DNA of 64,000 nucleotides from Macrostomum hystrix (lineage: Eukaryota; Animalia; Platyhelminthes). The stretch spans positions 1,922,001 through 1,986,000 of the forward strand of contig CATNEN010000015.1 of assembly GCA_950097015.1 (NCBI GenBank). The letters are read 5' to 3'. Position 1 is the stretch's first letter. Each line of letters opens with the position of its first letter. Below, piece by piece: positions 1-64,000 of this stretch. Made by a program: the position numbers and the translations under genes. The notes under the pieces were generated by a model. It was not told where the DNA came from. It made no database searches and saw only the letters and a list, made by a program, of their open reading frames with translations.

Positions 1-981
1 CTAGATAAATACATTACTTAAACCAGCGCACCATTTTCAGGGAAAGGGACAATAATGTTACATTACCCCCTCTTCCGAAAAAACAATGTCCTCATTGTTA
101 CAGTAGAGTAAAGATTAGAAGCACACTACTATGAGTAGAAAGTTGGTACAGGTATACGGTAGAACGGTAGAAAAAATTGGCTATAAGGGAAAGGTAGACG
201 GTTTGCATTTATTTATTCTTTTTTAATTGAATTAACACAATTATTGGAAGGGTGCTGACGTGCCGAGAGTACAACGAGAGAAAAAAATCAGGGGACTCAA
301 GGTTGTCATGAAGCACACAAAACAAAATGTACTTTTAACTTGAGTACCTAAGAATATTACATTATCCCCTCCTTAGAAGAAATACAATGTCCTCATTGTT
401 GGACAATACTATAAAAAAGACTACAGTAACACATACTAATAAAAAAGTACAAGAAAAAAGAGATCTAGGAGAGGTACTCACAGACATTGCAAATCCTAAC
501 TTCTGCCAAATACATGTGATGATGCAAAGACGTTTTCACAAAGGAATGCTAACACCAGACACATAAAGGAGAGTTAACATGCACAATAAGCCTGGCCAAT
601 GGGTATCAGCATCACCCAAGGCCTCCCATGCACAACCAGCGCTGACACGAGGACAAGATTGTTTCAAACAGGAAACAGCCAAAAATGGGAACCTGCTGAA
701 CAAAACCACTGCGTGCAGTACTGCCATTGGCACAAACAATCGCCGGAACGAATCAATATTAGAAAGAAGCAATGGTAATGAAGACTTACAGTAAGAAATA
801 AATAACTAAAACATACAAAAATTAGTCCGCGTTAGTCCGCGTTATTCATCTTAGCTTTGCAGCTGATCCGATTGCTTCGCTACTGCAGATCTAACTTCGA
901 GCTCCAAAGCTGATTGGCACGCACTTCATGAAGTTCAGTCATAATTGGTCAGAAGATCCAGCGGAGTCTCGTGGAATCCGC

Positions 982-1194
982 GTCCTGGCGTGGTCGCCAA
1001 TGTAGCCGGAACGATTTAAATTATATTTTTTCGAATTATCTTACTACGAAAGTATTTATTGGTTATATCAGCGCAACGCTCGCCCGCGCCGCACACGGAA
1101 AAGACGCGAATATGACTTTAAAATAATATAAAAAAATAAATTGTGCGTTGCACATAAAGCTATTTGACAGGTTGAATCCGGTCAAGTTTCTACA
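982..1194 (-). mobile_element. LTR retrotransposon 5' LTR (about 1194-1001) plus primer-binding site (999-982); internal region decayed
   Basis: Minus strand reads TGTAG(1194)...CTACA(1001)-T-TGGCGACCACGCCAGGAC. This is a TG..CA-bounded segment containing AATAAA, followed by an 18-nt PBS resembling the complement of a tRNA-Arg 3' end. No intact gag/pol at 1-981. The outer LTR boundary is tentative. Confidence 0.6.
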
Positions 1195-2013
1195 ATGTAA
1201 TATAGCAGATTAGTTTCCGCGAACACAAATTCCTGCATGGTATTATTTCAAAACTTCCAATTTTGAAGCTCGAGGCTTTACAGTATATTTTTCTTGTACG
1301 AAAAGGCAGAATACATGCATGGTACATATAGATAACTGAGATCGAATAATATGTATGTCTTTTGATCCACTCAACACATGCATTCAAATTGTATTGTATT
1401 TAAATAAAAGGTCTACCTGCCTTCCTACATATCAGCTAGCTACATGCACAGTTGTATAAGCGGATTGACTGTATTAGCTAGTGAAATCGATTCTCTATTC
1501 TATGCATCCAGAGCTGCTGTATTTCTTCCGGTATTCGGTTACAGTCTGTCCATCAAAGATATAGACTCAAAGTCTAGAGCAGGGGAAAAAACAGCAGACG
1601 GATCTAATTTCTAGGATTTGTGCTTGCTAAAAATACGCATTTGTTTTTTTTCTGACCAACTTTTCTCAGGCACATACAATCTTTTACCATATTGATGCAT
1701 GCACCGCTAAAGTCGGAAAGCATTTTGACATCTCTCCAATGAGTTCAGTTTTCAATTCATCGGCTGTAATCAAGGCCCTCTGCCATCGGGTGCTTAAGGG
1801 CAAAATTCAAGCGTTTTGACGAGAAACTAACCCCATTGCATGACATTGAAATGTTCAAAAGGATCGGCTTTAAAAATTAAATAGGCCAAAAATGCATGCA
1901 GGGTGCATCAATGCAGGCCTATCAGATTGCATAAGCCGATTAACTAGCCCCAACTTCTGATCCCGCTGCAGGGAAATAGCCTGCGGTGACGCACGCCAGC
2001 TCATGAAGCGCTT

Positions 2014-2027
2014 GTTACCATGGCAAC
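2014..2027. promoter_or_regulatory. RFX X-box (GTTACCATGGCAAC)
   Basis: Exact match to the near-palindromic X-box consensus GTTRCCATGGYAAC, about 200 bp upstream of an ATG, with a GTAAGC donor at about 2158 suggesting a 5'UTR exon. Confidence 0.65.
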
Positions 2028-2225
2028 CAATCCCTGCTTCGCTGGCTCCATCATGCGTGCGGTGGCCAACCCGCCTTAGAATGTAGCTGCAGTGCATTAC
2101 AAAAGCCACACACTCGAAAACATGCAGTGGTTGGGGAAATCCTATCAAAGAGGCCAGGTAAGCGGAAAGATTTAGGTCACAGAAGCTATCCGTGTTAAGC
2201 ACAGAGACAGTTCAGTGTGAGACTC

Positions 2226-5200
2226 ATGGGTTGTGGAGCTTCCAACCAGACGGCTGGAGGCGAGCCAAGCACGCCAAGGCCTCGATCCGGCGCCAGGCCG
2301 ATACGTAGGGAGCCCCGGCCGCTGAACAGTCGTCACGCCAGTCCGAACGCCAGCCAGCGATGGCAGAACAGCCAGAATTTGGATCACAGTGCCGCCAGGC
2401 GAGGCTCCGGAAATTTCCTGCAGGTGAGGCTCGTTAGAAGTTGAGCACTCTCTTGTACATGTGCAGTTTGGTGTCCTAAGGCCAACATTACCAGGTAGTT
2501 TGAATGGTCGAGCTGGTAAAAGTTTAAATAGTGCAGCATACATTCTACGCTGAGTCTCTGCGAAGGTGTCATGGAGGCTAGCTGCAGCAGCTCCTGCAGA
2601 ACCGGCTGCGGACACAAGGACTCGGCGCGGACGTCACCGCGTTGACTTGTTTCTCGAGCGAGTCCGTCAGCGTCCAGGTCTCGGCATTGTACAGCCAAGC
2701 AAGACGGTCTCGACCATGGCCGGGAACAGTGGTTTAGTCAGGATTTTCGTCTGGGGTGGCCACGCTGAATGGGGACGCCATTACCCTGCCGGGAGCGCCA
2801 CTACTGGGGCGGGGGGCGCCACTAGTAGGGGGCGCCACTACCACGGGTGCATCAACTACTCGTACTAAGGGGGCACCAATAGTAGGGGGCGCCACTACCA
2901 TGGGGGTGAAACTACCATGGGGGCGTCACTCCCAGGGGATCGCCAGTACTGGGGGCGCCAGTATTGGGGGGCGCCACTACCAGGGGGCGCCAGTATTGGG
3001 GGGGGGCAACTACCAGGGGCGCCAGTACTGGGGAGCGCAACTACCAGGGGCGCCAGTACTGGGGGGCGCAACTACCAGGGGGCGCCAGTACTGGGGGGCG
3101 CAACTACCAGGGGCGCCAATAGATTTTTCGGTGGATTAATGGATCGCGGCTCTACACATTTTTCCGGTCAAATTCAACGTTTTGCCAATCAGCTTAGCTA
3201 AGTTTCATTCAAGTTAGCCAGTCTATGGTATTCGCAGTCGACGCGCCATTCAACTTAGACAACTATCGTTCAAGTTCGCCAGGCATTCAAGTTCAACACG
3301 CCATGGCAGGGTGTGTTTTGTCTATGGCAAGAAGGGGTAACAAGCTCGAAAAACGATTTTCAAATTTGACAACTTGCAAGCAAATTCAACAAAAGCAGAA
3401 CCCTTGAAAGCCGAAGTTTAACTGTTGCTCTGTGCCAATGGCTGATCATATGGACGAAGAGGAGCACGACAGTGTGGAAGAGGAAGACGATGCGGAGGAC
3501 CGTGTACGCTATAATACGATTTCGAATGAGGATAGAGCCCGTCTGTTGGATGCACACGCAAACGGCGAAGACTTCGTCCATCTGGCGGGGCTGCTGAATA
3601 TCAATAGAGCTACAGCATACTCAATTGTGCGTTCCGGAAGGAGGGAGAAAAGACCGATGGGTGGAAGAAGAAATGCGAAATTTGACATCGAGATGGCACA
3701 GTACTGTTGCGAACTGCTAGACGACAACAGTGTTCTAACTCTGGAGGAGATCAAGGAACAATTACGCGCCAGGTTTCCAAACAAGCCGACTGTCACAATT
3801 TCGACACTGAGCCGTCAGTTGGACGGCCTGATGTTCACCGTTATGCTCGTTCGCGACACACCCGCAGAAAGAAACTCACCGGCAGTCCTGGCTGAGCGCG
3901 AGGCATACTGCAATTGGTGGTGTTCAGCCAATGTCATAAACGCAGCAAAGGTGTACTTCGACGAGTGTGGATTCGACAGCTGGATGAGACGATCACAGGG
4001 ACGTGCCGTGCGGGGTCAACGGGCGTACCGGAAGGTTGCCGGTCAAAAGGGTCCACACATCACCGTCTGCCTGGCTATGCCACCGGAAATCGGAGTGGTG
4101 CACTTTCAAATATACGCCGCCGGGATGACGAAGGAGCGATTCGCGGAATTCTCTCGCGTCTCGCGGCCATCACGGTGAACGACAGTGTCACACCTGACAA
4201 GTGCCAACAGTGGTACAACCACTGTCCTCGGCGATTGACACGTAACGATCTATCAGCTGGAAAACTCTTACACACTGTGGTGAACTTTGGCACTGTTGTT
4301 TTCCGCAATTTCTTGTTATAATTATTGCTCAATACAGTTCTGCTTTTGTTGAATTTGCTTGCAAGTTGTCAAATTTGAAAATCGTTTTTCGAGCTTGTTA
4401 CCCCTTCTTGCCATAGACAAAACACACCCTGCCATGGCGTGTTGAACTTGAATGCCTGGCGAACTTGAACGATAGTTGTCTAAGTTGAATGGCGCGTCGA
4501 CTGCGATTACCATAGACTGGCTAACTTGAATGAAACTTAGCTAAGCTGATTGGCAAAACGTTGAATTTGACCGGAAAAAGGTGTACTTGCTCCCTCCTGG
4601 CCAGGAACAGTTTCGCCCTCTGGCGATCTGGCGAGGGTCCCGGACTGCAGGACTGGCATCTCAGAAACAAAGGCGAACCCGCGGGATCGTCGCAAATCGA
4701 CGAGTTCTCGTTTGACGAGCACCTAAAACGGATTATTAGCAGGTATCGCTAAAAATTCATTGCCGCAGGTGCAGGATCAAAATGAACAGCAGCTGCATCG
4801 ACTTCGGCAGTCGACATCGCCCGACTCCGCCAGTCCCACAGCCGCGCCAGAGGATCAGCTGCTAAGGGAGCTGAACCGTCAGAGGCGTGAGGTTTTCTCC
4901 AACGGCCAGCATCCGCTGTCGATGCACGAGGAGGCCTGTAAGGTGGCTAAAGAGGCGGCGGCTGCAGCGGCTGCGTTGTCAGAGGCTGATCCAGGCGCTG
5001 CAGTTGAGAAAAAGTCAGCTGATATTGAAGGTCGCTCGTACCGACTTCTGACAAGAATTTTAACTGTGCAGGAGGGTCAGAACAGTGAGTTAAACTCTGG
5101 TGACAAGGACAACTAACATTGCACTGTGTAATCCTCTATGGTGAATCCATTTTGGTTTGAAAATATTGTACGAGTGAGCAATGTAATGATAAGTTATAAG

Positions 5201-6971
5201 CAACAATTTTGGCGGAAAATTTTAGCCCGTGTTCTGGCTTTTCAATGGAAGTACCCTCGTGGCCTTTCTTCTGTGCGAAGGGATTAAATATGGGGAAAAT
5301 CTTCCTAACTCTTTTGACATGTTTGCCTATTTTCAAAAGAGCTATTTATTGATTTCAATGGCTTTGCTTAAGTATGCTCAGTGAGTTAAAAATATAGTTA
5401 AAAGTAAGCCAAACCCAAGCGATTTATTTATCTCGGATTTTCTAGTAATTATACCCAACACATGCGTTGAGCAAATCATTAAACAAGTGCCGTTTAGAGT
5501 GCTCATGATAAACCTGTGTACAGTCCATGGACTGGCGGGGCCACCACACGAAACTCAAACCAGAAGACAACGCCTCACTCGAAAAGTTTCATGTTTCGCA
5601 CAACAAATCTGGTGCAAATGTACCTGGGAAATGTCCATTTCTTTCCAGTACCGCTCTACATGACCAACCTGATGACTGACGTCAAGTCTGCAAGTGAAGG
5701 AGACGAGAGCGCCGATCAGCAGGTTGTGTCAGCAAAATCAGGTGAGCTTTGCTGCTGTACATTAAAAGTACATTCAGCAAATAAACGACTCACGCCAGGC
5801 AGAAAAAAATGACTCAGAAAGTTGTTCAGTTGAGACATCCGTAGCCACTTCCACAGTCCCTACTATAAACTTATAGGAGTGTCGAGGAGCGAATGGAACG
5901 CAATATGCTGGTCGTTTAAACTCCAATACGAGAATGTACCGCTGAACTTTTTAGAAGAGCGAAAAAAAGAATTTTTTGTTTTAAGTTTGTCAGAAAATGT
6001 GCATTTTTTGTTACTTTCCTAAACTTTGTTTCAACAGTTATAGAACGAATTCTTTCTGAGTCTCCCAAAATGTTCAACCATCGCCATGAAAATCCAGAAC
6101 ACAGCCTAGAATTTTCCGCTTTATCCGACCGACGTGTCTCCAGCCGCAACCCAGCCGCATCACTTTTTAAAATCACTTGTACCACTTGCAAAATCCGTCT
6201 TTTCTAATAGATTTTGACTAGATTTAATTATAAATCTAATTTTGCAAAACTCAAAATAACATACAGGAAGTAAGTCCGATTCGTCGTATTCTTAGTATCA
6301 CAAAATTCCGGGTCAAATTCAGAAAGCACACGCGAAGAAAATGTAAACGAAGGATTTTGTCTATAACTTTCGAACCGTTGGATCAAAATGCCTAATTTTG
6401 CACAGGGTTGTATAAAAATATGTGCTTGAGGTGGTACAAATGTGGTACAGGCCGTATGTATTCTATTTTTGGAGAGAAAAGACCATTTGCTACCGGAAAT
6501 GACTTCATTAAAACTTCAGACGATGATTTTTTATTTTTGATTTTTGACGCAAGTGATCAGCCCAATGCCAGCCGCACCGATTTTTTAAATCCGGAAATTT
6601 GAAGGCTTCAAAAGTGACATGATTAGCAATATGAAATCTAGTCAAAATCTATTAGAAAAGACGGATTTCTGGGAATTTGAAATACACTGACCAGTCATTC
6701 CACCAGCTCGCCAGCTCGCCTTCAAGCTAAAACGAGCAGACACACAATCTGAAACTAAAATTTAGTTTAACTGTAAACTGTATATCACCAAAACCTGCGC
6801 CCAGACCTTTGCTTCTGGACATTGGTCGGAGACTTTGGCTGCTCAGTGGTGAATTTTGTTCGAGCAGCCATCGGCAGCACAGCCGCATCCAATGGCCAAC
6901 ACGATGACAACAAGACAGATGAGGCTGGAACTGAACTGGTGGCATTGGCCATGGCTTTCCATCAGCTCTGA
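2226..6971 (+). CDS. Putative uncharacterised protein with N-terminal MGCGAS acylation motif; exons 2226-2423, 4769-5030, 5649-5741 and about 6805(or 6864)-6971
   Basis: Exon 1 MGCGASNQTAGG...GNFLQ|gtgagg (phase 0). ccgcag|VQDQNEQQLHRLRQ...DIE-G|gtcgct (phase 1). tttccag|PLYMTNLMTDV...SAKS-G|gtgagc (phase 1). Last exon ...AAIGSTAASNGQHDDNKTDEAGTELVALAMAFHQL*. Intron phases are mutually consistent. No family recognised; the last acceptor is uncertain. Confidence 0.5.
2540..2730 (-). mobile_element. RTE-like non-LTR retrotransposon fragment (RT C-terminal region), degraded
   Basis: Minus translation includes LYNAETWTLTDSLEKQVN, matching the LLYxxETWTLT motif of RTE-clade RTs. Closely similar to the copy at 63840-63930. 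Confidence 0.7.
2770..3120. repeat. Imperfect GC-rich tandem repeat built on GGGGCGCCA / CTACCAGGGGCGCCAGTACT units
   Basis: About 15 recurrences of GGGG(G)CGC(C/A)A with G-runs of 4-8. Confidence 0.8.
3155..4583 (+). mobile_element. IS630/Tc1-mariner superfamily DNA transposon, internally deleted; TIRs 3155-3401 and 4337-4583; TA target duplication
   Basis: TA|CACATTTTTCCGGTC...GACCGGAAAAAGGTG|TA. The 247-bp TIRs differ at only about 2 positions I could see. Encloses a transposase ORF. Confidence 0.92.
3438..4178 (+). CDS. Truncated IS630/Tc1-like transposase (HTH domains plus first catalytic Asp only)
   Basis: HTH-like LAGLLNINRATAYSIVR and winged-helix TISTLSRQL segments, then VYFDECGF...GRAVRGQRA (first DDE Asp). 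The DNAxxH and YSPxLNPIE motifs are absent. The C-terminal tail (KCQQWYNHCPRRL) follows in another frame. Confidence 0.85.
   Translation: MADHMDEEEHDSVEEEDDAEDRVRYNTISNEDRARLLDAHANGEDFVHLAGLLNINRATAYSIVRSGRREKRPMGGRRNAKFDIEMAQYCCELLDDNSVLTLEEIKEQLRARFPNKPTVTISTLSRQLDGLMFTVMLVRDTPAERNSPAVLAEREAYCNWWCSANVINAAKVYFDECGFDSWMRRSQGRAVRGQRAYRKVAGQKGPHITVCLAMPPEIGVVHFQIYAAGMTKERFAEFSRVSRPSR
6191..6668. mobile_element. MITE-like element with 35-bp perfect inverted repeats
   Basis: AAATCCGTCTTTTCTAATAGATTTTGACTAGATTT at 6191-6225 and its reverse complement at 6634-6668, with a non-coding AT-rich interior. TSD not identified. Confidence 0.55.
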
Positions 6972-7171
6972 CAGCCTTTGGCATTATGCTGTCGAAATTG
7001 CCTGCCAACATTTTCATTATACACTTTGAACTGTCTGAATTAATTAGTGACAAACCTAATCTAAAAATAGGGTTTAACTTACGAGCTATAGTCAGCACAC
7101 CTATTCCTTCTGAGCACAGGAGATCATGCACATAGAGCGACATCAACCTGAATCTAAGTGATTATGGAACT

Positions 7172-7580
7172 AGGATCTGTGAGGTAGATGACATACCAAA
7201 CTGAGGATATGTGAGGTAGATGACATACCAAACTGAGGATCTGTGAGGTAGATGACATACCAAACTGAGGATCTGTGAGGTAGATGACATACCAAACTGA
7301 GGATCTGTGAGGTAGATGACATACCAAACTGAGGATCTGTGTGGTAGATGACATACCAAACTGAGGATCTGTGAGGTAGATGACATACCAAACTGAGGAT
7401 ATGTGAGGTAGATGACATACCACACTGAGGATCTGTGAGGTAGATGACATACCAAACTGAGGATCTGTGAGGTAGATGACATACCAAACTGAGGATATGT
7501 GAGGTAGATGACATACCAAACTGAGGATCTGTGAGGTAGATGACATACCACACTGAGGATCTGTGAGGTAGATGACACTA
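7172..7580. repeat. Minisatellite, 32-bp unit ACTGAGGATCTGTGAGGTAGATGACATACCAA, about 12 copies
   Basis: Direct reading of tandem units. Confidence 0.95.
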
Positions 7581-7607
7581 AACTGTGGTCAGACACCAAA
7601 CTGACAC

Positions 7608-7810
7608 AAACATTGCTTCATTGCATTGCTTCAGTTCACCCAGCTGTTAAATCAACTAGTTAATTCACCCAATCACCCAGGGGTAATTGAGGTTAATTTG
7701 GCGTCTTTCCTGTCCATGGACTGAATAGCCGCACGCAGTCTTAGCTGCGGCTGTGCTGTCGGCTGCACATCTGACCCATTATGTGCAGGTGTAATAAATT
7801 ACTATTATTA
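7608..7810 (+). mobile_element. SINE family 1, 5'-truncated copy
   Basis: Reverse-complement match to 16328-16520 (CATTGCTTCAGTTCACCCAGCTG...TCCATGGACTG...GCAGGTGTAAT plus an AT-rich tail). Confidence 0.8.
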
Positions 7811-8090
7811 ATGTTACTAAAACCCTAAAGCTTGCCTATAATACCTCACAAGCACTTTTGTCATTCAAATTATAAGCTTAGAGTTTCAATTAAAATACGT
7901 AGTTCATGCAATACTTGCAGTAGTTTATTGCACTCAGATTGCACGGAATTATATAGTCCTTTTCAAACATGGAAGATAACTATTTTACTAAGAAATACAC
8001 AGCTAAAAAAACATAAAAACAAGGCACAGGTGCCAAAAGTTGCTAGAAGGCTCTGAAACTCTGCATTTTTTTATTTCCATTATCCTAAGT

Positions 8091-8385
8091 GCGTACGATT
8101 CCTATTAGTTGCGTACGATTCCAATTAGTTTGGTACGATTCCTATTAGTTTGGTACGATTCCTATTAGTTTGGTACGATTCCTATTAGTTTGGTACGATT
8201 CCTATTAGTTTGGTACGATTCCTATTAGTTTGGTACGATTCCTATTAGTTTGGTACGATTCCTATTAGTTTGGTACGATTCCTATTAGTTTGGTACGATT
8301 CCTCATAGCTTAGTACGATTCTTCTTAGTTTGGTCCTATTCCTACTAGTTTAGTACGATTCCTACTAGTTTTGTACGATTCCATG
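8091..8385. repeat. Minisatellite, 20-bp unit CCTATTAGTTTGGTACGATT, about 14 copies
   Basis: Direct reading. Confidence 0.95.
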
Positions 8386-8559
8386 GTACTCAGTACTATC
8401 ACAACTTCAGGTAGATGAAATTCTTCTGCAGTTAAATATTTTTGTCGATTAGGCAGGCGGTGAACTGAGGCGACGACAATTCTCAACGGCTTCGGCGATA
8501 CTTTAATGTTTGGGGCGATTCCCTACGTCGTAGTATGACAAAGTATGACAAAATTCTCT

Positions 8560-8965
8560 ATGGCTTGGGACGATTCTCTATGGCTTGGGACGATTCTCTA
8601 TGGCTTGGGACGATTCTCTATGGCTTAGGACGATATTCCATGGCTTGGGACGATTCTCTATGGCTTAGGACGATTCTATATGGCTTGGGACGATTCTCTA
8701 TGGCTTGGGACGATTCTCTATGGTTTGGGACGATTGTCTATGGCTTAGGACGATTCTCTATGGCTTAGGACGATTCTCTATGGCTTGGGACGATTCTCTA
8801 TGGCTTAGGACGATTCTCTATGGCTTGGGACGATTCTCTATGGCTTGGGACGATTCTCTATGGCTTAGGACGATTCTCTATGGTTTGGGACGATTCTCTA
8901 TGGCTTGGAACGATTCTCTATGGCTTGGGAAGATTCTCTATGGCTTGGAACAATTCTAAATAGCT
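8560..8965. repeat. Minisatellite, 20-bp unit TGGCTTGGGACGATTCTCTA, about 20 copies
   Basis: Direct reading. Confidence 0.95.
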
Positions 8966-9163
8966 TTGGACGATTCCTAAATTATGTAAAAAAAAGTTGT
9001 CTTTAATTGACAGCAAAAGAGCTTCAGCCATGTGTTACAATCATCAGGCAATTAATATATCAAATATCGATAGAACAAGATGAAATCCTGTCCACAATGA
9101 AACCAGCCTATATTAGACTACAATAACAATTTAGAAAACAGCTAGCAGACTAAGCAAAACAGT

Positions 9164-12100
9164 TTAGCTCCACAGCAGGTCGGCCACCAGGGCCAGGTGG
9201 TCGCTTGGGTAGCAACGGTTGGGCAGGGCGCTAAGCGGGTGAAGCTGGTCCAGCTGGGGCAGCGGCACGGTGCTGAGCAGCCCCAACTGACTGGCGTCGA
9301 AGAAGATGTGGTCCAGGTGACCGCTGAAGCCACCGGTGTAGTTCGTGAACGGCTGCGGCTCATAGGCAGCTGACAAAGACAGGCCGTGCTTCAGCTCCCG
9401 CCTGCGGCATTCGGTATTTGGCATTTGAGATCTTGGCCAGCATGAAGATGGTGGACTGCTCACCTTTCTAAGATCTCTACTCTGTCTTATCTTTCCTGTG
9501 TCTCATCTCTCCCGTCTCATCTCCCCTGTCTTATCTCTCCTCTGTCTCATCTCTCTCCTGTCTGATCTCTACCCTGTCTCGTCTATCGTGTATAAACTTC
9601 CTGTTTAATGACTACTGTGTCTTTGCTTTTGAACAGAAAAGTAGAAAGCTACGATAAACACCAGGAAACCTCACCTGTCAATCATTGCCTCGCGTCCCGG
9701 GCTGAACCAATCAGCGTGCTCGGCCGGCAGGGAGCCCCGGGTGGCCAGCCAATAAGGGCCTCGGTCGGGCGTACTGTTGAAGTCTCCAGCCAGGATGACA
9801 GCCAGCTCGCGGCCGCTGTCCGAGTACTCGCGCCTGAGACTGTCCAGATGATGCAGCACCAGGTAGGTCTGCAGCAGGCGGACCAGATTGGCAGGCGGAT
9901 GCCAGAACAGGTGAGTGGTGCACACGCACAGCAGTCTCTCGGGCTGACGCTTGCAGCGCAGAATCAGCACCTGGGCGCACTGGCCCCTCGGATTCCAGGC
10001 CTCGGAGAATTTGGCATTGGATCGAATGGCTGTGCTCAACCAGCTCAGAGACTCGCACGACTCCAGGTACTGATTTAGCGAGGCCAGGGACCGATCTTCA
10101 ACCAGATCGAAGCGGCTGAGCCGGTAGAACAATGCCACGCCCTCCTGGGTGGGCTTGCCGTCCTGGCCGAGTTTCATCTGGCTGCAGCCAACCAGTCCGC
10201 ATTCGTGTTCCAGGAACTCGGCCAGGCCGCCATTGCGAAACAGAGGCTCGTCAACCTCTTGAAGGGCCAGCAGATCGGCCTGGTAGCCGGCGAGCTCGCG
10301 AAAGATAAGGCACTTGCGGTAGGACATGGACAGATGGGCAGGGTCGCACCTGTTGGGTTTGGGGTTAAATATTGATTTCTAGGAACTCGTTTAACAGTAG
10401 AAATACCACACTATTTTGCCCCTGGGGCCTCACGATGGCTCCCAATCCGAGTGACCATTTTCGCGAAAGTCCACCATATGGATCAAATTGTTCCGCCCAT
10501 TTACGATGAACCAACTTTCAAAGCCGTCCGAAGTCAGCATCGTCGAGATATTCAGCGATTCTTATCGGAGACCCTGATGACAAGGACAGCTGACATTGCT
10601 CCGTATCAACTCTTTGGCGAATCCATATTGGTTGAAAAATGAAGAAAAAAATTTAATCAATCCAAAATAGTTGGGGTGTCGTGTCCCCATTATCAGGTGG
10701 ACGCCCTGATTGGCTGGTGGTTGGCGACCGTCGGCCAGGTGGTCAACACGAGGAAAACCGTTGTGCTTTGTGTCCCGGGTGACATCGAGGCCACGCCATT
10801 CGTTCTGTGAGGGCGTTCCTGCAGTCCGAGCCTCTACCTGATCGCCAGAGGGCGGCGCTGAACAACAACAAGACCTAGACACTGAAGGACTCGCTCGAAC
10901 AGCAAACAAAGGCATCATTGTTGACTATTTTGAATTGAATAAATTGTTTACTTTTAATTATTGAACCAATCTGGATTCGCCAAAGTGGTATACAGAGCAA
11001 CTTTAGCTGTCCTTGTCACCAGGAACTCCAACAAGAATTGCTCAATATCTCGACCATGCTGACGTCGAACGGCTTTGAAAATTAGTTCATCGTAAAGGCC
11101 GGAAAATGTTGATCCAGATGGTGGACTTTCACGAAAATCGGTCATTCGGTTGGGAGCCATCGTGAAGTAAGCAGTGGGAATTTGAAATGCCCCATTGTCT
11201 TTCCCGAGGGGTGGGCAATTGTGTGGTCTTAGACTATTAATATGAGCGTCGACGCTTGTGACAGTAGAGCGTGCCTCTGTACACGGTATCCACACAGTGG
11301 GTGCAATTCGATTCAGATTCAGACGCTCACCATGGAAACAGCTGATCCCTGGAGTAGTCAGAGTCGGCATACAGGTTAGCCAGCAGGTTGTAGGACACAA
11401 TCCGCACAGCTTCCGGTCCGGTTGGCGCGGCGGTGAAAGCGTGCCGAGTCGACACGTAGCTGTTGAGGCCGTCTGCAACTGGGCCGAAGGTCTGCTGGAA
11501 CTGCAAGCCGCCGCTATCAGACGCGTCGCCGCCGGGCACCGCAGTCAGGCGGACGAATGAGCCGGCGGAGTCGAATGGCAGCGTCGGGCACCGGGACCGG
11601 CTGAACTCCGACCAGCTCGGCTTCAACAGGTTGGGAGAAATCTCCCATAGGCGGCGACAGTCGGTGCAGGACTCGAGCTGCAGGTCGCAGTGGAGCGGGA
11701 AGCTGCTGAGAAGCTGGCTGGTGAGCTTACAGGACACAACCAGGCCTGGGTTGGACAGCAACTGGTAGCGAATAGCGCCGGAGTTCAGGGACAAGGTGTG
11801 CCCGGCGGAGAAGGCGTCGCCGCACAGGGTGGAATCGGGATCCAGGGGATTTCCCGAGCCATCGAGGATGACAGCGTCGTTGATGTAGCCGGGCTGGGAC
11901 TGCAGCTCAGCGTCTGGGATCTCCTCGGCTTCGCTTGGCTGCAGTTTCTGAGCTTTTCGCTTCAGTTTGGAACGAAACCTCGACTCCAGCTGGCCATTGA
12001 TGCTAGCCTGTATGGTTTTGCGAAATTTAGCCTACTATTAGTAGGTAGAAGAAGTTCAAAGACGTTTAGTATATTGGACTAGCAATTCGCAACCCCGAAC

Positions 12101-12512
12101 GGTAGTAAATGTTTTGGTTCTATTTCTTATTTTTGTTTGAATTTCATTCTGATTTAAAGTCACGAGCGTCGGCTTTGACCTGTTCGACTTGTTGGTAGTT
12201 AAAGTTCGTGTTTTGTCCTTTTCACATGAATTAAATGTAATGTTTGAAGCTGTGGATGTAGATTCAGCCACCAACCTGAATTCTGGCAAGTGTGACACGC
12301 AGGGTCTCCTCCTTGGCCCTGCTGAAGTTGAACAGATTGGGTCGCAGAGTGCAGCTGAGCTCAGAGCTTGGCTGTGGATAGGCCAGGCTCAGCTGCAGCC
12401 TGCACTCGTCTGTGTTGCGAATGAAGAATCGATCCGATGTGAGCAGCTGAGCTTCAATGACAGACTTGGCGGCAGTGCCAGTGCTAGTAGCCAGGGACAG
12501 AGTCCTCGCCAT
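9164..12512 (-). CDS. PDE12: 2',5'-phosphodiesterase 12 (CCR4/nocturin EEP-family deadenylase); exons 12512-12276, 12007-11331, 10349-9675, 9401-9164 (about 608 aa; an upstream exon is possible)
   Basis: Motifs RIVSYNLLANLYADSDYSRDQLFPWC, ADLLALQEVD, CTTHLFWHP, ILAGDFNSTP, FTNYTGGFSGHLDHIFF and YPSDHLALVADL. N-terminal FNFSRAKEETLRVTLARI. GT-AG junctions join in frame. The acceptor of the last exon could alternatively be about 9470. Confidence 0.92.
10395..10680 (+). mobile_element. piggyBac-like non-autonomous element, left part (PDE12 intron 2)
   Basis: TTAA|CAGTAGAAATACC start. Aligns along its length with 41375-41690. Confidence 0.65.
10700..10875 (+). mobile_element. RTE-like LINE fragment
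   Basis: CATTCGTTCTGTGAGGGCGTTCCTGCAGTCCGAG...GATCGCCAGAGGGCGGCG matches the minus strand of 63920-63990. Confidence 0.6.
10925..11236 (-). mobile_element. piggyBac-like non-autonomous element, second copy in inverted orientation
   Basis: The reverse complement aligns with 10395-10680 and 41375-41690. Bounded by TTAA at 11237-11240. Confidence 0.65.
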
Positions 12513-12603
12513 GGCTCTGTGACAGCCAGCTGTGCTTGAAAAGTTCAGCGTCTGTGGCAGTGGCGATAGTGCCAACTTCAGAGCTGGCGAGACAAATTTT
12601 CGC

Positions 12604-15452
12604 GAATGAGTTGAGAGCACCCTGATGATTCCTACAAAGATAAGCAATGATTTATGGCATGAATGAGTTGAGAGCACCCTGATGATTCCTACAAAGATAA
12701 GCAATGATTTATAGCATGAATAAGTTGAGAGCACCCTGATGATTCCTACAAAGATAAGCAATGATTTATGGCATGAATGAGTTGAGAGCACCCTGATGAT
12801 TCCTACAAAGATAAGCAATGATTTATGGCATGAATGAGTTGAGAGCACCCTGATGATTCCTACAAAGATAAGCAATGATTTATGGCATGAATGAGTTGAG
12901 AGCACCCTGATGATTCCTACAAAGATAAGCAATGATTTATGGCATGAATGAGTTGAGAGCACCCTGATGATTCCTACAAAGATAAGCAATGATTTATGGC
13001 ATGAATGAGTTGAGAGCACCCTGATGATTCCTACAAAGATAAGCAATGATTTATGGCATGAATGAGTTGAGAGCACCCTGATGATTCCTACAAAGATAAG
13101 CAATGATTTATGGCATGAATGAGTTGAGAGCACCCTGATGATTCCTACAAAGATAAGCAATGATTTATGGCATGAATGAGTTGAGAGCACCCTGATGATT
13201 CCTACAAAGATAAGCAATGATTTATGGCATGAATGAGTTGAGAGCACCCTGATGATTCCTACAAAGATAAGCAATGATTTATGGCATGAATGAGTTGAGA
13301 GCACCCTGATGATTCCTACAAAGATAAGCAATGATTTATGGCATGAATGAGTTGAGAGCACCCTGATGATTCCTACAAAGATAAGCAATGATTTATGGCA
13401 TGAATGAGTTGAGAGCACCCTGATGATTCCTACAAAGATAAGCAATGATTTATGGCATGAATGAGTTGAGAGCACCCTGATGATTCCTACAAAGATAAGC
13501 AATGATTTATGGCATGAATGAGTTGAGAGCACCCTGATGATTCCTACAAAGATAAGCAATGATTTATGGCATGAATGAGTTGAGAGCACCCTGATGATTC
13601 CTACAAAGATAAGCAATGATTTATGGCATGAATGAGTTGAGAGCACCCTGATGATTCCTACAAAGATAAGCAATGATTTATGGCATGAATGAGTTGAGAG
13701 CACCCTGATGATTCCTACAAAGATAAGCAATGATTTATGGCATGAATGAGTTGAGAGCACCCTGATGATTCCTACAAAGATAAGCAATGATTTATAGCAT
13801 GAATGAGTTGAGAGCACCCTGATGATTCCTACAAAGATAAGCAATGATTTATGGCATGAATGAGTTGAGAGCACCCTGATGATTCCTACAAAGATAAGCA
13901 ATGATTTATGGCATGAATGAGTTGAGAGCACCCTGATGATTCCTACAAAGATAAGCAATGATTTATGGCATGAATGAGTTGAGAGCACCCTGATGATTCC
14001 TACAAAGATAAGCAATGATTTATGGCATGAATGAGTTGAGAGCACCCTGATGATTCCTACAAAGATAAGCAATGATTTATGGCATGAATGAGTTGAGAGC
14101 ACCCTGATGATTCCTACAAAGATAAGCAATGATTTATGGCATGAATGAGTTGAGAGCACCCTGATGATTCCTACAAAGATAAGCAATGATTTATGGCATG
14201 AATGAGTTGAGAGCACCCTGATGATTCCTACAAAGATAAGCAATGATTTATGGCATGAATGAGTTGAGAGCACCCTGATGATTCCTACAAAGATAAGCAA
14301 TGATTTATGGCATGAATGAGTTGAGAGCACCCTGATGATTCCTACAAAGATAAGCAATGATTTATAGCATGAATGAGTTGAGAGCACCCTGATGATTCCT
14401 ACAAAGATAAGCAATGATTTATGGCATGAATGAGTTGAGAGCACCCTGATGATTCCTACAAAGATAAGCAATGATTTATGGCATGAATGAGTTGAGAGCA
14501 CCCTGATGATTCCTACAAAGATAAGCAATGATTTATGGCATGAATGAGTTGAGAGCACCCTGATGATTCCTACAAAGATAAGCAATGATTTATGGCATGA
14601 ATGAGTTGAGAGCACCCTGATGATTCCTACAAAGATAAGCAATGATTTATGGCATGAATGAGTTGAGAGCACCCTGATGATTCCTACAAAGATAAGCAAT
14701 GATTTATGGCATGAATGAGTTGAGAGCACCCTGATGATTCCTACAAAGATAAGCAATGATTTATGGCATGAATGAGTTGAGAGCACCCTGATGATTCCTA
14801 CAAAGATAAGCAATGATTTATGGCATGAATGAGTTGAGAGCACCCTGATGATTCCTACAAAGATAAGCAATGATTTATAGCATGAATGAGTTGAGAGCAC
14901 CCTGATGATTCCTACAAAGATAAGCAATGATTTATGGCATGAATGAGTTGAGAGCACCCTGATGATTCCTACAAAGATAAGCAATGATTTATGGCATGAA
15001 TGAGTTGAGAGCACCCTGATGATTCCTACAAAGATAAGCAATGATTTATGGCATGAATGAGTTGAGAGCACCCTGATGATTCCTACAAAGATAAGCAATG
15101 ATTTATAGCATGAATGAGTTGAGAGCACCCTGATGATTCCTACAAAGATAAGCAATGATTTATGGCATGAATGAATTGAGAGCACCCTGATGATTCCTAC
15201 AAAGATAAGCAATGATTTATGGCATGAATGAGTTGAGAGCACCCTGATGATTCCTACAAAGATAAGCAATGATTTATGGCATGAATGAGTTGAGAGCACC
15301 CTGATGATTCCTACAAAGATAAGCAATGATTTATGGCATGAATGAGTTGAGAGCACCCTGATGATTCCTACAAAGATAAGCAATGGTTTATGGCATGAAT
15401 GAGTTGAGAGCACCCTGATGATTCCTACAAAAATAAGCAATGATTTATGGAA
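12604..15452. repeat. Homogeneous 57-bp satellite (GAATGAGTTGAGAGCACCCTGATGATTCCTACAAAGATAAGCAATGATTTATGGCAT), about 50 copies
   Basis: Near-perfect tandem units; only sporadic TATGG>TATAG-type variants. Confidence 0.98.
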
Positions 15453-15554
15453 TGAACTGCAATAAAATTATATGCATATAAATGAGTTCTTTAATTAACA
15501 AATCGCCAATTTAACCAACTTGAGAGTCAGAACTCAAAAGACATTGCTGGCTAA

Positions 15555-15805
15555 CAGGAGGGTGAGTGGTTAATGCATTTGCCTCTTGCAACAAGGTCTC
15601 TGAGCTTGATTCTCTGGTGAGGCCACATTCATTTGGGGCACAGCCGCAGAGAGAAGGGGGCTTGTTGAGCAATTTACACTTTTGAGGGCCAACCACCAAG
15701 GCACAGTGAAATGTACATTGCCTAATGATAAGAAACTCAGGGTAGATGTACACACCCCTGTGTGAGTGTGTGCTTGCGTACAGTATCTGTATGTGTGTGC
15801 TTAGG
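15555..15805 (+). mobile_element. SINE family 2 (tRNA-derived), diverged copy
   Basis: Aligns to 24232-24480 (GAGGCCACATTCATTTGGGGCACAGCCGCAGAGAGAAGG...GAGGGCCAACC). Confidence 0.8.
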
Positions 15806-16327
15806 AAAAGAATTGATGTAATTCACACTATTCCCAATATCAACTTAGCTATTTAGGAACGAATTACTCTTTTAAGTGTAAAGCATAGAGTTGAAAATTA
15901 TAGCCAATAGATAAAATGTATTGTAACATTATATATATATATATGTATATATGCACAGTCAGTGATCTTTATGCAATTGTACAAACTCTTGACTGCTCAG
16001 TCTTATGATATAGCTGTCATAAATAATTGTTGAAAAATAAATTAGAAGGGAAAATTTATGTTTAGGTTGAGTAGGTTGAGAATAAAATATATTGAGCTTG
16101 CTCTTCACCAAAAGGTCAAACTTTTTAAGGTATACATACATAGAAAAAATATTAACTTTATAATAGTTTTGTTGCATTTATGTTTTACAATTATTTATCA
16201 ATGTAAGCATTTAAGAATGGAATCAAATTTGATAATAGCTAACAATAGCCAAGTTGTTTTTATGAATAGGCAAACACAGTCTAAGTACTGTGTTTGCTTT
16301 TGCTTTTCTTAATAATTATTATAATAA

Positions 16328-16620
16328 TTGATTACACCTGCCCCAATTGGGTCAGATGTGCAGCCGACAGCACAGCCGCAGCTAATGGGCGGCGCATCTG
16401 AAGGCTGTGTACAGCTGTTCAGTCCATGGACTGGGGGGATGCCATACCCACCTTCAATTATCCCAGCTGATGCTGGTACCCATTTAACAGCTGGGTGAAC
16501 TGAAGCAATGCAGAGTTAAGTGTCTTGCTAAAGGACACAAATTGTTCAGTGGAGTTGCAAATTGAACCCCCGACCTTCAAGTCGTGAGTTCGATGCCCTT
16601 ACCACTAGGCTACAACCTCT
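16328..16620 (-). mobile_element. SINE family 1, near full length: tRNA-like head plus CORE/Meta-like central domain
   Basis: Minus strand has an A-box TAGCCTAGTGG and a B-box GGTTCAATT, then GTGTCCTTTAGCAAGACACTTAACTCTGCATTGCTTCAGTTCACCCAGCTGTTAAATGGGTACC and a 3' end ending GCAGGTGTAAT. Six related copies or fragments in the window. Confidence 0.85.
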
Positions 16621-17850
16621 TTCTTAAATAATAGGACTATTTAAGGTATTGGTTAAAAAGCTTGGTTAAAATTAGTATTCTGAAACTAAGTTTTTTTACT
16701 TTTGTAAGATAAATAAAAAATCATTATTCATAACCATAGGCATTAGTCTTTAGAGCTGAAAATTTATTTTATATATCAACACATATATATATGGATATTA
16801 TGAAAATATACAAAAACTGACTAAGCTAAATTATATAAATAGCAAAATACACACAAGTTACAAAACACAACATGCTATGTTTCGAAACAATAGAGCTTAC
16901 CAATATCGCAAAAGAAAATATTTTTAAAGTGAATACAAAAGCGCATGACATGTTCTGCGATTCCGACACAGTCTAAGACGAGTAGATCGTAGACGCAACG
17001 AGTAGCTTGCGGACTGCTTCAAAATCGTCAATCATAACATTCTTGGAAAATAAGGATTTCAAAGTTTCACTTATATAGAACAAACAGTTTATTTTTATGT
17101 TCTTTGGCGTACAAGGACGTAAAAATGAAACTAGTTTTTGTGCTTTTAATTTTTAGTATATGAGGTTTAGTATAAAATCATAGCTATATATTTGAAGTAT
17201 TTAAAATAGAAATAAACAATTTATCCTCAAATGACATAAACGATGCACTCCACTCGAAACAACCAGTAAACAAGGACATCTAGAATACTAGGACAACCAG
17301 TATTCTAGATGTAAATGCCAGTGAATTAAAAAATACGTGTAGTTTAAGCTTTTTGAAATCTATTTACTGACTTTAGTGTTAAAAACTATGCAAATTAACC
17401 AATATACTTATTTCCGACTTTGGGACAAAGTTTTTCGCATCACAACATTTAGATTTTTATTTTCAATATAACCTGCAGTGTACGCCTGTGGGCAGGATTA
17501 TGGTCACGATTTACTGTAAAATTAAAGCTCTTTTGATGAAATTATACTATATTTTTGGTTCATAAGTGGTCCCTCCAGGCAAGAACACAACAAGCAGCTA
17601 TAGAAGAAGCAGTAGTACAGTACTCGCAAAAGACAGAAAAAATACATCGAAAAGTAATATCAAATTAATATGACATTTTTCGGATCTAGGCTTTCAAGTT
17701 CTTACGGACAAATAGAAGATACAAAAACATATTGGACAATCTCCAGTAGAAATATAATTCGAAAGTCATAACTTAGATTTAATTTGTACACAAATAAAAA
17801 ACGTTATGTACCGGTTCATTTCACGCCTTGTGACGTACGTATTTACATGA

Positions 17851-20259
17851 TTATATATCTTTTGCTAGCGCTTTGCACGACTCAAAGAATCCGCCACTGG
17901 CGTCATACTCCGTGCTGGTGATGAAGGCGTCCACTTTGCTCTGAAAGTCTTTGTCCAGAATCTTCTGCATTGTTGCGTCAACTTTGGGATCCGGGGCTGA
18001 CGGCTCCGACGGGCCGTTGATGCTGTTGAGCTGGCGGTCAACCTGGCTGTCCAGCATCTTGATCAGACCGCCCAGCTGATCTGAGGCTGCCGTGCGGGTC
18101 TTGGTCACAGACACGCTCACGGATTTGCTTTCGGATTTGCTCTCGGATTTGCTCTCGGTTTTGGTCTCGGATTTGCTCTCCGATTTGCTTTTGGATTTGC
18201 TCTCGGATTTGCTCTCGGATTTGCTCTCGGATTTGCTCTCGGATTTGCTCTCGGATTTGCTGACAGCCGCAGCCACGGAAATGGCTTCTTTTGCTTCAGA
18301 CTTCTCCTCAGCGGTTTTGCTCTCTACTTTGATGTTGTTCTCAGTCTTTGCGGTGTCTTCCTCCTCCGTCCTGACTTCCGCCTTCTGCTGCTCATCAACT
18401 TTGCTTTCGGCCTTGCTAACAGATGCTGAAAATGACACAGCCTTGATTTCTGCCTTTTGCTTGACATCTGCTTTGCTCTTCTCCTCGGCCTTGACCTCCT
18501 TCTTGACCTCGGCTGTGACCTCCATCTTGGTTTTCTCCTCGACCTTCGCTTCAGCTTTATTGACAGCCACGGCGACAGCCAAGCCCTTGCTTTCGGATTT
18601 CTGCTGCTCCTTCACTTCGACCTTCTTCTTTTCCTCGGCCTTGACATCGGTCTTGACCTCTGCTTTCACTTGAGTTGTTTTCTTCTCTTCGACTTTCGCT
18701 TCAGTCTTGCTGGCAGCCACAGCAATACCCAGAGCAAGGCCATTGCTTGCAACTTTCTGCCTTTCCTTAACCTCGACTTTCTGTTTCTCCTCGGTCTTGG
18801 CCTCGGCCTTGACTTCGAATTTCTTTTTTTCTTTAACTTTGACTTCAACCTTTTTCTCATCCTCGACTTTCTCCTCAGCCTTATTGATAGCCACGGCCAC
18901 AGCCAAGCCCTTGCTTTCTGCTTTGCGCTTCTCTTTCACTTCGACCTTCTGCTTCTCCTCGGCCTTGACCTCGGCCTTGACCTCGGCCTTTTTCTTCTCC
19001 TCGACCTTCGCCTCGGTGCTGCTCGCAGCCACAGACACACTAAGTGCCAGGCCGCTACTCTCCGGTTTCTGCTTTTCCTTGATCTCAGCCTTTACTTCAG
19101 CCTTATTCTTTTCTTCTACTTTGACTTCAAGCTTGTTCTTGTCCTCCGCTTTTGCTTCAGATTTGTTTGCTGCTACCGCCACCGCCACCGCCACGGCCTT
19201 GCTGCCCTCTTTCTGCTTCTCTTCGACCTTGACCTCGACCTTTGTCTTCTCCTCGGCATTGACATCCGCCTTGACCGCGACCTTCTCCTTCTCGGTCTGC
19301 TTCAGTTCAGCTTTCGCATCCGTCTTGGCCGCGGCAACAACAACCACAGCCTCCTTGACCACCTCCTGCCTCACCTCAACCCGTGGCGACTCGCGTCGCT
19401 CAGGCTGCAGAACGACCTTCTTCTCCTCCTGCACCTGGATGAGAGCCCCAGTCTTGTGCTGTACGATGGGCTCCAGGTGCTTACGCTGCTCAGCCTTCTC
19501 TGTGACCTGGATCACCGTAGCGTCTCTGGCCTGAGTCTTCTCCACCACTCGCCTGTCCTCCTGCTTCACTTCTTCAGCCTTCTGAGCTACGAGGACGGCC
19601 TCTGAAGTCTGCTCGACTGGCTCCAGAATAATCTTCCGGCCTCTGGGTGATAGGCGCTCGTTTCGCTGCTCGACAACCACCTGAGTCTCCTGCTTCTCGT
19701 GCCAGTTCTCATTGCCGATGCGCATCACCTTCCTACTGCCAGCCTTCTCTTCCTCCTGCTCGCGGATGACGGCGGCAGCGAGCACGGGCGGCTGGTTCTC
19801 GTGCCAGCTCTCGTTGCCAATCCGCATCTTCTTCCGGGTGCCGACCCGCCTGTCCAGCGTGTTGGCCTGCGGCGCGATCACCGTTCGCTGCTTCTCGTGC
19901 CAGTTCTCGCTGCCGACTCGCATGACCTTTTTAGTGCCGACAGTGTCTTCCTCGACGCGCTCCTTGACAGCAGCGGCCTGTGTCTCGTGCCAGTTCTCGC
20001 TGCCAACTCGCATGATCTTCCTACTCCCAACCTGTTCCTCGACGGGCTCTTCAACAACCGTCGTCTTCTTCTCGTGCCAGTTCTCGCTGCCGATTCTCAT
20101 TGTCTTTTTGGTTCCGGCGGTGTCTTCTACAGCTTCGGCTCGCTCGATCTCCGCCCAGGTGCCGCCCAGTCGCATCTTCTTCACGTTCGGATTGGCCACC
20201 TTGGATTGCGAGTCGGCCTGCGGGAGATACGCGAAGCAATTGTGAAACCCAAGCACTAA
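17851..20259 (-). CDS. Uncharacterised roughly 800-aa Lys/Glu/Val/Ala-rich repetitive protein (one large exon; 5' exon not located)
   Basis: 2.4-kb GC-rich open frame with protein-level (not DNA-perfect) repeats: five copies of (R/K)KxMR(I/V)G(S/N)E(N/S)WHE plus one degenerate copy, many AVAVA..K(A/T)EAKVEEKKK blocks, an (SESK)n run and a short non-repetitive C-terminus. Acceptor cctttag at about 20260. Confidence 0.8.
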
Positions 20260-21009
20260 AGGTGACGAGGAGATTGAAACACAATGGCAGAACGAGACAA
20301 TTGGTTCCCTTAAGCCTAGCAATTCATTCGCATAATTTTAGTATCAGCTGGTCCACGGACACTAGAAAAAGCATTAGTTCTGCTGTTTTTAAAACCGAAA
20401 AAACAGTTCATGTGGAAACTGCAAAAAGCCTATTTTAAACGAAAGATGAAAATTGCAGGCAAAGTGGAATTTTTTCTCGGAGAATCAAAAAACAAGCCGC
20501 ACAGGCAGTCTTTGAGTCGCCAGAGAACTATAGTGCACTTTTTTCACCGCTGTTCCCAGCCTCTGCATCTTGGAAGGCCCGCGCAACCCCCCCATATTCT
20601 GGGAGCCGTTTGGTTTCCAAAGCAAGAGGAACAACTCAGACCTACCTCACTGCTTCAGCATGCATTGTTTTCCATGGGGACGCATGCCCTGGCAGTGGGG
20701 AAGCGAGCCACTCTCTCCCCGCCACAGCCATTGTGCAAACTCTTCCCGTCTTCCCCTGGAGTGGGATTTCGCAGTACTGCAGTACTGGAAGAAACACGGG
20801 AGAATTCAATTGAGAGTCGAGCGCAAGTGTGAAAACCGTGAGCTTTTCCTTAGTAACCACGTTTGTTTCAATTTGCTCGCTTATAAAGTTTAAGCATACT
20901 CGTACTTTTACCTTCTTTTGGTATTTGGCAATGCTTAAGCTTAAGCTTGAGGAACGATCATTACAATCATTACAGATTCCATCATATTAATACTGCTGGT
21001 ATAACATCT

Positions 21010-23182
21010 TAATGACATTCAAACTGAGTGGGTAACACTGAAACTGAGGGGATAACACTGAAACTGAGGGGATAACACTGAAACTGAGGGGATAACACTG
21101 AAACTGAGGGGATAACATTCAAACTGATGGGATAACACTGAAACTGAGTGGGTAACACTGAAACTGAGTGGGTAACACTGAAACTGAGGGGATAACACTG
21201 AAACTGAGGGGATAACATTCAAACTGATGGGATAACACTGAAACTGAGTGGGTAACACTGAAACTGAGTGGGTAACACTGAAACTGAGGGGATAACACTG
21301 AAACTGAGGGGATAACACTGAAACTGAGGGGATAACATTCAAACTGATGGGATAACACTGAAACTGAGGGGATAACACTGAAACTGAGTGGGTAACACTG
21401 AAACTGAGTGGATAACACTGAAACTGAGGGGATAACATTCAAACTGAGGGGATAACACTGAAACTGAGGGGATAACACTGAAACTGAGGGGATAACACTG
21501 AAACTGAGGGGATAACATTCAAACTGATGGGATAACACTGAAACTGAGTGGGTAACACTGAAACTGAGTGGGTAACACTGAAACTGAGGGGATAACACTG
21601 AAACTGAGGGGATAACATTCAAACTGATGGGATAACACTGAAACTGAGTGGGTAACACTGAAACTGAGTGGGTAACACTGAAACTGAGGGGATAACACTG
21701 AAACTGAGGGGATAACACTGAAACTGAGGGGATAACACTGAAACTGAGGGGATAACATTCAAACTGATGGGATAACACTGAAACTGAGTGGGTAACACTG
21801 AAACTGAGTGGGTAACACTGAAACTGAGTGGGTAACGCTGAAACTTAGTGGATAACACTGAAACTGAGTGGATAACACTGAAACTGAGGGGATAACACTG
21901 AAACTGAGGGGATAACACTGAAACTGAGGGGATAACACTGAAACTGAGGGGATAACACTGAAACTGAGGGGATAACACTGAAACTGAGTGGATAACACTG
22001 AAACTGAGGGGATAACACTGAAACTGAGGGGATAACATTCAAACTGATGGGATAACACTGAAACTGAGTGGGTAACACTGAAACTGAGTGGGTAACACTG
22101 AAACTGAGTGGATGACACTGAAACTGAGGGGATAACACTGAAACTGAGGGGATAACACTGAAACTGAGGGGATAACATTCAAACTGATGGGATAACACTG
22201 AAACTGAGTGGGTAACACTGAAACTGAGTGGATAACACTGAAACTGAGTGGGTAAAACTGAAACTGAGTGGATAACACTGAAACTGAGTGGATAACACTG
22301 AAACTGAGGGGATAACACTGAAACTGAGTGGATAACACTGAAACTGAGTGGATAACACTGAAACTGAGTGGGTGACACTGAAACTGAGGGGATAACACTG
22401 AAACTGAGTGGATAACACTGAAACTGAGTGGATAACACTGAAACTGAGTGGATAACACTGAAACTGAGTGGATAACACTGAAACTGAGTGGATAACACTG
22501 AAACTGAGGGGATAACACTGAAACTGAGTGGATAACACTGAAACTGAGTGGGTGACACTGAAACTGAGGGGGTAACACTGAAACTGAGTGGATAACACTG
22601 AAACTGAGTGGATAACACTGAAACTGAGTGGATAACACTGAAACTGAGTGGATAACACTGAAACTGAGTGGATAACACTGAAACTGAGTGGATAACACTG
22701 AAACTGAGTGGATAACACTGAAACTGAGTGGATAACACTGAAACTGAGTGGGTGACACTGAAACTGAGGGGGTAACACTGAAACTGAGTGGATAACACTG
22801 AAACTGAGTGGATAACACTGAAACTGAGTGGATAACACTGAAACTGAGTGGATAACACTGAAACTGAGTGGATGACACTGAAACTGAGGGGATAGCATTC
22901 AAACTGATGGGATAACACTGAAACTGAGGGGATAACACTGAAACTGAGTGGATGACACTGAAACTGAGTGGATGACACTGAAACTGAGGGGATAGCATTC
23001 AAACTGATGGGATAACACTGAAACTGAGGGGATAACACTGAAACTGAGTGGATGACACTGAAACTGAGGGGATGACACTGAAACTGAGGGGATAACACTG
23101 AAACTGAGTGGATGACACTGAAACTGAGTGGATAACACTGAAACTGAGGGGATAACACTGAAACTGAGGGGATGACACTCAA
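21010..23182. repeat. 20-bp satellite AAACTGAG(G/T)GG(A/G)TAACACTG, about 108 copies
   Basis: Strict 20-bp register across lines, with recurrent variants. Confidence 0.98.
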
Positions 23183-23187
23183 ACTAC

Positions 23188-23477
23188 CTGCGTGATCCGT
23201 GTGAACACGAAGGTACGAGTGCAACAAAATGGCTCCCAACCTTTCTCTGAGCGTCCCGCCGCATGCCGATGTATTCCGCCAGAGACATGGCTCCCTTCTG
23301 CTGCTGATGACGGTGGTGGCTGTGCTGCCGCTGCTGGTTGGCCGCTGTTGAGCCACTACTGCTGTGAGCTGCCGCAGCGGAAGAAGTCGACATTTCTGAC
23401 TGGGAAGGGCTTTTTGTATTATTTTCCAGATCAGCAAGGTCTCGCCCCACAGGTGGCCAAAAAGCTTCCTGCCTGAC
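23188..23477 (-). CDS. Isolated putative exon (…MSTSSAAAAHSSSGSTAANQQRQHSHHRHQQQKGAMSLAEYIGMRRDAQRKVGSHFVALVPSCSHGS…)
   Basis: Bounded by gcttgcag| and cgcag|gtagtt; GC-rich and open, with low-complexity S/Q/H. Downstream partner exon not found. Confidence 0.4.
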
Positions 23478-24231
23478 CTGCAAGCAGAGCCGGGATAGGA
23501 CAGGGGCTGGGAGACGTGAACGGACAGGGGGATAACAAAGGCGATGCAGTGAACAGATGCGATCTGCTATTGTCTTCCTCTATGCACTTTTAAACTATGA
23601 GTTTTTTAATGCGGCTTTGAATGGCAGGCCAGTTAGCGTGGGTGGGATATGGAAGAGTTGGCGGGGCACAGGTGAGAGATAAAAGTAACAGGTCCGCTGA
23701 TTATCCTACCAGGAAATGCAGCTCTGCGATGCTATTAGCGATGAGAACACTATAATTTCTAGGTAGAGACTGCAGCTCTACCACATTTTCTCCCATGAAA
23801 TCCTACTCTAAAATTTCTTTCCAAATGCCGTTTGATTGGCAAAGTTTTCTGCAGAAAATCCTCTCTCCTAGTCTGGCTCTCAGCAGCCTGGCAGGCCCGT
23901 GATTGGCTGGCCGCAGAGGCTCGCCAGGTGGCCCTTTGAGAACGAGCTGCATGCATGCGGCATGGGAGCCAGCCAGAAATTTCTGGCTGACAATTCAGGA
24001 AGCAGGGTGTGGAGTGAGGGCGGCTATGAAAATGGCTGCTGAAAAAAGGAGAGTTCAGACCAGGATAGGGAAAAAGAGGCTAAGACGCGAAATGTTTTAG
24101 GATAGGATATTTTAGAGTTTGATGGGTAGATAATATAAATGCAGACAATGCGAAATATTCGTAAATTAGGGAAGGCAATTGTGAAGACCTCGTTTTAGAT
24201 TGGTGCACATAGAATTGGTACTTCTAAGGGG

Positions 24232-24545
24232 TCAGTGGCAGAGCGGTCTAACGCGTTTGCCTCTCGCACGAAGGTCCCTGAGTTCGATTCCGCGGCGAGG
24301 CCACATTCGTTTGGGGCGCACAGCCGCAGAGAGAAGGCTTGGTGGCTTGTCGTGCAATTTACGCCCTTGAGGGCCAGCCTCCATGACACAATTGAGAGTC
24401 AATGCGGATGTACTAACCTGTGCGAGAGTATGCCTGCGTACAATAATCTGAGTGCATGTGTGCTCAGGAGTCAGCGAAATTAACAGAATTGCCTCCTCGC
24501 TGGCTGCGGGTCTACTGTCACCAAATGACATGCCATCGCCTGCAG
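24232..24545 (+). mobile_element. SINE family 2, near full length
   Basis: A-box GTGGCAGAGCGG and B-box GAGTTCGATTCC head, a shared body and a 3' stem-loop region. A fragment also lies at 24925-24990. Confidence 0.85.
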
Positions 24546-26547
24546 TCCTGCTGAAATCAATTTATTTCTTTTATTTTTTAATGCTGAAAAATCCATCAAA
24601 AATGGCGAGTCGCCTAAGACCTAAAATCTAGGCCCCGCTCCGGCATGTAAAGGACATTTTACATTTTCCTTTCCGCCACTTTCACTGCCTCCACTACCCT
24701 CCTGAGTCACTTTTTTCATAAAACTCGGGTCTACAGTGACAAAGTCAGCTAGAAAGCGTAAACAAAGCGGCTCAAACCATTGGAAGCGGTCGGGTTGCCA
24801 TAGAAACGTCACGACGTAACCGACCAATTCTAGAGGCATTATCCAAGAGACCAATTTTTGACAATCTAAGAATAGGCTAGGAATGAAGTATATTTTGCAT
24901 GGATTTATTTGTCCCTGAGCTTTTTGGGAGCACAGCAGCGGAGAGAAGGCTTGCAATTTACGCCATTGAGGGCCAACCTCGCTTCTGGGTTTAACATTAG
25001 AATCCATTTTAAATGTTAATTTGTACCACAACAACTGCTATTTCCTTTGTCGAAATAAAAAGTGAATCACGCCTTTCAATATAGGATTCCACATTGGGGT
25101 GCAGTACAAATGCTCTTCGATTCGGTCAGAACTGTGCACTGTGTACTTAGCCCTCTAGCATTGGTTGGCACACCGTCACCATATTACAATGATATGCGAT
25201 TTTGGTCATGGAAGATAGACAATTAAAATATAAAGAATAATTTAAATCTGTCTAATAATCTGAGGTACCTCTGTCTGTACAATGAAATGACAGTCATTTT
25301 AAACAGAAAAATATCTTTCTAGAACAAAGTGGCGCTTCGGGTGAGAAGATTGTAAAACAGAGCAATGCGTATATGCGCAACAGCCTACTCATACGCTAGA
25401 GTAGTACGCACTTTTCTATGTTTCGCTAATTAAAGAAAAAAAGAAAAAAAAAGCTACAAATTTAAGCGCCTGCGCAAATATGAAACTTATAGCTGAAGCA
25501 GAAAGTAAAAACACTGAGCGGGGCAAAACAATTACGGATCGCAGGTTGGTTATACCATAGCAAACTTGTAAACGAAGCTGTGAATCGGCTTTTAAACTCA
25601 CCCTAGCGGAATTTCGCTGTGTTTTTTGTGCACTGAAGCGTTAAATCACTAAGGCATTTGTAGAAACAGATTTTGAGGCAAATAGTCACGTGCTAATAAA
25701 AGTAGGTCATTGTTGGGGGGTTGGCTGACTGCTCAAATATTTGACTTTGAGGCTTCAGCTCATGTTTTCTTCACTATGTGGGAGTTTACTTACCGAAGTA
25801 TCGGCCTTTTTCTAACAAAATTCTGCTTACGAGCTACAGATTAAGCTACTAGTTACATTTTAAGCAAACAGTTTAGCTAAAAAATGTGCAACACTGCTGT
25901 TTGACCTCTTGAGTAAAGACAAATTACAAAATAGAAGCAAGAAAGCAAAGCAAGCAAGCAAGAAGCATCTGCGAGCGAACTGCAGATTATTGTCAATCCG
26001 GGGCCGAATGACTTTGTTAGACACATCTGTCATCCCTTGAAGTGCTGGATCTCCACAGAAATATAAATAAAAAACTGGTTCAAGGGACAAGGAGAATGTT
26101 GTCCATGCAATGGCTATTTGACTAATATAAAGTGCATTTAGTTGGATTGTCCTACCGGGCACAGCACAGGCTGATCAAACGCTTCTCGTTTACCACAATA
26201 GAGTGAGGTGTAAGGTTTTGGCTCTGTAATTAGAGTGCTAAATTAGTGCAATAAGCAGTTCACCAGGCTGAGACACCGGTTATATAGCATTACCTCGGGT
26301 AGCAATTTGGGTGGGTGTAGCGGACTGGTGCAAGACTCTAGCTGAACATCACACCATGAACGTCCACCAAGGTGTGCCTTTTAGTTTCTACCAATCTGTC
26401 GATCTACCACAAAAAGCGAAGCTAGCGCAGAAGCTAGCGCAGAATTAGTGGATTAACTGCGAGGTACTGAATGCTGCGTGTTCCTCCTTGTCTCCCAGAT
26501 CCCAAGGGAAATCTCAATTCAGCGCATGTCAGCACTGACTAAAGAAA

Positions 26548-29500
26548 CTAGCAACAAGAGCCGAGCTTCTTACTGCCTTCGGCGCTTTCCTTCAGCTGAA
26601 CCGCCGACGCTCCGCTGCAGCTGCCTCCGCCGCGCATCAGCTCGGCGTCCTCGCGTTCCCATAGCAACCTGCACAGCTGCTCCACCGTGGAGCCGACGTG
26701 CCAACCTGACGCGGCGCTCGTCTCCACGAACATCGCCGCCTCCAAGGACTCGGCCAGGCGGGCTCCTTCGGAGGTGTCCACTCCGCGGCCCCTGCTGGCG
26801 TCGAGGCCCCGGAGGTCGGCCTTGTTGCCGGCCAGCACCACCGGAATGCCGGGCTCGGCACATTCGCGAATCGATTCCATCCAGTCGCGGGCGCTCAGGA
26901 AGGAGCGCTCGTGCGTGCAGTCGTACATCAGGATGACACCGTCGGCCCGACGGAAATAGGACTTGGCGATGCTGCGGAAGCGCTCCTGTGGAAGAGAGTG
27001 AAATTGACAATAATTGCCGTTATTCTGGGCGTGCTGGAATGGCAATAATAATAACTTAAGGGCTGCGGGCACTGGCACATCATTTGGTGACACTGGACTC
27101 GCAGCCAGCGAGGAGGCAATTCTGCCCATTTCGCTGACTCCTGAGCACACACGCACACAGATACCGTACGCAGGCACACGCTCACACAGGTGCGTACATC
27201 TGCCCTGACTTTTTATCATTAGACAGTGTACACTCTCACTGTGGCCTTGGAGGTTGTGTACGCATGAAGCGCGCTTTCTGACGTCTGACGAAGAAAGAAC
27301 GTCTGACGTCTGTTGTTGTTGTTGTTGTTGTTTTTGTTGTTGTTGCTGTTGTTGTTGTTGCTTGTTTTCTTAATGGTTGGTCCGCAGGGGCGCAAATTTT
27401 ACGACAAGCCCCAAAGTCAAAATTAATGTGAGTTCAGGGACCACCTTGGTGCGAGAGGCAAACGCGTTAGAGCTCTGCTACTCGCCCCCTCTAGATCTGA
27501 CAATGACCTCATCTTTTAGTTCTCAGTCTTGTTTAAATTTAGAAACTTTCAGTTAAATTTCTAGTGTGGCCCTTGTTTATGATTAAAGTTATTGTTGGTA
27601 TAATATAATTGAAGACATTCAAATTTTGAGAACGATTTCAATGAGAATGTAAAAAAATTTTCCTTTTGCAAGACCCTTAACTCTGCGTTGATTCAGCTCA
27701 CCCAGCTGTTGATAGGCATCAGCATCAGCTGGGGGAATTAAGAATGGGGGTGGCGTCCCACCTGTCCATGGACTGAACAGCCGTACACAGCCTTCACATG
27801 CGCCGCGCAATCGCTGCGGCTGTGCCGTCAGCTGCAAGTATGGCTGATGCGGGCAGGTGTAATAAAAAGTCTATTAATTTGTCGATGCAGTAAGCTTTAG
27901 TAGTCGGGATTTGAAAATTAAACCAATTATTTTTCCTTTCAATTAAGAAAAGAAACATTTTTGCGATGGCAGTGGAAGAATTTAAATTGTTTTTGTCGAT
28001 ATGCATTTTTGGAACTCTAACATTAGCCATGCCGTAAGTAGAATGTGACAACTCTTTTCTGGTCTTCACCCAAGCCACACATTTTAAGACCATACATGGT
28101 AGAGAAAACAATAGTATTTCGCCACGGCTAGAGAAGTGGCTAAAAAATACGGGCTTTGAATTTGTTGGCTACAATTTACCAACCGGAGTCTCAGCCCCAC
28201 CCGACTCCACGGCGACCACACTGAGCTCAAGGGGCTGCCAACCTCAGTCCATAGTTGGAGTCTAGCAGTGACTCATGAACTGGGACTTCACTCCATGGGA
28301 CTTAAGCACTTTGGAACTGTACACTGTAAGTTTTAAGTCCTCCGGCCTCGGGTCAAACTGTCTGCTATTAGCAAGTTCGTAAACAAAGTTAAACTGTTTT
28401 TTTGTTTTTTACTCTTTTTGTTTAACAAAACTTTATGGCTCTTAAAATTTAATTCATTCTGTAACAGGGTCATATCACACAGATTTAGCTGAATCCCACC
28501 CAATCCAGCGCTGCCTATTCTCACCTGTCCAGCGGTATCCCAGAGCTGCACGGCCACCACTCGACCGTCTACCATCAGCGTCCGGGTCTTAAAGTCCACC
28601 CCCAGAGTGGCGGTGGTGTTGGCCGTGAAGCGACCGTCGCAGAAGCGGCCTATGAAGCTGCTCTTGCCCACCGCGGCATCACCGGCCAATACCACCTTGA
28701 ACATCCGCTCAGGTGGAGACATTATGGACACCTCCGCTATTGAACCCGTCTCGCTCTCAGCCTCAGTCTCCGCTTCCTGACGTCCCGACGGTGGCGACTG
28801 CGGACACCTTCGCAGCTGAGGTCGTCGACGGCTACTGCGCAGCGGCTGCCTGCGACGGATGACTCCGTTGCTACCCGCAAAGTCGGAGTTGCAGTCGTCA
28901 AAATCCTGCGGGGCGGGGCTGCGCTCCCGACGCCCGCACTCAACCAGCGTCTCTCGCGTGGAGTGAAGACCCTCGTAGTCATCCTCAGCGTGGTCGCCGT
29001 CGTCTTCAAATTCAAATCCAATGGCGCCGCCTCCACGACCGCCGAACGGTATGACGAAGTGATCGGGAAAGTCATCCGCAGCAGAGGCTACCGATGGCTG
29101 ACGATGGTCGTCGCGACACGTCGACATGCCACTGTCGACCTCCTCATCTTCTTCGTCCTCCTCTGCGAAGGTTCCCACCCTTCGCTCTGCTTCCTCATCG
29201 AAGTTGTCCTCGATCGCGGCGGAGGTACCGATGCTACTCACTGGGCGGCAGAAGCTGCCCCGGCCAGATGACGGTGTGATGGCGCCACCGCCGCCGCCGC
29301 TGCTGACGCCACTTATTTGTCTTTCTAGGGCACAACGAAGGCTGTCATTGGTGTCACTCAGGCTGCGGTTTGCCTGCTGGAGCATTCGCAGCTGCATCGC
29401 GAGCTGCTCCTGATCGCGCTGGTAGCTCTGGAGGCTGCGTCGCTCCGCCAGCAGCTCGCGTGTTCGGCCCTCTTGATCCTGGCGCATGCGGGCAAGCTCG

Positions 29501-30420
29501 CTGCGACTCACCGCCAGGGCCGTTTCCAGCCGCTGCATGTCTGCCAGGAGGCTGCGGTTGCGCTCGCGAGTTTCTTGAACACTGCGGCGCAGACCAATCT
29601 CAGAGTTTTCGTCTGCGGCCTCTTCTCTGCCTCTCCGCTGCTGCAGTTCGTCTATCATGGTCTGCAGCTCGCTGATTTCAGCCTGCTTCCTGTCCAGCAG
29701 GTCCTGGTATTGCTCCGCCAGCCGCCGTCTCTCCTGCGCTCTCGCTCGCTGCTCCATCTTCGTCATCTGGATCTCCATTTCCTCCTCTAGCTGGCGGACG
29801 TGGCTGTCATTCGCAGCCTTCGCCCTGGCGAAGGCCTCTTCGAGGCGTTGGCGCTCTCGGCGTTGAGCACCGACCTCCTTTGCCGCGCTAACAATGATGG
29901 ACTCAAAGCTGTCCACCAGTTGCGGGTACTGGCGCTGTAGAAGGCAGTGAAGCTCGCACACCTTCTCCTGGCAGCTGAGCTGCTGCAGACCCTCCGTCAG
30001 CTGCTGCTCGAGATCAGAACTGCTCACGCTGCGCTGCTGCTGGAGCTCCGGCCTCGATGGCACGACTGATTCGTCAATGTCTAGCAGGCGCTCCTGTGAG
30101 AATGCCTTCATGCTGAGCGAGCTTCCTGCGGCATCCGCTGCAAGTTGCTGCTGCTGCTGCTGAAGCTGCCGAGACGCCAACGACAGGCTGATGGCCCTGA
30201 ACCCGGCCTGGAAGTCCGCCTCGTCCACTCGTCCATCGCCATCGGCATCCAACTGAGCGAAGATCTGGCGCACCTCGGCTGGCCGAAGATTGCCATCACA
30301 GCAGCGGGCGAGGTCATCCTCGGTGATGAAGCCGCAGCTGCCAGTGTCCAGCAGGCTGAACAACGAGGCCGCACGCTGAGATTCCGTCAAGCCGATTTTG
30401 TCGTCTGTCATTGTTGTCAT
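26548..30420 (-). CDS. RASEF: Ras and EF-hand domain-containing large Rab GTPase (RASEF/Rab45-like); exons 30420-28525 and 26985-26548 (about 777 aa)
   Basis: N-terminal EF-hands (FSLLDTGSCGFITEDDL; FAQLDADGDGRVDEADF), a long coiled coil, and a Rab domain (GDAAVGKS, TLGVDF, WDTAGQ|ERFRS, GNKADL, ETSA) with a C-terminal CC prenylation motif. The intron joins in phase 0. Confidence 0.93.
27045..27482 (-). mobile_element. SINE family 2 copy split by an insertion (27045-27257 body and tail; 27385-27482 head)
   Basis: Both halves align to 24232-24545 in reverse complement. Confidence 0.8.
27258..27375 (+). mobile_element. Short 5'-truncated retroposon 3' end with (TGT)n tail, inserted in the SINE
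   Basis: GCGC..CTGACG...(TGT)n resembles the LINE 3' end at 63590-63690 (minus). GGTTG is present on both sides as a possible TSD. Confidence 0.55.
27662..27875 (+). mobile_element. SINE family 1 copy in the RASEF intron
   Basis: GCAAGACCCTTAACTCTGCG...CACCCAGCTG...TCCATGGACTGAACAG...GCAGGTGTAAT. Confidence 0.8.
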
Positions 30421-32081
30421 GCAGCTCAAGGTGTGCTAGTGGTAGTCAGATGCAGTGCGGTGTGGCGGCACAGCATGTCAGGGCACAAAGGCAGGCCTTT
30501 TGTGCTAGCACTAGCTGAGCAAGCCGAAACTCAGGAGTCAAGAGTTCCCAGAGAGAGCGGGCAGAATGTGAGATTAAATGGAAGCAGCCGAACGATTTGG
30601 CCCAATAGTTTCCTTGCCAGAGCGGACAGTCCGCGTTCTCAAGCTAGCTTGCTGCTGCTTTTGCTTGCCCAGCGGAAGACTGCGCGAGAGGGCGAGGGCA
30701 CAGCCCGGCAAGTCGCACGTTTTTCTTCTCCTAGGCTTCAAAGCAATCTCTTGATCGGGCTAGCGGGGGAATTATCGATCCGGATCGATAGTTTTCGCTA
30801 GCTGAAAATGAGCGCATACGGGATTTCAGCCGAGCCGGGTTGGAGCTCTCGCTCACCGGCCCTGAGCGACGCGGCGACGCGGGGAGCAAGAGTCCTCTAA
30901 AGAATCGAGAGACACGAGTTGCATGACTGGGAAAACAATGGAGAAACACTCAAAATGCATTTGCAATTGAAACGAGTTGATAATAAAAGTGCTTCCGCCC
31001 GGAGCCTCGTTTGAGGGCTATTTTGGTACGAAGTATTTTATATCCGTTTTATTTAGTGCGACACTTTACGAGTATTGCCTCGAAATTGAGCTAAAAATAG
31101 GCACACACCCAGACGCTTGCCAAATATTAAACCACTCGTGCTCAAGTCTGCAGCTGGGAAAAAAATCCCATGCTTTTTAATGATCCTGTTTAATTCCGTG
31201 GCACTTTGTCTAGTCATAAAAAGCCTATAGCCCGACTCTTGAACTGACAAGAATGACAGGTTTTGTTCTGCAGCGACCAATTGTCGTTTCTTGTTAAATT
31301 TTGTGACTCCGAAATTAAATTATGTGATAATTCATAGCTTGACTAAAGTATAAGAATAGCTTTTGCCAGGCACAGGCTAAAATGTTCGCCTTATCCGATG
31401 AAAAAACTTCCAGAATCACAAAATACTATGCTTCGTCGTGATATCCAACGATTCTTGTAGGGGTGTCTGGTGGCTGAAACCACCACTAAGATACAGACAG
31501 AATTTTTATGCTCACAAATTATCATTATGCTCACATATCGGCTATTACTGTAGATTGTTTCGCATTGCTTGTATTGTTAATTTTTTCATTTCTAAACCAC
31601 AATGGATTCATCGCCAAAATTTTCCGTACAACTTTTGAGGAGGAAATTTAGCGCACTAAATTCGCTTTAAAGCTACTAAAAGTAGTTTTGTCAGAAATTC
31701 GTCAAATCTAGATTTTTATCAAAAAAGTACGAGCATCGCAAATATGGAAGAGACAGATATAGATACAGAAGATATAGAAGATCAGTTAAGTTAAAAATTT
31801 TTGGCTCAAAACTTTAGACGACACGAGACAGCAGTATGATTGCTTAGGCTCAGAAAAATGTTTGCTGAGTGAGCTGCAAGGCACGTAGGCGCACCGGATG
31901 TTAGCCTTAGTGCAAGCCGGAAGCGACTCCCAAAATCCCAAACCTGCAGTTGCGCTTTTTCTCCACACTGTATGCTCCTAGCTACTGTATGCTACTGTAC
32001 GCTAGTGACTACCTGATAACTGAAGCGGATAAAAGCATTGTGCGTAAGCAGACTTGCTCAAGTTTTTAGTTGTTTGCCCGC

Positions 32082-32969
32082 AAACTAAGTAACTAAGTAA
32101 CTAACTAACTAACTAACCAACTAACTAACTCACTCACTCACTAACTAACTAACCAAATAACTAACCAACTAACTAAGTAACTAACTAACTAACTAACCAA
32201 CTAACTAACTCACTCACTAACTAACTAACCAACTAACTAACTCACTCACTCACTAACTAACTAACCAAATAACTAACCAACTAACTAAGTAACTAACTAA
32301 CTAACTAACCAACTAACTAACTCACTCACTCACTAACTAACTAACCAAATAACTAACCAACTAACTAAGTAACTAACTAACTAACTAACCAACTAACTAA
32401 CTCACTCACTCACTAACTAACTAACCAAATAACTAACCAACTAACTAAGTAACTAACTAACTAACTAACCAACTAACTAACTCACTCACTCACTAACTAA
32501 CTAACCAAATAACTAACCAACTAACTAAGTAACTAACTAACTAACTAACCAACTAACTAACTCACTCACTCACTAACTAACTAACCAAATAACTAACCAA
32601 CTAACTAAGTAACTAACTAACTAACTAACCAACTAACTAAGTAACTAACTAACTAACTAACCAACTAACTAAGTAACTAACTAACTAACTAACCAACTAA
32701 CTAAATAAATAAATAAAAAACTAACTAACTCACTCACTCACTAACTAACTAACTAACTCACTCACTCACTAACTAACTAACTAACTCACTCACTCACTCA
32801 CTAACTAACTAACCAACTAACTAAGTAACTAACTAACTAACTAACCAACTAACTAACTAACTAAATAAATAAATAAAAAACTAACTAACTAACAAACTAA
32901 CTAACTCACTCACTCACTAACTAACTAACTAACTCACTCACTCACTCACTAACTAACCAACTAACTAAG

Positions 32970-33005
<36 letters not shown>

Positions 33006-33009
33006 CAAA

Positions 33010-33044
<35 letters not shown>

Positions 33045-33153
33045 ATAAATAAATAACTAACTAACTAACCAACTAAGTAACTAACTAACTAACTAACCAA
33101 CTAACTAACTAACTAACTAAATAAATAAATAACTAACTAACTAACCAACTAAG

Positions 33154-33240
<87 letters not shown>
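32082..33240. repeat. Compound (CTAA)n microsatellite with CTCA/CCAA/GTAA/ATAA variants and an 80-bp higher-order period
   Basis: CTCACTCACT blocks recur at 32241, 32321, 32401, 32481 and 32561. Confidence 0.97.
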
Positions 33241-33244
<4 letters not shown>

Positions 33245-34267
33245 CTAACGATGTAACCAGATAGCAAACTAGTCAGTAGCAGTCGTGTTTTAACAGAAAC
33301 TTCATTTTTAGTTCCTTTTTTTTATTCTTGAAGCTTCAAAATTCAAGGTCGCTTGTCGCGCCGACTAGTCGCTCCAGATTCTCGCAGGCGGTGGGTCAAC
33401 ATTTGGCTTTAGCCAACATGGCTTCAGTCATCTAGTTGGCTAACAGACGCACTGGCAAACAGGCTCTAACAGTTGGTGAGCTAGCGTTCAATGTCAGAAA
33501 ATATTTCTTCGCGCAATCCAGCCGGTGGATATGGATTACAACTCTTGAAGTTGCTGTGCGTCACAGGCACGCATATTTTGAGACAGAATGGAAGCCTCAT
33601 AAAAAATCTTCTGATTACGCTGAGACTGCAGGTAAATTTTTTCTATGATAGATGCCTAAGAGATGGCGAACGGAAGGCTAGCTAGAGAGTGAATAAGGCT
33701 AGCTGTGAGACCAACTCAAACTCTACTCTAGCTTGTACCTGACCAGTTAATATAGTCTGTGGCATGTCTAACCAGCAATTGCATCTGCTGTGCTCAAGCT
33801 GCACTGCAGGGGTGCACTGTGCTCAGAAAAACAGTTATCTTTGGCTTAGGCTTGAGTCTAGTTGAATAGAACTGTGCTCAAGTTGCTCATATGTCACACA
33901 AGCCACACGGCTGGCGGCAGTCTATGGAAATCAGGTTTCCGTTTTTAATAAGCCAGCGCTTGTCTGAAGGTCCTGAGCAGTCTGATTGTGTCTAGCTGAA
34001 TTTGTTTTTTATTGCATAAAAGTGTGCATTCGGTTTTTTGGCATTTTGTATTATATAAATAATTAAAATTTGAGCAATAAAAAATGCTCTAACGATACAA
34101 CCTAGTTGCTACATGGGTCTGGAATGCACCATTATTTTTTATTGCTTTGTCACTTGGTTGAGTCTAAGCTCAAAGAATACAAGAGCTAATTGCAAACCTT
34201 GCTGAATGCGACACTTTTATTTGTTTTCATTAAATTGATAATATAAACAATTAATAGTTAATTGGAG

Positions 34268-34465
34268 TTAGATATGCAGCCGACAGCACAGCTATTGCGC
34301 GGCGCAGCTGAAGGCTGCCTGTACGGCTGTTCAGTCCATGGACTGGGGGGACGCCACACCCACCCAACAGCTAGGTGAACTAAAGCAGTGCAGAGTTTGG
34401 TGATAATTGTTCCTTCATTCACGACCTTCTAATCGCGAGTTCGGCGCTCTAACCACTAGGCTTCA
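34268..34465 (-). mobile_element. SINE family 1, degraded copy
   Basis: Aligns to 16350-16615 with internal deletions. Confidence 0.75.
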
Positions 34466-35392
34466 TTTAGAAACCAATCAATGTCTCAGATGTTGTTGAC
34501 ATTCTGCTAACCTTACCACCGCACTCTCATCCACTTCGGACGGAGAGTTTATTTCAGAAATTAGTTTTTGTAGCAGAAGACAAACTACGTAGCTAGAGCA
34601 GAACCCCCTCCCTCCTTGGCAACTTAAATTGCCATAAACTATAAAACAGACATTGTCTGCCAGGCAGAAAACATACTCGAGCACACACAGACTCACTTGA
34701 GCACAGCTCAATAGACTTGGCCAGAGTGGGCTGGCACTACTCATGCTCTTTTCTTGTTCTGGGCTGGTCGCTTCTAATTTCCGAAACGACGAATGACAAG
34801 TGGTTAGGGCTGAGCTCCGTTTGACAAAGCCAGACAATTTGTCCGCTCTACCAGCTGCCTCTGGCACTTGCCTGTTTGCTATCAAGCCTCCATCACACAA
34901 AAAGCATTTCAGCCATGCCGCAACGCGACAGACGTTTAGACGTGGCTCAGAGCCGCAGATGCGTTCGCTCGCTTTGCTGTCGCAAGAGAGCAAATGGCGA
35001 GATAGACAGAAACTAATTTTTTTATAAATATGAGACATAGGGAGAGAAAAATGGCACCCCCTACCGCGAGGGCGTTCGCATGAGCAGCACACCTACTCAC
35101 CGCTCGCCGACTCGCCAACGAACCCGGTGCGGCGTCCCTCCTCAGCCTCCAGCTGCACCCTTTGCCGCAGCCCTTTTATCGGTTGGTTGCCACAGAGACC
35201 GACGCCTCTGAGAAAGAGAGAGAGAGAGAGAGAGAGGCGGGGGCAGAGAGGCGGACAGGCACCAGCTTGTATTAGAGAGGCTACAGGGGAGAAGAGCTCA
35301 CTAAGGAACGTCAGCGCTCAGCGAAGTTGTCGAGTCCTCAAATCTCCGCCGCTAGGAACAGCAACAGTTCAGGAGTCTGCGAAGCCGAAGAC

Positions 35393-38300
35393 ATGGCAGC
35401 CGTGGAGTTGCAGCCGGTTAAAAGGGCCGAGCATTCGAGCTCAACTCCCAGCAGGCCGTCAACCCAGTCTGGCTACCGGTTTGGCCAGCTGTCGCGGAGT
35501 TCCTTCTTTGCCAGGCACAACCCGCATCCGCACAGGTGCATCCACATCAAGGGCCTGCTCGGACTCCCCATCCCAGTTGTTGTCGACGACTGCGATCACA
35601 GCAGGTGCGTCCCAATGTTCCCAATGCTGATCATTAGGAAAACATCTTCAGTGATGGACTGAAAGGAGTAATCTTTGAGGACTGGTGGGGTGAGGAAGGG
35701 ACTGATATTCAGGGACAGGTGGGTTGTGAAAGGGACTCATCTTCAGGGGCTAATTGGTGTGGAAGGGGCTAATCTTCAGGGGCTAATTGGTGTGGAAGGG
35801 ACTAATCTTCAGGGGCTAATTGGTGTGGAAGGGACTAATCTTCAGGTGCTAATTGGTGTGGAAGGGACTAATCTTCAGGGGCTAATTGGTGTGGAAGGGA
35901 CTAATCTTCAGGGGCTAATTGGTGTGGATTGGACTAATCTTCAGGGACTGCATGGTGGGTTGTGGAAGGGACTAATCTTCAGGGGCTAATTGGTGTGGAA
36001 GGGACTAATCTTCAGGTGCTAATTGGTGTGGAAGGGACTAATCTTCAGGGGCTAATTGGTGTGGAAGGGACTAATCTTCAGGGGCTAATTGGTGTGGAAG
36101 GGACTAATCTTCAGGGGCTAATTGGTGTGGAAGGGACTAATCTTCAGGGGCTAATTGGTGTGGATGGGGCTAATCTTCAGGGACTGGTGGGTTGTGGAAG
36201 GAACTAATATTCTGGGACAGGTGGGGTGTGGAAGGGACTAATATTCTGGGACTGGTGGGTTGTGGAAGGGACTAATCTTCAGGGACAGGTGGGGTGTGGA
36301 AGGGACTAATATTCTGGGACTGGTGGGTTATGGAAGGGACTAATCTTCAGGAAAATATAGAGGTAGGAAGTGATTGATGTTTATGGTCTGACAGAGTATG
36401 GAAGTAACGCTGGTAAATCCCCAAATCACACCACCAGCTACGAAACGCACCTTTGTTTCCCGCCCAACGGGCACAATGAGCAAAAGTTGGCCAGCCAGAG
36501 ACTAATGTTGCCCGTGAACGCTATTCACCTGAACTCACACAAACACCCACTGGACACGGTGAACGGACTGCAGTACTTCACCAATCTGAGGAACTACTCC
36601 TTCAAGGAGAAGGCTGTGCCACGCCTGGGCCTAGTTCCAGTTACGGAGAGCTGGCGAGAGCAGCTGAGAAGCCTCACTGAACAGACCTTTCATCCAGAGG
36701 CCATTGGTGCCGCGGTTTCGGCCGTCGGAGCGAATGGTCGCGGCGGCGACCTGACTATGCGGCGGGGTGAGTTACACTTGGCTCTCGATTGGGGACGGGA
36801 TCAATTTAGGGAATACGGGATAAGACAAATTGGAATGGAAGAGGACGGGATGGGACAAATTGGAATGGAAGAGGACGGGATGGGACAAATTGGAATGGAA
36901 GAGGACGGGATGGGACAAATTGGAATGGAAGAGGACGGGATGGGACAAATTGGAATGGAAGAGGATGGGATGGGACAAATTGGAATGGAAGAGGATGGGA
37001 TGGGACAAATTGGAATGGAAGAAGACGGACACGATGAATCGAAATGGGACAAGATAGGACAGGATGGGACAGGATAGGACAGGATGGGACGGGATAGGAC
37101 AGGATGGGACAGGATTGGACAGGATAGGACAGGATGGGACGGGATAGGACAGGATGGGACGGGATGGGACAGGATGGGACAGGATGGGACAGGATGGGAC
37201 AGGATGGGACAGGATGGAACAGGATGGGACAGGATGGGACAGGATAGGACAGGATACGACAGGATGGGATGTGATAGGACAGGATGGGACAGGATGGGAC
37301 AGGATAGGACAGGATGGGACGGGATAGGAAATGATTGGACAGGATGGGACAGGATAGGACAGGATGGGACGGGATAGGACAGGATGGGACGTGATAGGAC
37401 AGGATGGGACAGGATGGGACAGGATGGGACGGGATGGGACAGGATGGGACAGGATGGGACAGGATGGGACAGGATAGGACAGGATGGGACGGGATAGGAC
37501 AGGATGGGACAGGATGGGACAGGATAGGACAGGATGGGACGGGATAGGACAGGATGGGACGGGATGGGACAGGATGGGACAGGATGGGACAGGATAGGAC
37601 AGGATGGGACGGGATAGGACAGGATGGGACAGGATGGGACGGGATGGGACAGGATGGGACAGGATAGGACAGGATGGGACGGGATGGGACAGGATGGGAC
37701 AGGATAGGACAGGATGGGACGGGATAGGACAGGATGGGACAGGATGGGACAGGATGGGACGTGATGGGACAGGATGGGACAGGATGGGACAGGATGGGAC
37801 AGGATGGGACGGGATAGGACAGGATGGGACAGGATGGGACAGGATGGGACAGGATGGGACAGGATGGGACAGGATGGGACAGGATGGGACGGGATGGGAC
37901 AGGATGGGACAGGATAGGACAGGATGGGACGGGATGGGACAGGATGGGACAGGATAGGACAGGATGGGACGGGATAGGACAGGATGGGACAGGATGGGAC
38001 AGGATGGGACGGGATGGGACAGGATGGGACAGGATAGGACATGATGGGACGGGATAGGACAGGATGGGACGGGATGGGACGGGATAAGACGGGATGGGTC
38101 GAGATGCGAGAAGTAACAGAAAGGATATTCTGATTTTTGTACTTCTTGTAAAAAATACGAGCTTATTGGTGCAGTTGGCAAAAATGCACCAGACTCAACA
38201 CTAACAAACTTACAAATGTTTTCACAAACCAGCTGAAAATCGGTCACCAAACTAAACTAATCTAAACCAATGATCCAACGAAGTAGCGAAAATTAGGGCA

Positions 38301-41300
38301 CAAATTAGGTCATCATCTATGGGGGCTAGCCGAAATATATCGTGCCTTAGAGAACAGGTTTAAATGCGAAGAAAATTCTCTGAAAAAAACGACGGAGCTT
38401 TTGATTTCAGACAGATGCACCTATTGCGCTTTGCATAGCTTTCGTATTTAGGACAGAAGGACAGCCGGTGTCCAATAGTAAACAAAATAGATTTTGTTTG
38501 ACGCGAAGTGTGAGTCATCAAATACGGCTGGAAGGGTCGGGCGATACTGTCGAATCTGATTGGCTCTGACGGGATAGACAGGCGGCGGGACTGTGTGCAT
38601 TCATCATAGCCTGTTTTTCTCACGCCCCTAGGGTCTGAAGGCGTGAGGTGTGATGCCCAGCCAATCAAATTTCGCCAAATTACCCTCCATTAAGTCGCGT
38701 CACCCTAGCTAGCGCAGATAAGAATATCAAATTCACAGTTTTTAAGTGTGGGTTAAAAAAAATTTATTGACTCCATTAAAGTATATTAATTGACTCTCTG
38801 CCTTCCGGAACCACCCTATAAAAATACCTGATTCAATATTGCGCTGCGGAAAAAGAACCATCAAGCTCAGATTCTGCAAAAAAATCATGAAAACTAACAC
38901 CGTCTGGCTGGGCTTGTTGGCCCTGTCCTATACGCTATGCCTTGCGGTTTCGCATGGCGAAGTGGCCGGAACCAACACCTACGAGACTTACGACCAGCCT
39001 TACCGCTCCTCATCCGGTGGCAAGAGCTACGGCAAGCCTTCTGACGATGGCTACGGCAAGGGCTACGGCAAAGGGTCTGACGACGGCTACCGCAAGGGCT
39101 ACGGCAAAGGGTCTGACGATGGCTACGGCAAGGGCTACGGCAAATCCTCTGACGATGGCTACGGCAAGGGCTACGGCAAAGGGTCTGACGATGGCTACGG
39201 CAAGGGCTACGGCAAAGGGTCTGACGATGGCTACGGCAAGGGCTACGGCAAAGGGTCTGACGATGGCTACGGCAAGGGCTACGGCAAATCCTCTGACGAC
39301 GGCTACCGCAAGGGCTACGGCAAAGAGTCTGACGATGGCTACGGCAAAGGGTCTGACGATGGCTACGGCAAGGGCTACGGCAAAGGGTCTGACGACGGCT
39401 ACGGCAAGGGCTACGGCAAAGGGTCTGACGACGGCTACGGCAAGGGCTACGGCAAAGGGTACGGCAAGCCTTCTGACGACGGCTACGGCAAGGGCTACGG
39501 CAAAAGGTCTGACGACGGCTACGGCAAGGGCTACGGCAAAGGGTCTGACGACGGCTACGGCAAAGGGTCTGACGACGGCTACGGCAAAGGGTCTGACGAC
39601 GGCTACGGCAAAGGGTCTGACGACGGCTACGGCAAGGGCTACGGCAAAGGATCTGACGACGGCTACGGCAAGGGCTACGGCAAAGGATCTGACGACGGCT
39701 ACGGCAAGGGCTACGGCAAAGGATCTGACGACGGCTACGGCAAGGGCTACGGCAAAGGGTCTGACGATGGCTACGGCAAGGGCTACGGCAAAGGATCTGA
39801 CGACGGCTACGGCAAGGGCTACGGCAAAGGGTCTGACGATGGCTACGGCAAGGGCTACGGCAAAGGGTCTGACGACGGCTACGGCAAGGGCTACGGCAAA
39901 GGGTCTGACGACGGCTACGGCAAGGGCTACGGCAAGGGCTACGGCAAGGGCTACGGCAAGGGCCATCATTCAAAGAGCAAGGGCTACGACAAATTGGCCT
40001 ATAATGATGGCTCCGACGACTACTATGGCTACGGTTCGGACTTCTCTGATCTGTTCGACGACTACGACTTTGATGACGACTACGACGATGACTATGACTA
40101 CGACGAGATAATCGAGGAAGAGTTCGATGACTATGGCAAGCCGCACGTGGTCAGCCACTACCTGGAGGGCAAGAACGGCTACAAGAAGGTGTTGTACGAG
40201 TCGCCATCGAATAAGTACGGCGACTACAAGTACGGCGACTACAAGTACGGCGACTCGAGCGACAGCTACGGCCCAGGCCAAGGGAGCAGCAGCAAGAAGG
40301 ATTACTAAATCTGATTGATTTTTAGTGATTGCTCACACCGATTTATTGATCATTTCCTTTGTTTTTGATTGTCTTCCACAAATACAGTCTATGAAAACTT
40401 CAAAGCTAGCTTTTGGACTCCATTTATTTAGCAGTCGAAAAAATTCGAGTTCTAAAAAATGGCGACTCTACTTAGGAATCAGAGTCCGTAGTAGTACGTG
40501 AGGCGTGTAAATGAAATCTTCGATTACTTCACAAGCGCTGTCATGTTTAGATGTCTAACTTCAGACCCTTATCTTAAAACGCTGGTGTGCTCCCCTTAAC
40601 TGCGCTTCAAAATGGCGGGCCTCTACTCAAGTATCGTTATTTCTAAAATAATTATTGATTACACCTGCCCCAATCGAGCCAGATGTACAGTCGACGGCAC
40701 AGCCGCAGTTATTGCGCGGCGAATCTGAAGGCTGCGTACAGCTGTTCAGTCCATGGACTGGGGGTTCGCAACACCCACCCCCAATTACCCCAACTAATGC
40801 TGGTACCCCTTTAAAACTGGGTGTGAAGCAATTTAGAGTTGAATTTCTAGCTTATGGGCAACAATAATAGTTCCAATGGATTCAAGAATCGAACCCATGA
40901 TCTTCAAGCCACAACCCCTAGAGTAGCGTAGAATCGCTTTAAACATTACTGGCTTACCGGCCCTCAAAACGTCCCTTCGAATCACTTTCCACCTGCAGAG
41001 GCCACCTACCCGAACACAGCGAGCCAGCAGCAGCCGCAGCAGCCGCAGACCGCCAGGCCGATGTACAGCCGCGACACCGGCCGTCTAATTCCACCGCCGT
41101 CGCGCGCAATGTCCCGCCGGCCACTGCGCTCCTCGCGCCGCGCCACCCCGGCCCACGTGCTGGCCGGCTACGAGCACATCAGCGCGGCGCCGGACCTGGA
41201 GTCCGCCGTGTTCAGCATGCTCTGCCAGATCCTGCAGACTGAGGATTTCAACGCCGTGCAGGCTTGGCTGGTCAGCGCCTCGGACCGGGAGAAGGCCCTC

Positions 41301-42994
41301 GTGATGGACGTCATCCGCTCGGCTGTGGCAAACAAGGCCGCTTACTATGAGGTGAGCCCCCGAAACACTACTAACAGTAGAAACACCAGGCTATTTCCCC
41401 TGAGGAAAGACCCGGGGGTATTTCAAATACCCACTGCCTACTTCGCTATGGCTCCCGAACCGAATGACCGAATTTTCCTGAAATTCCACCATCTGGATTA
41501 AAATTTTTCGCCCTTTACGATGAAATAACTTTCAAAGCCGTTCGATGTCAACATCGACGAGATATTCGGCGGTTCTTGTCGAAGACCCTGGTGACAAGGA
41601 CAAGTAACATTGCTCTGCATAAACCTCTTTGGCGAATCCACATTGATAAAGAAATGTAAAAATGAACAATTTAATCAACCCAAAATGGTCAATAATGATA
41701 GCCGACATGATTCATTTTTTGCCACCGCAACAAGAATCGTTGAATATCCCGATGATGCTGTGATTCTGGAAGTTGTTTCTTGGATAGAGCGGGAAATTTT
41801 TGCCCATGTTCTGGATTTTCATCGCGATTGGCTGAACATTTCGGTAGATAGAGGAAAAATATGAATTTTGGTATTTGAAATACCCCGTGGTGTTTCTAGG
41901 GTCAACAGACGATCTCATGAGTAGTTTAACATGAATAGGTAGCAAATCAGGTCGGTTGATGCATTCCTGGAGGTCAAGAAACATCCTAGAATGATGCGCA
42001 GGTAAAAATTACACATTAAAGATTCGAGTCAAGGATCACTTGGACCACCTCATTTCTTGGAAAAAATTTAGGCGGCTAATTTAAAAATACACATCGGATA
42101 TGGAAACTTTTCCATTTTCACTACATTATCAGGACACAGAGTATGGCATTTATACGCGCGTCTGCCTCTCGCACCAAGGTCCCTGAGTTCGATTCCGCAG
42201 TGAGGCCACACTAAATTGGGGCGCAGCCGTGGAGAGAGGGCTTGGGGGCTTGTCGTGCAATTTTTGCCATCGAGGGCCAACCTCCAAGGCACAGTGAAGT
42301 GTACACAGCTTGACGATGAGAAAGTCAGGGCAGATGTACACACCTGTGAGAGTGTGCCTGCATTTTTAAGGGAAGTAAGAATAGAGAAAATGATTCGGCT
42401 CCAATCAAACACAGTCACTGAATTTTTGCAGACAAAAAAAGTGAAAATTTCCTATCGCCGTTGTGTAAATTTTTGAGTGAACCAGACTTATATTTTTTTC
42501 TAAGAAACGTGGTCTCTGGTCCAGATGCATAACCAGTGGCAAAGCCTGCATTTGCATGCGTGTGTTTTTGGGTTAGCAAGGCCTACTGGCACACCTGGCT
42601 GGCAACCGCGTCACTCCCGCAGGCGGACCCCACCGGGGAGGCCTTCGAACCGACGAACATCCGCGAAGACCTGCGCCTGCCGCCAATCGCCGAGGATCCT
42701 GACCGGCCCAAGCGGGTGGACCGCCTGGTGATTGAAGACGCGGAGCGACCTGCCACTCATGAGCATCATCACCTGCACGAGGAGCTGCAGCCTCCTGTTC
42801 AGCAGCCTGAGGCAGCAGCCCCCGAGAATAAGCTCGAAGTGAAACCTGCGGCCGGGGCCAAGACATCGCGACAGGAGCAGCCGCAGCAGAAGACTCAGCA
42901 GCAGCAGCAGCAGCAGCAGCAGCCAAAACTGGCTCCCGGAGCCAAGGGCAAGAAGACTGGCAAACCAGTAAATGCCGGAGCAAAGTTGAAGTGA
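35393..42994 (+). CDS. TBATA: TBATA/SPATIAL-family protein; exons 35393-35604, about 36438-36766, 40999-41351, 42623-42994 (about 421 aa)
   Basis: N-terminal LSRSSFFARHNPHPHRCIHIKGLLGLPI, middle VTESWREQLRSL, and C-terminal MLCQILQTEDFNAVQAWLVSASDREKALV match the conserved TBATA-family blocks as I recall them. Junctions join in frame; the exon 2 acceptor is the least certain. Confidence 0.8.
35730..36350. repeat. 33-bp minisatellite GGAAGGGACTAATCTTCAGGGGCTAATTGGTGT (TBATA intron 1)
   Basis: About 18 copies, degenerating at both ends. Confidence 0.95.
36820..38095. repeat. 30-bp minisatellite (about 7 copies) followed by a (GGACA/GGATG/GGATA)n pentamer array
   Basis: Direct reading; lies in TBATA intron 2. 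Confidence 0.95.
38817..38823 (+). promoter_or_regulatory. TATA box of the nested Gly/Tyr-rich gene
   Basis: TATAAAA 70 bp upstream of the ATG at 38887. Confidence 0.6.
38887..40308 (+). CDS. Secreted Gly/Tyr/Lys/Asp-rich repeat protein (eggshell/vitelline-precursor-like), intronless, 473 aa, nested in TBATA intron 2
   Basis: Signal-peptide-like MKTNTVWLGLLALSYTLCLAVSHG, more than 20 SDDGYGKG(YGKG) units, an acidic D/Y-rich block and KYGDY repeats. Own TATA box and stop codon. Confidence 0.85.
   Translation: MKTNTVWLGLLALSYTLCLAVSHGEVAGTNTYETYDQPYRSSSGGKSYGKPSDDGYGKGYGKGSDDGYRKGYGKGSDDGYGKGYGKSSDDGYGKGYGKGSDDGYGKGYGKGSDDGYGKGYGKGSDDGYGKGYGKSSDDGYRKGYGKESDDGYGKGSDDGYGKGYGKGSDDGYGKGYGKGSDDGYGKGYGKGYGKPSDDGYGKGYGKRSDDGYGKGYGKGSDDGYGKGSDDGYGKGSDDGYGKGSDDGYGKGYGKGSDDGYGKGYGKGSDDGYGKGYGKGSDDGYGKGYGKGSDDGYGKGYGKGSDDGYGKGYGKGSDDGYGKGYGKGSDDGYGKGYGKGSDDGYGKGYGKGYGKGYGKGHHSKSKGYDKLAYNDGSDDYYGYGSDFSDLFDDYDFDDDYDDDYDYDEIIEEEFDDYGKPHVVSHYLEGKNGYKKVLYESPSNKYGDYKYGDYKYGDSSDSYGPGQGSSSKKDY
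40655..40910 (-). mobile_element. SINE family 1 copy
   Basis: TTGATTACACCTGCCCCAAT...CAGTCCATGGACTGG...GAACCCATGATCTTCAAG aligns to 16328-16590. Confidence 0.8.
41375..41901 (+). mobile_element. piggyBac-like non-autonomous element (about 527 bp) in TBATA intron 3
   Basis: Left end ctaa|CAGTAGAAACACC...GGGGTATTTCAAATACC. Right end GGTATTTGAAATACCCC..GGTGTTTCTAGGG|tcaa. The right end matches the piggyBac TIR start CCCTAGAAA; the flanks are degenerate TTAA. Confidence 0.7.
42155..42362 (+). mobile_element. SINE family 2 copy
   Basis: GCCTCTCGCACCAAGGTCCCTGAGTTCGATTCCGCAGTGAGGCCAC... aligns to 24255-24440. Confidence 0.8.
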
Positions 42995-43134
42995 GAATTT
43001 TAGACTTTTCGGGCTTCGGTAAAATTTCTTGGGTGATAAATTAGAGTCGTATTGATCCACGAATTCGTTGAAAACTAATAGGCTATAAAGGGAATAGATC
43101 TGAGAACGTTTTAACAGCGGCAGTGGTGCTGGAA

Positions 43135-44140
43135 TAATCAGGATACCTGTCTCATCAGGATACCTGTCTCATCAGGATACCTGTCTCATCAGGGTTCCTG
43201 TCTCATCAGGGTTCCTGTCTCATCAGGATACCTGTCTCATCAGGATACCTGTCTCATCAGGATACCTGTCTCATCAGGATACCTGTCTCATCAGGATACC
43301 TGTCTCATCAGGGTACCTGTCTCATCAGGGTACCTGTCTCATCAGGGTACCTGTCTCATCAGGATACCTGTCTCATCAGGATACCTGTCTCATCAGGATA
43401 CCTGTCTCATCAGGGTAGCTGTCTCATCAGGGTACCTGTCTCATCAGGGTACCTGTCTCATCAGGACACCTGTCTCATCAGGACACCTGTCTCATCAGGG
43501 TTCCTGTCTCATCAGGATACCTGTCTCATCAGGGTACCTGTCTCATCAGGATACCTGTCTCATCAGGATACCTGTCTCATCAGGATACCTGTCTCATCAG
43601 GATACCTGTCTCATCAGGGTTCCTGTCTCATCAGGGTTCCTGTCTCATCAGGATACCTGTCTCATCAGGATACCTGTCTCATCAGGGTACCTGTCTCATC
43701 AGGATACCTGTCTCATCAGGATACCTGTCTCATCAGGATACCTGTCTCATCAGGATACCTGTCTCATCAGGGTTCCTGTCTCATCAGGATACCTGTCTCA
43801 TCAGGATACCTGTCTCATCAGGATACCTGTCTCATCAGGGTTCCTGTCTCATCAGGATACCTGTCTCATCAGGATACCTGTCTCATCAGGATACCTGTCT
43901 CATCAGGATACCTGTCTCATCAGGATACCTGTCTCATCAGGGTACCTGTCTCATCAGGATACCTGTCTCATCAGGATACCTGTCTCATCAGGACACCTGT
44001 CTCATCAGGGTACCTGTCTCATCAGGATTCCTGTCTCATCAGGGTACCTGTCTCATCAGGGTACCTGACTCATCAGGGTACCTGACTCATCAGGGTACCT
44101 GTCTCATCAGGGTAGCTGTCTCATCAGGGTAGCTGTCTCA
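43135..44140. repeat. 17-bp minisatellite CAGGATACCTGTCTCAT, about 59 copies
   Basis: Direct reading; variants at GGATAC/GGGTAC/GGGTTC. Confidence 0.97.
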
Positions 44141-45404
44141 TGATGGTGCTTGTCGCATTGGGTTACAGTGGATGAGGTAGGTATATGCTTTGCTTATTCG
44201 AAATAGCCAAATTTAAGAGGCCCAAAATTAGTCGCCCATTTCTTACCCGAGAGGGTCCAAATCAATTTTCTTTGCGGACAATAACAACTTGCTTATTTTC
44301 CAGCTAAGCTAAGAGTGGCCATTTTTCTTTAAATCAGAAAAGCAGTGCGGGTGATTTTGGAAATTGCATTTTCCTGCACAGCCAGCATCCGCCGAGCAGA
44401 ATTTGGCGCAGGTGATAACTGCAGGCAAAATTACTAATTTTCCAATTCAAACGGAACAATTCTGAGCAATATCTCACCAATTGAGACCACAATTTATCGG
44501 ATTAGCCAAAAATCAGTTCAAACGGCCACCTGCGATTGTCCAAACACCTCGTTTATCGCCCCTGCAGGTATTCAAAGCGCGAGCCAGCCTTCGCCAACGC
44601 CGGCGGCAAGTCAAAGGAGGTCTGGCGGCCGCAGGACTCGTACACAACTTGAGAGCCTCTGCGTCAAAGGACCGAAGCCGCCGCATAAGACTGACAATTT
44701 TTGAGATTTCTAACCGGGCCGACAAAGACCTCTGTTAGGCCCGACATTTACCTGTAGCAGTAGCAGTCTTTGTGTTCTCTCAATTTTGTAACCTTTGTAC
44801 TTTGAAGTCTTGAGCAACTGGTTATGAGATTTGCAAGGAGGACATAAAACATGGCCCTTCAAATGCATATTCTGCCAGCTTAGATTCTGTGCTTAGAGGC
44901 AAAAAACAGAGTATAAATTTTTATTTTTTATTAAAAAATATTAAAAAGTTAATATAAAAAATGGATAAAAGATAGACTTCATTTTTCCTATTTTCTGTTC
45001 TACATTGAGTTACTGAAGCTAACCTATTAAGAAGACTATATTTCTTGGAATTCAAACCCATGTTTGCACCCAACTGCATCATTTGTTTTTAACTGTGCTA
45101 ACTATTGGACTATTCAATCTATTTCTGTGTTCTGATCAACAATTAGTTTAGATCACTCGTTGGATTTTATTTTTATTTTGTCTTCTAATGAACTATTGAT
45201 TAAAAATATACCTGCTTTTGTGAAATAGCAGGTAGAAAAATAAATAATCGTGTGGTATTTTGCAACTAAAGATGACCAACCCACAAAGTATATGTTTTTA
45301 ATTTATTCTATCATTTATGTTGATTAAAAAAACTTATATGTGAATTTAATATTAGTAACGTGTGCTATGATGACATTGCAGACAAATACAACTGGGATTT
45401 AAGG

Positions 45405-45795
45405 TAGAGTGACAGAGTGCCAGACTGAACAGACGAGAATTCACGGTAGATTGACAGAGTGCCAGACTGAGCAGATGAGAATTCTAGGTAGAGTGACAGA
45501 GTGCCAGACTGAACAGACGAGAATTCACGGTAGAGTGACAGAGTGCCAGACTGAGCAGATGAGAATTCAAGGTAGAGTGACAGAGTGCCAGACTGAACAG
45601 ACGAGAATTCAAGGTAGAGTGACAGAGTGCCAGACTGAACAGACGAGAATTCAAGGTAGAGTGACAGAGTGCCAGACTGAACAGACGAGAATTCAAGGTA
45701 GAGTGACAGAGTGCCAGACTGAACAGACGAGAATTCAAGGTAGAGTGACAGAGTGCCAGACTGAACAGACGAGAATTCAAGGTAGAGTGACAGAC
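45405..45795. repeat. 42-bp minisatellite, about 9 copies
   Basis: GGTAGAGTGACAGAGTGCCAGACTGAACAGACGAGAATTCAA repeated. Confidence 0.95.
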
Positions 45796-46496
45796 TGTTA
45801 TTTGAGTGACAGACAAAGCTAAAAAGTGAGATTCGAAACTGCGCTGCTGCATGGTGAGATTATTGGACACTGACAATTTAATCAATACGGAACATGGGAT
45901 TTGAAACACAGGCGGATGTCCCGAGCTGACTCAGGGACAGAAAGACAGCAGCAAAACACGGCTGATGAATGCCAGAAAACAAATGATGCTGGCAAGACTT
46001 TGACGGCCAACGTGGCGGCCAGGAGGGCGGCGTCTGAATGAAAAACGAAATGCGGTCGCTGCTGCCACTGTCAGATGCGCTCAAATCTGGGAGCTGAGAT
46101 TGGGATTAAAATCTCCACTCCCCATTCATCCCCAAAGCCGGAGATCGCAGCATCCAATGAGCGACTCCGCATCCGACAGCTTGAGAATGCCGAGTAGGTC
46201 TATAAGGCTGCTCCGCAAAGGGAATCAGTTTATCCCTAATCAATAAGCTTGCCTGCCACCTGTCGATCGCAGCTGCTCAACCTCTTTCCCCCGCTCGAGT
46301 CAGCCGTCAAATTACGAAAATTCAGCACTACCAGCACCCGGCCGCCCAGTTAGCAGGTTGGGCGCCATTCAGGTGGACACCGGCACAGGTATTTCTGCAC
46401 GCACCGCCGCCGTCCTTTAACGAGCCTTCGCTAGCAGCCGAGTCTCCGCAGAGCACATATATCGCGCCGCGGTTCCGACACCTTCGACATCCAGCG

Positions 46497-48230
46497 ATGG
46501 TCAGCGGCGTCAACGGTCAGGAGGTCGCGGCCAAACCGGCCGAGCGGGATCGAATCAAGCTCTTTATCGGCCAGATCCCGCGCTCCATGGAGGAGGTCGA
46601 CCTGCGGCCGCTATTCGAAGAGTTCGGAGCCATCCTGGAGCTCACTGTGCTCAAGGACAAGTTCACCGGGGCGCACAAGGGTGAGCAGGACTGCTCATTT
46701 GAGCACTTGTCGCCTCTCAAAACAATTTGAGCACATGAGCCAGCATGATCCATGAGTGGTTTTCCATGGACTGAACACCTTCTAGCATTCTCAGCATCCT
46801 TTTCATGCTGGAGTAAGCTGTAAATGTATTAGGAAATAAAAAAAATTCTATTTTTTAAACAAAACGGAGCGCATTCGATTGGCACATGATGTACCCGACA
46901 CTGAGGTTTTAGCTCTGCCACTCTCTCCCTGCAAGTCAATGACGGGTGGCTTCCGCCGCAGCTGCTCCCTTCGCTGCCAGGAGTGGGAAAATAGCAGGGA
47001 GGGAATATTTCCCAGCCAGCCAAGTGAGTGGAAATCCTCAGCTGGGGTTGAGGGCTGCTGGCGGCTCCTCCGTCCACTACTTCCTGTCATCCTCTCTTCC
47101 TCTCGCTCCGTCCCGTGTCTCGCCAGAAGGGGTCCCTGTGATTTTTCTGGGGCTGAAGTAGCAGAGGAAAGACTCAATCTTATTGGGCATTATTGTAAAT
47201 CTAGGTTGGTGGTATGCAGGACTGGAAGGTCACGCCAGTTTAGTCCAGTGCTGACTTTGAGCACAGATTGAGCACATCGTGGGGAATGGGAGATTTCTGA
47301 CTGAATGACAGCGCAAAAGAAAGTTTCGCGTGCTTGGCGTAGCTTGAGGTAAAGGCATTGAAGGTGAGATTGAAGATAAAGACAGGTGAAGGTAATAGAT
47401 AAAGACAGATAAGATAGTAGATAAAGACAGATGAGACAGTAGATAAAGACTGGTGAGTTGTAGATAAAGAGATGTGAGACAGTAGATAAAAACAGGTGAG
47501 ACAGTAGATAAAGACAGATAAGACAGTAGATAAAGACAGTTGAGAGAGTAGATAAAGACAGTTGAGAGAGTAGATAAAGACAGATAAGACAGTAGATAAA
47601 GACAGGTGAGACAGTAGATAAAGACAGGTGAGACAGTAGATAAAGACAGGTGAGAGAGTAGATAAAGACAGGTGAGATAGTAGAAAGACAGATAAGACAG
47701 TAGATAAAGACAGATAAGACAGTAGATAAAGACAGATAAGACAGTAGATAAAGACAGGTGAGACAGTAGATAAAGACAGTTGAGACAGTAGATAAAGACA
47801 GATAAGACAGTAGATGAAGACAGGTGAGATAGTAGATAAAGACAGGTGAGATAGCAGATAAAGACAGGTGAGACAGTAGATGAAGACAGGTGAGACAGCA
47901 GATAAAGACAGGTGGAGGTGGTCGTGAGTGAAAGTTGAGACCATGGAGAATGAATTATGGCAGGCAACCTGTTGGGCACGGCAGGTAAAAATGCGCTGAG
48001 AAAACCGGATGGGTTCGTTAGTAACAAATGATGGCTTAAAGCAGAAGATGGAGCTAGAAGACAGATAAGACAGCTCGGGAAATTTTCAGAAAATTAAAAT
48101 TGATGCCATTCATTACCTGCCAAAGCTTTCTCCGCTTTGGAAGACGAAATATCTAGAAATTGGAGGCCAAAAAAGGAACCCTTCCCCTACTCTCTCGGGT
48201 GAAATGTAGGGGATTTCTTTTTCAGTCCGT

Positions 48231-48297
<67 letters not shown>

Positions 48298-51200
48298 GCG
48301 GCGGCCGATCTTGATGGGAGACGGAAGTCGTCCTATTTTTAGTAATTAATTTCGTCAGAAAATTTTCCAGACACCTGATGACTGCGTGATCAAGAAAATA
48401 AATTGACGAGACAAAAAACACGCGTTTCGCGGCTGATTGGCTTTCAAAAGATAAGGCGGCGCTTCCAGCAGAAGCCCTTGAAGGCGGAAATTTTGTTTCA
48501 AAGCCTGCCCCACTGCGGCGAACAAGTAGGATTTAATTCCCTTTGAAATTCGGGCCCGTGTCGTGCCGAGTGTTGTTGAAACCGCTGCCTCTTTGACACC
48601 TGATAGCTGGGGCGTCAAATCTCTGAGTACCTGATATTCTCTGTGCTCATCAATGGCTCACAGCACACGAACCAGCCCTTCCTTCAGCCGACCAAAACAC
48701 TAATTCACTTTCCTCTGCCATCGGTGTCCTGCTTCGGTTTCATGCTCACTCTACCGCGACTTCATCTCACTCTACCGCGACTTCATCTCACTCTACCGCG
48801 ACTTCATCTCACTCTACCGCGACTTCATCTCACTCTACCGCGACTCCATCTCACTCTACCGCGACTCCATCTCACTCTACCGCGACTTCCTCTCACTCTA
48901 CCGCGACTTCATCTCACTCTACCGCGACTTCATCTCACTCTACCGCGACTTCATCTCACTCTACCGCGACTTCATCTCACTCTACCGCGACTTCATCTCA
49001 CTCTACCGCGACTTCATCTCACTCTACCGCGACTTCATCTCACTCTACCGCGACTTCATCTCACTCTACCGCGACTTCATCTCACTCTACCGCGACTTCA
49101 TCTCACTCTACCGCGACTTCATCTCACTCTACCGCGACTTCATCTCACTCTACCGCGACTCCATCTCACCCTACCATCTCTCCTCTCAGCCTGCCATCTC
49201 TCCCTCTCAAGCTACCATCTCTCCCTCTCAAGCTACCATCTCTCCCTCTCAAGCTACCATCTCTCCCTCTCAAGCTACCATCTCTCCCTCTCAAGCTACC
49301 ATCTCTCCCTCTCAAGCTACCATCTCTCCCTCTCAAGCTACCATCTCTCCTTCTCAGCCTACCATCTCTCCCTCTCAAGCTACCATCTCTCCCTCTCAGC
49401 CTACCATCTCTCCCTCTCAAGCTACCATCTCTCCCTCTCAAGCTACCATCTCTCCCTCTCAAGCTACCATCTCTCCTTCTCAGCCTACCATCTCTCCCTC
49501 TCAAGCTACCATCTCTCCCTCTCAAGCTACCATCTCTCCCTCTCAAGCTACCATCTCTCCCTCTCAAGCTACCATCTCTCCCTCTCAGCCTACCACCCCA
49601 GTCCTGTCAGTCATGTGGTCAGCATGCTACTACCTATCCATGCCAAAGTGTCTCAGTCGGCCTGTCTCGCACAGATACTCCAGCCGGCTATGAGTCGCAG
49701 CCGGTCCTGCGCCAGACAGTCGGTCGCGTCGCGTCATTTCTCGATGCGAACCCCCGCTGGGAGGGCGGGGAAATTCATTTCCTGCCCCTAGGAGCCGGCA
49801 TCATAGGGATTTCCTACCGCCGTTGCCGCTGCTGTTGCTTGAATCCGGGAGCGGCGCGATGGGACTAAATCCCTGGTCCCCGCCCGCCCGAATCAAGTCG
49901 CCTGCCGGCTTGGGAGATTAACGCGGCCCGCCCCGACCCTCGAGCAGGAAGCTGTGTCAGGGAGCTCTGCATCTTCCTTCCCGTTTTTATCCTCTAGCGC
50001 AGACAAGGCCCAGTGATTTCTCCACCCCTTTGCTGTTCGCATCCCTGATCCCACTGCCAGGAACAGTCAAGGTATACATTTTAATTAATATTCAATTACG
50101 TAGGCTGGTCGCATCCTTCACCTCTGCTCAACCGCCTCGAGGGAGAGGCTTCAGCCACCCCAGCCCCTTCGATCCCTTTCAGTTTCATTTCAAAATCCTC
50201 ATTGTCTGACTGCTAAAATCATATTTTTCTCCTATACCCGCTCTCTGTCTCTCCTGCTCTCTTTGAGCTGAGCAGCAGAGAGAGGTGGGGCAGATTTGAG
50301 GGTGAGACAGAATGATGAAGATGAGATTATTTCATTGCTGCTTCGCATCAGCGCGCCAAAAATCTGCTCAGAAATGCTTCACAGAACTCTTTTGCACCGA
50401 ATCCCAAAACAAAAGACTCTTGTTAAAAAGAACTGAATTGGCAATACATTTTTTATGGGATAAGTGGGCCTGCACCGCTGGAAGGATTAAAGAGCAAAAA
50501 TATTCAAAACAATTAAAACCACTGCAGTTAATGATCCACAGGTATTCCCATAATACCGGGTAACTGGTTCACAGGTATTCCCATAACACCAGGTAACTGA
50601 TCCACAGGTATTCCCATAACACCAGGTAACTGATCCATATAATGTAATGAATCCATATAATTGGATGCATTACTGGTACACAGGTAAGGGTGGAAGGTAA
50701 ACAAACCTTCTCCTCAATTCCATCAAGTGAAGCCCTTGGTCTCCGAGAAGCAGCAATCGCCAAAAAATCAGCTTTTCTTTTTCTCGACCCCTGCGTCTAA
50801 ATCGTCAGAATGAGGATATTTTTTCTATCTAATGGAAGGCACAGCTCATCGCAAAGCCAACTGGACACGGAAAGCAGGTGAGGATGGCGGGCCTGGCTAG
50901 GGAATACTTTGGTCACGGTGAGATCAGTTCCGCAGATTCTGCGAGTTGTGTTTCTCCAGCGGACTCAATTGATATTCCGCTAGCCAGCAATGTCAGTGCG
51001 TGCGGCTCGTGTTGCCGATTAAATTTGGCCACTTTTTACAATAACCGCACAGTCTGTCAGGGCAGGTGAGAAAATTCCGCTCGGCTGAGGAATAGCAGGC
51101 CTGATCTGGACTTGACTGAGCTGGAGTCGTCCCAGCTGTTTGAGCAGTGCTCAAAGCCGACCAGCATACTCGCAGATAGGAAGAAGCTTCTCAAACCCCA

Positions 51201-54200
51201 TCGGCTTGTCTCTGACTAAGAAATGCATTAGCGGCCCTAAACTGCCCCGATGCCAATAATTCTTCAGCAGCTCTCAGGCTGCCAAATATTTGCCCAGGCA
51301 GACCTGGGAGACATCTACGCTGCTTGAGTCCATCCGAGCCCCCATGGCGGCTGAGGCTTCCCTCACTGCAGCCTCCGTCCGTCCGTCCGTCTGTCTGTCC
51401 GTCTGGCTGACTGGCTGACTTTGAGTTGAAAAAAAATTTTCTCTACCGCCCGTCGATGCCAGCAGCGGAAATGCCACCTGACGCAGGTATCTTCTAAGAG
51501 CAGAATTGTGAGCAGAACGGAGTGTGCCAAAGAGGTCGCTTCCATTTCGACTGTCATTTCAGACCTCACTCAGCCTGATAAGGAATAGAAAGAAGGAAAA
51601 ATATGAAAAAAAGCGGAACTGAAAGGTCCTGAAAGCAGTTGAATGAAATAATTTTATTTTTGCGCATTGTGGTCTTCGCTAGCTGACACCTTCGCAAATA
51701 ACTAACAAAATTATTTCATCAGAAAATTTCACAGCCCCTCTGCTCCGATTCATACCTGCCCTGTGCCTCAAAGTCACGGATACTGCGACAAGCAATTTGT
51801 TTTAATGAATCTCTGCTTTAATTTGTAATTAAATTTTTACCTCGAGGGGGAGCGGATTGTGATTTGAGCAGGGAAAGTGATTTTTATCCTGGGTGCAATC
51901 AAGGAAATTAAAATAAAAATCTGCTTTCCTTTCAATTCCATTATTTCTCAAGAACATAATTGAAATTTGATGGTCAGAGTTAAGGAAGATGAGGTGTAGC
52001 TTGAGGGTAGACTCAGGGGTAAAGATATCGACATACAAAGAGAAAATCACGAGAAACTCACAAACAAAAAGCAATCAGCTTGAAAATAGAAAAGATATTT
52101 TAGGGGGTAGAATGAAGGTTTCAGGGGGAGAATGAAGGTTTCCGGGGGGAGAATGAAGGTTTCCGGGGAGAATGAAGGTTTCCGGGGGGAGAATGAAGGT
52201 TTCCGGGGAGAGAATGAAGGTTTCCGGGGGGGAGAATGAAGGTTTCCGGGGGGAGAATAAAGGTTTCCGGGGGGAGAATAAAGGTTTCCGGGGAGAGAAT
52301 AAATGTTTCCGGGGGAGAATAAAGGTTTCCGGGGAGAGAATAAAGGTTTCCGGGGGGAGAATGAAGGTTTCCGGGGGAGAATAAAGGTTTCCGGGGGAGA
52401 ATGAAGGTTTCCGGGGGGAGAATAAAGGTTTCCGGGGGGAGAATAAAGGTTTCCGGGGGGAGAATAAAGGTTTCCGGGGAGAGAATAAATGTTTCCGGGG
52501 GAGAATAAAGGTTTCCGGGGAGAGAATAAAGGTTTCCGGGGGGAGAATGAAGGTTTCCGGGGGAGAATAAAGGTTTCCGGGGGAGAATGAAGGTTTCCGG
52601 GGGGAGAATAAAGGTTTCCGGGGGGAGAATAAAGGTTTCCGGGGAGAGAATAAATGTTTCCGGGGGGAGAATAAAGGTTTCCGGGGAGAGAATAAAGGTT
52701 TCCGGGGGGGAGAATGAAGGTTTCCGGGGGAGAATAAAGGTTTCCGGGGGGGAATAAAAGTTTTCAGTGGGAGAATGAATATTTTCAGGGTTGAATCAAG
52801 GAAGGGTGGGTTGAGAGTTTATATTTCAGGGGAATAAAGTCGGAGTTAAGAGAATAAAGCCAATGCGGAGGTCAAAGAGGCTGAAAGTGAAAATTATCTC
52901 TGAAAAAAGCAATGGCGATGATGTGCCCCCTTGCCGAAGGTGCAGCACAGTTTATAGTATAATATTAATGCAAAAAATGAATAGGCCTATTTATATAAAA
53001 TTATTTATAAAAGTAACAAGTGAGGGGCATCAAAAGGCTGCGTGATAATTAAATAAGCAATGGCAAGGGCAGCAGCAGCAGCAGCCGTTTGGACTTATTG
53101 GGGATCAGAGGGTATACCTTCTGATCCCCAATTACTCATCCTCATTTCCTGCCAGCAGCAGGGGTGGGCCGCCTTTGATATGGAAAGATCCCATGAAATA
53201 GGGATCGGGGGAGTCGGCCGATCTTTCTCCTTGGCCTAGAAAATATCCCGACTAGTCAACAAGGCAAGAAGCCGCCCACGCGATAAAATGAAATCATTTG
53301 GAGCGAGGAGAATTTCAACTAAAATCTGTACAAGAGAATGAGGATAAGCAGAAGCAGAGAGATTGGAGACAACTTTAGGGAAAGGTGCAAGGAGACTAGT
53401 AAAAGTAAGGTAGAAGAGAAGATATACGTGGGCAGGTGGATGGGTAGATTCAAGAGAAGGTAGAAGGTGGAGGCAGATAAAAGGCGAGATAGAATGGGGA
53501 GATAGAATGGGGAGATAGAATTGGGAGATAGAATGGGGAGATAGAATGGGGAGATAGAAGGGGGAGATAGAATTGGGAGATAGAATGGGGAGATAGAAGG
53601 GGGAGATAGAATTGGGAGATAGAATGGGGAGATAGAAGGGGGAGATAGAACGGGGAGATAGAGGGGGGAGATAGAGGGGGGAGATAGAAGGGGAGATAGA
53701 AGGGGAGATAGAAGGAGAGATGGAAGGGGAATGGACGGGGGTAGCTAGAGTGGAGTCAGGCAGGTCACAGCGCCTGCAGGAAGCCAGTCGTGAGGAAGAG
53801 TAAAAGCAGCGAAGGCAGAGCGGGCCAGAACAAAGGGAAGCGCACTCAGGAAGGAGAGATTGAAGAGCAGATTGGGGCAGGCAGCTGAAACGGCGGCGCA
53901 GATCAGGGCCAAAAGATGGCAGAAGGGAAAGCTGGAATGCTTTTTTAAGCAGCGTCAGCAGAGCCAGGTTGCTCAAATTTCCAGCATTTCGAAGCTGGCA
54001 GAGGCAGATGGTAGGCAGACAAAAGCAGTCTGGGACACTGCTGCTGCCAACCACTTCGTCTTTGTCTCTGGTCCCGTCTGATATTTTTTTATTCTCCCGT
54101 AGCATTCAGCAGGCCCAAAAACAATGAGCCCGAGAGCTAGTTTCTGTCCCTGTTAAATGTAGCTGGGAACAATGAGACTGCCGGGTTCACAAGCTGGTTT

Positions 54201-57200
54201 GAGAGCTCAACCACTGCTCACCGGCTTGTTATTATTTAGGAGCGGATTGGGCGGAAGAATTCCTGCGGGATTTGAGCACAGGCCAGCAAAACCTGTGTTC
54301 TGCTTTTTGTTTCTTTTAGAAATAACCTGTTAGACTCCGTGCTATGATAGATTATCTGAGACTCCGTGGCAGATTCTGTGTGGCATCCTGTTAGATTCTG
54401 TGTGGCAGCCTGTTAGATTCTGTGTGGCATCCTGTTAGATTCTGTGTGGCATCCTGTTAGATTCTGTGTGGCATCCTGTTAGATTCTGTGTGGCATCCTG
54501 TTAGATTCTGTGTGGCATCCTGTTAGATTCTGTGTGGCATCCTGTTAGATTCTGTGTGGCATCCTGTTAGATTCTGTGTGGCAACCTGTTAGATTCTGTG
54601 TGTGGCATCCTGTTAGATTCTGTGTGGCAACCTGTTAGATTCTGTGTGGCATCCTGTTAGATTCTGTGTGGCAACCTGTTAGATTCTGTGTGGCATCCTG
54701 TTAGATTCTGTGTGGCATCCTGTTAGATTCTGTGTGGCATCCTGTTATTACCAGTTATGAATCCATGCCAATATCAAATGACTCATTCTATGACACCTGT
54801 CACCTGAATTTCATTTCAGGTTGCGCATTTCTCACCTACCTGCAGCGAGACTCAGCCATCAGGTGCCAGGGAGGCCTGCACGAGAAAAGGACTCTGCCTG
54901 GAGTGAGTTTGAGATCTCAGATGAGATTATAAGAGTTGATAAATTGATAAATTGAAAATCATGAGAGACGGTGAGAATTACATGAGAAAATAATGAGACA
55001 GATGAGAAAATGACAAGAACATAATGTGGGATGTAAGAGAAAATCATAGAAAACAAATAATAATTAAAAATCAGACAAATGATTTAGTACTCAACAAATC
55101 CTACTGCAAGTAGAGAAGTGAGTAAGTAGAGCTAAAATTCTATGAGGGAGGGAGATGACAGTAGCGAATAGGCGAACAATCAGTGCGGAAGAACAAGTTG
55201 GGCACATGTCGGACGACCAGCTTTGGACTGCCCCGTGGGACTGGGGGATGATGAGGCGAATGAAGCCAGCCGGCTGTTGTAAGCGAGAAGCTGAGCAGAC
55301 AGAAATGAAATTACCGGCCGAACAAGAGCGAAACCCGCATTCGGTGTCAAAATGCGATTACTTGCCTTTCTCAGGGAAATCTGAGCTTTCTCAGGGGACC
55401 GCGAGCAAAGCCGACTTCCTCTGGGGAGCCTGTTCATAATTGAAGGGCCTAATAAGGAAATGCCTGGAAATCCCAGATCCTACAGTGTGTTTCTACCCAA
55501 ATCCCAGATCCTACAGTGTGTTTCTACCCAAATCCAAAATCCTTCAGTGTGTTTCTACCCAAATCCCAAATCCTTCAGTGTGTTTCTACCCAAATCCCAA
55601 ATCCTTCAGTGTGTTTCTACCCAAATCCCAGATCCTTCTGTGTGTTTCTACCCAAATCCCAGATCCTTCTGTGTGCTTCTACCCAAATCCCAGATCCTTC
55701 TGTGTGTTTCTACCCACATCCCAGATCCTACAGTGTGTTTCTACCCACATCCCAGATCCTACAGTGTGTTTCTACCCAAATCCCAGATCCTTCAGTGTGT
55801 TTCTACCCAAATCCCAGATCCTTCTGTGTGTTTCTACCCAAATCCCAGATCCTTCAGTGTGTTTCTACCCAAATCCCAGATCCTTCTGTGTGCTTCTACC
55901 CAAATCCCAGATCCTTCTGTGTGTTTCTACCCACATCCCAGATCCTACAGTGTGTTTCTACCCACATCCCAGATCCTACAGTGTGTTTCTACCCAAATCC
56001 CAGATCCTACAGTGTGTTTCTACCCAAATCCCAGATCCTTCAGTGTGTTTCTACCCACATCCCAGATCCTACAGTGTGTTTCTACCCAAATCCCATATCC
56101 TCGTATAGATTCTACCCACATCCCAGATCCTACAGTGTGTTTCTACCCAAATCCCAGATCCTTCAGTGTGTTTCTACCCAAATCCCAGATCCTTCTGTGT
56201 GTTTCTACCCACATCCCAGATCCTACAGTGTGTTTCTACCCACATCCCAGATCCTACAGTGTGTTTCTACCCAAATCCCAGATCCTTCAGTGTGTTTCTA
56301 CCCAAATCCCAGATCCTTCTGTGTGTTTCTACCCAAATCCCAGATCCTTCAGTGTGTTTCTACCCAAATCCCAGATCCTTCTGTGTGCTTCTACCCAAAT
56401 CCCAGATCCTTCTGTGTGTTTCTACCCACATCCCAGATCCTACAGTGTGTTTCTACCCACATCCCAGATCCTACAGTGTGTTTCTACCCAAATCCCAGAT
56501 CCTACAGTGTGTTTCTACCCAAATCCCAGATCCTTCAGTGTGTTTCTACCCACATCCCAGATCCTACAGTGTGTTTCTACCCAAATCCCATATCCTCGTA
56601 TAGATTCTACCCACATCCCAGATCCTACAGTGTGTTTCTACCCAAATCCCAGATCCTTCTGTGTGCTTCTACCCAAATCCCAGATCCTTCTGTGTGTTTC
56701 TACCCACATCCCAGATCCTACAGTGTGTTTCTACCCACATCCCAGATCCTACAGTGTGTTTCTACCCAAATCCCAGATCCTTCAGTGTGTTTCTACCCAA
56801 ATCCCAGATCCTTCTGTGTGTTTCTACCCAAATCCCAGATCCTTCAGTGTGTTTCTACCCAAATCCCAGATCCTTCTGTGTGCTTCTACCCAAATCCCAG
56901 ATCCTTCTGTGTGTTTCTACCCACATCCCAGATCCTACAGTGTGTTTCTACCCACATCCCAGATCCTACAGTGTGTTTCTACCCAAATCCCAGATCCTAC
57001 AGTGTGTTTCTACCCAAATCCCAGATCCTTCAGTGTGTTTCTACCCACATCCCAGATCCTACAGTGTGTTTCTACCCAAATCCCATATCCTCGTATAGAT
57101 TCTACCCACATCCCAGATCCTACAGTGTGTTTCTACCCAAATCCCAGATCCTTCAGTGTGTTTCTACCCACATCCCAGATCCTACAGTGTGTTTCTACCC

Positions 57201-60200
57201 AAATCCCATATCCTCGTATAGATTCTACCCACATCCCAGATCCTACAGTGTGTTTCTACCCAAATCCCAGATCCTTCTGTGTGCTTCTACCCAAATCCCA
57301 GATCCTTCTGTGTGTTTCTACCCACATCCCAGATCCTACAGTGTGTTTCTACCCAAATCCCAGATCCTTCTGTGTGTTTCTACCCACATCCCAGATCCTA
57401 CAGTGTGTTTCTACCCACATCCCAGATCCTACAGTGTGTTTCTACCCAAATCCCAGATCCTTCAGTGTGTTTCTACCCAAATCCCAGATCCTTCTGTGTG
57501 TTTCTACCCAAATCCCAGATCCTTCAGTGTGTTTCTACCCAAATCCCAGATCCTTCTGTGTGCTTCTACCCAAATCCCAGATCCTTCTGTGTGTTTCTAC
57601 CCACATCCCAGATCCTACAGTGTGTTTCTACCCACATCCCAGATCCTACAGTGTGTTTCTACCCAAATCCCAGATCCTACAGTGTGTTTCTACCCAAATC
57701 CCAGATCCTTCAGTGTGTTTCTACCCACATCCCAGATCCTACAGTGTGTTTCTACCCAAATCCCATATCCTCGTATAGATTCTACCCACATCCCAGATCC
57801 TACAGTGTGTTTCTACCCAAATCCCAGATCCTCGTATAGATTCTACCCACATCCCAGATCCTACAGTGTGTTTCTACCCAAATCCCATATCCTCGTATAG
57901 ATTCTACCCACATCCCAGATCCTACAGTGTGTTTCTACCCAAATCCCATATCCTCGTATAGATTCTACCCACATCCCAGATCCTACAGTGTGTTTCTACC
58001 CAAATCCCATATCCTCGTATAGATTCTACCCACATCCCAGATCCTATACAGTGTGTTTCTACCCAAATCCCAGATTGGGGTCTACGAAAGCTGCAGATTA
58101 GACGCAGCATTCCGCCTATTTTAGCTCGCAGCTGCTAGCGGCTGTTGCCGAGCTGCTCCGCAATGTTCCGCTCACTTTGTTGAGGCCCACCTTCAGTCCG
58201 CGATAAGGCGGGTCCCCCAAGGCTCCATTTAGATAAGACTGCCCACACACAAGCAGGCTGGGGGGATAAGGGAATTGTATTCCAAAGATTATCCTTGGCG
58301 ACAGGGAGTAGGGAAGGCGTGGGACATTGTGTGAGTGCCGCGGATCGTGGCTCCGCTTGTAGACTCAGGTGTTGCTGTTGGTTCTGCTTTTGCTTGCAGG
58401 TAGGGGGGAGGTAAGTTGGTGAGGCTGGGAAGATAAGCCGCTGCTGAGTCATCCCCGCACCCAGCCAGCAGTAATGTGCCCAGTCCGACTCCCCAGCCGC
58501 GGTGCTGAAGGTGGTTTTTTATTCTCGGTCTGCGGAGAAACTCAGCAAATAGCCCGACTCCGGGACTGAGCAGGCGCCAAACTGCTGGCTCAATACTTCT
58601 TCTTCCCCTTCCCCAAATCCCCTCTTTACCTTTTCATCTATCATTCCTGTTCTGATGCTTATCAGGCATTTCCTCAGGCTGTTTGCTCTACCCAACTCAG
58701 GCCCGGGGGATTTGGCGAACTGGGAGAATTCTTCTCCGGAACGGTGGGGATCGGAAGAAGCCTGGTTGAACAATGAGACTACTCAGTGGGGCCATTTTAA
58801 TAACGGGTGAGCACAATTTTCTGCCGAAGCTGTGTAAAATGAAATGCAGCAGAATAGAAAATAGATCGCGAGCATCCTAAGGAATCAGGATTGACACCTG
58901 GATAAGGAATCAGGATAGACAAGTGGATAAGGAATCAGGATAGACACCTGGATAAGGAATCAGGATTGACACCTGAATAAGGAATCAGGATTGACACCTG
59001 GATAAGCAATCATGATAGACACCTGGATAAGGAATCAATATTGACACCTGAATAAGGAATCATGATAGAGACCTGGATAAGGAATCATGATAGAGACCTG
59101 GATAAGGAATCAGGATAGAGACCTGGATAAGGAATCAGGATAGAGACCTGGATAAGGAATCAGGATAGAGACCTGGATAAGGAATCAGGATAGAGACCTG
59201 GATAAGGAATCAGGAAAGACACCTGGATAATGAATCAGGATAGAGACCTGGATAAGGAATCAGGATAGAGATCTGGATAAGGAATCAGGAAAGACACCTG
59301 GATAAGGAATCATGATAGAGATCTGGATAAGGAATCAGGAAAGACACCTGGATAAGGAATCAGGATAGACAACTGGATAAGGAATCAGGATTGACACATG
59401 GATAAGGAATCAGGATTGACACCTGGATAAGGAATCAGGATAGACACCTGGAAAAGGAATCATGATAGAGACCTGGATAAGGAATCAGGATAGAGATCTG
59501 GATAAGGAATCAGGATAGACACCTGGAAAAGGAATCAGGATAGACACCTGGATAAGGAATCAGGATAGACACCTGGATAAGGAATCAGGATTGACACATG
59601 GATAAGGAATCAGGATTGACACCTGGATAAGGAATCAGGATTGACACCTGGATAAGGAATCAGGATAGACACCTGGATAAGGAATCAGGATAGACACCTG
59701 GAAAAGGAATCAGGATAGACACCTGGATAAGGGATGAGGATTAAAGGAAGGAGAGCTGAAAGAAGACGTGACAATGAAATCCTGTATCCAGGCAGAACTA
59801 AAGGCAATGAATAGCATCTGAGGTTTTGCACATTGCTACAAAATCGCGTTGCCCTGAGAGACTTCCTGGGAACGATTCACAATGAGAAATTGGAAGTGCC
59901 GCCCGCTGCAGCTGTTGCTGAGTGGGTATTGTGGGACTAGAGAGTGAGTGAGTGCTGAGTATCAGAAGGAAAAAAATGATATTGTGAAGCAGTAGGCCGG
60001 TCTGTATCGCGAGAAGGCGGTATAACTGCAGCTCCCGCGGAAGGCGTGGCGAGAAACCAAAAAGTAAAAGAGAGAAAAAAACTCAGAGTTAAAGAGAGAG
60101 AGAGAAAAGGATGAGGAAGGCGGACTCAGAACCTTCTCACTCTTTGAGCCGACATGCTCCTCCGTGCAGAGCTCAGTGGGTCTCATCCAGCCTCTCAGTC

Positions 60201-61551
60201 TTGAGCAGCGATGCGGTTGCTGGGCCGTCTCGTATCAGTTCCACTTCCTCAATTTCTACCTCGGCTCGCATGCGGCAGCTCCTGTTGCTCCCCCCCGACT
60301 GCTCAGCCCTGCTATCTGGCCTGCATCCTCCTCTACGTCTTACCCAGGGTCCAATCCGCTACTCAGACTGAAAATCCTCCCAACCTACCCAGCATCCCTT
60401 CTGTGCCGTCAGGGCCGTGTCTTCCCCAGCCTCATCCGCAGCCCCATATTTCCCCAGCCCCGGCTGTCACCAGAGTCCTGACATCTGACAGTCGGCTCTG
60501 ACACAGCAGTCTTTGGAAAGCCGAACCATCTGGCCTGATGCCCGTCCGCTTATTGGGGCTCCTGCTATCCAATTTTCAACTGTCTGGTTCGATTGAGAAA
60601 GGAAAGTAGAAGACTTGAAGCGACAGAAGCAGCAGCAGCAGCAGCAGCGGCAGCGGCAGCGGCAGTTGTCCAGTTAGCAGCCACAACGGATCTTCAGCTG
60701 GAGTCCGCCTACGGCCTGCTGCTGTCACCGTGCTCTCAGGGAAGACCTTCGTGCTTCCTTGGCAGCGGTGGTGGTGGCGGCGGCGGCGGCAGCGGCGGCA
60801 GCATGGTGATGGCAAGCGTGAGCAGTCGATTGTACTCGTATTTATTTCAGCGGTGCATTCAATGAATTGCGGACATTGCAAATTCTGGGCTTTGAAGACA
60901 TCTAATTAAAGCAAGACCATCGTAAGATAGCCTTGAGATTATTGAATGAGTAACTGTCATGTGAGATAATCAAAATATTTCCTGTGAGATTATCGAACGA
61001 TTACCTGTGAGGTTAACTGTCATATTACAAAACGATAAACTGAGAGATTATCGAAGGATTAACTGAGAGATTATCGAAGGATTAACTGAGAGATTATCGA
61101 AGGATTAACTGAGAGATTATCGAAGGATTAACTGAGAGATTATCGACGGATTAACTGAGAGATTATCGACGGATTAACTAAGAGATTAGGGAAGGATCAA
61201 CTGTGAGCATATGTAGTTTTGATTGTGAGATTATCAAATAATTAACATAAGATTACTGATGATATTATGAGAGGATTAAATCTGAGATTATGAAAGGATT
61301 AACTGAAAATGGATTAACAGGCAATCGAAAGACAGATGATAAAAAATCGAATGAGCATCGACCCAAGCATCTCATTAAGACCAAACCTACGTACTCAACC
61401 TGTTTTCCAAGCTATCATTTGTTTTTTCATCCTATAGTTTCTTTGAGAACTTCTCTTGAAGCACAGACGAAGGCCGCCCGCCCACCCCGCCACCCACTCC
61501 AGATGGCTCGGCCTCTGCAGGTGAAACCGGCTGATAGCGAGCCTCGCTCAG
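46497..61551 (+). CDS. CELF4: CELF3-6/Bruno-like (UNC-75/Bru3 class) RNA-binding protein, 5' part; exons 46497-46680, 54820-54902, 61503-61551; continues beyond the window
   Basis: RRM1 [43 protein letters not shown]|[27 protein letters not shown]|[16 protein letters not shown]. The junctions match my recollection of vertebrate CELF3-6 exon boundaries. The symbol denotes the subfamily, not strict orthology. Confidence 0.93.
47385..47910. repeat. 22-bp minisatellite AGATAAAGACAG(G/A)T(G/A)AGACAGT
   Basis: About 24 copies in CELF intron 1. Confidence 0.93.
48232..48297. repeat. (CAG)n trinucleotide repeat, about 22 units
   Basis: Direct reading; intronic. Confidence 0.95.
48745..49595. repeat. 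Two abutting 21-bp minisatellites (CTCACTCTACCGCGACTTCAT about 20 copies; CTACCATCTCTCCCTCTCAAG about 20 copies)
   Basis: Switch point at about 49165-49195. Confidence 0.95.
50545..50640. repeat. 33-bp tandem repeat, about 3 copies
   Basis: CTGATCCACAGGTATTCCCATAACACCAGGTAA repeated. Confidence 0.8.
52105..52770. repeat. 21-23-bp G-rich minisatellite GGGGAGAAT(A/G)AAGGTTTCCG
   Basis: About 30 copies with variable G-run length. Confidence 0.95.
53485..53720. repeat. 13-bp minisatellite GAGATAGAATGGG
   Basis: About 17 copies. Confidence 0.9.
54365..54745. repeat. 22-bp minisatellite TTAGATTCTGTGTGGCATCCTG
   Basis: About 17 copies, ending about 75 bp before the CELF exon 2 acceptor. Confidence 0.95.
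55468..58075. repeat. 31-bp satellite ATCCCAGATCCTACAGTGTGTTTCTACCCAA with a 30-bp variant and a 495-bp higher-order repeat
   Basis: About 84 units. Variant TCCCATATCCTCGTATAGATTCTACCCACA at 56091, 56586 and 57081. Confidence 0.97.
58878..59735. repeat. 25-bp minisatellite GGATAAGGAATCAGGATAGACACCT
   Basis: About 34 copies. Confidence 0.96.
61040..61190. repeat. 23-bp minisatellite GAGATTATCGAAGGATTAACTGA
   Basis: About 6 copies with degenerate flanks. Confidence 0.85.
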
Positions 61552-61819
61552 GTGAGTTTGGGCCTGTTTGTTTCTGTTTGGCTTTTTGCAACACAAATTC
61601 CCAATGCTTTGTTATCTCTAAATGGGATCTGTGTTAAATCTCCAACAAGGATTTGAGTACCCTGTCTGTCTGCTGAGCAGCGGTAGCAGGGTTGGGGGAG
61701 GGCATTTTCCGATGAAGATTCAGGCTGCTTCTACGCAACCGATAGGCAAACACGGACTCTGTTTGCTAAATAATTTCAGCACTTTCCGAAATGTCAGTTA
61801 GCCAGTTTTCCTGACCACT

Positions 61820-61925
61820 TATAAGTGTGTTGTGTGTTGTGTCTCGTTTGACTCTCGAATGCTGAATAAGTGTGTTGTGTCTCGTTTGACTCTCGAATGC
61901 TGAATAAGTGTGTTGTGTCTCGTTT
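61820..61925. repeat. 38-bp tandem repeat ATAAGTGTGTTGTGTCTCGTTTGACTCTCGAATGCTGA
   Basis: About 2.5 copies. Confidence 0.8.
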
Positions 61926-61959
61926 AGAAAGGATAGGAAGGTAGAAAGGATAGAAAGGA

Positions 61960-62460
61960 AAGGATAGAATCGGACAGGATAAGACAGGACAAAACAGGAC
62001 TGGACAGGATAGGACAGGACAGGACAGGACAGGATAGGACAGGATAGAACAAGATAAGACAGGACAAACCAGGACAGGGCAGGACAGGACAGGACAGGAC
62101 AGGACAGGACAGGATAGGACAGGATAGAACAAGATAAGACAGGACAAACCAGGACAGGACAGGATAGGACAGGATAGGACAGGATGGGACAGGATAAGAA
62201 AGGAGAGGAGAGGAGAGGATAGGAGAGGAGAGGAGAGGAGAGGAGAGGAGAGGAGAGGAGAGGAGAGGAGAGGAGAGGAGAGGAGAGGAGAGGAGAGGAG
62301 AGGAGAGGAGAGGAGAGGAGAGGAGAGGAGAGGAGAGGAGAGGATAGGAGAGGAGAGGAGAGGAGAGGAGAGGAGAGGAGAGGAGAGGAGAGGACAGGAG
62401 AGGAGAGGAGAGGAGAGGAGAGAAGAGGAGAGGAGAGGAGAGGAGAGGAGAGGAGAGGAA
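61960..62460. repeat. Pentamer array (GGACA/GGATA)n grading into (GGAGA)n
   Basis: Direct reading. Confidence 0.95.
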
Positions 62461-63587
62461 ACGAAGGTGTGAAGCGAGTTCTCGAGTCGTATGCAGTTAA
62501 AGATATGTGCTTGGAGGTCAGTGCTGAAGAATATTTAATGAGACCAGGGAAAGCATGCTTAGAGACAGGAGCGCAAGTCGCCGATAAGTGAGTGAGAACG
62601 GAATGTGGGCAGAGCAAATTGACTGGACACAAAGCGATGTTCTGAAAGGAAGGCCCAGCCCTCAGGGACTCGGTAACACTGGAAGCAGATAGACGCAGAT
62701 GAGCACAAGTGAGCTCGGAGCTGGCGCTAAGCGAAAACTTGGACACCCTTTTTCGAATTTGCTGCCGCCCATCCGCCTGCCCCATGCCCTGTCCTGCCTC
62801 CGCGCACTGCCTGTAAATAATTGAGGCCTCAGCAACTCAGTCTGGGCCCAGCCTCCAAGGCCTCTCCATCGTTAATATCATCCGAGGCGCCCTCAGTCTC
62901 CGCCCAGATGCATTGAGGCGCAGCTGCTGGATACAATGCGCTGCGTGAGATTAAAACAGTGAAATTCAGCTCACTGGCTTGAGTATAGTTTGAGCAGTGT
63001 GAGCAGGGGGTGGGTGCGTCCCGATGACGGACTCAGGCGTATGCGGGCAGATGCAATCTACAATTTATCCCGCACACTAATGGAAACAGGGAACATTGCA
63101 CTCTGGTGGGATTGATTGTGATGGGAAATTTCAATTCCTCACCTTTCCCACTTTCCCACCCGCTCACCTGCAGAGCTTGTTAATTTGCTTCTTGTGCCAC
63201 TCCTGGCATCCTAGGATATTGCAGACATTATTTTAGATTATCCCTGCTTTAGATTGACACATTCAGATCTATGATTTGTGTAAAAAAATAAATTTCTCTT
63301 CGTGAAGCATTCACAATGCATGGATGATTAGGCTCATATCTAAAGCAGGTTTTATTATTTTTTTCAATCTACGTTTTCTGAGTGCGTGACGAGCTAATGA
63401 GTGAGAGAAGGATATGAAAGAACAGGGCAGTTTTTATAACATCTGTCTTAGCATGGACAACGGGAACTAACACACCATTTCATTTGATTGAAGCTCTACC
63501 CTCTCCGCTTGAGCTCACATACCCTCCCTGTGAATTGGGAGGTTGTCTCCCGTAGACGTACATTGCACATCCCAATATCTACCATCC

Positions 63588-64000
63588 CAACAAAAACAAC
63601 AACAAAAACAACTAAAACAACAACAACAACAACAACAAAGTACACCGTCTGGAAGAAAATGAAAAGCAGCGTCAGAGGGCGCGCCTGCAGAGTCCGGGGC
63701 GCCAGCATCAGCCAGCAGGAAATCGACGAAGCGTCGAGTTTCGGCCTGGCCACGCCAGTAGGGCACAGCGATACAGGGCCGCGTTTGTGACTCGCTCGTC
63801 GCTGATTCTAAAGATCAGCAACAGGCCGGCGGCGCCGCGTTTACTTGCTGTTCGAGCGGGTCCGTCAGCGTCCAGGTCTCGGCGTTGTACAAAAAGGACG
63901 GTCTCGACCACCGCCTGGAACATCGCCACCTTCTGGAGATCAAGTATGGCATCGGACTGCAGGACCGCCCTCACAGAATGAAGGGCAGCCCAGGCGAGCT
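63588..64000 (-). mobile_element. RTE-like LINE 3' portion with (GTT)n tail, degraded
   Basis: Minus translation LAWAALHSVRAVLQSDAILDLQKVAMFQAVVETVL/YNAETWTLTDPLEQQVN...ERVTNAALYRCA (frameshifted), ending in TGTTGTTG repeats at 63588-63640. Confidence 0.8.

Follow-up and report, generated by a model that had tools for sequence, protein, structure and literature searches.

The stretch of DNA analyzed here (the window) comprises 64,000 nt of contig 15 of the Macrostomum hystrix assembly Machtx_v2. It carries exons 1 to 3 of a gene (the host) that scores above the Pfam gathering threshold for the TBATA/SPATIAL family (PF15256) and, between exons 2 and 3, an intronless open reading frame (ORF; the guest) for a predicted secreted, repetitive protein rich in Gly and Tyr. 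Coordinates refer to the window, and the genic features lie on its forward (+) strand. Host searches were run with the individual exons, and the joined exon model was translated for a frame check. Exon 1 (35393..35604) runs from an ATG at 35393 to the donor site CAG/GTGCGT after 35604, where it ends in phase 2. It matches positions 1 to 35 of the PF15256 profile at residues 38 to 72 of the frame 35393-35659 (39.3 bits, the cut-off being 27), and a genome-level match covers profile positions 1 to 42 at 35504-35635. Exon 3 (40999..41352, acceptor CAG before 40999 and donor GTGAGC after 41352) matches profile positions 114 to 201 with 80.7 bits (same cut-off of 27); here, the genome-level match covers positions 98 to 201 at 41016-41330. 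Exon 2 (36438..36766, acceptor CAG before 36438 and donor GTGAGT after 36766) was placed by splice phases and the frame check. Its acceptor phase fits exon 1, its 5' end probably lies at 36438, and exon 3 opens with the two bases that complete the codon left by exon 2 in phase 1. A direct splice from exon 1 to exon 3 is impossible, which makes exon 2 a necessary part of the model. On its own, exon 2 yields no match in Pfam; it shares short motifs with two further TBATA paralogues encoded in the genome, PLDT.NGL.Y with the one on contig 25 (E = 0.03) and WR..L..L...TF with the one on contig 38 (E = 0.5).

Intron 2, as delimited by these splice sites (36767..40998), is 4,232 nt long, approximately six times the genome mean of 692 nt (PMC10468722), and all the elements assigned to the guest (38555-40386) fall within it. 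The initial annotation had proposed that the guest is nested, on the same strand, between TBATA exon 2, which ends at 36766, and exon 3, which starts at 40999. The split Pfam domain, the splice sites, and their phases all agree with this proposal, and at the level of sequence the guest can be placed in intron 2 of a TBATA/SPATIAL-family gene, in the same orientation as its host. Nesting would be illusory if the flanking exons did not form one transcript, being parts of two genes or of a host broken by an insertion, and the silence of Pfam on exon 2 could be read in this way. Such an arrangement is nevertheless very improbable: the segments on the two sides represent a single Pfam domain (profile positions 1-42 and 98-201), their frames are intact, the splice sites conform to the consensus and agree in phase, and both paralogues show the same split, whereas three independent breaks at one place would be very unlikely. 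The initial annotation also suggested that a female-side gene may be embedded here in a male-side one. Expression of TBATA has been documented in mouse (PMC2964569), and none of the papers listed by the literature search linked TBATA to flatworms, so a testis or ciliated-cell role of the host is at most a possibility.

The 5' third of intron 2 is occupied by two tandem arrays (36815-38106) detected with Tandem Repeats Finder, one consisting of 7 copies of a 30-nt unit (36815..37028) and the other of 106 copies of the 10-nt unit ATGGGACAGG (37044..38106). A copy of a dispersed repeat, recognized by its similarity to other copies, lies 3' of the guest (40630..40864). It appeared tRNA-like by eye; ARAGORN found no tRNA gene there, and this assignment was dropped. 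Other copies of the same repeat are located at 16312-16598 and 27622-27897 of the window, as well as in both paralogous blocks described below.

The guest gene and its predicted promoter

The guest coding sequence (38887..40308), taken from the ORF list and the sequence, consists of 473 codons and a stop, starting with the ATG at 38887 and ending with the stop codon at 40306-40308. This ATG is the first one downstream of the TATA box, and an in-frame TGA is found 96 nt 5' of it. The encoded protein contains 29.6% Gly, 16.1% Tyr, 16% Asp, and 14% Lys and is free of Cys. Its first 24 residues (38887..38958) resemble a signal peptide in terms of the hydrophobic core and the -3/-1 rule, with a Lys-containing n-region, a hydrophobic core of 12 residues (mean Kyte-Doolittle value of 2.2), and S-H-G at positions -3 to -1; the rest of the protein is devoid of any hydrophobic stretch. 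The body of the protein is an array of approximately 26 Gly-Tyr-Lys-Asp units, encoded by 36-nt (12-residue) repeats (39019..39963; 26.2 copies according to Tandem Repeats Finder). These SDDGYGKGYGKG-type units include 22 full (12-residue) and 4 short (8-residue) ones, and the net charge of the array is close to zero (54 Lys/Arg versus 53 Asp/Glu). The array is followed by an acidic block of Asp, Tyr, and Phe residues (about 40003..40134, delineated in the sequence), the sole conserved nonrepeat block, of 44 residues (residues 406 to 449; 40102..40233), that BLASTP detected in the guest on contig 25, and a tail with three KYGDY repeats (40213..40255; Tandem Repeats Finder). The features listed in the initial annotation, namely, an intronless 473-aa ORF with a TATA box, a signal peptide, repeats, an acidic DY block, and KYGDY motifs, were thus all found again.

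Upstream of the guest, the TATA box TATAAAA (38817..38823) lies 70 nt 5' of the ATG, and a motif search identified a Y-box (inverted CCAAT box), TCTGATTGGCT, 332 nt 5' of it (38555..38565). This 11-mer occurs only once within the 64-kb window, and identical copies in the same orientation are found at -268 and -248 of the two paralogous guests, which also have TATA-like elements at -88 and -90. Genome-wide, the 11-mer occurs 2,996 times, compared with 53 occurrences of a reversed control. Apart from the Y-box, nothing could be aligned among the three guest promoters. On the 3' side, the hexamer closest to a poly(A) signal is AATACA (40381..40386), which could have that function; neither AATAAA nor ATTAAA is found between the guest stop codon and the host acceptor site (40300-41000 scanned).

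An operon-like arrangement, in which the guest has no independent promoter and is cut from the host primary transcript by SL trans-splicing or intronic cleavage, would have precedents in this organism, as SL trans-splicing affects 10 to 20% of the genes of M. hystrix, in which polycistronic units also occur (PMC10468722). The same-strand orientation, kept three times, and an AG located 17 nt 5' of the guest ATG would suit it as well. However, this AG is not preceded by a pyrimidine tract, and all three guests are preceded, in gene orientation, by a TATA box or TATA-like element (-70 to -90) and, further upstream, by a Y-box (-248 to -332), the spacing that a conventional RNA polymerase II promoter would be expected to show. 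Derivation of the guest mRNA from the host transcript is therefore considered unlikely.

A more radical alternative is that the guest ORF is no gene at all, just an intronic minisatellite that looks coding. The array region is open in all six frames, so that its openness by itself is no proof of a gene, and satellites that translate to Gly/Tyr-like repeats abound in the M. hystrix genome. Against this, the guest has a signal-peptide-like start, nonrepeat ends, a TATA box, and a Y-box, and its conserved block, shared with a paralogue, is under purifying selection (dN of 0.20, dS of 0.67, and dN/dS of ∼0.3); these are the features that argue for a gene. In addition, a synonymous excess among the repeat units is confined to the guest frame, in which the ratio of synonymous to nonsynonymous differences is 15:6, compared with ratios of 3:20 and 1:22 for the two remaining frames, although these counts include inherited differences and hence represent only about four synonymous and four nonsynonymous kinds of change. 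Taken together, the sequence data make it exceedingly improbable that the guest is a mere minisatellite and argue strongly that it is a genuine gene, intronless, served by a predicted promoter (Y-box and TATA) of its own, and with a predicted secreted, low-complexity, Cys-free product.

Paralogous loci and the age of the nest

The TBATA genes on contigs 25 and 38 each hold a same-strand, intronless ORF for a secreted, Cys-free, Tyr-rich protein, located, just as in the contig 15 locus, between the host parts that resemble exons 2 and 3. In contig coordinates, the host and the guest described here occupy 1,957,393-1,963,352 and 1,960,887-1,962,308 of contig 15, whereas the other two loci lie at about 3,711,900-3,715,100 of contig 25 and 11,362,500-11,366,900 of contig 38. 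The presence of the guest-in-TBATA layout in the other two TBATA paralogues is a new observation, and the proposed nesting is now stronger, since the layout recurs in all three of them. In the conserved block, 30 of the 44 residues (68%) are identical between the contig 25 guest and the one described here (E = 2e-17 in BLASTP), and a search of the M. hystrix genome with this block returned the contig 25 guest as the sole other match. The contig 38 guest has its position, strand, promoter elements, and amino acid bias in common with the other two, but its sequence cannot be aligned with theirs. The repeat units are quite different among the three guests, the one on contig 38 being a 16-residue unit of Pro, Asn, Tyr, and Lys, and all three proteins are acidic, with net charges from -12 to -17.

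The similarity of the three loci extends beyond the host and the guest. Each of them contains, in the same order and orientation, genes for an EF-hand Rab-like GTPase, TBATA, and an RRM protein and a further ORF (at least four shared genes). The loci are therefore paralogous multigene blocks, each with its own guest, and the host-guest layout is an old one that predates their triplication. Could it have been maintained because TBATA and its guest are functionally coupled, the nest being kept by selection through two duplication rounds? Under such coupling, transcription of either gene may, for example, control that of its partner through read-through or occlusion of the promoter, and a simultaneous hermaphrodite would thus possess an inherent switch that allows either a cilia- or sperm-type program or a secretory program to run. 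This idea appears doubtful. Whole blocks have been retained, so keeping the nest requires no functional coupling.

Conserved host-guest gene pairs are rare, and the textbook cases are opposite-strand ones. The synapsin/TIMP pairs (SYN1-TIMP1, SYN2-TIMP4, and SYN3-TIMP3 [PMC2825198]) and the alpha-catenin/LRRTM pairs (CTNNA1-3 with LRRTM1-3 [PMC3933685]) resemble the TBATA pairs in having the guest in a particular host intron and in its retention in three paralogues. However, those guests are encoded on the strand opposite to the host, the commonest arrangement of nested pairs (PMC3933685), whereas each of the three TBATA guests shares the strand of its host, and these guests have diverged in sequence far more. 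In such a same-strand nest, host transcription must pass the guest promoter and poly(A) site, and the point made in the initial annotation about suppression of the inner poly(A) site would hold in principle. A same-strand pair present in three paralogues is well suited to studying what a host polymerase does when it meets a promoter and a poly(A) site inside its own gene, whether the expression of nested genes is coupled, and at what rate a repetitive structural protein diverges at a fixed genomic address. RNA-seq data for the Machtx_v2 assembly exist, including positional data for M. hystrix tabulated by Mhtx gene ID, and the genomic reads of the same study are listed under PRJEB59187, so the main questions could be answered without new experiments.

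Relatives and possible function of the guest protein

Searches with the guest protein produced no match in the PDB below an E value of 0.1 and no usable match in the ESM Atlas, and its only match in Pfam was to KRTAP, below the threshold. In a word search that covered proteins of 260 to 828 aa and scored the best 8,000 word-sharing candidates, there was no trematode or other meaningful match to the guest and no true relative of either its C-terminal 111 residues or the conserved block of the contig 25 guest. Whole-protein matches from this search proved to be phage- or bacteria-like low-complexity proteins and were rejected as relatives. A profile of the conserved block, compared against 1.84 billion representatives, had four matches, all of them short and spurious. 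The whole protein also had 119 matches in its own genome; those inspected were satellites whose translation happens to resemble Gly/Tyr repeats, and they were rejected as paralogues. An exact look-up found none of the three guests in a collection of 15 billion proteins; with the M. hystrix guests themselves missing from it, the lack of relatives is a weak result that says little about other Macrostomum species.

The secreted, repetitive, Gly/Tyr-rich guest fits the composition of flatworm eggshell precursors. In trematodes, such precursors are stored in granules, and tyrosinase cross-links them. Those of Schistosoma (p14, p19, and p48) and Fasciola (vitelline proteins) are, like the guest, secreted, repetitive, and rich in Gly and Tyr, and the guest, with 16% Tyr and 30% Gly, is intermediate between p14 (11% Tyr and 44% Gly) and p48 (26% Tyr and 15% Gly) (PMC3499410). 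The earlier suggestion of an eggshell precursor-like protein stands as far as composition is concerned; no relative by sequence was found in the searches described above, and the likeness is a compositional one. The guest differs from the trematode proteins in being far richer in Asp and in the zero net charge of its repeat part. The setting differs, too: Macrostomum has no vitellaria and makes its eggshell granules in the oocyte, and around the antrum lie shell and cement glands (PMC4490696). Matches to the tyrosinase domain above the Pfam cut-off were found at three loci of the M. hystrix genome, which shows only that this enzyme family is present.

Mussel foot proteins and sandcastle-worm cement provide another parallel, as these proteins are built from short tandem repeats with abundant Tyr, Gly, and Lys, form dense fluid phases in granules, and are cured by Tyr oxidation. 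The 16-residue Pro/Asn/Tyr/Lys unit of the contig 38 guest is reminiscent of the decapeptide of Pro, Tyr, and Lys in mussel foot protein 1. However, the known DOPA-based adhesives are strongly basic proteins, in contrast to the net acidic charge of all three guests, and there is no sequence relation between them.

From its composition, the guest protein can be tentatively assigned to a tanned extracellular material. Host and guest are probably separate transcription units, with the host RNA polymerase reading through the guest, perhaps aided by the weak guest poly(A) signal. The protein could be stored in secretory granules in the form of a sticky polyampholyte whose Tyr residues act as "stickers" and whose Gly residues act as "spacers." Once released, it might harden through Tyr oxidation of the tyrosinase type, Lys being the cross-linking partner. 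The resulting tanned product would most plausibly belong to the oocyte eggshell granules or to the secretion of the shell or cement glands. The account as a whole, that of a real and old same-strand nested gene for tanned extracellular material with these sites as the leading candidates, is judged to be somewhat probable. It would supply three candidate genes for such material in Macrostomum (eggshell, cement, or another secretion), for which no description of the molecular components of the eggshell/cement type was found in the literature.

The guests could, instead, encode male-side or other non-eggshell secretions, such as prostate seminal fluid, part of the apparatus of the hypodermic stylet, mucus of the epidermis or rhabdites, or a product of the adhesive organ, and might be coexpressed with the host within the same cells rather than expressed in a mutually exclusive manner. 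Shared chromatin or coexpression would be well served by a same-strand layout in three paralogues, and the differing repeat units of the three guests are what is typically seen in secretions that evolve rapidly. In Macrostomum, genes related to reproduction or to the tail region are known to evolve fast and to be hard to match across species (PMC10468722), as is the case here. These points make a non-eggshell role a possibility to be taken seriously, if hardly a probable one, and some of its variants fit poorly. The stylet of Macrostomum forms inside cells, which is difficult to reconcile with a signal peptide, and the guest is unlike the published adhesive proteins of M. lignano, which are reportedly very large and multidomain.

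The TBATA/SPATIAL host and its intronic guest

The Pfam SPATIAL domain (PF15256), which defines the TBATA family, matches the frame 41061-41501 (80.7 bits, profile positions 114-201) and, with 39.3 bits, its profile positions 1-35 match the frame that opens at ATG 35393; a six-frame genome search placed these parts at 41016-41330 (profile 98-201) and 35504-35635 (profile 1-42). As the two parts of the profile lie on either side of the window's intronless gene for a Tyr-rich secreted protein (the guest, CDS 38887-40308, plus strand), a single domain appears to be split around the guest. Searches with the host used its exons one at a time, and the joined model was translated as a frame check. 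By splice logic, a coherent three-exon model is predicted on the plus strand: exon 1 (35393-35604; donor CAG|GTGCGT) ends in phase 2, exon 2 (36438-36766; a C-rich tract before the acceptor, donor GTGAGT) ends in phase 1, and exon 3 (40999-41352; acceptor CAG) completes the interrupted codon with its first two bases. Exon 2 has no Pfam match and shares short motifs with both TBATA paralogues (see below); it is required by the model because the frame of exon 1 does not fit a direct join to exon 3. The coordinates proposed in the initial annotation for where exon 2 ends and exon 3 begins are correct. Intron 2 is 4,232 nt long, the genome mean being 692 nt (PMC10468722); its first third consists of tandem arrays, and the guest with its promoter takes up 35% of its length. 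Intron 1 carries a 33-nt tandem array of ∼20 copies (35689-36351).

The guest ORF comprises 473 codons, from ATG 38887 to the stop codon at 40306-40308; an in-frame stop precedes it by 96 nt, and a TATAAAA element starts at 38817, 70 nt 5' of the ATG. Residues 1-24 look like a signal peptide, in that the n-region is basic, the hydrophobic core is 12 residues long, and positions -3/-1 are occupied by small residues, and the hydrophobic stretch of the protein is confined to this segment. The mature part is Cys-free and contains 29.6% Gly, 16.3% Asp, 16.1% Tyr, 14.0% Lys, and 10.1% Ser. Tandem Repeats Finder detected 26.2 copies of a 36-nt unit at 39019-39963, which correspond in the protein to 22 twelve-residue and 4 eight-residue units; with 54 basic and 53 acidic residues, the repeat part is a neutral polyampholyte. 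A strongly acidic stretch of 111 residues (net charge -18) forms the C terminus, with three KYGDY copies at the end. All the ORF features reported previously (473 codons, TATA box, signal peptide, repeats, and KYGDY motifs) were recovered from the window sequence.

Nests in three paralogous blocks

The window spans 1,922,001-1,986,000 of contig 15. Two further SPATIAL loci were found in the genome, on contigs 25 and 38, and both contain a nested ORF on the host's strand. The presence of the TBATA nest in three copies is a new result, which supports and extends the earlier claim of a guest inside TBATA. In the contig-25 paralogue (fetched stretch L021, minus strand), the host parts map to 7054-6980, 6925-6878, and 4044-3925, and a 163-codon ORF (5648-5157) lies between the last two. 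It encodes a signal peptide, a 44-residue block, and SYGYGDD-type repeats, in this order; the block shares 68% identity over 44 residues with residues 406-449 of the window guest (E value of 2e-17), which was its only match in the whole genome. In the contig-38 paralogue (fetched stretch L020, minus strand), the host parts map to 6779-6690, 5890-5732, and 2662-2510, and the last two enclose a 549-codon ORF (L020:5027-3378, contig 38 ∼11,363,377-11,365,026) that encodes a signal peptide and a 16-residue Tyr/Asp/Asn/Pro/Lys unit repeated ∼30 times (23% Pro, 21% Asn, and 15% Tyr). Nothing in this protein could be aligned with the other two guests, and only composition is held in common: all three contain 15-18% Tyr, lack Cys past the signal peptide, and are net acidic. 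In L021, one uninterrupted open frame (6632-7447, minus strand) covers the counterparts of exons 1 and 2, so this copy seems either to lack intron 1 or to retain it in frame. The contig-38 host also carries a tandem array in its intron 1 (L020:6180-6660), unrelated in sequence to that of the window.

For each paralogue, the surrounding 49-50 kb (contig 25 3,688,000-3,738,000 and contig 38 11,340,000-11,389,000) was compared with the window's open frames. Matches common to all three blocks have identical order and orientation: an EF-hand and Ras/Rab-type GTPase gene identified by Pfam (26551-30435, minus strand, upstream of TBATA and opposite to it), the TBATA gene with its guest (plus strand), an RRM-domain frame (46206-46727, plus strand), and a further frame (54705-54929, plus strand). 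Since the nests lie within paralogous blocks of like order, the nest is older than two block duplications, and these are old, as the host blocks have saturated dS values of 1.2-1.7. The shared gene order points to two ancient segmental or whole-genome duplications in the lineage. The age of the nest proves, at the level of sequence, a stable arrangement in which all three predicted guests were kept intact; given that whole blocks were retained, block retention alone is no demonstration of selection for nesting. A modular orphan protein of ∼800 residues (17854-20337, minus strand) is not a singleton, since the contig-25 block contains a relative that is 59% identical to it over 75 residues at its C-terminal end. 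A dispersed repeat of ∼200-250 nt occurs in the host intron (40630-40864), at 16312-16598, 27622-27897, and 7676-7798, and in the two paralogous blocks. Despite its tRNA-like appearance by eye, no tRNA was detected in it by ARAGORN.

There are precedents for a nested pair that persists in every one of three paralogues, namely, synapsin/TIMP (PMC2825198) and alpha-catenin/LRRTM (PMC3933685). In both of these, the guest lies on the opposite strand, which is the commonest nested arrangement (PMC3933685), whereas the TBATA guest is on the same strand in all three copies.

Promoter elements, transcription, and coding status

A TATA or TATA-like element is found at -70 to -90 in all three guests, and each also carries, in the gene's orientation, a classical Y-box or inverted CCAAT box with the 11-mer sequence TCTGATTGGCT at -248 to -332. 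The 64-kb window, the 9-kb L020, and the 10-kb L021 contain one copy each of this 11-mer; genome-wide, there are 2,996 copies (∼1 per 74 kb) versus 53 of the reversed control (∼56-fold), and the element is genuinely in use. It is also found in regular tandem arrays, such as one on contig 1 (5,384,501-5,385,107) with a copy every 24 nt.

To make host RNA, the polymerase would have to pass the 3' end of the guest. Between the stop codon of the window guest and the host acceptor there is no AATAAA or ATTAAA, only AATACA at +73, and the contig-25 guest is followed only by AATATA at +34; the contig-38 guest has both ATTAAA and AATAAA inside 400 nt. A weak inner poly(A) signal is thus suggested, although not consistently across the three. 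Operon-like expression of the guest via spliced-leader trans-splicing, a process that involves 10-20% of M. hystrix genes (PMC10468722), is possible for Macrostomum but less likely, as the conserved promoter elements argue for guest and host being separate transcription units.

The repeat array is open in all six reading frames, and satellites whose translation resembles Gly/Tyr repeats are abundant in the M. hystrix genome, so the openness of the ORF is no evidence for a gene. Relative to the consensus, the repeat units show 15 synonymous and 6 non-synonymous differences in the guest frame, the two alternative frames giving 3:20 and 1:22, but these differences are inherited and reduce to only ∼4 kinds each, making this a weak test. 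The non-repeat block shared with the contig-25 guest has a dN of 0.20 and a dS of 0.67. The synonymous excess in the repeat units, the dN/dS of this block, the non-repeat ends, the predicted signal peptide, and the promoter elements are the evidence for a gene rather than a MINISATELLITE.

Candidate function of the guest protein

Pfam yielded nothing above threshold for the guest, word searches for its relatives gave blank or low-complexity results, a profile search of 1.84 billion representatives returned four short, spurious matches, and the Atlas and PDB yielded nothing usable. As all three guests are themselves missing from the 15-billion-protein collection, the lack of relatives is a poor guide to other Macrostomum species. 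A free-living flatworm and a simultaneous hermaphrodite, M. hystrix has three genomic loci that encode tyrosinase-domain proteins. By composition, the guest resembles the schistosome eggshell precursors p14 and p48, whose published Tyr and Gly contents bracket its own (PMC3499410). In Macrostomum, eggshell granules accumulate in the oocytes until these are full of them, and the female antrum is ringed by shell and cement glands (PMC4490696). Based on composition and this biology, our best guess, with slightly less than even confidence, is that the guest is a polyampholyte that would be stored in granules and cured by oxidation of its Tyr residues, yielding a tanned material outside the cell. 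An eggshell protein specifically would be a considerably less probable assignment, and a secretion of the male side, or one of another kind, is a viable alternative. The initial picture of a female-side gene within a male-side gene is a hypothesis.

Mussel foot protein 1 contains a Pro/Tyr/Lys decapeptide, which the 16-residue unit of the contig-38 guest recalls.
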